Of a stretch of DNA of 35,065 bases, positions 1-35,065 are shown piece by piece. The notes under the pieces are model-generated. The model did not search any database. It was given only the letters and a program-made list of their open reading frames with translations, and was not told the origin of the DNA. Origin of the DNA: a virus. Lineage: Duplodnaviria; Caudoviricetes. The stretch lies in the IMG/VR virus record IMGVR_UViG_3300005512_000143, positions 1-35,065 of that record; one strand, 5' to 3'. Position numbers and translations under genes: made by a program. Position 1 is the stretch's first letter, and the number at the start of each line of letters is the position of its first letter.

Positions 1-2694
1 GAATAGGCTCGTTGCCACTTTTGAAAAAACTATCTTCTCTTTCAACCCGTCAACTTCCAGTCCATAATCAAGAAGGCTTTTTTTAGAATTATCAAATATA
101 CCAACTGAATTAAATAAATGGCGATTCCATGCATCCTGTCCAGCATTGGCAGAGGTAAGTCCTTTAACCATAGACCCTATTTCGGCGGTTACCTTTTCCC
201 CTGCTTCTACAAATTCCCCGGAAGAAGTGGTTAAAGCATTCTGGAGCAAATTCCCCATATTTTGGGCGGCATTTAATCCCTTTTGCTGTGAGGAAAGAAG
301 GACAATTGATTCACCTGTTTTTGTTATCGCTTCTTTGAGTTTTTTATAATCTGCTGTAGCTGTTTGAATCCCAGATGATGAAGATGATTTTTTACTACTA
401 TCACCGTTTACTTGGGTTGTTTTGCCTTTAGATCCTGGAAGATCATATCCTCCCTCGAATAGCGATCCTGAGAACATCCCAGCGAATTCTTGATCGTACC
501 AAACCTTGAAATCAAATAATAGTTTCTTAATTTTATTTAATCCCTTTTTGGCATTGTCATGCCATATACCGACAAATTTGGCAATATCTTTTCCGGTTAA
601 TACGAGTGCATCAACAAATGGAAAAATAATATTTATAGCTATCCAAGACAATACTTTAAAGGCTTTCTTTATAGCATTTATACCTACTATCAATGCCGGA
701 ACCAACCAATCTTGTATAAATTTCATTAAATCTTTCTTGAATATCTCTATCATTTTATCAATAATCGGGCTGACAAACATTAGTATTTTATGCCATCCCT
801 CTTTGAATCTCTTCCAGAAGTCCTCTAAATAAGGTTTCATCTCATCAAATGTTTGCTGAATTTCTTTCCAAAACTCATCCAATATCGGGAGAATGCTTTT
901 AATTGCTTCATCCCATACTTCTACTACAGCGTCCCATATTTTCCTGAATTTCTCCCGGAGAAGGTCAAAGAATGGGAGAATTATCTGATTGAAGAATTCA
1001 AGAAGTCCATTCCAAATATTCTTTATAGCACCAATAACTGAAGCGACAATATCACGGATCCCTAAAAAGTTATTTTCCCAAGCTAAATATAATGCCGCTA
1101 CTACTGCAATAACAGCCGCCACAATAGGAGTTAAGACAAGCAGAGCCTTCCCTATTATCAATAGAACAGGAGCCGCCGTCATTATACTTGCAACGAATAA
1201 CCCAAATGTTCCCACGGCAGTTAATACAATTCCAAGGAATAATGCTATAGCGGTCCCCGCCGCCGCTATTGCCACAGCAATTTTCACTATAACAGGATTA
1301 GCTTTCGCCCATTCCAACATGGCTAATCCTGCCTTTTCTATTGCCGCCATATATGGGACCAAGTAATTAGTAACTACCTTTCCGATAACCTTAAATGTTT
1401 CATTGGCAATCTGTCCCATTCTTTTTAGTGTTTCATTAAATCCTTTCTTCATTTCTATTTCTGCAAGAATTAAAGCATTTTTTGAATCCTTCAACGACTT
1501 TGTTAATTTGGGGATCTGGTCAATATTTGAATTGATAGCCTTCAAGAATCCCGCCATCGCAAACTGCCCGGCTACAGCCTTGACAGCATGGGCTTGTTCT
1601 TCTTGACTAAGTTTGTTTAGCGACACTTTGAAATCTTTTAAAATATCTGGGATTGGTCGTAACTTACCGGCTGAAATATGCGTTTGGATACCCCAGGCTT
1701 TCATTTGGTCAATGGCTTCCTCTGTCATTCCCTCTTTTTTCATTGATCTTCCGAGGTCAATAATCATATCTCGCATATTTCTGAGTTTTCCATTTGCCTT
1801 TTTTGTCTCAATCCCCCAGGCTGTCATCATTGAAATAAGTTCTGTTTTCTTTAATGTTTTGGCTTTTTTAATGAAATCTTTAATTATTTCACTGGTATCC
1901 CTCATCTTTTGACCACCGGAAAAGACCTTAACTCCCAACATAGCCATTGCTTCCATAGCTTCTTTTGTTGGAGCGGTCAATCTTGTGAGTACACGGCGGA
2001 ATGTTGTCCCTGCTTCTGCTCCTTTGATATTCTGATTGGCGAAATGTGTTAATATTGCTGTGGTCTCTTCAAGTGATAATCCCATTGCCCGTGCAAGAGG
2101 ACCTGCTTGTTTCATTGCCTCATAAAGTTGGGGAACCGTAGTAGCCCCTTCTCTTGAAGCCTTGAAAAATACATCCGCCATTTTCCCTGCATCTCTTAAT
2201 CTGAGTCCAAAAGTATTAAGAGTTCCCGCAGTCTGTTCAACTGCATCTGACAAGTCTAATCCTACAACCTTATTCAACCTGATAGCGGTTTCTGTAAGAG
2301 CTTCAAAATCTTTAGTCCCTGCTCTTGCTCCCGTCGAAAGTACTTGGTAGAATGCTTCATTTATAATTTTCCCAGCTACCCCGAAATTAACAGCTAATTG
2401 AGAAGCATAGCTATCAAGGTTCTTAAACATTTTATTGTAAGCTGCACCCTGTAACCCGGTCATTGTCATTGTTTTTCGCAGAGCTTCTTCTGAGTCTGCG
2501 GCGGCTTTCGTTACCAACGCAAATGCCGCCAACCCTGCGACGCCCATAGCGGCAAATTGTACGCCCAAGGATTGAACAGATGAAGAATGCGTCCTGATTG
2601 AATCTGCCATTTGCTTAGAGGAAGATCCAATCTTTTTGAATACTTTAGACGCTTGATCTATCAGTTTTATTATTATTGTCGCTGTGTTTGCCAT
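1..2694 (-). CDS. Tail tape measure protein (TP901-like), truncated at left window edge
   Basis: Absent from the ORF track because there is no stop in the window. ATG at 2694 gives MANTATIIIKLIDQASKVFKKIG..., with typical TMP core 'LARAMGLSLEETTAILTHFANQNIKGAEAGTTFRRVLTRL'. The frame is still open at base 1, and the gene follows the chaperone gene. Confidence 0.92.
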   Translation of the reverse strand, partial: MANTATIIIKLIDQASKVFKKIGSSSKQMADSIRTHSSSVQSLGVQFAAMGVAGLAAFALVTKAAADSEEALRKTMTMTGLQGAAYNKMFKNLDSYASQLAVNFGVAGKIINEAFYQVLSTGARAGTKDFEALTETAIRLNKVVGLDLSDAVEQTAGTLNTFGLRLRDAGKMADVFFKASREGATTVPQLYEAMKQAGPLARAMGLSLEETTAILTHFANQNIKGAEAGTTFRRVLTRLTAPTKEAMEAMAMLGVKVFSGGQKMRDTSEIIKDFIKKAKTLKKTELISMMTAWGIETKKANGKLRNMRDMIIDLGRSMKKEGMTEEAIDQMKAWGIQTHISAGKLRPIPDILKDFKVSLNKLSQEEQAHAVKAVAGQFAMAGFLKAINSNIDQIPKLTKSLKDSKNALILAEIEMKKGFNETLKRMGQIANETFKVIGKVVTNYLVPYMAAIEKAGLAMLEWAKANPVIVKIAVAIAAAGTAIALFLGIVLTAVGTFGLFVASIMTAAPVLLIIGKALLVLTPIVAAVIAVVAALYLAWENNFLGIRDIVASVIGAIKNIWNGLLEFFNQIILPFFDLLREKFRKIWDAVVEVWDEAIKSILPILDEFWKEIQQTFDEMKPYLEDFWKRFKEGWHKILMFVSPIIDKMIEIFKKDLMKFIQDWLVPALIVGINAIKKAFKVLSWIAINIIFPFVDALVLTGKDIAKFVGIWHDNAKKGLNKIKKLLFDFKVWYDQEFAGMFSGSLFEGGYDLPGSKGKTTQVNGDSSKKSSSSSGIQTATADYKKLKEAITKTGESIVLLSSQQKGLNAAQNMGNLLQNALTTSSGEFVEAGEKVTAEIGSMVKGLTSANAGQDAWNRHLFNSVGIFDNSKKSLLDYGLEVDGLKEKIVFSKVATSLF

Positions 2695-2696
2695 TT

Positions 2697-2876
2697 CTAT
2701 CCTTTGCTTTTTGCCTTTGCCCGTGCCGTTGCCAGCTTCTCTTCCTCGTCTATCAGGTAGAGGATTTCCATTATAAATAATCTTTGCAGAGGGGTTAGGC
2801 TTGCTTGCGAATCTGCGAGTTTATAACCCCTCTCATGTAATTGCCACATCTCATATCCGGATTTAGTCTTTACGAA
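2697..2876 (-). CDS. Frameshift extension (gpT-like) of the tail assembly chaperone
   Basis: The +1 frame starting at TTT CGT (2877-2872) reads FVKTKSGYEMWQLHERGYKLADSQASLTPLQRLFIMEILYLIDEEEKLATARAKAKSKG* and stops 2 nt before the TMP ATG. Confidence 0.65.
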   Translation of the reverse strand, partial: FVKTKSGYEMWQLHERGYKLADSQASLTPLQRLFIMEILYLIDEEEKLATARAKAKSKG

Positions 2877-3342
2877 AGTTGGTGATCTGTTCTTGCGCCT
2901 CTTTTCCTACTCCTGATATTACCCGGATTCTATCGGCTATCAATTTGGGGATCCCACAAGGGAATTCTCCAATTTCTTCCGCCGTAAAGATAGGTTGTGA
3001 GTCTTCAGAAACGATTCCATAAGCACAAATGATGTGATCTGCTTTGAACCCTGCCTGTGTTAATTTGGCAATCATATTACTGCCTTTAGCTTGCATAGCC
3101 AGTAACATCATAGACTGTCCGAGATCACCATCTCCTGTTGATAGTTTCGTTATCTCTGCTTCCGGGATTGTAGAGAGATCAATTCCTTCCAGGCTCATGC
3201 TTTCCACTTCCGCATTCTTCCATTCGGGAATCGGTCTTATTGTTACCGTCATCATTTCTTTATCCGGCAATTCAAAGGTAAATGGTTCCGTATATCTCAT
3301 TCCTTTGAGCAATCTTTCTTTTATGTTTATAACATTGTCCAT
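2863..3342 (-). CDS. Tail assembly chaperone (gpG-like)
   Basis: Lies between tail tube and tape measure genes; acidic, about 159 aa; likely ATG at 3342 with AGGAGG upstream. Confidence 0.75.
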   Translation of the reverse strand: MDNVINIKERLLKGMRYTEPFTFELPDKEMMTVTIRPIPEWKNAEVESMSLEGIDLSTIPEAEITKLSTGDGDLGQSMMLLAMQAKGSNMIAKLTQAGFKADHIICAYGIVSEDSQPIFTAEEIGEFPCGIPKLIADRIRVISGVGKEAQEQITNFRKD

Positions 3343-3437
3343 TGTTGATCTATCCCTCCTCAATTATTTTACATATTATGAATATCACTGCCAAGCAGGC
3401 TATCGGCAAAATCAAGTCCCAGAAAGTAAACATAATA

Positions 3438-5279
3438 TTATGTTAAAGTCTGGAGTGTCCAAGTATCGCCTGCATCCGTAGTTTTGAGAACCGTTTCAAA
3501 TGTTCCGACCGCCCATGCCACCGTGGCGGAAACCATTGTAACGGAATATAACATCTTGGTTGTGTCGGAATATGTATCTTGCACCCAGGTTACTCCGCCG
3601 TCTGTTGTGGTTGCCACTTCTCCATTAGCTCCCACGGCGATCCCTTCTGTCTTGTCGTAGAATGATACACCATACATATCCTCTGTAACATTGGAGGTCT
3701 GACTTGTAATTGTAGCCCCTCCATCTGCGGAGGTAATTATGGTTCCATCCTCACCGACACACCACAGGTATAGAGACACATCGAAAATCATAGCACATGA
3801 TCGAAGATGTTTTGTGACTCCAGAAGTCCGAGAAGTCCAGGTTGATCCTGCGTTGGCTGTGGTAAGAACAACTCCGTCTTCGCCACAACATACAGCACCA
3901 GTGCCATCTTTCAGAGCAATTCCGAAGAGTTTTGTTGTCACTCCGGAGGTTTGCGCCGCCCAAGTTGCACCGTCGGAAGTGTAAAGTATAACTCCACCAT
4001 CGCCGACTGCCCATCCTTCTGTAGTTGATGAGAACTTAACTCCGTTAAGTTGGGTTGTTATTCCAGAAGTCATAGAAGTCCAATTAACTCCGCCATTAAC
4101 TGTTTTAAGTATAACCCCTGAGTCTCCAACTGCATAACCCACGGTAGCACTGACAAAATGCACATCGTTGATTCTGGTTGATACTCCAGAAGTTTGTGAT
4201 GTAATTGCCGTCCCACCATTGGCGGAGGTATAAGCCTTCCCACCTGTACCGACAATCCAGAATGCTGAAGTTGAGAATGCGGAGGCACCCCAAATATGAA
4301 AATTATCGAAATATACTTCCTTCGCATTTGTTACCGCACCCTGGAGTGCATAACCTGCCGTACTGTCATATTTTGCATTGCCGGAAACTGCCTGAACAAC
4401 CCGGTCACGGAGACTAACCGGCTGAGAAGACCCAGTATAGAACAACGCAGGAAGTGTTAAGACAACACTATATGTCGTTGCCGTATCTGTGATAGTTGAC
4501 CCCGTCAAGGTGATTGTAACAAGAAAAGTGTCAACAGAAGTTGGAGTCGTACCGCCCCAGAAGTCCTCTATCAAGTCTGCACTGTCGAATGTGTGATCTG
4601 CTGTATATTCGATGTTTCGCATTGACGGTTCGATGAATCCCGGGAATCTGCTTCCAAGTTGGATTCCGTCATCGCCTGAAAGGTTGTTATTAATCGTCAA
4701 TGAGAAGTTTTCAATATTTGCGGATCCCGGTATTGTAATAACGCATTGAGCAAAGTTGAAATATGAAGTGCGGTCAACTGTGTAGGATGTTTCCAGGGTG
4801 TTTTCCTTGTCCTGTTGCCCCACGATCCCCGCTGTCATCTTCGCAAATTCGCCCTTGTTGCAGGAGATTTCCAATGTGTTAACTTTACATCCGAGGAAAC
4901 AATGCTCAAATAAATCCTTACCTACTCTTGTGGTGAAGGAATCCAAGGTATTGAGTGGTCGGAAAGTATGAGTGAATACATCATTTTCACATTCGACTTT
5001 CTCCAACTTATAGTACTGACCGAGTACCCAATTCAAAAACATCGGTAACATATTTGCGTCGAGGTTCCGAGTAATATCGCCTTCGACATAATATGGTCCC
5101 GGAGCTACCACCTGAATATCCCGGCTCGTGATCCCTTCATCCATCAATGCCTGCCCATCTCTGGGACCAAGTCCCACACTCTCCGCATCGAAATATTCGT
5201 GCAGATTGTCATCTGTTACCTCGGTTCCAAATGTCGTTTCCTCTGCCATTGATAGATACCTTCTTCTTGGTCCTGCCAT
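3438..5279 (-). CDS. Major tail tube protein with C-terminal Ycf48/BNR (Asp-box) beta-propeller
   Basis: The N-terminal ~325 aa resembles a siphophage tail tube (EETTFGT; FTHTF; FLGCKVNTLEI; IENFSLTINNNL). The C-terminal ~290 aa has 7 repeats with T/S-x-D/N-G-G-x-x-W-like boxes. Confidence 0.82.
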   Translation of the reverse strand: MAGPRRRYLSMAEETTFGTEVTDDNLHEYFDAESVGLGPRDGQALMDEGITSRDIQVVAPGPYYVEGDITRNLDANMLPMFLNWVLGQYYKLEKVECENDVFTHTFRPLNTLDSFTTRVGKDLFEHCFLGCKVNTLEISCNKGEFAKMTAGIVGQQDKENTLETSYTVDRTSYFNFAQCVITIPGSANIENFSLTINNNLSGDDGIQLGSRFPGFIEPSMRNIEYTADHTFDSADLIEDFWGGTTPTSVDTFLVTITLTGSTITDTATTYSVVLTLPALFYTGSSQPVSLRDRVVQAVSGNAKYDSTAGYALQGAVTNAKEVYFDNFHIWGASAFSTSAFWIVGTGGKAYTSANGGTAITSQTSGVSTRINDVHFVSATVGYAVGDSGVILKTVNGGVNWTSMTSGITTQLNGVKFSSTTEGWAVGDGGVILYTSDGATWAAQTSGVTTKLFGIALKDGTGAVCCGEDGVVLTTANAGSTWTSRTSGVTKHLRSCAMIFDVSLYLWCVGEDGTIITSADGGATITSQTSNVTEDMYGVSFYDKTEGIAVGANGEVATTTDGGVTWVQDTYSDTTKMLYSVTMVSATVAWAVGTFETVLKTTDAGDTWTLQTLT

Positions 5280-5400
5280 AATATAGCCTCCTATTAATTC
5301 TTATTCTTTTCTTCAACCCATCCACAATGAGGGCAAAAACATCGGTGTGTTTTATCGGATCTCCATAGTTTGTTATTGCAACGTGGGCAATACTTCTCAT
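5209..5400 (-). CDS. Hypothetical small basic protein
   Basis: ATGA overlap with the upstream ORF, but it overlaps the tail tube start by about 70 nt. Confidence 0.3.
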   Translation of the reverse strand: MRSIAHVAITNYGDPIKHTDVFALIVDGLKKRIRINRRLYYGRTKKKVSINGRGNDIWNRGNR

Positions 5401-5600
5401 CCTGTGGCATTATTGCACCCCATTACTTCATCTATTGAGATTTCTTCAGCGATATCAATGATAAGGCTTACCTCTTCAATATTGTAATCATCCTTGACAC
5501 AGTATAGTTCGATCAAGGGTTTCATTTTCTTTTTGAAAGCCAAGGACAGAGCTTCACCATTCTTATTTAGCCCACCCTGTTTTTTAAATAATGTCTTCAT
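5397..5600 (-). CDS. Hypothetical protein
   Basis: 67 aa ORF with GGAGGT RBS, collinear with its neighbours. Confidence 0.55.
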   Translation of the reverse strand: MKTLFKKQGGLNKNGEALSLAFKKKMKPLIELYCVKDDYNIEEVSLIIDIAEEISIDEVMGCNNATG

Positions 5601-5610
5601 ATTTGACCTC

Positions 5611-6072
5611 CTAAATCGGTAATTGCCGGTGATACTTACATCTTAAACTGCCCACATGCACATGAATAAACTGCTTGGGAGGAATTGGAATTGTCTGACC
5701 TCCACCAGGGTCATGGTTATAATATTCCAGGTCATCAACAGTTTCATTAAGCTCTCTATCGGCAAGCATTAGATCCTCAATATTCATTCCGAGTTCAATG
5801 CAGGTTCTCATAATTGTCGGTATGTCCATACCCTTGCAAATTGTCAATATGCTAAAATCTGCGACATAAAGTTTATCCGTAAAATTCATATTTTCAACAG
5901 CTATTGGATTCGGCAGGATAAAACACATCGGAGTATATATAATATTTTCAATAGTTTTTTCCCCAAATATAACCCTTGCCACCCCGTTTTCATCGGTGAA
6001 TTCCGAGATCCCCTCCGTAATGGTGGTAATTAATTGTTCAAATATTGATTCATATTTTGTATAAGATCCCAT
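5611..6072 (-). CDS. Putative tail terminator/tail completion protein
   Basis: Acidic 153 aa protein between the neck gene and the tail tube; assignment mainly from synteny. Confidence 0.55.
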   Translation of the reverse strand: MGSYTKYESIFEQLITTITEGISEFTDENGVARVIFGEKTIENIIYTPMCFILPNPIAVENMNFTDKLYVADFSILTICKGMDIPTIMRTCIELGMNIEDLMLADRELNETVDDLEYYNHDPGGGQTIPIPPKQFIHVHVGSLRCKYHRQLPI

Positions 6073-6680
6073 TAAATTAGACCTGTCTTTCTAAGAATTT
6101 GAGATAATATTATCGGGGCTTCCTTCTCCACATGCTCTGCTACCCGTGGAAGTAATGCTTTGCCGCCTTTGCCCGTGATCTTCTTGCCTCCGGGGTGTGT
6201 TGGGTTTGTCGGTCCCCTGGTAACAAATATATCTCCTGCCGGATAGAGTTTTGCAACGGGCTTTGAACCGCCCTTCTTTTGCCGGGGAAACATCAGGGCT
6301 TTCTTATTCCGTGGGTATATTGGTCCGGTTTTATATGGGTCTGTGTCGTCGATAATTGACGCCGCATATTTCAAATCAGATCCAAAAGTGATTGACAACC
6401 CCGCCTTATCATAATTGAAAATGCTTCCAGTTTTTCCCCTCTGTAATGATAATCTTAACCCTCCGCTTCTTACGGGACTGATACTATATTGACCTCGTCC
6501 CCTATATTTAGCTTTCCACCCGTGAGAAACCGGACATTCTTTTATCGCCATATTCTTACCGAGATTGTAAAGCTCAAATAAAACAATATCTATCGCCTTG
6601 CGTGCTTGTGCGGGCATGCGTGCGAAGACTGGCAAGAATTGACTTACATCAACTTTTACACCTATCCCGGTTTCAGGCAT
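6072..6680 (-). CDS. HK97 gp10-like neck/tail completion protein
   Basis: Basic protein with 'AIKECPV...SGGLRLSL...FGSDLKYAASI...GPIYPRNKKALMF...HPG' pattern; synteny. Confidence 0.65.
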   Translation of the reverse strand: MPETGIGVKVDVSQFLPVFARMPAQARKAIDIVLFELYNLGKNMAIKECPVSHGWKAKYRGRGQYSISPVRSGGLRLSLQRGKTGSIFNYDKAGLSITFGSDLKYAASIIDDTDPYKTGPIYPRNKKALMFPRQKKGGSKPVAKLYPAGDIFVTRGPTNPTHPGGKKITGKGGKALLPRVAEHVEKEAPIILSQILRKTGLI

Positions 6681-6691
6681 GGATCCTCCTC

Positions 6692-7102
6692 CTATTCATA
6701 ATCGGCATCAGGGTCAACCGCCCCAAACATAAAAATTCTTTTGGTCTGTAGAATCGCTTTAATTTTTCTGTTAAATATATCAGGCAGAATTACCTCAAGA
6801 GTAAGATCGTTAATGTTAATTATTGCCCCGGCGGCTGTCTGTTTGATATACAAGTATGTCGAAGATATAAATTGAGCCGTGGCAAATTTCATAATAGCCG
6901 CAAGCCCGGTATCTGCGAGTAAATCAGCGGCTGTTAAATCTGTCTTATTCATATATTCCAGGATAATCTCTTCAGCCATCTCATGAATAATAGCCTTGAA
7001 GAGAAGCCAATCAGAAGCACTTAACCCAAAGTCATCCTCGCTAAAAGCATGGGTAAAGAGTGCTACCTCTGCCGCTGTTGCTAATAGTGGGGTAAAAGCC
7101 AT
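6692..7102 (-). CDS. Putative head-tail adaptor/connector
   Basis: Helical 136 aa protein downstream of the capsid gene; synteny. Confidence 0.5.
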   Translation of the reverse strand: MAFTPLLATAAEVALFTHAFSEDDFGLSASDWLLFKAIIHEMAEEIILEYMNKTDLTAADLLADTGLAAIMKFATAQFISSTYLYIKQTAAGAIININDLTLEVILPDIFNRKIKAILQTKRIFMFGAVDPDADYE

Positions 7103-7506
7103 TATGCCTCCTCAATGATATTAATTATAGCGGCGTTATCCATACAAGCGGCGAAAATATCCATGCCATTAGCACCGACATTAAACACATGTTCATCAAA
7201 CGCTTCCACAATATAGCCGTGCTGGTATTGATCAACCATTGTGATAATAATTGGATAGGCACTGACATTCTTGATCGTAACCCTCTTCCGATTCGCCAAC
7301 GGAGAAGGAGGACAGGACTGCCCAAGGTGGGACATCTGACACATTCCGACACATCCGCCGCCACCGACAATTAATTCCGTACAAGCATAACTTGAAGAAC
7401 CGCCCTCAATATCTTCAACGGTATCAAGGAGATTGCCGATTGTTCCATCGGCACGGAGCATATTACCGTTGACAGGATATAATCTTTGTTCTTGCGGAGT
7501 TGCCAT
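7102..7506 (-). CDS. Hypothetical virion protein
   Basis: Coupled (TAATG overlaps) within the head-neck operon; beta-rich C-terminal half. Confidence 0.6.
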   Translation of the reverse strand: MATPQEQRLYPVNGNMLRADGTIGNLLDTVEDIEGGSSSYACTELIVGGGGCVGMCQMSHLGQSCPPSPLANRKRVTIKNVSAYPIIITMVDQYQHGYIVEAFDEHVFNVGANGMDIFAACMDNAAIINIIEEA

Positions 7507-7793
7507 TATTTACCACCCGCCTTTTTCTTGGGCTTCTTGATTGTCTTCTTGGTTGTCACCTTTTTGAATTCCGTCGGTTCGTCCTGGGGAGGAGTTTCTA
7601 TTGCCGGGAATGGTTGTGTTTCAATCACAGGTAATCCCGTCGAAACAATCCTTGCCACTCCTCTATTCTCATAATCAATAGCCGCCTCCATCGAGTTAAG
7701 AGGAAACTTTTCTCCGATTGGAACCATACAATTGGTTTCATTGCTTATTATCTTGTGTCCCACAAGGGCTTCCATAATTATTTTCATTTTCAT
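7506..7793 (-). CDS. Hypothetical protein with Lys-rich C-terminus
   Basis: AGGAGG RBS; first gene after the capsid gene. Confidence 0.6.
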   Translation of the reverse strand: MKMKIIMEALVGHKIISNETNCMVPIGEKFPLNSMEAAIDYENRGVARIVSTGLPVIETQPFPAIETPPQDEPTEFKKVTTKKTIKKPKKKAGGK

Positions 7794-7800
7794 CCTCCTA

Positions 7801-7838
7801 AAAAGAGAAAGGGATTGAGGGGGATTTTAACCCCCCTC
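7801..7838 (-). terminator. Probable intrinsic terminator after the major capsid gene
   Basis: Minus strand GAGGGGG-GTTAAAAT-CCCCCTC stem (7838-7817), followed after 6 nt by TTTCTCTTTT. Confidence 0.5.
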
Positions 7839-7857
7839 GCTACTATAGAAATGGAGT

Positions 7858-9159
7858 TTAGAAGCTGGTTTTGATTCCGATCAGTTTACAAAAATAAGCC
7901 GGTGTTCTTGCCAATATATCGTAACTGGCAATCATTGACACCGCAGTTTCATCGGTCTGTTGGCAGGAGTAGGTTGTTCCACTTACCACATAGGCTGATG
8001 TTGCGGAGGCTGTCAAGGACATCTCAAGCCAAGTTGCGATGACGAGTTCATCCCACTGTCCAGCGAGGATATATGAGCATACTGCACCTGATTCGCCCTG
8101 TTCAATGTCATTAGGTATCTGGTTTGTAACCCAATAAGGATATGACAGGAGAAGTGCCGGGTCTCCAACATTATTCGGGAGGGTAAGAATGTAATCATAT
8201 ACAGATGTTTTCTGTGCTCTGAGATCCCATTTTGTCCTTGAGTTCATCAGAAATCCTTGCATCTTGCCATTCGACATCTCAATATTTCTTATCATTGCCA
8301 TAAGATTGTCCAGTGCATCGGCATCGCTGAATGCCGCCCCATCGGTTCCCATTGAAACAGAACCAATATTTGAGGTATTCAAAATCCCGGTCATGTTGTC
8401 ACTGGATCCGTCACCTTCTATGAATTGTGATTCTGCTTTCAGTCCGATAGCCTTCAACAGGTCTTCGTTTACAATGTTCATTACGGAAGGATCTGAGCGT
8501 CTGACAAGCTCATTTGCGATAGGCACGAAGGCTCCGACCTTATGAGCTGTCATGGTACTCTGTCCGAATACTGGAGTGCTTACTGTGATCGCATCCCCGG
8601 ATCCTACCATATATGCGGTGGCTCCACTTGTCATTGACGGGATTCTTAGGGTTTCTGCGGCAGTGGACATTCTTCTTACGGGCATTTGAGAAAATACCAT
8701 CGCATCATAAGCGATCTTCACATAATCACTTGAGAATTCATCCGGTATCAAATAAGCTCCACCACTGGATCCTGTTTCGTCAAGGATTGCTTTTCTTTCG
8801 AATCCACCATCGGCACGAAACTGTTTTGTAAAAAGGTTTCGCTGTTCAAGTTCTGCACCTGTCCAGTTACCATGCGCCAATCCTCTCACTGCCAAGGGAA
8901 GACTGAAATCCTTTCTCTCCGGGGATCCTCCACCTTCACCGAACTTAGGCACACCGGATTTGACAACTTGCAGTTTCTGAAGTCGCTCTTCCATTGCGTC
9001 AACTGACTTTTCGATCTTAGCAATCTTCTCCTTAGTATCTGCTGAAGGAGTTAACTGCTCCTTGACCTCTTCAATTCTCTTATCGCAGGTATCACGGTAT
9101 TCCTTGACATCACGATGTATCTCTTCATGCAGTTTTTGCATCTCTTCAAGTATAGTCAT
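7858..9159 (-). CDS. Major capsid protein, HK97 family
   Basis: N-terminal coiled-coil delta domain; 'GGAYLIPDEFS', 'FIEGDGSSDNMTGIL', 'LLSYPYWVTNQIP'. Confidence 0.93.
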   Translation of the reverse strand: MTILEEMQKLHEEIHRDVKEYRDTCDKRIEEVKEQLTPSADTKEKIAKIEKSVDAMEERLQKLQVVKSGVPKFGEGGGSPERKDFSLPLAVRGLAHGNWTGAELEQRNLFTKQFRADGGFERKAILDETGSSGGAYLIPDEFSSDYVKIAYDAMVFSQMPVRRMSTAAETLRIPSMTSGATAYMVGSGDAITVSTPVFGQSTMTAHKVGAFVPIANELVRRSDPSVMNIVNEDLLKAIGLKAESQFIEGDGSSDNMTGILNTSNIGSVSMGTDGAAFSDADALDNLMAMIRNIEMSNGKMQGFLMNSRTKWDLRAQKTSVYDYILTLPNNVGDPALLLSYPYWVTNQIPNDIEQGESGAVCSYILAGQWDELVIATWLEMSLTASATSAYVVSGTTYSCQQTDETAVSMIASYDILARTPAYFCKLIGIKTSF

Positions 9160-9870
9160 TTATTCGCTCCTTAATTGTCGTTTTATTTCCCTCTTCAGGC
9201 GTTCTTTAGCGAGATAAAGGGATGTTTTTTCTTCGTCGGTTAGTGTTTCTGCGTCGGCTGTTTCGATGGGAGGAGTGGATTTCTCCGGCTCTTCCTCTTG
9301 CAGTGACTTCGTTTCTCCGATTTTATCAATCATTTGGTTCATCTTTTCCATTAATGAATCAAATTTATCCATTAATTGCTTGTTTTCTGCGCTTTTCACG
9401 GCGACCAAGCGGGCTTCCGGATTCATTGCAAACGGGACAAATGACACTTCATAGAGTTTAATTTCTTTCAGGATTCTTGTGTTATTTTCTTTATTTATTT
9501 CCTCCTGAATAACCTTGTAACCGATTGAACCTTCTTCGATTACACCGTCTTGAAGCAATACAAGCATATCTTTCCCGTCTGTTGTTTCTGAAATTTTCCC
9601 TCTTGTGAGAAGTCCTAGCTCATCTTCTTTTAGTACGGAGGTCTTACCGAGCGGCATGCGAATGTGATAATCATGATTGTATAGAACATGCACTTTGCCA
9701 CCACGCTCTTTTACCGTTTTCTTGAAGGCACCTGATTTAATTATATCGCCCCCAAGATCTTCATTATCAAAGACCGAGAAATAAGCAAGAAATTCATTTT
9801 TTTCCAAATCAACACTTTCGACCTTAACCCTAACTGCCTTGTATTCAAGATCCTGTCTTCTGTTACTCAT
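9160..9870 (-). CDS. HK97-family prohead protease
   Basis: 'YFSVFDNEDLGGDIIKSGAF', 'LYNHD', 'GSIGY', 'LYEVSFVPFAMNPEA'. Confidence 0.94.
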   Translation of the reverse strand: MSNRRQDLEYKAVRVKVESVDLEKNEFLAYFSVFDNEDLGGDIIKSGAFKKTVKERGGKVHVLYNHDYHIRMPLGKTSVLKEDELGLLTRGKISETTDGKDMLVLLQDGVIEEGSIGYKVIQEEINKENNTRILKEIKLYEVSFVPFAMNPEARLVAVKSAENKQLMDKFDSLMEKMNQMIDKIGETKSLQEEEPEKSTPPIETADAETLTDEEKTSLYLAKERLKREIKRQLRSE

Positions 9871-9881
9871 AATCTCGCTCC

Positions 9882-12026
9882 TTAAATTCTTATTGGTTTC
9901 AAATTTGGATAGACTGCCTGACTTGTGTCAATCGAATGACAACATCGGCAGGCTATAGTTTCAGATCCACTCGCTCCCATTGAAGTATCACCCGGAAACA
10001 TCAACATCCCCCCTGATAATTCAAATGGTTCCTTCATCTCGACGGTCTGACCATCTGCCTCAATGTGTGTTGGTCTTGTCCGGTCATCTCCGACAGCCAA
10101 CCAGGTTTTTTTCACTCCCGTTATACCGAGGTTGTTAGACCACTGCTGAGATGCCTGGAATGAACCTGCATTTGACGCTTGACTTACTTCTGTTGCGGCT
10201 ATAAGCTCTGACCTGTATTCGGAACTTATCTCCGCCAAATCATTTATTCTTTCCGCTATCTCCTTGATGGATTCTCCAGCTTCAATTCCGGCTAATATCT
10301 CTCTTCTTACCGCCTTGATCGTGGTGTCGTTTACCTGTGTAATCAATTCTCCAACGACACCATTAATATATTGTGTAACAGCGGAATCAAACGGGTTGAA
10401 TATGTAGGGATCTTCCACCTTATATTCTATTATTTCAATTGATATTTTCGTTTCTTTTTTAATCTGTTCCATCGTTGACTTCCCAAAGTCTTCCATGACA
10501 GACTCAAACAATGACTCGTGGAAGGCTTCCCAGCGGTTCTTTACGGTGAAGAAATCAACGTTATAAACATTCTGTAGGTCATTCCAGCTATCAGCCCTGT
10601 TAATCGCCCCGCTTATTGCCGTTATATGATCGTAGATTATAGACTTGGCGACTTTACTTAACTTTCTCTCGAATCGCCTTCTCCTGCGCTCGAATGAAGC
10701 AATATACTTTCGTTTCGCCGCCCTGGAAGTAAGATCAATAACCTTAAATTCACCGGGCAATATTATTCTCTTCTCTCCACCTGCTTCTTCTGCGCTTCCA
10801 ATTGGTAAGAGATTCGACGGCATAACAAATATGTCCCCGCCCTTGACCTCATCGAGTCCTATCGCCTGACGGGCTTCATTCTGTGTCATAAGCCCGACCC
10901 TGAAATTATTAACAACCCTCTTGTTCAAAAGATCCCGGTCTTCACCGAGACATTCAACCTCCGATAAATCGTATCCGAGTAATATGCCTTCTTCAATCTG
11001 TGGAGCAAGGATGGCGTTGAACAGGGTCACGAATTTGTTTATGTGAGGGATAATCGTCTGCTGATAGAATATCTTTTCTGCCGTCTTATAATTATTGTAT
11101 GTCATCTGCTCCATGACGCCGGCTATAAGTGCAGGGACTCCAAAGACAATACATATATCTTCACGGTTCATTTCGGTGAGGTTCACAAAATCGGCGTCTT
11201 GAGCGGTCATCTGTGTTTGTGTCCATTGCAAGCCGCCTTCCATAACTACCGGTCTGTAAGCATTTGAAGCACCTTGCCAATTGTTTTGTAATTCCAGCCT
11301 CATCGCCTGTGCCTGGGCTTCTGTCAATGTGTCATTAGTGGAAAGTATCCCGGAGGGATGGGCAAAATTCTGAAATCTATATTTATTCCAAATCTCAATC
11401 TCGTTTTCTGTGTCAATGGTATTAGCCGCCACTTGTATCGGTGACAGCCCGTAATAATCATTTGAAGGATGGGCAAATTTCCAATGGATCAGGTCTTCAG
11501 GCGGAATGTTGGGGTATCTTAGACCTGAGATAGTGTATTGATAACCCTTAACCTTCTGGTCTTTTTCTGTGCCTGGAATGACCTCAATTCTTTCCGGTCT
11601 AAGCATATAAAGCTCATAAGGTGATCTTCCCTTGCGTTCTGAAATGTCCATATAAGAATTCCCGGAGATATTCAAGAACATTGCCCAATGTTCCAGGAGA
11701 TCCATCCATGATTGGTAGGGATTGGGTTGATTTATCAAATCATTGAGTGGTCGATCTGTGACCTCTTCCTTCTTGCCCTTCGCATCCAGCTTATAAGCAA
11801 AATAACGAATAGAACTAACTCTATTCGAAATCTCTCTGATACAGCGATATACAAGTTCACTCTGCTCATAGCCTTCTTCTGCAAATGTTTCAAAATTAAC
11901 ATCAGTAGGTTGTGGCATGCCTTTTTCATAAGGGGGAATCAAAGTGAAGTATGATTTTTTTTGGAATACTTGGCTGAGAACCTTCTGGAAATGTCCTCTT
12001 ACATTTTGTAGGAATCCCATTGACAT
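9882..12026 (-). CDS. HK97-family portal protein fused to a MuF/SPP1 gp7-like head morphogenesis domain
   Basis: Portal motifs (PNPYQS, SGNSY, LIHWKF, YYGLSPI, ICIVFGVP, MTQNEAR) up to about aa 410; MuF motifs 'KKTWLAVGDDRTRPTH...DGQ...LMFPGD...CRC' at the C-terminus. Confidence 0.9.
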   Translation of the reverse strand: MSMGFLQNVRGHFQKVLSQVFQKKSYFTLIPPYEKGMPQPTDVNFETFAEEGYEQSELVYRCIREISNRVSSIRYFAYKLDAKGKKEEVTDRPLNDLINQPNPYQSWMDLLEHWAMFLNISGNSYMDISERKGRSPYELYMLRPERIEVIPGTEKDQKVKGYQYTISGLRYPNIPPEDLIHWKFAHPSNDYYGLSPIQVAANTIDTENEIEIWNKYRFQNFAHPSGILSTNDTLTEAQAQAMRLELQNNWQGASNAYRPVVMEGGLQWTQTQMTAQDADFVNLTEMNREDICIVFGVPALIAGVMEQMTYNNYKTAEKIFYQQTIIPHINKFVTLFNAILAPQIEEGILLGYDLSEVECLGEDRDLLNKRVVNNFRVGLMTQNEARQAIGLDEVKGGDIFVMPSNLLPIGSAEEAGGEKRIILPGEFKVIDLTSRAAKRKYIASFERRRRRFERKLSKVAKSIIYDHITAISGAINRADSWNDLQNVYNVDFFTVKNRWEAFHESLFESVMEDFGKSTMEQIKKETKISIEIIEYKVEDPYIFNPFDSAVTQYINGVVGELITQVNDTTIKAVRREILAGIEAGESIKEIAERINDLAEISSEYRSELIAATEVSQASNAGSFQASQQWSNNLGITGVKKTWLAVGDDRTRPTHIEADGQTVEMKEPFELSGGMLMFPGDTSMGASGSETIACRCCHSIDTSQAVYPNLKPIRI

Positions 12027-12096
12027 TTTCTCCTGCTTATTGTATTCTATTTATGCAGGTATCTATCTGAGGTTAGCTCAAGATTTTTTGCAAGCT

Positions 12097-12123
12097 CCAC
12101 GTGTTCACAGCGTGGTTTTTTTT
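12097..12123 (+). terminator. Possible plus-strand (antisense) terminator
   Basis: CCACG-TGTTCACAG-CGTGG hairpin followed by a T8 run. Confidence 0.35.
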
Positions 12124-12138
12124 AATGTCATTAATCTC

Positions 12139-12167
12139 AATATAGCATAATGAGAAATTCCTGTCAA
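12139..12167 (-). promoter_or_regulatory. Sigma70/SigA promoter for the head-tail operon
   Basis: TTGACA (12167-12162), 17 bp spacer, TATATT (12144-12139), with TGn extended -10; about 110 nt upstream of the portal. Confidence 0.75.
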
Positions 12168-12465
12168 TACAAGCCCCCTGAATCAATTTTAACAACCCTT
12201 CTGATATAAATATACAAATACTAAGAGTAAATGCAACCTGCGACCTGTAGCGGTAATGGATAGGGGGTATTGTGGGGTGTTGGTTGCAGATTAGAGAAAA
12301 TAAGGGAAATATTTATTATTCTTGTGATATGCAATGGTGTTTATGTGTGTCGCTGTGGTGGGCAATATATGGAAGCATGAACCTGCCAAATGATAACCAC
12401 CCTACGGAACCACCCCCCATTTTCAAGAACCTTGTATTCATGGGGTTTTGTGCATTCGAGTTTTT

Positions 12466-13722
12466 TTATAGAAATCTAATCCTCGCCCTGCTACCCCCGA
12501 CCTTCTCACTGATAGAATATCGCAAAGCCGCCATAGCGTCATTGAATATGTCTGTCGGAGTGTCTATATATAGCCCCGTCTTCCTGTCCTTTATCCATTT
12601 CCATTGTTGGACTTCCTTCAGAGTGTTTGGACAATTTGCCGCATGAATATGAAGGGCATGTTTCTTGATATAATCAATCTGAGCATTAACAGATCCGGGA
12701 TTCTTGACACATTTCACGGCGGAATATCCAGCCTTCCTCCAGGTCTTGATCCTGTCCGGTTCTGCTGAGTCACATAACATCCGGATTCGTTTGGATAACC
12801 CTCGTTTGTTTGCTATCTCTATAATCTCATCTGTGTCCATGTCGTGAACATATATCTCATCACAAACATAGATTTCACTGTCCTTGAATCCCACTGTCAA
12901 AATCGCATTGGCATGGTTATATCCAAAATCCTGCCCAATATTCATACTATCGAACTTCTCCGGGCTTACATCAAACTCATGCACCTGATAATGGGTGAAG
13001 ATCAACCCGCCAAGCTCGCCCCACTCTCCGAGTCCATACACCTTGTATCCGTCGGGATCAAATTCTTTTCTTAGCTCCATGCGACGGTAAAAGCCCGGAT
13101 CCATAAAGCGGTTATCAAGGTAAGTTGAATGGTGAGTGAAGAACTCCGGTCTGTCATTGTCAAAGAAACGGGTCTTCAACCAGTGATTGACATTGATCGG
13201 GTTAAATGTCATCGTAATCTGGTAATAGAGGTTAGGGTTGTCCAGGATTCCCCGTAGTCTGTCATCCAGGGTGTCAACATCTTCATTAGTTAGCTCTGTC
13301 GCTTCTTCAATCCAGATCCATGTGAGTTTGCCCTGGGGAAAGGTTATTGATTTTACCTTCTCTCGCTGTGTCGGGTCATTCATCCCCCGGAATATGATAC
13401 TGTTGCCCGTCTTCTTAGAGGTGATCATGAGTGGAGTGAGTTTAACATCCCAAAAATCCGAAGCATACTTACCATATATGCGATTGATTGCCCCGACCAG
13501 TTCAGCAAATGTACTATTCCGGTTGCTACCCTCGACCTTTCTGAGAACAAGCAAATTGGTTCCACGGTATTTTTCTTGTGATAATTTTAAGAGGTAATCC
13601 TGTGCGATGTTAACCGACTTGCCGGAACCAGCGGAGCCTTTGAGGATCCTGTATCTGTGTTTGCTATCGTTGACATCCTCAAATATTGAATTAAATTCTG
13701 CTTTGACCTTGAATTTAGCCAT
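12466..13722 (-). CDS. terL: Terminase large subunit, PBSX/SPP1 (Terminase_3) family
   Basis: Walker A 'KGSAGSGKS', Walker B 'WIWIEEATE', 'MTFNP', nuclease motifs 'GQDFGY', 'CDSAEP', 'DAMAALRY'. Confidence 0.95.
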   Translation of the reverse strand: MAKFKVKAEFNSIFEDVNDSKHRYRILKGSAGSGKSVNIAQDYLLKLSQEKYRGTNLLVLRKVEGSNRNSTFAELVGAINRIYGKYASDFWDVKLTPLMITSKKTGNSIIFRGMNDPTQREKVKSITFPQGKLTWIWIEEATELTNEDVDTLDDRLRGILDNPNLYYQITMTFNPINVNHWLKTRFFDNDRPEFFTHHSTYLDNRFMDPGFYRRMELRKEFDPDGYKVYGLGEWGELGGLIFTHYQVHEFDVSPEKFDSMNIGQDFGYNHANAILTVGFKDSEIYVCDEIYVHDMDTDEIIEIANKRGLSKRIRMLCDSAEPDRIKTWRKAGYSAVKCVKNPGSVNAQIDYIKKHALHIHAANCPNTLKEVQQWKWIKDRKTGLYIDTPTDIFNDAMAALRYSISEKVGGSRARIRFL

Positions 13723-14089
13723 AATCAATCTCGATTTCTAATTCGATCTTGCCGGAATGCTCTATCTTGCCCTTATTCCCCCACTTTTCAGGATTCTTCC
13801 TTTCCAAATACCAAGCATCAGCCGTCCAGTTCCCTTTATCACCTGCCTTAGCTATCCTTCGCAGGCGGGTTGCCTCCGCTTGTCCTTCAGCCCTTTTTAT
13901 AGCCTTCACAAACTCCACAAACTTCCCGCTTTTCGCATTTCTTCCTCTCTCCATCCATCCATAGAATGTTGTTTCACCAATGCCACAAGCGGCGCAGGCA
14001 GTGGAGAAATAATTACCTTCTGCTACAAGTGAAACAATATGTTTCTGAAGTTCCGGTGTAAGTTTTGATCTGCGTCCTCCGACTCCCAT
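13715..14089 (-). CDS. terS: Terminase small subunit
   Basis: HTH-like 'GRRSKLTPE...ACAACGIGETTFYGW' and 'WTADAWYLERKNPEKWG'; overlaps the terL start. Confidence 0.8.
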   Translation of the reverse strand: MGVGGRRSKLTPELQKHIVSLVAEGNYFSTACAACGIGETTFYGWMERGRNAKSGKFVEFVKAIKRAEGQAEATRLRRIAKAGDKGNWTADAWYLERKNPEKWGNKGKIEHSGKIELEIEIDYG

Positions 14090-14109
14090 AGTGATCACCT
14101 TCCACTGTT

Positions 14110-14138
14110 ATTATATCATATCTGGGGATAAAAATAAA
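14110..14138 (-). promoter_or_regulatory. Extended -10 promoter upstream of terS
   Basis: TG-A-TATAAT (14118-14110), with TTTATT at 17 bp spacing. Confidence 0.5.
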
Positions 14139-14177
14139 ATGCTCATAATTTAATTGTTTTCTGTTCGGCTAGTTTCA

Positions 14178-14993
14178 TTATTTCAAAATCATTCCATATT
14201 CATTCGTGCCAGTGGGAACCTCAATATCTTTTCTTTTAATCAGCCTGTTTTTTTTATAAAATCTCTTATAATCTATCATGTGATGCCATCGTCCATAACG
14301 TTTAACCAGCTTAACACAATCAGGATGTTCTTGATGTAATTCTTTGACAAATTCTAAACGATTATTCGTTGCCTCATAATAAGGTGTATTTCCGCCCTTC
14401 ATAGTCATTGTTGTTATTTTTTTTACTTGAAAAGCATTAAAAAGTATTGTACACAAACCATGTTTTAAAACACTAATACATAATTCAGAATCTTCATTAA
14501 AAAATGTTTTAAAGCGGAATGGAATATTAGTTTGAATTAACATGTTAGAAAAAATTCTATGATTTACTTGAAATGGTTGATATTTGTTTCTCCTCATAAT
14601 AAACATTTCATACTGCATTCCTGCAATAGCCACATTCTCATAACGATCAACAAAATCTTCTAATGAATGAATAAAGTTGCCAGTTTTCATTCTATAAAAA
14701 CTATTCTTGTGTAATCTCTGAAACCATTCTATATTGTCATCAAAAGTCCAATACCTTTTATAGCCCTTTCCCTCACAATAATCCCATAACCAATTTCTTG
14801 TAACCGTGACACCTTCATCCCTGTGGGGTAATATTAGAATATCCTTTTCATCGACTGTTAGTTTGTATTTATCAACTTCTTGCGGTTCTACGAGAATTTT
14901 AAACGGTAAATTAACTTCCCGAAAAGCATTAACTGTTAGAGTTTTTTCCCAACGACCTTTTGTTGGAATGAAAATTGGATATTTATTCTCCAT
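14178..14993 (-). CDS. TET-associated/GREB1-like glycosyltransferase (putative DNA base modification)
   Basis: 'YPIFIPTKGR', 'TRNWLWD', 'WTFDDNI', 'NEDSELCISVLKHGLCTILF', 'TMTMKGGNT'; likely ATG at 14993 after GGAGG. Confidence 0.72.
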   Translation of the reverse strand: MENKYPIFIPTKGRWEKTLTVNAFREVNLPFKILVEPQEVDKYKLTVDEKDILILPHRDEGVTVTRNWLWDYCEGKGYKRYWTFDDNIEWFQRLHKNSFYRMKTGNFIHSLEDFVDRYENVAIAGMQYEMFIMRRNKYQPFQVNHRIFSNMLIQTNIPFRFKTFFNEDSELCISVLKHGLCTILFNAFQVKKITTMTMKGGNTPYYEATNNRLEFVKELHQEHPDCVKLVKRYGRWHHMIDYKRFYKKNRLIKRKDIEVPTGTNEYGMILK

Positions 14994-15645
14994 TATTTTC
15001 CTCCTCTCCACCGAGTATACATTTGCCATATGACACATTTTCTTTAGAAGGGAAAAATATATATTTCGTTTTATCAGTTATTTTAACATTTAATAGTTCT
15101 ACAAAAGTTTTTACATTTTCATTATTATCAAAATGAACAACTATACTCCTAAATGGTTTATCATCTTCTTGAACAAATTCAGGCATCCCTTCCCATTCTT
15201 CTTCTTCATTAATTGGAAAAATCTCTCCATAGTTAATGGTTGGGAATTCAAAATCTGCCAAGTCTTCAAACTCAAAGTCAATCTCCTCCATGAAGTTAAA
15301 TAGTCCTTCCTCGGTCATCTTCCCATACTGTGAATTAATCGCCAGGAGCTTCTTCTTGGCGTCCTTCTCGTCATCTGCTTCCACATACACCACCGGGAAC
15401 CGCTCCGGTATTTCCTCGCCATCTGCTTCCATCTGTCTGAGCACGTCCTGCCTCTGGTGTCCGTCGAGAATGTAATTAACTTCTCCATCTCGCCACACAA
15501 AGAACGGGACAATAAACCCATGCTCCCGGATCTGCTTCTTGAGCTTTGCCGCATTCTCTTTTGTCAGTGTTTTGAGTTTGCCCTGTAGGTTGGTCATCTC
15601 ATCCAGGGTCAATCTTTCTTTTGTGTCACATTTAATCTCTATCAT
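14983..15645 (-). CDS. ParB/Srx-like N-terminal domain protein
   Basis: 'LKKQIREHGFIVPFFVW...ILDGHQR'; acidic C-terminal domain 'EWEGMPEF'; overlaps the glycosyltransferase start. Confidence 0.8.
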   Translation of the reverse strand: MIEIKCDTKERLTLDEMTNLQGKLKTLTKENAAKLKKQIREHGFIVPFFVWRDGEVNYILDGHQRQDVLRQMEADGEEIPERFPVVYVEADDEKDAKKKLLAINSQYGKMTEEGLFNFMEEIDFEFEDLADFEFPTINYGEIFPINEEEEWEGMPEFVQEDDKPFRSIVVHFDNNENVKTFVELLNVKITDKTKYIFFPSKENVSYGKCILGGEEENNGE

Positions 15646-15777
15646 GATTCCTCCTCAAATTCCTAAGTATTTGCATTTTAAATCGTTTTACATATATTTA
15701 CTCTATTTTACCCTCTCCTCTTCATTCTGCAAAATTGTTCACTACCTATGTCCCCGCATAAAAATGGACAATGAACA

Positions 15778-16188
15778 TTATTTTTTCTGAAATTGGTATG
15801 ATTTTCCGCCTTCTGCGAATTTTGCAATTTGTTCGGGTGATAAATGACATCTTCTTTTTCTCCGAGGATGTGCAAATTTAAAAACTGTTTCAATATCATT
15901 TATATCAAAACACACAATCGCCTCTTCATCACATTGAGAAAAATTAGTAATAATCTCCGGATGTTCTCGTTCCATTCTCATTGCCACATTTTTACTTGTG
16001 GAATACCATGTTAATTCAGTCCCGCCATTTAGATATATTTCGCCATATTTGCATATAATATTCTGATACCATTCCTCCCCTGTCTGGATCTTCTCTTGCT
16101 CAATAGCCCTGTCCTCATACATCTGCTTCTTGTCAATGCGTATTTTGTACTTCTTGCCATATAGTTTTTTCAAGTTGATGTTTTTCAT
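15778..16188 (-). CDS. Hypothetical phage protein
   Basis: 136 aa ORF with AAGGAG RBS; basic C-terminus. Confidence 0.65.
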   Translation of the reverse strand: MKNINLKKLYGKKYKIRIDKKQMYEDRAIEQEKIQTGEEWYQNIICKYGEIYLNGGTELTWYSTSKNVAMRMEREHPEIITNFSQCDEEAIVCFDINDIETVFKFAHPRRKRRCHLSPEQIAKFAEGGKSYQFQKK

Positions 16189-16219
16189 AATGTTTTACTC
16201 CTTTACACACATTTTTATT

Positions 16220-16609
16220 TTAAAATGGCATATCATCATCATCTCCATACATATCATCAAGTGATTCATCCTCTCCCAAAACATCCCATTCTTGCTGAAC
16301 CTCTGTAACCTCAATGTTAAAGCTCCACTTCCCCGATTTTTCGCCCATTCCTTTCCAGGTAACAACGGCGGTCATTTTAGTCCCTTCGTCCATCTTAGTC
16401 GCCATTTTTGCCGCCAAGAACCCCGGAATGTATCCCGCCTTATTGCCCAAGACAGATACGGCAATTGCATTCTTATCATATTTGTTTTCCGGCTCCCGGA
16501 CAAGGTCAACCTCCATTCCGTTGACTACATATTTTCTAATAATCTCCTGCCGGGAATTTCCGTCACTGTTCTTAAATGAAACACCTACCACATTTATTTT
16601 ATAACACAT
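16220..16609 (-). CDS. HIRAN domain protein
   Basis: 'VVGVSF...RQEII...LVREPENKYDKNAIAV...GYIP'. Confidence 0.88.
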   Translation of the reverse strand: MCYKINVVGVSFKNSDGNSRQEIIRKYVVNGMEVDLVREPENKYDKNAIAVSVLGNKAGYIPGFLAAKMATKMDEGTKMTAVVTWKGMGEKSGKWSFNIEVTEVQQEWDVLGEDESLDDMYGDDDDMPF

Positions 16610-16663
16610 ATTCAGCTACCTCCATTTTTTATTATACCTCCGTGTAAATAATGCACATTTCTT

Positions 16664-17581
16664 TCATTGTTTTATAACTTCCCAGGGCTTCGGGATCTTA
16701 ATCTCCGGATGGTCAGACTTGTAAATTTTTATTTTAAAAATAAACTCGTCGATATTCAGTAAGCTCTTGTTCGCCTCTAACACCTGGATCACCTTATCCT
16801 TGCCTTTTTCGCCATAAGTTTTAAAATGCTGTGGAAAGCAATCGTCCCATACACCGAGGATCTTATCAATTGCTTTTTCGTTGGCAAGTCTGAAAGTATG
16901 CTCAATGAGTGTTTCATCGTGAATGGTTTCCGCTTCAGAGGGATCAAGTGTTGGTTCTGGATCTCCCGGTGGTGGTGGTGATCCTTTTTTAAAAGGAATA
17001 CTACTACTGCGGTTCTCTTTTTCATTAATATCGCATTTTTCATCGTTGTGTAGTGTAGTTTCTTTTAGTGTAGTTTCATGTAGTGTAGTATGTGTACTAA
17101 TGACCCCAGAAACTGGGGTTAATCCTCCAGAAACTGGGGTTAATCCTCCAGAAACTATTTTTTCACATTTATTTGCTTTTAATTTCACATTATTTGGGAG
17201 TTTATCATCTAAAAGAAGATACTTTTCTTCCATTTCCACTTTTTTTCTTCCAACAGTTCCCGTAATATATCTCATTTGGATACCCTTAGAAGTAATAACT
17301 TCTTCTTTAACCCAGGTTTCCGGGTCGAAAAACCCTATTTCCGTGGAGAAAACTATTATCTCTTTTAACTTTTCTTCTGAGATCCCAAATTTTTTGGAAA
17401 TTAAAAGCGGGATATAATTGTCTAATTTGAGATAATATCCCTTATCATAGATTTTTTGGAGTAATTTTATGAGTATTGCAAAGCCTTCAAGCCCGAACTT
17501 CGCTTCAACGATTTCCCATTTCTCATTGAGGTGAACATCAAGAGGGAAATAGTCTAATCCTTTTTTTATCGGTCTTGCCAT
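16664..17581 (-). CDS. Putative replication initiator (DUF4373/Lin1244-like N-terminal domain)
   Basis: 'MARPIKKGLDYFPLDV...KFGLEGFAILIKLLQKIY...GYY...ITSKGIQMRY'; internal DNA repeats; near dnaB. Confidence 0.8.
   Translation of the reverse strand: MARPIKKGLDYFPLDVHLNEKWEIVEAKFGLEGFAILIKLLQKIYDKGYYLKLDNYIPLLISKKFGISEEKLKEIIVFSTEIGFFDPETWVKEEVITSKGIQMRYITGTVGRKKVEMEEKYLLLDDKLPNNVKLKANKCEKIVSGGLTPVSGGLTPVSGVISTHTTLHETTLKETTLHNDEKCDINEKENRSSSIPFKKGSPPPPGDPEPTLDPSEAETIHDETLIEHTFRLANEKAIDKILGVWDDCFPQHFKTYGEKGKDKVIQVLEANKSLLNIDEFIFKIKIYKSDHPEIKIPKPWEVIKQ
17051..17156. repeat. Iteron-like repeats, putative replication origin
   Basis: TAGTGTAGT x3 at a 15-nt period (17051, 17066, 17081); CCAGAAACTGGGGTTAATCCT x2 plus a partial copy (17106, 17127, 17148). 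Confidence 0.7.
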
Positions 17582-17593
17582 GTTATTCTCCTT

Positions 17594-18060
17594 TTAGTGG
17601 TATCTAAATGGGTTACATTCCATTGTTTGCAAAAATAAATTCCCGGTTCCGCCCTTCTCTAAAGATCCTCTTGCATTTTCACATTTTTAATTATTCTTGG
17701 ATCAAAAGGTAACGGTAATTCTCCTCTATGTAGGAGTTCGGCAACCAGCGATTGAGCTTTTTTTCCTTTTTCTCCATGGTCATCCGTTTCATAGAATTTA
17801 TGTTTATTCCAAAATTTATCTTTGATGTTATATCCTTTACAGGAATGAATTTTATCGGGTGGAACAAGGTATCCCTTTGCGGTCTTAATGCCTTTTGTAA
17901 ATACTGAGACCTCTTTAAATTTGTCTTTAGAGATAGCTTCTATTCCTTTTACTGTGGAATAAACATAAATAACACGGACTAAAGGACAAACATGAACTCT
18001 CAAATCACTTTGTTCTTCTTCTATTCCATATTTTATTAGTTCTTTGTTACCCAGGCTCAT
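17594..18060 (-). pseudogene. Hypothetical protein, apparently frameshifted near its C-terminus
   Basis: The ORF from ATG 18060 stops at 17659. A protein-like tail (EKGGTGNLFLQTMECNPFRYH*) continues in another frame to 17594, abutting the next RBS. Confidence 0.45.
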
Positions 18061-19231
18061 TGCCCCATGCCTCCCATCCTTCAATTTCCTTCCTTGCAAA
18101 GAGTTCAATTCGTTTTCCTGTGGTGTAAAGTTGATCTATTAATTCCCTGAATTCCTCCGGTTTTTCTGAATGTTTCCGGCTTTTCTGAATTGAAATTACG
18201 CTATCAAGTTTCTTTTCATAATCGGGGACACAACTTCCTTTTGTGCAAATCAAGAGGAATTCATGCCGGACAGAATTATAATGTCCATAGTTATGCCCGA
18301 TTTTATCCCACACAAAAGAACTCTTATATTTAAATCCCCAAGCCTTTATCACCGGAAAACATTCCTCTAACAGCGGTGAAGTCACCCACATGAAAAGCAC
18401 TGAATTTTCTTCTGTAATTTTTTTAATTTTTTCTCCCATTTTGCATAATTCAGCTATTGACATAGAAGGATAATGTCTTTCAGCATGTCCGTAATTATCA
18501 TTCCCGATAATGCCTGAATTCCCATATTCCCAGGGTGGATCTGCATAAATTACCCGATATTTACCCTCAATTGGCGGCGGTTCTTTTTTGTTTTCTTTGT
18601 TGATCTGTCGGACTGCCTGTTTAACCGTTTTCGCTTCTCCGTCCTCTATCATTGTAATAACTTTTATTTGAACTTCCGGCGGTTCATTAACTATAGTGAC
18701 CGCCCCGGACACAGGAATATCTCCTTTTTCCACCGCTTTAGATAATTCAGGAGTGCCTTCTTTGAGGACTTTCTCCGCTGTTCGAATTGATCTCCCTGAA
18801 ACATTGAGTGCTTCTCCGGCTTTGTCGGAGGACTTGCCTTTATTCTGTTGCGGAAAATTTTCCCTAACAGAATTCTCTTTTTTAATCGGTTTCCTTATTT
18901 GCCTTTCCTTCGCCTGCTTCTCGTAGATATGCTTTACCCGGGCTCCTGCCATTGCTCTCTGTGACTCCTGTAAATGGCGTCGGAGAAGGTTCAGACTAAC
19001 AACAAGGTTCAGGGCTTCTTCCGGCGTCCCCACAAAGTTAAGCAAATTAACATCATAGAGTTTATTGAGCTTTTTACAAGCCCGATAACGGTTCCTACCG
19101 TCAAGGATCTTGTCTTCATAGAGATACACGGTGTGTTGTTGTAGTCCATTATGCTTTATGTCCTCGACAAGTTTATCAAATTCCGCTCCCTCTATGAGAG
19201 GGAAAATATTGGCGAATTCATGAAATTCCAT
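18047..19231 (-). CDS. ParB-like domain fused to MT-A70 family adenine methyltransferase
   Basis: N-terminal 'ILDGRNRYRAC...SLNLLRRHL'; C-terminal 'YRVIYADPPWEY', 'LFMWVT', 'WGFKYK', 'HSEKPE', 'RIELFAR', 'WGNE'. Confidence 0.92.
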   Translation of the reverse strand: MEFHEFANIFPLIEGAEFDKLVEDIKHNGLQQHTVYLYEDKILDGRNRYRACKKLNKLYDVNLLNFVGTPEEALNLVVSLNLLRRHLQESQRAMAGARVKHIYEKQAKERQIRKPIKKENSVRENFPQQNKGKSSDKAGEALNVSGRSIRTAEKVLKEGTPELSKAVEKGDIPVSGAVTIVNEPPEVQIKVITMIEDGEAKTVKQAVRQINKENKKEPPPIEGKYRVIYADPPWEYGNSGIIGNDNYGHAERHYPSMSIAELCKMGEKIKKITEENSVLFMWVTSPLLEECFPVIKAWGFKYKSSFVWDKIGHNYGHYNSVRHEFLLICTKGSCVPDYEKKLDSVISIQKSRKHSEKPEEFRELIDQLYTTGKRIELFARKEIEGWEAWGNEPG

Positions 19232-19341
19232 TATTACCTCCTTACAGGTTAAGACTTAAAATATCTGCACAATACCGCATGCCTGCGTCATTTTTACCTT
19301 ACAAATTCTTGAATATTGCAAAAGGTAGGGTAAAAATAATT

Positions 19342-20655
19342 TCAACCCAAATACCCCTCCATATCGTCAAATCTCAACATTTCACCGCGGAATACCGCCT
19401 TTGCCATCCCTGTCTCGCCGTGCCTGTTCTTAGAAATAATAATCTCAGAAGTCTTGTCATCTTTCTTCTTGGTGTAATAAGCGTCCCTGTAAATAAACAT
19501 TACCATATCGGCATCCTGCTCAATAGCTCCACTGTCCCGGAGGTCTGATAATAGCGGTCTTTTGTCGCCTCTTTTCTCACATTCTCTTGATAGCTGTGAT
19601 AATAAGAGAATCGGCACATTAAATTTCTTTGCGATATTCTTCAGGCTCCTGGTTATGTTTGCAAGCTCAAGGTTCCGGTTCTCTTTGCTGTCTGTATTCT
19701 GCATTAACTGGAGATAATCAATTATCACGAGTCCAATATTTTTCTCTCTATTTGCAATGTGAAGTTTTGATTTTATTTCATATACTGAAGGGTTAGGTGA
19801 CGGGTCAATATATAAATTCATATCTCTTATTTGGTTGATTGCTAAGAGTGACTTACTGATTATGTTATCCCCGTATTTCCGGGATCTGAGTTGTGAATGG
19901 TCTATCATTGCTAAATTAGCAATCATCCTATTTTGTATTTGCTCTGTGGACATTTCCAGGCTGAAGAAGAGGATTTTCTTTTCCGGACGTCTTTCCAAAT
20001 TGTTAAGTGCTATCTGCATAGCGAAGGCTGATTTGCCCATTCCTGGTCGTGCCGCTAATATAATGAGATCGGTTGGGTTGAATCCCAAGATGATTTCATC
20101 CACATTTCCTAAGCCTGTTTTCGTCAATGCGGGCTCTTCCTTTTTGAGAATTTGACTGTAAATTTCCTCCAGCCCGTCTTTAATGTGAACGATATTTTCT
20201 GATTTTTCTTCAAGAGTGTTAAGAAATGATAACCCGATTAATTCTTCAACACTCTCATTTGTGGTTTCTTTGCCACTTATTATTGAGTCATAAATTGTCT
20301 TTCCTGCGAGTGCATATCTGCGGAGGTAATATTTTTCCTTTACTATGTTGCTGTAAGATTGAATATTACCAGTGGTTGGCATAACATTAAGGAGTGATGT
20401 TAGGTATTTTGCGCCTCCTATTTTCTCAAATGTCTTATGGTCTTTCAGTATCGAGGTTACATTTAGAATGTCGCATGGAGTGTCCTTCTTAGCCAGTTCT
20501 ACAATACTTTTCCATATCTCTTTATTATAAGAATTGTGAAAGAATTTTTCATGTGGCAGGATCTCAATAGCAAAATTAATGCCGTTGGAGTCTAACATTA
20601 CAGAACCGATAACAGCCTGTTCCGCTTCAATATCGTTTGGTAATTTTATTGCCAT
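19342..20655 (-). CDS. dnaB: Replicative DNA helicase, DnaB family
   Basis: 'AARPGMGKS', 'FFSLEM', 'IIDYLQLM', 'LSQLSR', 'DLRDSGAIEQDAD', 'KNRHGETG'. Confidence 0.97.
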   Translation of the reverse strand: MAIKLPNDIEAEQAVIGSVMLDSNGINFAIEILPHEKFFHNSYNKEIWKSIVELAKKDTPCDILNVTSILKDHKTFEKIGGAKYLTSLLNVMPTTGNIQSYSNIVKEKYYLRRYALAGKTIYDSIISGKETTNESVEELIGLSFLNTLEEKSENIVHIKDGLEEIYSQILKKEEPALTKTGLGNVDEIILGFNPTDLIILAARPGMGKSAFAMQIALNNLERRPEKKILFFSLEMSTEQIQNRMIANLAMIDHSQLRSRKYGDNIISKSLLAINQIRDMNLYIDPSPNPSVYEIKSKLHIANREKNIGLVIIDYLQLMQNTDSKENRNLELANITRSLKNIAKKFNVPILLLSQLSRECEKRGDKRPLLSDLRDSGAIEQDADMVMFIYRDAYYTKKKDDKTSEIIISKNRHGETGMAKAVFRGEMLRFDDMEGYLG

Positions 20656-20674
20656 TTACTTCCCTTTCTTATTA

Positions 20675-20881
20675 TCAATTCAAACTAATCGACACATCAA
20701 CATCCATGCTGGCGTCTATCGGGTCACACACACTGCAAGCGTCACCGCTGACACATAATACGCTGAATGTCCCTGATTGTTCCTCTTCTTTCATCAGGTT
20801 TTCTATTGTGTCAAGGAATGTATCGAAGCATTCTCTGCATAATATGATTATACCGCTGGTGTCATTTTTTATAACAAACAT
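20675..20881 (-). CDS. Small acidic Cys-rich hypothetical protein
   Basis: GGAGG RBS; two CxxC motifs. Confidence 0.55.
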   Translation of the reverse strand: MFVIKNDTSGIIILCRECFDTFLDTIENLMKEEEQSGTFSVLCVSGDACSVCDPIDASMDVDVSISLN

Positions 20882-21001
20882 TATAGCCTCCTAATCAGTA
20901 AGTCCTAACATCTTTCTGAATCGCTTTGATGTTCCACTTGCATTTATCCTTAGCTTCCACCTTCATGGTTATTCGTGTTTTTATGACAACTTCAAATGTT
21001 T

Positions 21002-21625
21002 TCATACTTTCTTCACCTCTTTTTTCTTCTCAACCGGCGTCCATAGTCCCATCTCATGTTCAACCCACCATTCCTTCAACTGGTCGAATACATAATCACG
21101 ACCCTCTGCCCGTGTCCCGACGAACTGCCATCGTATTCCGTATTTGCGCCGCCAATGATAGACGGCTCCTCGCAGATGGTTCGGGTGGAGTTGACATTGC
21201 ACTTTCCAGGGGGTGAGAAATTTTTCAGGGGTTGTCTCGACGAGAATTACGAAGTCAAGGAATGTTGGCGGTTTTGCGATTGCTTCCAGGAGTGCCTTCG
21301 ACGGTTCTGTTTTACATTTCTTCAATTTCTGTTCAATTTCTTCATCTGAGATTAATGCCCTGAAGGTCCGTGCTCTCATAAGCTCCTTGGTAAATCGCTC
21401 CCTGCCGCCGCCAACACATCCATATATATCTGACAGGCTTTTCCGTTCAATTGCGAATTTGTCTTCCAATCCTTCCAGGGTGTAATCGCCTGTTTTCAGT
21501 GCCTCCCTCCGCATTTTCAGCCCTGAAGGATACTCAAAGCTCTGCCCTTCATCGAGATTCTTGAGATCCCAGTAGGGTTTTTGTTCCCGAGTGTCAACCA
21601 GTATTATAGCTTTACTTTTTTTCAA
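21002..21625 (-). CDS. ERCC4/XPF-family structure-specific nuclease
   Basis: 'LVDTREQKP', 'LKTGDY', 'IERKSLSD'. Confidence 0.88.
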   Translation of the reverse strand: MKKSKAIILVDTREQKPYWDLKNLDEGQSFEYPSGLKMRREALKTGDYTLEGLEDKFAIERKSLSDIYGCVGGGRERFTKELMRARTFRALISDEEIEQKLKKCKTEPSKALLEAIAKPPTFLDFVILVETTPEKFLTPWKVQCQLHPNHLRGAVYHWRRKYGIRWQFVGTRAEGRDYVFDQLKEWWVEHEMGLWTPVEKKKEVKKV

Positions 21626-21862
21626 TTACTCCACTTCCTTCTCATTCTCCCGCCGCCGTGCCATCTTAACAATCATTGCCAATGCGGTGGCATTGGGATT
21701 CTCGTATATATCGTTCTGGGTACAATACGCCTCCATTCCGCTTCCGTTTTCGTCTTGGGATCCGAATATTATGACGAACTTGTATCCCTTGCTGTCGATG
21801 AGTTCCTTGGTTTCCTCGCCGATTGTTTTTGTTGTTTTTGCCTTGCCTATTTTATAGAGCAT
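21626..21862 (-). CDS. Hypothetical protein
   Basis: GGAGGT RBS; coupled to its neighbours. Confidence 0.6.
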   Translation of the reverse strand: MLYKIGKAKTTKTIGEETKELIDSKGYKFVIIFGSQDENGSGMEAYCTQNDIYENPNATALAMIVKMARRRENEKEVE

Positions 21863-22034
21863 GTTTCACCTCCGATTCCTCATAATTCCGCTCCCGCCGC
21901 TTCCTCCGCCGCAGTTTCCGTTTGCCCTCTTTGCATTGGCAAAATATATGCTCGTCGTAGTCCGGGTTCACGAATGGTTTGAAGCCGGAGTCGTTGCATA
22001 ATGTGCAATTTGGTTTTTTTATTATTTTTTGCAT
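21852..22034 (-). CDS. Small Zn-ribbon-like protein
   Basis: 'CTLCNDSG...FCQCKEG'; AAGGAG RBS. Confidence 0.6.
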   Translation of the reverse strand: MQKIIKKPNCTLCNDSGFKPFVNPDYDEHIFCQCKEGKRKLRRRKRRERNYEESEVKHAL

Positions 22035-22047
22035 TTGCTATCTCCTT

Positions 22048-23244
22048 TTAAAATCCATATTTAGTTATATTGCATTGCCTCGCATGATTTTCTCTTGACA
22101 TAATTCCATCGCTTTTCGGATACCAACCGGGATACCGATAAGGTCTTTTGTGTTCTTTGAACCAATTAATAATTCTTTTTACCATTTTACCGTCGTACTT
22201 TGCTGTTACATGACTTAATGGCGTTATTGGATTTGGGATTAACGGCGTGAATTTAATTCGCAGGTGGACATTAACCGAAACTTCTATCTCAAACACAGCG
22301 TCCATTACCATTTCAAATTCATCAAAATCGCTTAATTCCTCCCACGGGTAACCAAATATCATAAATGCTTTGAAGTTGCGATAGCCTTGTTTAATCATGA
22401 TTCTGAAATATTCGACAATAGCTTTATTACTGATTTTCTTGTTGACAAAATATCTCGTCGCTTGTGTTAATCCGTCAATTCCTACTCGTATTAACATGTT
22501 CTTAGGGAGATTTATCTTTGATTTTAGCAAGGTATCAAGTCGCATTGAGCCAAAACTCGTAACAAATCCCCGCTGATTTATCCTCTCCAGGCACGTAAAA
22601 TATCCAGGATGTGAGGATTCATCAGGAGCGAATAATGTTACTTTGTTGGTGATCTTCTTATCCATCTTATCAATCAGACTCAATATGTAATCAGTCTTTT
22701 GCAGGCGGAAAGGCCATCCCCATCCAAGCTCACAATAATTACATTTATGGGGACAACCTCTTGCCATTTCAATATAATAATTTGTCGCATGTCCTTCTTC
22801 ATGGCTCTCATTGAGATAGAGAGGTAATTCAGGAAGTTTCCTCAAATGGACGCTTTCCGGTAATATTCCTTTGAAATCCTTACAAATAATCGTCCCATGT
22901 AAATCCTGTAATTCCTTTGCATCCAAGTTTTTTTTAAGTCTTGTGAGGGCTTCCACAATCCATTCTTCTCCCTCTCCCCGGAAAACCACATCGGCATATT
23001 GAATGAATGGGATCGGGTTTGCTACAGTCGGATGACCTCCAAGGATTCTGATTTTCCCTTTTCTTGGCAATTCGGCAAGCCGGTATAAATCGGTGAAATG
23101 GTGGACGCTGATTAACTCCACATCATAATCACAATTCTCTGGTTCATAATCAATTTCAAATCCGGCTTGCCGTGCATAATACATGATGTAATAACAACCT
23201 ATGCTTCCTTTGGTTTTAGCCGGTTCTGTCATACAAATCTTCAT
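22048..23244 (-). CDS. Radical SAM enzyme with B12-binding-like N-terminal domain
   Basis: CxxxCxxC in 'IEMARGCPHKCNYC'; N-terminal 'ILGGHPT...ADVVFRGEGEE'; 'FMIFGYPWE'; 'FTPLIPNPITPL'. ATG at 23244 overlaps the csf3 stop (ATGA). Confidence 0.9.
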   Translation of the reverse strand: MKICMTEPAKTKGSIGCYYIMYYARQAGFEIDYEPENCDYDVELISVHHFTDLYRLAELPRKGKIRILGGHPTVANPIPFIQYADVVFRGEGEEWIVEALTRLKKNLDAKELQDLHGTIICKDFKGILPESVHLRKLPELPLYLNESHEEGHATNYYIEMARGCPHKCNYCELGWGWPFRLQKTDYILSLIDKMDKKITNKVTLFAPDESSHPGYFTCLERINQRGFVTSFGSMRLDTLLKSKINLPKNMLIRVGIDGLTQATRYFVNKKISNKAIVEYFRIMIKQGYRNFKAFMIFGYPWEELSDFDEFEMVMDAVFEIEVSVNVHLRIKFTPLIPNPITPLSHVTAKYDGKMVKRIINWFKEHKRPYRYPGWYPKSDGIMSRENHARQCNITKYGF

Positions 23245-23891
23245 GCTTCTTCCATCCTCCAGCCTATCGGGAAACAAGGGACTTTCCCTTCATTTGCCCA
23301 GTAAGGCGGTCTTGGTCTTATCATTCTTATTCCTTCCTCATGAGGGAAATATCTATTAATTTTGTCATTATTCAATATTGTGTAGTCATACTTCGATTCT
23401 TCATAAGAAATCATGGTAACATTACCATGTCCATGTGATCTCTTCTGCCCAATTCGCTTTACCTTATTTAACAAACGGGAAACTTCATCATAATCTCCGT
23501 CGAAGTATGCTTCCATTTTTGAGCATAAATACAATTGTAAAGAGTTATTATAAGATCGGTAATGCCCTGTGGTTATTGTGATATTGCCGTTTGTCAATCC
23601 ATCAGCCCGTTTCTGCGGGAAATTTTTCCGATAATATCTCTTCTCATGGACAATATCGCCAACCGGGAGGATAGCAGAGGCTTTCCAGACCTCTTCGCCG
23701 GACAGAATCACTTTTTCCAATGGCAGATCAACCTCAATGATAGGATCGTCCCTGTTTATCGGTTGTTTGAAAATTTCATGGTATTTTTCCATAAAAACAT
23801 AATATGCAAGTAATCCGTCCAAGTGCAAAGGCTCCCGGCGGTTGAATACTACACCCTTGCCGTCCAGGTGGAATGTAACTTTATACACCAT
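23241..23891 (-). CDS. csf3: Type IV CRISPR Cas5-family RAMP (Csf3-like)
   Basis: 'PLHLDGLLAY', 'LPL', 'WKAS', 'GHYRSY', Gly-rich loop 'IGQKRSHGHGNV', C-terminal 'RPPYW'. Confidence 0.85.
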   Translation of the reverse strand: MVYKVTFHLDGKGVVFNRREPLHLDGLLAYYVFMEKYHEIFKQPINRDDPIIEVDLPLEKVILSGEEVWKASAILPVGDIVHEKRYYRKNFPQKRADGLTNGNITITTGHYRSYNNSLQLYLCSKMEAYFDGDYDEVSRLLNKVKRIGQKRSHGHGNVTMISYEESKYDYTILNNDKINRYFPHEEGIRMIRPRPPYWANEGKVPCFPIGWRMEEA

Positions 23892-24564
23892 CTTTCTTTT
23901 TCGCCTCCTTCTTTTCTCTCACGGGCAATAACCACACCGCTAATTGATATTCGGGAGAAGCATTTATATTCTTCATTCTATTAACATAATCATACCATTT
24001 CACAATGTCAATCTTTTGGAGTTGAAATCTGTTGATGTCAAGTGAGAGCAAGTCACCGCGGCTCACTCCCATTTTGTAGAATTCATTTATCGTGTCATAT
24101 AATAATAGTGTGTTTGGCACACTACATTTTTTTGTTGAAAAAGAAACAATCGAATTATGACTTGATAAATTTGCTTGTGTTAATAACCCACCGGGACGCC
24201 TCATATCTATAGCACAATACATCCCCCACGGGAGAGGAATCTCATGGCAATTCAAAAGTAATAAATAAGCTTCCGCACGTTTTATAGTGCGGAAGCCGTT
24301 CTCATTATCAATAATCCATGAATTCCATCGCAGATGTCCATCTTTGAGGATCTCTGCGATCTCCCGATCAACCTGCTGTTCTTTCGGACAGGCTAAGAGG
24401 TTATATGGGATCGTATTTTTCCAGACCTCTTTTATACCCAAATAATCAGAGGTTAATTTGCCCGTTATAGCACAAGTTTTTGACTCATAATTCAAGTGAA
24501 GTTCTTCCGGATGAAACTTATTTTGCTTCAGGAGTTCTATCGCTAACAATCTCAAATCCTCCAA
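23881..24564 (-). CDS. csf1: Type IV CRISPR large subunit (Csf1/Cas8-like)
   Basis: Lies between csf2 and csf3 and overlaps both; degenerate N-terminal Zn-finger region 'CAITG...LLACP'; 'LRWNSW'; 'PLPWGMY'. Start codon uncertain. Confidence 0.62.
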   Translation of the reverse strand: MEDLRLLAIELLKQNKFHPEELHLNYESKTCAITGKLTSDYLGIKEVWKNTIPYNLLACPKEQQVDREIAEILKDGHLRWNSWIIDNENGFRTIKRAEAYLLLLNCHEIPLPWGMYCAIDMRRPGGLLTQANLSSHNSIVSFSTKKCSVPNTLLLYDTINEFYKMGVSRGDLLSLDINRFQLQKIDIVKWYDYVNRMKNINASPEYQLAVWLLPVREKKEAKKKDGV

Positions 24565-25753
24565 TCTCTTTTATAAAGTCAAGGATTTTCTCTTTGTTGT
24601 CTTCAATGAATTTCTCATACAAATCAGAGGATAAGTCTTTATCCGTTGTGATCTCCGTGAAACCCCATCCTCTATTGGACGCGGCACCTACTCTCCCTGA
24701 TTCCTGCATTAATTTTATTCCCAGATGAAGACAATGCTTCTCAATATCAGTGATATTGTCGTTGTAGTCAATACCACCTATAATGACATTTCCAGCCTTC
24801 ATAAGTTCAAAATTAGCAATCATACTTGTATTCTTGTCGTGTTGACCGACCAGATCATCACGCCTCGTGAGATATTCCCATGTTAGCATATCCTTGTAGC
24901 TTGGATAATTTCCATCTCTCATTTCTTGACATTTCGGGAGATAATCCAGAGAGGCAAATTTGCCGGGATAAAGTGAATTTGAAAATCCAAACCCGAAGAC
25001 TGATAACATTGGGAAGAGGTCTCTGAATCCTGCAATCTTATTGAGATTATATCCATGTATTGTTTCTCCGGTTTTCTTTGCCGATTTCTTGACTTCCTTA
25101 TCTCCGCCTAAATTGCCACCTGAATATAGGAGATAGAAGAACCATGTGGAATATGGAGGATTTATCCTATCAGCTTTCAGTCCTAATCTCTCCGTCAAAT
25201 CTCGTGCCAAAAGGTCTCTCATCCTGCCCCTAAAAGCATTCCCTGCATAATATGGCATTTCTATAATTCCGCCGTTTTCTGCCATGATTTTTGTCCGTCG
25301 GAAGAGTGAAGCATTGCCGGCTTTGATGTCGCTCCCGTGGTGTAATGGTGTCAAGAGTTTTATCTCAATGGGAATATCTGGAATGTAACGGCTTGTAACC
25401 CTATCGCCTTCTTTGTATTCCAGGAGATTGATTTTTCTTATGGTATTCTCATAATTCTCTTGCCCATCCTTCTTGTAACTCAAGTGAGCAAGAGAAACAG
25501 CGATTTTCAGATTATCACGAATCCAAGGTACTATTTCAGATCCGCTTTCTTCAATAATAATTTTGCTAATTAATTCTCCGTCAAGAGCAGGAGATTTCAT
25601 TAATCCTGAAAGATTGTTGATAAATGACAAAACATTATTATCCGAACAAGCTTGTCTTACCCGTGTTTCAAATAAATCATATTTTGTGCTTGATTTTGAT
25701 TCCATTTCACTTTTTAAGAATATCAATCCCATCGCTTTTAATGTGTTTTTCAT
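24518..25753 (-). CDS. csf2: Type IV CRISPR Cas7 (Csf2-like) with N-terminal Cas11-like helical domain
   Basis: RAMP motifs 'IKLLTPLHHG', 'SLFRR', 'PYYAGNAFRGRMRD', 'LYSGGNL', 'FPMLSVFG', 'VGAASNRGWG', preceded by about 110 aa of helical extension. Confidence 0.87.
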   Translation of the reverse strand: MKNTLKAMGLIFLKSEMESKSSTKYDLFETRVRQACSDNNVLSFINNLSGLMKSPALDGELISKIIIEESGSEIVPWIRDNLKIAVSLAHLSYKKDGQENYENTIRKINLLEYKEGDRVTSRYIPDIPIEIKLLTPLHHGSDIKAGNASLFRRTKIMAENGGIIEMPYYAGNAFRGRMRDLLARDLTERLGLKADRINPPYSTWFFYLLYSGGNLGGDKEVKKSAKKTGETIHGYNLNKIAGFRDLFPMLSVFGFGFSNSLYPGKFASLDYLPKCQEMRDGNYPSYKDMLTWEYLTRRDDLVGQHDKNTSMIANFELMKAGNVIIGGIDYNDNITDIEKHCLHLGIKLMQESGRVGAASNRGWGFTEITTDKDLSSDLYEKFIEDNKEKILDFIKEIGGFEIVSDRTPEAK

Positions 25754-25789
25754 AATTTCCCTCCTGTATAATTTTTTAATATTCTTTGT

Positions 25790-26197
25790 TCATATCACAA
25801 CATCTTCCTTATTATTGATAATCTTCGGCGGAATCTTTTCCCGGATAGCCTTCCTCAATGCAGTTATTGACGCCTTGCCATAAAAATGCCTAACATCGGC
25901 AAGTGTCACTGTTGTGGGAGAATGTCCTGCTCCCATAGCCCCGTAGAGTTGCCAAAACTCAATGTAAGTACTCGCCAGGGTCAACAGTTTTGTGTCGCCT
26001 CTCTTCATTCGCAGGCTCCCCGCATATCGCTTTACCGGGTCAACCATTCCCTGTGGAGTGTAATCGTAGCCTCCGCCTATCTCCGCCCTGTCGCCCTTCA
26101 TCCCGGGCTTGTCGGTGGGTGATTGCTTGTCGTAGCAGGTTTTTTGTCCGCCTACAGCGGGGAATGGTGGGTAATGTGTTGGTTTATTTATTATCAT
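25790..26197 (-). CDS. Hypothetical protein
   Basis: GGAGG RBS; overlaps the upstream ORF; immediately upstream of csf2. Confidence 0.55.
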   Translation of the reverse strand: MIINKPTHYPPFPAVGGQKTCYDKQSPTDKPGMKGDRAEIGGGYDYTPQGMVDPVKRYAGSLRMKRGDTKLLTLASTYIEFWQLYGAMGAGHSPTTVTLADVRHFYGKASITALRKAIREKIPPKIINNKEDVVI

Positions 26198-26519
26198 TGG
26201 TTGCCTCCATTTTTTTTACTCTGTAATTCAACCTTTTTCCGCCGCCTGCATAATATAAAGTCAAGTGATTCTCCATTAGATATTTATCGCCGCCCCGTAA
26301 AACACGACCATCCCGATGTAATTCCACAATTTTTATACTTTTTCTCAATTTTAAAGGCGGGTACGGTATATATGAAAACTTGTGATTTTCTTCATATTCC
26401 TTTACATATTCTGCCAATTTGTCCAAAAATACCTGATTCAACTCATCACCTTCTTTGTCAGAATGAACTATCAACGTAGTTTCATTCTGGTCAACTTTTC
26501 TAATTTCATAACATTTCAT
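26184..26519 (-). CDS. Hypothetical protein
   Basis: 111 aa; GGAGG RBS. Confidence 0.6.
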   Translation of the reverse strand: MKCYEIRKVDQNETTLIVHSDKEGDELNQVFLDKLAEYVKEYEENHKFSYIPYPPLKLRKSIKIVELHRDGRVLRGGDKYLMENHLTLYYAGGGKRLNYRVKKMEATNDNK

Positions 26520-26847
26520 TTCGTCGCCTCCATTCCAATATCAAATGCTTTTTCAAAAATATCCCAGCTTCCTCCGCCACTATCCTTATGCCATTTTACG
26601 GCGGAAGAGAATTTTGCCGAATTTCTCTTGAAATTCTATTTCGGCTTTCTTTTTTTTATTAATTTTTATAATTACTCTTTTTAGATTACTCACGGCGTCG
26701 CCTCCTCAAATACTCGCCAACCGGATCCAGGCGTTCATGTGTCGCTTCTTAATATTCCGGTCAATAATCTCGTCAATTCTCGCTTCGTACTTCTCACGGT
26801 CTTTAGCAATTGTCATCAAGAATACTTAATATTTCCTGTTTATTTTC

Positions 26848-27135
26848 TTAGCCATAGCCATAGCCAGCGCCAGCGCCATAGCCAGCGCCAGAGCCATAGC
26901 CATCGCCAGAGCCATAGCCAGAGCCAGCGCCAGCGCCAGAGCCAGAGCCAGCGCCAGAGCCATCGCCATAGCCATCGCCAGAGCCAGCGCCATAGCTATA
27001 GCCAGAGCCATAGCCATCGCCAGAGCCAGCGCCAGAGCCAGCGCCAGAGCCATAGCCAGAGCCAGCGCCAGAGCCATCGCCATAGCCATCGCCAGCGCCA
27101 GCGCCGATGTTACCCTCGATAAAGATCACTTGCAT
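26848..27135 (-). CDS. Gly-rich low-complexity protein (G-X dipeptide repeats), copy 1
   Basis: Strong GAGGAGG RBS before the ATG; (GGC-KMT)n hexamers encoding GA/GS/GY/GD. Confidence 0.65.
   Translation of the reverse strand: MQVIFIEGNIGAGAGDGYGDGSGAGSGYGSGAGSGAGSGDGYGSGYSYGAGSGDGYGDGSGAGSGSGAGAGSGYGSGDGYGSGAGYGAGAGYGYG
26851..27105. repeat. Degenerate 6-bp tandem array (GCCAGA/GCCATA/GCCATC/GCCAGC)
   Basis: Directly visible in the sequence. Confidence 0.95.
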
Positions 27136-27208
27136 TCTGCCTCCTCAAATATTAAATCTAATTGATATGTTCTTATTTTTAGCTTTTCAGCTTTTTTACT
27201 TTCTAAAC

Positions 27209-27490
27209 TCATGACTCCTCCTTCAACTCCAGATCCTCTTCACGGGCAAGGAATATATCCCGGTCTTTCAGGTTCTTCCTGCACTCATAGAGGCGGTGTC
27301 CTTTGGACTTTGTAAAGATATTGCCTACTTCTTCATTTACCCAATCACTCTTACCCTCATATTTCGTACAGATACCGATAATTAACATCTCTGTGGGCTT
27401 GAACCAGAATTTTTCCCTAATGATCCTTCTATCGTTCTCATAATAGAAGTCCATTGCTTTCTTCACAAGTACTTTATCGCCGATTTTCAC
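27209..27490 (-). CDS. Hypothetical protein
   Basis: Probable GTG start overlapping the methylase stop (GTGA) after GGAGG. Confidence 0.6.
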   Translation of the reverse strand: MKIGDKVLVKKAMDFYYENDRRIIREKFWFKPTEMLIIGICTKYEGKSDWVNEEVGNIFTKSKGHRLYECRKNLKDRDIFLAREEDLELKEES

Positions 27491-28128
27491 TTCACAACCT
27501 CCTCCGGTGCAGGTATCAGCCCGCACTCAATATAATTCTTAATCGGCACTTCGCCAACCTCGTATCTTGTGTCCGTGTTAAACTCCTCGCCACTCTGTAA
27601 CCGTCGCTGTACTTCCAGATCAATGACGAAGCCCAGATCTGAAAGTGAGTATATCTCCGGGATCTCCTCTTGGGAGAAGACGACGATGGCGGATCCTTTT
27701 GGTGAGCTTCCCACGGACTTGCCGTCAATCTCGAATTTGATTCGGCCATACAAAGGAATTAAATATTTGGCATATTTCCATATGTAATTCCTCCATGCTT
27801 TCATTTCGGTTGATGAAGGAATTAATAATAATGCTAAATCCGCACCCTTTCTACGGTGAACATGATAATATGCCATATGAATCCAATCCGATAACGACGA
27901 GGTTGGATGACATATTCTGCCGTAAGGAGGATTACAAAAAACTCGCCCATACCAATTCTCTCCCAATCCACTTACATCAGGGGAAAATAATCCATCTGGA
28001 CATTTGCAATTTTCCTCAGTACAAGCTACATCCATTTCAAAATGAAACACCTCATCCAGCCTGTCAAATAACTTCTGCGGCGTTTCCCATTCCTGCGACT
28101 TTGCAGGGGGCATGTATGATTTACTCAT
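27487..28128 (-). CDS. Phage DNA N6-adenine methyltransferase (Dam family)
   Basis: 'EWETPQKLFDRL...FEMDVAC...VFCNPPYG...GRIKF'; true start is probably ATG 28128 after AGGAGG. Confidence 0.9.
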   Translation of the reverse strand: MSKSYMPPAKSQEWETPQKLFDRLDEVFHFEMDVACTEENCKCPDGLFSPDVSGLGENWYGRVFCNPPYGRICHPTSSLSDWIHMAYYHVHRRKGADLALLLIPSSTEMKAWRNYIWKYAKYLIPLYGRIKFEIDGKSVGSSPKGSAIVVFSQEEIPEIYSLSDLGFVIDLEVQRRLQSGEEFNTDTRYEVGEVPIKNYIECGLIPAPEEVVK

Positions 28129-28152
28129 TTTATTCCTCCTATATTTGGTATT

Positions 28153-28259
28153 TGCCCGGCGCCGGGATTCGAACCCGGAAGGCAATCCATATTAAATTGC
28201 CACTTCTTACCTCTTATATGAGCGCATGTGTTGACGACTCCCAGAACGCCACGCCGGGC
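28153..28259 (-). ncRNA. tRNA-like element (perfect T-arm, 8-bp acceptor, long variable arm, non-canonical anticodon arm)
   Basis: Acceptor GCCCGGCG/CGCCGGGC; T-arm CCGGG-TTCGAAT-CCCGG; variable stem GGCAAT/ATTGCC; D-like arm GGCG-TTCTGGGAGT-CGTC. Confidence 0.65.
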
Positions 28260-28284
28260 AAACTGTTATTTCCTGTTTATTTTC

Positions 28285-28566
28285 TTAGCCATCGCCATAG
28301 CCATAACCATTGCCAGCGCCAAATCCATAGCCATAGCCAGAGCCATAGCCAGAGCCAGCGCCATCGCCATAGCCATAGCCAGAGCCAGAGCCAGCGCCAG
28401 AGCCAGAGCCGGCGCCAGAGCTAGAGCCATAGCCAGAGCCAGCGCCATCGCCATCGCCAGAACCATAACCAGAGCCAGAGCCATCGCCATAGCCATCGCC
28501 AGAACCAGCGCCAGAGCCAGAGCCATAACCAGAGCCATAACCAGAGCCATTATCTATTTTTCCCAT
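28285..28566 (-). CDS. Gly-rich low-complexity protein, copy 2
   Basis: ATG overlaps the end of the DUF6948-like gene; GGC/GGT/GGA variation is synonymous in this frame. Confidence 0.6.
   Translation of the reverse strand: MGKIDNGSGYGSGYGSGSGAGSGDGYGDGSGSGYGSGDGDGAGSGYGSSSGAGSGSGAGSGSGYGYGDGAGSGYGSGYGYGFGAGNGYGYGDG
28288..28550. repeat. Degenerate 6-bp tandem array, second copy
   Basis: Directly visible; shares its flank with the first array. Confidence 0.95.
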
Positions 28567-28898
28567 ATTGCCACCCCTTTTATAGATTTCCGAGCTTTCT
28601 CTGTCACAGCTATTAATTCGATAGCTTCTGTCAATGTTATTCTAATGACTTCACACGGGAACTTACACTTTCCTGGACATTTTGTCCCCTCCATTGCTAA
28701 TTGGGACAGTGATGCTGCTCCATCCCAATACCACAATCTCCTTGCATTTTTCAAGACGACTTCCTTGCCATTTCGTGAAACAAGTTCACCCGCAAATACT
28801 CCTGCGGAGTATGTTCGCACTATAAAATAGTTCTCGATAATTTCCTCCTCTTTTTTTTCTGGGATATAAGTTACCCCATCTACTATTATTTTTTTCAT
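28554..28898 (-). CDS. DUF6948-like protein (possible Sm-like fold)
   Basis: 'FIVRTYSAGVFAGEL...VVLKNARRLWYWDGAASLSQLAMEG...LTEAIELI'; ATG 28898 after GAGGAG. Confidence 0.75.
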   Translation of the reverse strand: MKKIIVDGVTYIPEKKEEEIIENYFIVRTYSAGVFAGELVSRNGKEVVLKNARRLWYWDGAASLSQLAMEGTKCPGKCKFPCEVIRITLTEAIELIAVTEKARKSIKGVAIWEK

Positions 28899-28915
28899 AT
28901 TTATCACTCCTCTGT

Positions 28916-28976
28916 AAAATAAAAACAGAGAGCCCCATCGATGAACATTGCAAGAGATCGGGAGAGGGCTCCCTGT
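28916..28976 (-). terminator. Terminator/attenuator-like hairpin
   Basis: ACAGGGAGCCC/GGGCTCTCTGT 11-bp stem (one G-U pair) followed by TTTTATTTT. Confidence 0.55.
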
Positions 28977-29064
28977 AAGATTCATTATTATATTGTAGAA
29001 AAACAAAATATTCACCGATAAAAACTCCCAATTACTCTTGCACTTATACTATTATCCGTGTCTT

Positions 29065-29412
29065 CTAAAAATCCTTTTTTTTATTAATCTTTTTTTCCTT
29101 TATTTTCACATTCTTCTCAATTTCCGCCAGGTCATCATCGGTCAAAAGAGCATCTAACATTTTCTTGCCGCAATGTATCTCTTTTGCGATCTGGTACTTC
29201 TTCATCCCGGTCTTCATCATATCAACCACTACCTTGCGCAGGTCGTCCTTGAGAAAATAGGTGTCCTCGTGGAGATTCCTGATATATTTCCCCTCGGCAA
29301 AGTTTTGAATGCGCTTCTTCAGAAGCTCTACAAACATCAGGTAATCCTCATCATCTCCAAGGATGGGAATAAACCACCTTGCCCATCTCATGTCTATATG
29401 CTTGCCATTCAC
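29065..29412 (-). CDS. Hypothetical protein with C-terminal HTH-like motif
   Basis: 'MMKTGMKKYQIAKEIHCGKKMLDALL'. Confidence 0.6.
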   Translation of the reverse strand: MNGKHIDMRWARWFIPILGDDEDYLMFVELLKKRIQNFAEGKYIRNLHEDTYFLKDDLRKVVVDMMKTGMKKYQIAKEIHCGKKMLDALLTDDDLAEIEKNVKIKEKKINKKKDF

Positions 29413-29429
29413 AGATCACACCTCTATTC

Positions 29430-32400
29430 TTATCTCAAAATAGTTTCCATCTCGCGCCGCTCCATATCAAAGCACTGTGGCAATTGTGCTAATAGTCCGT
29501 CATTATGCGATGTAATTATGCCCTGGGTAAGCGTCCCACTAAGGGTACTTATGATTTTCAGAACCTTCGTTGCCGAGTCTGCCCGCAGATTAACGAAGGG
29601 CTCGTCAAGCACAATAAACCCGTAGTTTCCGCCGTGGGATCGTGCCTTGAACAGTGTCAGAGCGATTCTGATTATTAGCCGTATCAATTGCTTCTCTCCG
29701 CCGGAGTATCTGCCGATGGGTCGGATTCCACAGGCGGATTCTATCATAATTTCGAAGTCTTCCTTTGTCTTCCCGCCCTTGGTTTGTGTCTGGGTGACGA
29801 ATCGAATTAGAAATGGGTTGTCTATTATCACAAGGATCTCGTTGACAATGTCCTGTATCCTGGGAATGGAATTGCTTATGAGGTATTGCGGGATTCCTCT
29901 CCTATCGAATGCCTTGTGCAGTGCCGCGTAAATGATGAGGTTGTGTGTGTGGGCTTCAATGTTCTTGTCCATATCTGCGAGTAGTTTTTTGTTATTCTCC
30001 TGCTGTGTTATTGCCTGCTTTGCCATGGCTATATCATACTGGATCACCCGGAGTTTTTCATCGATCCTTCTCTGTTTTTCTTCAGCTTCGAAAATGGTAT
30101 CCCGGAGGGCTGTCTTTCTTTTCTCCGTCATGAGAATCTCATTGTCAATCTTCGATGAGTCTTCTGTGTTCATCTTCTTGGCTTCATCTTTGAGCCGTGT
30201 AAGAATCTCCCGGTATTCGTCGATCTTGCTCTGGTAGAGCTCCGCCTTCTTAGCCTCTTCTTTGATGGTCTGGAAGGCTTTCAGCCCTGTCCGATATTCG
30301 CTTTCCTTATTGAGAAGTTCTTCATTTACCTTATTTTCTTTGAGCATTTTCTTCAATTTGTGAAGACCCATCCTGTCTTCTTTTGATACATATTTTTTGT
30401 TGTCGAGTCTGTCCTGGAAGTTTATTAACTCCTCTTCACTGTCCGCGAGGGCTTCCTTTGCCTGAAATGCGTCCTGAAGAAAACAACAGTTTGAAATGGG
30501 GTTATCGGCACATCCTGCGTTTGAAATCATTGTACTCCGTTTTTCCAAATGGTCAGTTTGCATTTGGAGCTTTTCAATGGAACCTTCAAGAAGTTTTTTC
30601 TTCCCATTAACAGCCATCCGTAGGGATTGTAGCTCCGCCTCCGCTACTCGCAGTCTGCCCATTTTTTGTTTCTCGCCTTTAATTTTCGTAATCTTTGCCC
30701 GCAGACGATCTTCCTCTTCCGGGTCATATCGTAGAGAATCTGCCTTTGCCTTCTGCCCTGTGGCTTCAAGGATCTTCGCTTCGTAGATGTTGCATTGCTT
30801 GACTTTCTCATTATATTGCTTAATGCCTCCTTCTATCGCTGACTTCTTCTCCTGGAGCCGTGCAAGCTCGACACTTGCCTTTTCTTTCATTTTCTGATTT
30901 TTGGTGATTCCTTTCTTGATTTTTTCCAGGGTGTCCAGTGTTTCCTTCTCCTTGACTTCCGCAGACTGTAATTCGTTGGCATAATTTCTATCGGTCTCCA
31001 GGCTTGCAGTAATACGGTCTTTGTTATCATTGTTCACATCAATTTTTGTTTTTAATTCATTTTTCTTGTCCTTGAATACCTCCGCAAATAAGCCGTATTT
31101 CTCAATGTTCAGAAGGTTATGAATGAACTCCATCCGGTCTTTGCGCTTGCCCCCGGTAATATCTCCCACAAGTTCCTGCGACACAAAGATACTCGCTTGC
31201 AATTGCTTAGGGTCTCCGACAAGGGCTTGAATCGCCTCCTGGAAGTCAACTTCCCTGCCGGATGTTATTGAATGATATTCATTGCCGTCGAAGGTGAACA
31301 AGAATGCTTCCTGCGATTGATTCTTTCCTCCCTTGATTTTGCGCTGGGCTTTGTATTTTTTGCCACCGCTCCAGAAGTCAACTTCGATCAATGCGTCACC
31401 ATCGGAGTCCTGTTTGACCTGGTCATATATGGATCCCTTGTATGTGAGAAAATTGGAATAGAATGCGGCAAATATCGCCTCTATCAAGAATGTTTTTCCA
31501 ACTCCATTAGCACCGGAAATTCCAAAGATTCCAGGTTGAAGTTCAAAATCCAGGGTCTTGTGTGGACCAATGTTTTCCAGGTGGATCCTGTCGATCTTCT
31601 CCAAGCTCCCGCCTGATTTCTCCTCCTCGAATGCCGCCTCTTCCTTTGCCGCTTCAATAGCCTTCTCAGCTTCCGGCAATGTTTTTTCCGGTAACAGATT
31701 TTTAATGGCATTAAATTGCTGAAATTGCTCAAATAATGACTCCCCCGAAATCTCCTCCCTGTCCTCTGTTTGCGGTGTTTTGTCGAGTTCTTTCACAAAA
31801 ATGACATTGGGAGGTAACTTTATGTCGGGTTTCTCCGTGTCTTTGATACGATAATGGTCTTCCGTTGTAATTTTGCCGTTGTCCTTATTTTGCTGATATT
31901 CGGAATTAGTGAGCGTGAAGTATCTCTTGCCGGGTATATTAATGTACTCTTCCTTGACAATTTTCTGCTTTTCAGTGTCAATCTCAAGATACTTCCAGCC
32001 TGTTCTGTTACCTTCGTCGCCAAAATCCCTCTGCATTATTGAGCCGATGAATGGTTCCGTCCCTCTGTGGTTATCTCCGAGAGCGATGTAATCAGCACCG
32101 ATAGACTGCAATTCGTCCATCGTGAATGCGAATTTGTCATCGCCGAACAAGTGTCCGCCACGGGCTTCAGACCCGACGAGAATGCAATGACCGAGAAGAA
32201 TCTTGAATTCGTTGTCATAACTCTTGGATAGGATTCTCATTTCGTCCAGGATTTTGTCTTTGAATATCCGGTCTGAATTTGGCTTTGCCATCTCCTTTGC
32301 CGTCAACCTCTCGCTCTTGAACATCCAAGGCATGGCGAGTAGAGCGATTCCAGGAGTTAATTTTAAACTCATTGGTTTTTCTACGAGGTAATTCACCTTC

Positions 32401-32702
32401 AAAGTTCTCAGTGCCGATTTGTCACCTCCCCTCTTGTCATGTTGCCCAGCGATGGTGATCGTTGGTATCCCAGCGTTGGCAAGATCCACAAGCATATCGT
32501 TTGCCGTGCCTACTATTTCACCGACGGATTTACTTCGGTCAGCGATATTAATATAGTGGAAGAAATCTCCAGCGCACAGGTGATAATTGACGCCCATTTG
32601 CCGCATCTCGTTGAAGGAATATTTCAGGGCTGTTACCGTTTCATTCAGCCACTTGCCGCAAAGGTGAATATCTGCGGTTATTCCGAGTTTTATTATGCTC
32701 AT
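29430..32702 (-). CDS. Fused SbcD (Mre11-like) nuclease and SbcC (Rad50-like) ATPase
   Basis: Metallophosphoesterase motifs 'ADIHL', 'AGDFF', 'AGQHD', 'LLGH', 'ALGDNH'; Walker A 'GANGVGKT'; long coiled coil; 'YSGGEK'; 'VLDEPF'; 'ITSH'. Confidence 0.92.
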   Translation of the reverse strand: MSIIKLGITADIHLCGKWLNETVTALKYSFNEMRQMGVNYHLCAGDFFHYINIADRSKSVGEIVGTANDMLVDLANAGIPTITIAGQHDKRGGDKSALRTLKVNYLVEKPMSLKLTPGIALLAMPWMFKSERLTAKEMAKPNSDRIFKDKILDEMRILSKSYDNEFKILLGHCILVGSEARGGHLFGDDKFAFTMDELQSIGADYIALGDNHRGTEPFIGSIMQRDFGDEGNRTGWKYLEIDTEKQKIVKEEYINIPGKRYFTLTNSEYQQNKDNGKITTEDHYRIKDTEKPDIKLPPNVIFVKELDKTPQTEDREEISGESLFEQFQQFNAIKNLLPEKTLPEAEKAIEAAKEEAAFEEEKSGGSLEKIDRIHLENIGPHKTLDFELQPGIFGISGANGVGKTFLIEAIFAAFYSNFLTYKGSIYDQVKQDSDGDALIEVDFWSGGKKYKAQRKIKGGKNQSQEAFLFTFDGNEYHSITSGREVDFQEAIQALVGDPKQLQASIFVSQELVGDITGGKRKDRMEFIHNLLNIEKYGLFAEVFKDKKNELKTKIDVNNDNKDRITASLETDRNYANELQSAEVKEKETLDTLEKIKKGITKNQKMKEKASVELARLQEKKSAIEGGIKQYNEKVKQCNIYEAKILEATGQKAKADSLRYDPEEEDRLRAKITKIKGEKQKMGRLRVAEAELQSLRMAVNGKKKLLEGSIEKLQMQTDHLEKRSTMISNAGCADNPISNCCFLQDAFQAKEALADSEEELINFQDRLDNKKYVSKEDRMGLHKLKKMLKENKVNEELLNKESEYRTGLKAFQTIKEEAKKAELYQSKIDEYREILTRLKDEAKKMNTEDSSKIDNEILMTEKRKTALRDTIFEAEEKQRRIDEKLRVIQYDIAMAKQAITQQENNKKLLADMDKNIEAHTHNLIIYAALHKAFDRRGIPQYLISNSIPRIQDIVNEILVIIDNPFLIRFVTQTQTKGGKTKEDFEIMIESACGIRPIGRYSGGEKQLIRLIIRIALTLFKARSHGGNYGFIVLDEPFVNLRADSATKVLKIISTLSGTLTQGIITSHNDGLLAQLPQCFDMERREMETILR

Positions 32703-32739
32703 TTACTTCCTTTCCTTCCTTCCTATTTTTCTTCCGGTA

Positions 32740-33828
32740 TTACCACTCATTCATGGTTTTCTGTGCACATTCGCCGCACAGAGGATAGCCGAAGTTTTTC
32801 ACTGCCGCCTCTGCCGTTTCAGCGGCGATCTTCTGCCCGCATTCGTCACAGTATGGATCTTCGTCCCACGCCTCTTCCTTGACCGGCTCCGGGTGTATGC
32901 CCTGCACTTCTTTTGCCGGAGCTTCCGGCGTCTTCTCTGCTATTTTTTCCTCCGCCGCCGCCGTCGCCGCCACCGCCTTCATCAGAATATCATAATCTGC
33001 AATTGTAAGATCAAATTCTTTTGGATTCTTGCCGATCACATTCTGTACAAATGGCGTAACCGTTTTCATATTCATCCCGGATTCCTTACATTTTGCGAAG
33101 AATTCTTTCTTCTTTTTCTCAAGCCGCTTGTCTTTCATCTTCGCCCCGGTATTCAGCCATTTCAGGAATTTTTTCCCGACTTCCTTTGTAATCAAGAATG
33201 AATCATCGCCGAATGAGATCAAGGTTTGGTTTCCCTCCACAATAGCCCTGTGAGATTCATCGATATTGAAAATGAAAGGAAATTCGTAATCTGTCCCGTT
33301 TCTCTGAATAGGAGCCAGTCCGATCTTCCGAGGGACAATCTTTCCTTTATCGTTCTTTTCCAATGCATATTCTGTCTTTGTTCTCATCGTGGCTATGATG
33401 TGGCAATTGCTGTTCAGCATGGCGTCAACAAATTTCCGGTGGAGTGGTGTGAATTTACTCCATGCGAAATATGAGTTCTTGGAGGCGGAGGATTGAGTTT
33501 TCTTGTCAACTTCCTCCAGGATCCCGCCTGCGCCGTCCCACTCGTGGGAAATGCTGTCGATAATAATAATGTCATATCCGGCTTCTTCAGCCGTGGTTAT
33601 CGCCTTCATATATTTCTCCGTGGTGAATGGCGGTGATAATTCCAGCACATCAAACTCGAACAAGTCGGCGTAATAGCTTGCCCTGCCCCTCTCCGTGTCA
33701 ATGACAGCCACCTTTCCACCGAGTCCCTCCGCTATGAGCAATGAACCGTAAGTCTTGCCACTCTTCGAGAGTCCTACCAGTCCTATTCTTAGTCTGGCTT
33801 TTGTTTTTTCAGCCTTTGTAAATTTCAT
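32740..33828 (-). CDS. AAA_24 (Sak4-like) P-loop ATPase with C-terminal Zn finger
   Basis: 'GLSKSGKT', 'IDTE', 'IIDSISHEW', 'HIIATMR', 'DYEF'; CDECG...CGEC. Confidence 0.85.
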   Translation of the reverse strand: MKFTKAEKTKARLRIGLVGLSKSGKTYGSLLIAEGLGGKVAVIDTERGRASYYADLFEFDVLELSPPFTTEKYMKAITTAEEAGYDIIIIDSISHEWDGAGGILEEVDKKTQSSASKNSYFAWSKFTPLHRKFVDAMLNSNCHIIATMRTKTEYALEKNDKGKIVPRKIGLAPIQRNGTDYEFPFIFNIDESHRAIVEGNQTLISFGDDSFLITKEVGKKFLKWLNTGAKMKDKRLEKKKKEFFAKCKESGMNMKTVTPFVQNVIGKNPKEFDLTIADYDILMKAVAATAAAEEKIAEKTPEAPAKEVQGIHPEPVKEEAWDEDPYCDECGQKIAAETAEAAVKNFGYPLCGECAQKTMNEW

Positions 33829-34043
33829 TTTGTTCCCTCCATTTCTTTCTGAATGAACTCCAAGATTCCCTCGTAATACTCCCGTTCTCTGCCATGATAA
33901 TCGGGAGAGGTTGCCAGGCGTTCAATATGTCCATTCGCCTGCTCAATGCAGTCCTCGACGAGGTCGTCAATCTCATCCGGCGTCATATCCCTGTCGTTGG
34001 GATCGGTGGTCAAGTAGTGATCTAATCCTGATATATGGTTCAT
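33825..34043 (-). CDS. Hypothetical protein
   Basis: ATGA-coupled on both sides. Confidence 0.6.
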   Translation of the reverse strand: MNHISGLDHYLTTDPNDRDMTPDEIDDLVEDCIEQANGHIERLATSPDYHGREREYYEGILEFIQKEMEGTK

Positions 34044-34261
34044 AATGCCAGCCCCCGATCTACAGCGGCAAGTACCCGCCGGAAGTCCTTATAACTGCTT
34101 TTCCAGTACAGATCAATCTCAAATTTATTGCTCACAAATATTACCGCAATATCTTTGAAATTACCGGGATATTTTTGAATCATCTCAATTATGTTTTTCT
34201 TCAGTTCTTCGTTTTTTGCCACTTGTTCTGCGGCGATAATAGCCGAGTGATGATGTTTCAT
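34040..34261 (-). CDS. Hypothetical protein
   Basis: Probable ATG 34261 overlapping the upstream stop (ATGA). Confidence 0.55.
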   Translation of the reverse strand: MKHHHSAIIAAEQVAKNEELKKNIIEMIQKYPGNFKDIAVIFVSNKFEIDLYWKSSYKDFRRVLAAVDRGLAL

Positions 34262-34473
34262 CTTTTCATACCCGCCCTTCTTTTGAGTTCGCTTTGGATG
34301 TTCCTGATGCACTCTTTATGATGTGCAATTAGCTTCTGTGTTTCCCGGATGTACGGGTTATGATAGAGGATCTTATTTAGGGTCTCAATCTCCTCCTCGT
34401 GATACCTTTGGGTTTCGTCAAGAAACATCACCGATGTCATCGAGATGAACAGTTTATTTTTTGCTGGTGTCAT
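34258..34473 (-). CDS. Hypothetical protein
   Basis: AAGGAGGT RBS; coupled. Confidence 0.6.
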   Translation of the reverse strand: MTPAKNKLFISMTSVMFLDETQRYHEEEIETLNKILYHNPYIRETQKLIAHHKECIRNIQSELKRRAGMKR

Positions 34474-34654
34474 TTGTTACCTCCTTCAGTGGGCAATTCT
34501 TCGGGAATCCTTCCTCCATATTTTCTATAGGATCCCCTGTTTTTTTGCATATTCGCTGGCTCCTTGGGTTGATGAATTTTCCACACTCGCTCTGTTCCGA
34601 CCAATAGATCCAATTATTGTGCGGACATTCAGAGCAATTATCCAGAATTGTCAT
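34454..34654 (-). CDS. Small Cys-rich hypothetical protein
   Basis: 'CSECPH...C...C...FPKNCPL'; ATGA-coupled. Confidence 0.6.
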   Translation of the reverse strand: MTILDNCSECPHNNWIYWSEQSECGKFINPRSQRICKKTGDPIENMEEGFPKNCPLKEVTNDTSKK

Positions 34655-34836
34655 TTGCTTTCCCTTGCCTTTCTGAGGATCTCCATGTCCTCTGCCTGCC
34701 GCTTCAAGAATTCATTCATCGGCTCATAGGCTCCGATTGCCGACGTGATTATATCTCCCTGTGTTTCTCCGGTTTCGTGGGAATATGATCTGATTTTCTC
34801 CACCGTGTCCGATTCGATAATTACACTGTAGTTCAT
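34651..34836 (-). CDS. Putative ribbon-helix-helix DNA-binding protein
   Basis: ATG 34836 after GAGGTG; 'YSVIIESDTVEKIRSYSHETGETQGDIITSAI'. Confidence 0.5.
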   Translation of the reverse strand: MNYSVIIESDTVEKIRSYSHETGETQGDIITSAIGAYEPMNEFLKRQAEDMEILRKARESK

Positions 34837-34840
34837 TTTA

Positions 34841-35065
34841 TCACCTCTTCTTTCTGCCTTTTCGGGCTTGTTTTTTTTTCTTCTTCCCCCCGGCAAGTTT
34901 CGCACCTTGCCCGGCATTCTCCGTGCCGTCTTCCTTTTCCGCATTTCTGCGGTTTCGGGGGTAGGGCTTATCACTATTCGTAAATGCCATCAGGAAGGGA
35001 ATGGAGAATGAGTTCTTCCATTTCGTTGGGCGTTTCAACTTTTTTCCATCCATCCAATAGATGGG
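34841..35065 (-). CDS. Hypothetical basic protein, probably 5'-truncated by the window edge
   Basis: ORF track 34841..35053; the frame appears open to the edge. Confidence 0.4.
   Translation of the reverse strand, partial: PIYWMDGKKLKRPTKWKNSFSIPFLMAFTNSDKPYPRNRRNAEKEDGTENAGQGAKLAGGKKKKKQARKGRKKR

Follow-up and report, generated by a model that had tools for sequence, protein, structure and literature searches.

A phage type IV-B-like CRISPR module with a predicted cobalamin-dependent radical SAM enzyme in place of CysH

The phage record IMGVR_UViG_3300005512_000143, whose 35,065 nucleotides are called the window below, carries an operon of csf-like genes that continues into a radical SAM gene. 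To which type IV subtype does such an operon belong, and what could a radical SAM enzyme do beside a CRISPR effector? The function of type IV-B was still termed unclear in papers of 2025-2026 (PMC12669027 supplement; PMC13676074), and its near-invariant partner CysH had been held key to that function.

Gene content of the operon and its subtype

Four overlapping open reading frames were found on the minus strand at the positions listed in Table 1, as the initial annotation had described them, including the overlap of the radical SAM ATG with the csf3 TGA in the ATGA at 23241-23244. Through this overlap the radical SAM gene is likely to be translationally coupled to csf3. For csf1, the ribosome-binding motif GGAGG makes the TTG at 24549 a likelier start than the first TTG. 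An assembly artefact was ruled out by a near-identical copy of the region, L320 (99.99% over 12,036 bases), and by the same gene order elsewhere.

Table 1. Genes of the operon and the reading frame upstream of it (positions in the window)
Feature	Position	Strand	Description
Cas11-Csf2	24518..25753	-	411 aa; Cas11 at about residues 1-100, then a linker, Csf2 RAMP domain at about 125-400
Csf1 (Cas8-like large subunit), divergent	23881..24564	-	227 aa counted from the first TTG
Csf3 (Cas5)	23241..23891	-	216 aa; PADLOC 1.6e-38; TIGR03116 1.2e-25, below the TIGR03116 cut-off
Radical SAM enzyme	22048..23244	-	398 aa; cobalamin-binding-like Rossmann N-terminus, CxxxCxxC, partial TIM barrel
Upstream reading frame	25790..26197		135 aa; no family match; no homologue in the fetched loci

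The gene first named csf2-like (Cas7) was recognised by the PADLOC Csf2 profile (1.9e-39), and type IV Csf2 chains came on top when its predicted model was submitted to Foldseek (7JHY at 7.6e-9), so that the Cas7/RAMP fold on which the initial annotation depended was found. What that name overlooked is a fused N-terminal Cas11. Two Cas11 models of type IV recognise the first 100 residues (E 0.0015 and 0.015). The window protein is also matched, at 5.9e-8, by a profile built from genes that encode Cas11 on its own, and the profile of the fused family matches IV-C Cas11c (5.7e-4, positions 9-98), Cas7c and the 7JHY Csf2. The predicted model of the fusion (pLDDT 85) has an all-helical N-terminus, and no separate Cas11 was matched in any of 45 fused loci. 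Csf1 is recognised by PADLOC at 3.2e-4 and by a Csf1 profile made from relatives at 2e-28; it can be aligned with 36 relatives, as a large subunit of about 225 residues. The fourth protein matches Pfam PF04055 (7.6e-10), with CxxxCxxC at residues 164-171. With Cas11 supplied by the fusion, all four core proteins of IV-B (Cas11, Csf2, Csf1 and Csf3) are encoded in the window.

We also confirmed what the initial annotation had reported as missing from the 35 kb. A Pfam scan of the 38 window reading frames detected no cas1/2, cas6, dinG, cysH or RecD, and a six-frame search of the window with CysH profiles gave no match better than E 0.075. No CRISPR-like array was found in the window, the tandem repeats detected being coding, and Rfam gave no match. 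Array search, Rfam and folded intergenic stretches yielded no guide-RNA candidate in the window, and no shared non-coding segment was picked out across 8 related records. The record itself is incomplete, its tape-measure gene overrunning the left end; because the same proteins are also recorded on a contig of 42,144 bases, at least 7 kb of the phage lies outside the window.

With Csf2, Csf3, Csf1 and Cas11 all detected, the locus is, as judged from its sequence, a variant of type IV-B in which a radical SAM enzyme replaces CysH. It shares the Csf1, Cas11, Csf2 and Csf3 core with the IV-B complex of Mycobacterium sp. JS623 (PDB 7JHY) and resembles IV-B in having no Cas1/2 and no nuclease, in mostly array-free loci and in its location on a mobile element. 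It differs from typical IV-B in lacking CysH, 'nearly invariant' there, whose slot is taken by a radical SAM enzyme of predicted cobalamin type, and in the fusion of Cas11 to Csf2, giving the order Cas11-Csf2, Csf1, Csf3, enzyme. IV-A (with CasDinG), IV-C and IV-D or RecD-associated systems likewise add to Csf2 and Csf3 an accessory enzyme particular to the subtype, and IV-C and IV-D also share Cas11 with the window; their accessory is a helicase or nuclease, whereas that of the window is a predicted modifying enzyme. Subtype IV-A was rejected because the window has Cas11 but no DinG, Cas6/Csf5 or array, and IV-C because Csf1, a protein of only about 225 aa, serves as large subunit and not a Cas10-like protein with an HD nuclease. 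The Fuxivirus IV-B module is virus-borne too, but has a mini-array and CysH (PMC10848311); the word 'radical' is absent from the main text of that paper, and no description of a radical SAM-bearing type IV-B variant was found in the literature searched.

Association with cas genes and exchange with CysH

The radical SAM gene belongs to a compact family tied to type IV-B-like operons. Homologue loci were gathered with a family-specific DNA pattern (110 loci; 52 without a radical SAM match were dropped as chance), since scans with an alignment, run on viral sequences and on genomes, had filled up with matches to the generic cysteine motif (12/64 and 19/64 parts covered). Searching for loci with one sequence at a time, either the fusion or the enzyme, returned no matches. 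No enzyme homologue at E 1e-10 was present in 50,697 GenBank phages or 72,556 plasmids, so these two sets yielded no cultured model. Among 51 non-redundant close homologues, the window not counted, 46 lie no more than 3.5 kb from a csf gene and a 47th, in locus L331, adjoins Cas6e; the remaining 4 are short fragments whose upstream DNA reaches 531 bases at most. By comparison, csf genes stand beside none of 147 distant radical SAM loci. Chance adjacency of enzyme and csf genes is ruled out by these figures (47/51 close against 0/147 distant loci), and the recurrent csf linkage that the initial annotation had proposed to look for elsewhere is near without exception.

CysH and the radical SAM enzyme occur together in only 1 of 52 loci (L331). 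None of 12 radical-SAM phage records contained a CysH-like gene, whereas all 11 controls did; detection was by alignment, one control locus being itself a row of it, as Pfam PF01507 missed one of three CysH controls. When X is CysH, both the orders Cas7-Csf1-X-Csf3 and Cas7-Csf1-Csf3-X occur; with the radical SAM enzyme as X they were counted in 18/56 and 4/56 full-length loci, not dereplicated. The radical SAM enzyme thus holds the gene slot that CysH has in sister loci. On a Csf2 tree of 88 rows, from which 3 short rows had been dropped and published IV-A, IV-B and IV-C reference sequences were absent, the label changes 10 times between CysH and radical SAM, 5 of these changes being forced by starred branches, and a single radical-SAM clade is rejected (AU p 4e-71). 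The window Csf2 groups with CysH-bearing viral loci in a starred set of 33 rows (18 CysH, 14 radical SAM). One partner has repeatedly taken the other's place in different parts of this tree. Strict redundancy of the two is contradicted by L331, which has both and also encodes Cas6e and RecD2.

Divergence of the enzyme barely follows Csf divergence (Spearman rho 0.18 for Cas7, p 0.015; 0.07 for both Csf3 and Csf1, p about 0.2), which disfavours a tight co-evolving interface. This weak co-divergence, the variable gene order and the coexistence of enzyme and CysH in L331 would suit a Csf complex acting as a passive RNA sponge, with the enzyme as co-expressed cargo in no functional contact with it. 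We consider this very unlikely: every close homologue with enough flanking DNA was found beside cas genes, and near-always exactly one of CysH and radical SAM is present per locus, in several Csf2 lineages.

Predicted chemistry and possible substrates

The enzyme model (pLDDT 96) has MgmA as its best Foldseek match (9ccb; E 7e-18, TM 0.69, identity 15%), and MgmA is also best by profile (1.4e-13). TsrM, CysS, TokK and OxsB, all cobalamin-dependent, come next. The fold match to MgmA, TsrM, CysS and TokK spans most of the enzyme, which retains the GG and GEGE motifs. Cysteines 164, 168 and 171 are invariant in 120/120 sequences. Pfam B12-binding did not match the window enzyme and reached E 0.005 in one homologue. 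From its modelled fold, the protein is predicted to be a cobalamin-dependent radical SAM C-methyltransferase. It scores far below every NCBIfam cut-off, YgiQ family TIGR03904 being reached only at E 0.0046. RlmX, which we take to be YgiQ, is not its orthologue, the YgiQ-family match being marginal. Part of PMC13602947 describes RlmX, a 23S rRNA C5' methyltransferase, and offers a precedent for methylation of an RNA backbone by a B12 radical SAM enzyme in anaerobic growth.

The N-terminal S-x-H-H motif is invariant, with His48 in 120/120. The alignment places His48 opposite Gln69 of 9ccb, which would correspond to Gln49 of published MgmA if the 9ccb chain carries a 20-residue tag; in a section of PMC11796369, Gln49 is the residue that comes closest to the lower axial site. 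His48 is likely to occupy the lower-axial position of cobalamin. A compact two-domain architecture is common to the window enzyme and MgmA/QCMT (PDB 9CCB), a cobalamin-dependent glutamine C-methyltransferase, but the window enzyme has His-His where MgmA has Gln-Ser and carries extra invariant basic residues, and its gene belongs to phages and accompanies cas operons. At R66, R253, R264, K292, R329 and K331, a basic residue is found in 54-56 of 56 close homologues; distant radical SAM proteins mostly have other residues at positions 66, 253, 264 and 292, and only 7-10 distant rows could be aligned at 329 and 331. These family-specific basic residues suggest an anionic substrate.

That MgmA, the nearest characterised relative, methylates protein counts against a nucleic-acid substrate, with the identity at only 15%. 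This best fold and profile match would favour methylation of a protein, which could be one of the Csf subunits or a defence protein of the host that the complex presents. We hold such a substrate to be rather improbable, as the Csf proteins are 22-29% identical across loci and the enzyme 50%, a poor fit to a conserved peptide, and the invariant basic residues differ from those of MgmA at aligned positions.

The same basic residues would suit a nucleotide as well as a polymer. The enzyme might make or alter a small molecule resembling a nucleotide, be it a signal or the precursor to a modified base of the phage, the Csf complex being an RNA-sensing switch. CasCysH has been proposed to AMPylate or to make messengers (PMC8175902, PMC13676074). 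Near several of the operons lie genes for DNA methylases and TET-associated glycosyltransferases as well as ParB-like genes; likewise, the three further DNA-modifying enzymes that the initial annotation had suspected in this phage were identified with Pfam, 4-8 kb from the operon, as a TET-associated glycosyltransferase, MT-A70 and Dam. Neighbour genes vary from locus to locus, however, no conserved receptor or pathway gene accompanies the module, and methylases near terminase genes are commonplace in phages. We regard a small-molecule product as unlikely.

Bound RNA and guides among relatives

A clear array was found in 1 of 139 csf loci scanned: L326 has 9 repeats and 8 spacers, 30 bases behind the csf3 of its radical SAM-csf operon. 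Cas6e is encoded in three radical-SAM loci (L081, L330 and L331), and together with the array it supports a link to crRNA. Five complete radical-SAM phage records gave no Cas6e, in a weak test whose control matched in only 1/14 genomes. Repeat and spacers of L326 matched nothing in GenBank phages, plasmids, IMG/VR (exact 20-mer of the repeat) or the fetched loci, nor in 401 genomes sampled from one phylum. The description of the module as array-less thus holds for the window and for 7 of 8 related phage records, but not for L326. As to cysH or an array in the rest of the genome, which the initial annotation had set against its own reading, the related, largely complete records fall on its side, with CysH in none of them and an array in one of 8; among all loci, L331 is the one exception for CysH and L326 the one clear exception for the array. 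Overall, its reading of a type IV-B-like module with a radical SAM accessory instead of CysH is supported on the three points it had singled out.

Our preferred reading, which we put forward tentatively, is a phage type IV-B module in which Cas11-Csf2, Csf1 and Csf3 probably assemble on a small RNA, and whose radical SAM enzyme, a predicted cobalamin-dependent C-methyltransferase, would modify the nucleic acid that this complex carries. The Csf proteins would build a filament lined with RNA, like that of PDB 7JHY, and the fusion would keep Cas11 and Cas7 at 1:1. The RNA is taken to be borrowed, because the phage shows no array or Cas6, and would most likely be host crRNA; in the solved IV-B complex, as part of PMC7937560 reports, the bound RNA was heterogeneous and crRNAs were few. 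Using a [4Fe-4S] cluster, SAM and cobalamin, the enzyme would methylate an unactivated carbon of the bound RNA or of nucleic acid pairing with it. The benefit would probably be counter-defence in an anaerobic host, captured guides being disabled or their targets marked.

A sequence-specific variant, in which crRNA-directed methylation of DNA or RNA would silence host genes or rival elements, could draw on the array right behind the L326 operon, on Cas6e in three loci and on IV-A, which a section of PMC11656645 describes as guided silencing with an accessory enzyme. With one clear array in 139 csf loci, none in the window, and no L326 spacer target in the collections searched, we find it hard to favour. 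We give as little credence to its mechanistic form, a chemical writer in which crRNA, from the host or from an own array as in L326, would steer the Csf filament while the His-ligated B12 enzyme methylates the backbone or base of the target, CysH and radical SAM being interchangeable heads.

Because a chemically unrelated enzyme fills the CysH slot in many lineages, the IV-B partner appears as an exchangeable modifying head. The radical SAM partner has simpler read-outs than CysH (5'-deoxyadenosine, SAH, +14 Da), and the L326 array is a source of defined guide RNAs, the reagent missing from the only IV-B structure. If guided, the module would be a natural programmable methylase; the exchange offers a testable clue to a CRISPR subtype of unclear function.

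Organisation of the module and of its fused gene

ORF calling placed the four overlapping genes amid early and replication genes, where the initial annotation had them, and the overlap of the radical SAM ATG with the csf3 stop is seen in the sequence. The window, an incomplete tailed-phage record, carries its head, tail, terminase and replication genes on the minus strand throughout, as seen in a Pfam scan of ORFs. The G+C content is 0.39 for the module vs 0.42 for the window. The absence of array, cas1/2, cas6, dinG and cysH that had been claimed was borne out in the window, which also lacks Rfam RNAs, at least 7 kb of the phage lying outside it. The three other DNA-modifying enzymes attributed to the phage are present (see table). 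A low-complexity repeat resembling the window's is present in L368, another radical-SAM phage record.

Features of the window and of related csf loci (L-numbers; G010, record of L374)
Record	Feature	Position	Strand	Details
Window	Csf2 (Cas11-Csf2 fusion)	24518-25753	minus	PADLOC 1.9e-39
Window	Csf1	23881-24564	minus	PADLOC 3.2e-4; own profile 2e-28
Window	Csf3	23241-23891	minus	PADLOC 1.6e-38
Window	Radical SAM enzyme	22048-23244	minus	ATG overlapping csf3 stop
Window	Shorter enzyme C-terminus	22048-22060		about 10-20 residues shorter than most homologues
Window	TET-associated glycosyltransferase	14178-15645		ParB-like neighbour; adjoins terminase genes
Window	MT-A70 methylase	18047-19231
Window	Dam methylase	27487-28185
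Window	Low-complexity tandem repeats	26848-27135		coding, Gly/Ser/Ala/Tyr-rich peptide
Window	Low-complexity tandem repeats	about 28266-28550
Window	Fused gene	29430-32702		nuclease-like N-terminus + Rad50/SbcC, 1090 aa
Window	Fused gene	3438-5279		tail tube + YCF48-like repeat domain
Window	Fused gene	9882-12026		portal + MuF domain
L326	CRISPR array	10081-10701		9 repeats of ~37 bases, 8 spacers of 34-36 bases; starts 30 bases after csf3
L374 (G010)	Array-like cluster	2460-2706		three 37-base repeats, two spacers; ~34-base flank duplicated both sides
L072	Repeat pair	about 4810-4903		a 23-base repeat present twice, 71 bases apart; immediately upstream of CysH-type csf operon
L081	Type I-E-like Cas6	4777-5361		in/beside array-less csf operon
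L330	Type I-E-like Cas6	5694-6368		in/beside array-less csf operon
L001	Type I-E-like Cas6	9640-10152		in/beside array-less csf operon
L331	cas6e, radical SAM, cysH-like, 330-aa ORF, recD2	345-6183	minus	one run; contig ends just upstream
L022	Long PAPS-reductase/DUF3440 gene + ParB-like gene	4989-6706		within csf operon
L050	Accessory-slot gene	4167-4649		operon without CysH and radical SAM
L060	Accessory-slot gene	6807-7502		operon without CysH and radical SAM
L084	Second, unrelated B12-binding radical SAM gene	4523-6004		between csf3 and family enzyme
L248	Second, unrelated B12-binding radical SAM gene	7150-8553		between csf3 and family enzyme

The first gene of the module is a Cas11-Csf2 fusion. 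Its residues 1-100 match type IV Cas11 models, a profile made from the free-standing Cas11 genes of related loci (5.9e-8; three of its genes confirmed as Cas11) and the solved IV-C Cas11c chain, whose structure entry was identified through PMC13676074. In the structure model the N-terminus is helical, and the remainder matches type IV Csf2 chains, in agreement with the csf2-like assignment made earlier. Eleven full-length homologues have 399-479 aa and 12 stand-alone Csf2 about 270-300 aa. Among the classed loci, which were not dereplicated, none of the 45 fused ones has a separate Cas11 match, and each of the 61 that carry a separate Cas11 has an unfused Csf2. Since the solved IV-B complex 7JHY holds five Cas11 on six Csf2 (PMC7937560), a 1:1 fusion would plausibly fit the IV-B stoichiometry.

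A dedicated radical SAM family in the place of CysH

The query matched 201 proteins, the best 120 of which, the window's own aside, share 44-62% identity. Full-length family members score ~190-650 bits, generic B12 radical SAMs reaching a plateau at 143 bits or less among 1.84 billion representatives. Genomic context was analysed on 68 close matches, window included, grouped into 52 clusters at 90% identity; 52 further matches to the DNA pattern had been discarded as due to chance. With the window excluded, 46 of 51 clusters have a same-strand csf gene at a distance of 3.5 kb or less, L331 (the 47th) carries Cas6e upstream and the remaining 4 offer at most 531 bases of upstream sequence. No csf gene was found in the 147 loci with distant radical SAMs. 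The csf-radical SAM linkage proposed at the outset thus recurs (47/51 clusters beside a cas gene vs 0/147), and the enzyme is a dedicated family linked to csf/cas operons.

CysH and the radical SAM enzyme share an operon slot, in which the latter stands in for the former. The 79 Csf2-found loci, not dereplicated, comprise 71 with a CysH-like gene, 2 with the radical SAM enzyme, 6 with neither and none with both, so that the radical-SAM form is a minority. The same loci served to build the CysH profiles; representatives match Pfam PAPS_reduct, and the class takes in long IbrA-like forms. Whole-record searches found no CysH-like gene in any of 12 radical-SAM phage records, 7 of them with a completeness of 90% or more, nor in two "neither" records, vs 11 of 11 CysH-module controls with one (one control being part of the query alignment). 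The exclusion of cysH initially proposed therefore holds in these phage records but not throughout, as one of the 52 clusters, L331, encodes both enzymes. It is the only such locus, and its RecD-type helicase is a mark of another type IV variant.

On a Csf2 tree of 88 rows, the partner label switches 10 times, against a mean of 27 after shuffling; starred branches force 5 of these switches, and placing all radical-SAM rows in one clade is rejected. The tree is quick and unrooted and does not distinguish gain from loss of the partner. The divergence of the enzyme follows that of the Csf proteins only weakly, which fits an exchangeable head but argues against a tight co-evolving interface; any contact with the Csf complex is putative. 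That the enzyme is unlinked cargo is improbable, and we regard both the reality of the module and the role of the enzyme as its dedicated CysH alternative as almost certain.

Other accessory genes were observed. Clusters akin to that of L022 occur in L002, L003, L004, L029, L042, L065, L068 and L069; the long PAPS-reductase/DUF3440 gene stands alone or next to a short CysH, and its pair with the ParB-like gene is presumably IbrA/IbrB-like. The L050 slot protein resembles by eye a SAM-dependent methyltransferase; neither it nor that of L060 has a PADLOC match.

Predicted chemistry and possible source of RNA

The top fold matches of the enzyme model (pLDDT 96) are cobalamin-dependent enzymes: MgmA (E 7e-18, TM 0.69, 15% identity), also top in profile search, then TsrM, CysS, TokK, OxsB and MiaB. 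The lack of a Pfam B12-binding match and NCBIfam scores far under cut-off in the window's enzyme count against this predicted cobalamin dependence. Beyond its last helix the window's enzyme lacks a G-x-E that is almost invariant among homologues, all catalytic motifs being retained. In the alignment with the deposited MgmA chain, the family-invariant His48 falls on Gln69. Assuming a 20-residue tag, this would be Gln49, named as the closest residue to the lower axial site (PMC11796369); His-on cobalamin is therefore possible. MgmA being a glutamine C-methyltransferase, a protein substrate can be envisaged, with little likelihood. At six positions the family has near-invariant basic residues (4 uncommon in distant relatives, 2 where few distant rows align), and barrel strands of the model carry 4 of the 6, which suggests a phosphate-bearing substrate. 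A small molecule or nucleotide as product is an unlikely alternative here, somewhat ahead of the protein.

A clear CRISPR array was detected in only one of 139 csf loci scanned, L326. Its gene order is radical SAM, csf1, cas11, csf2, csf3, then array, and two 534-base copies with 95% identity bracket the cassette. Neither a target nor a matching host repeat was found for its spacers and repeat in the collections searched. Full-record scans of eight relatives (the final 1.9 kb missing in one) gave no array in seven. In the other, 3 repeats sit within a phage ORF about 7.5 kb away from the operon, between copies of a 34-mer (compare L374 in the table). Such an array could be the scar left when a host array recombined at a protospacer, or could stem from chimeric assembly. 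The L072 pair is possibly a mini-array. Cas6e is encoded in L081, L330 and L331; of the three array-less operons with type I-E-like Cas6 in the table (L081, L330, L001), two are of radical-SAM type and one of CysH type. As the L326 array and the Cas6e loci show, crRNA machinery can be retained with the module, and these cases favour, without proving, a borrowed crRNA as the usual ligand.

Tentatively, we favour a mechanism in which the Csf proteins would form an RNP on small RNA borrowed from elsewhere and the predicted B12 radical SAM methylase would act on the nucleic acid bound, in counter-defence. That complex and enzyme constitute a sequence-specific guided writer, as the L326 spacers might evoke, is as doubtful as the protein substrate.

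Classification and significance

Because it lacks the CysH characteristic of type IV-B, the module is a variant rather than a plain member of that type, and seems to operate as IV-B does. Among the collections searched, this module of predicted function occurs in uncultured material only. Full-text search, which mostly misses subscription papers where a mention is possible, returned no description of type IV paired with a radical SAM enzyme. In passages of PMC9723712, PMC4158269, bioRxiv 2021.08.16.456562 and bioRxiv 2024.08.14.607894, which contain both terms, the mentions are unrelated. The word "radical" does not appear in the main-text passages searched of PMC8175902, PMC7038947, PMC10848311, PMC11656645, PMC13676074 and PMC12669027; one supplement file of PMC7038947 has no match, and the readable supplements of PMC12669027 hold nothing relevant. 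The radical-SAM variant is recurrent and well supported, seems not to have been described in print, and opens IV-B function to testing, with L326 as the foremost route.
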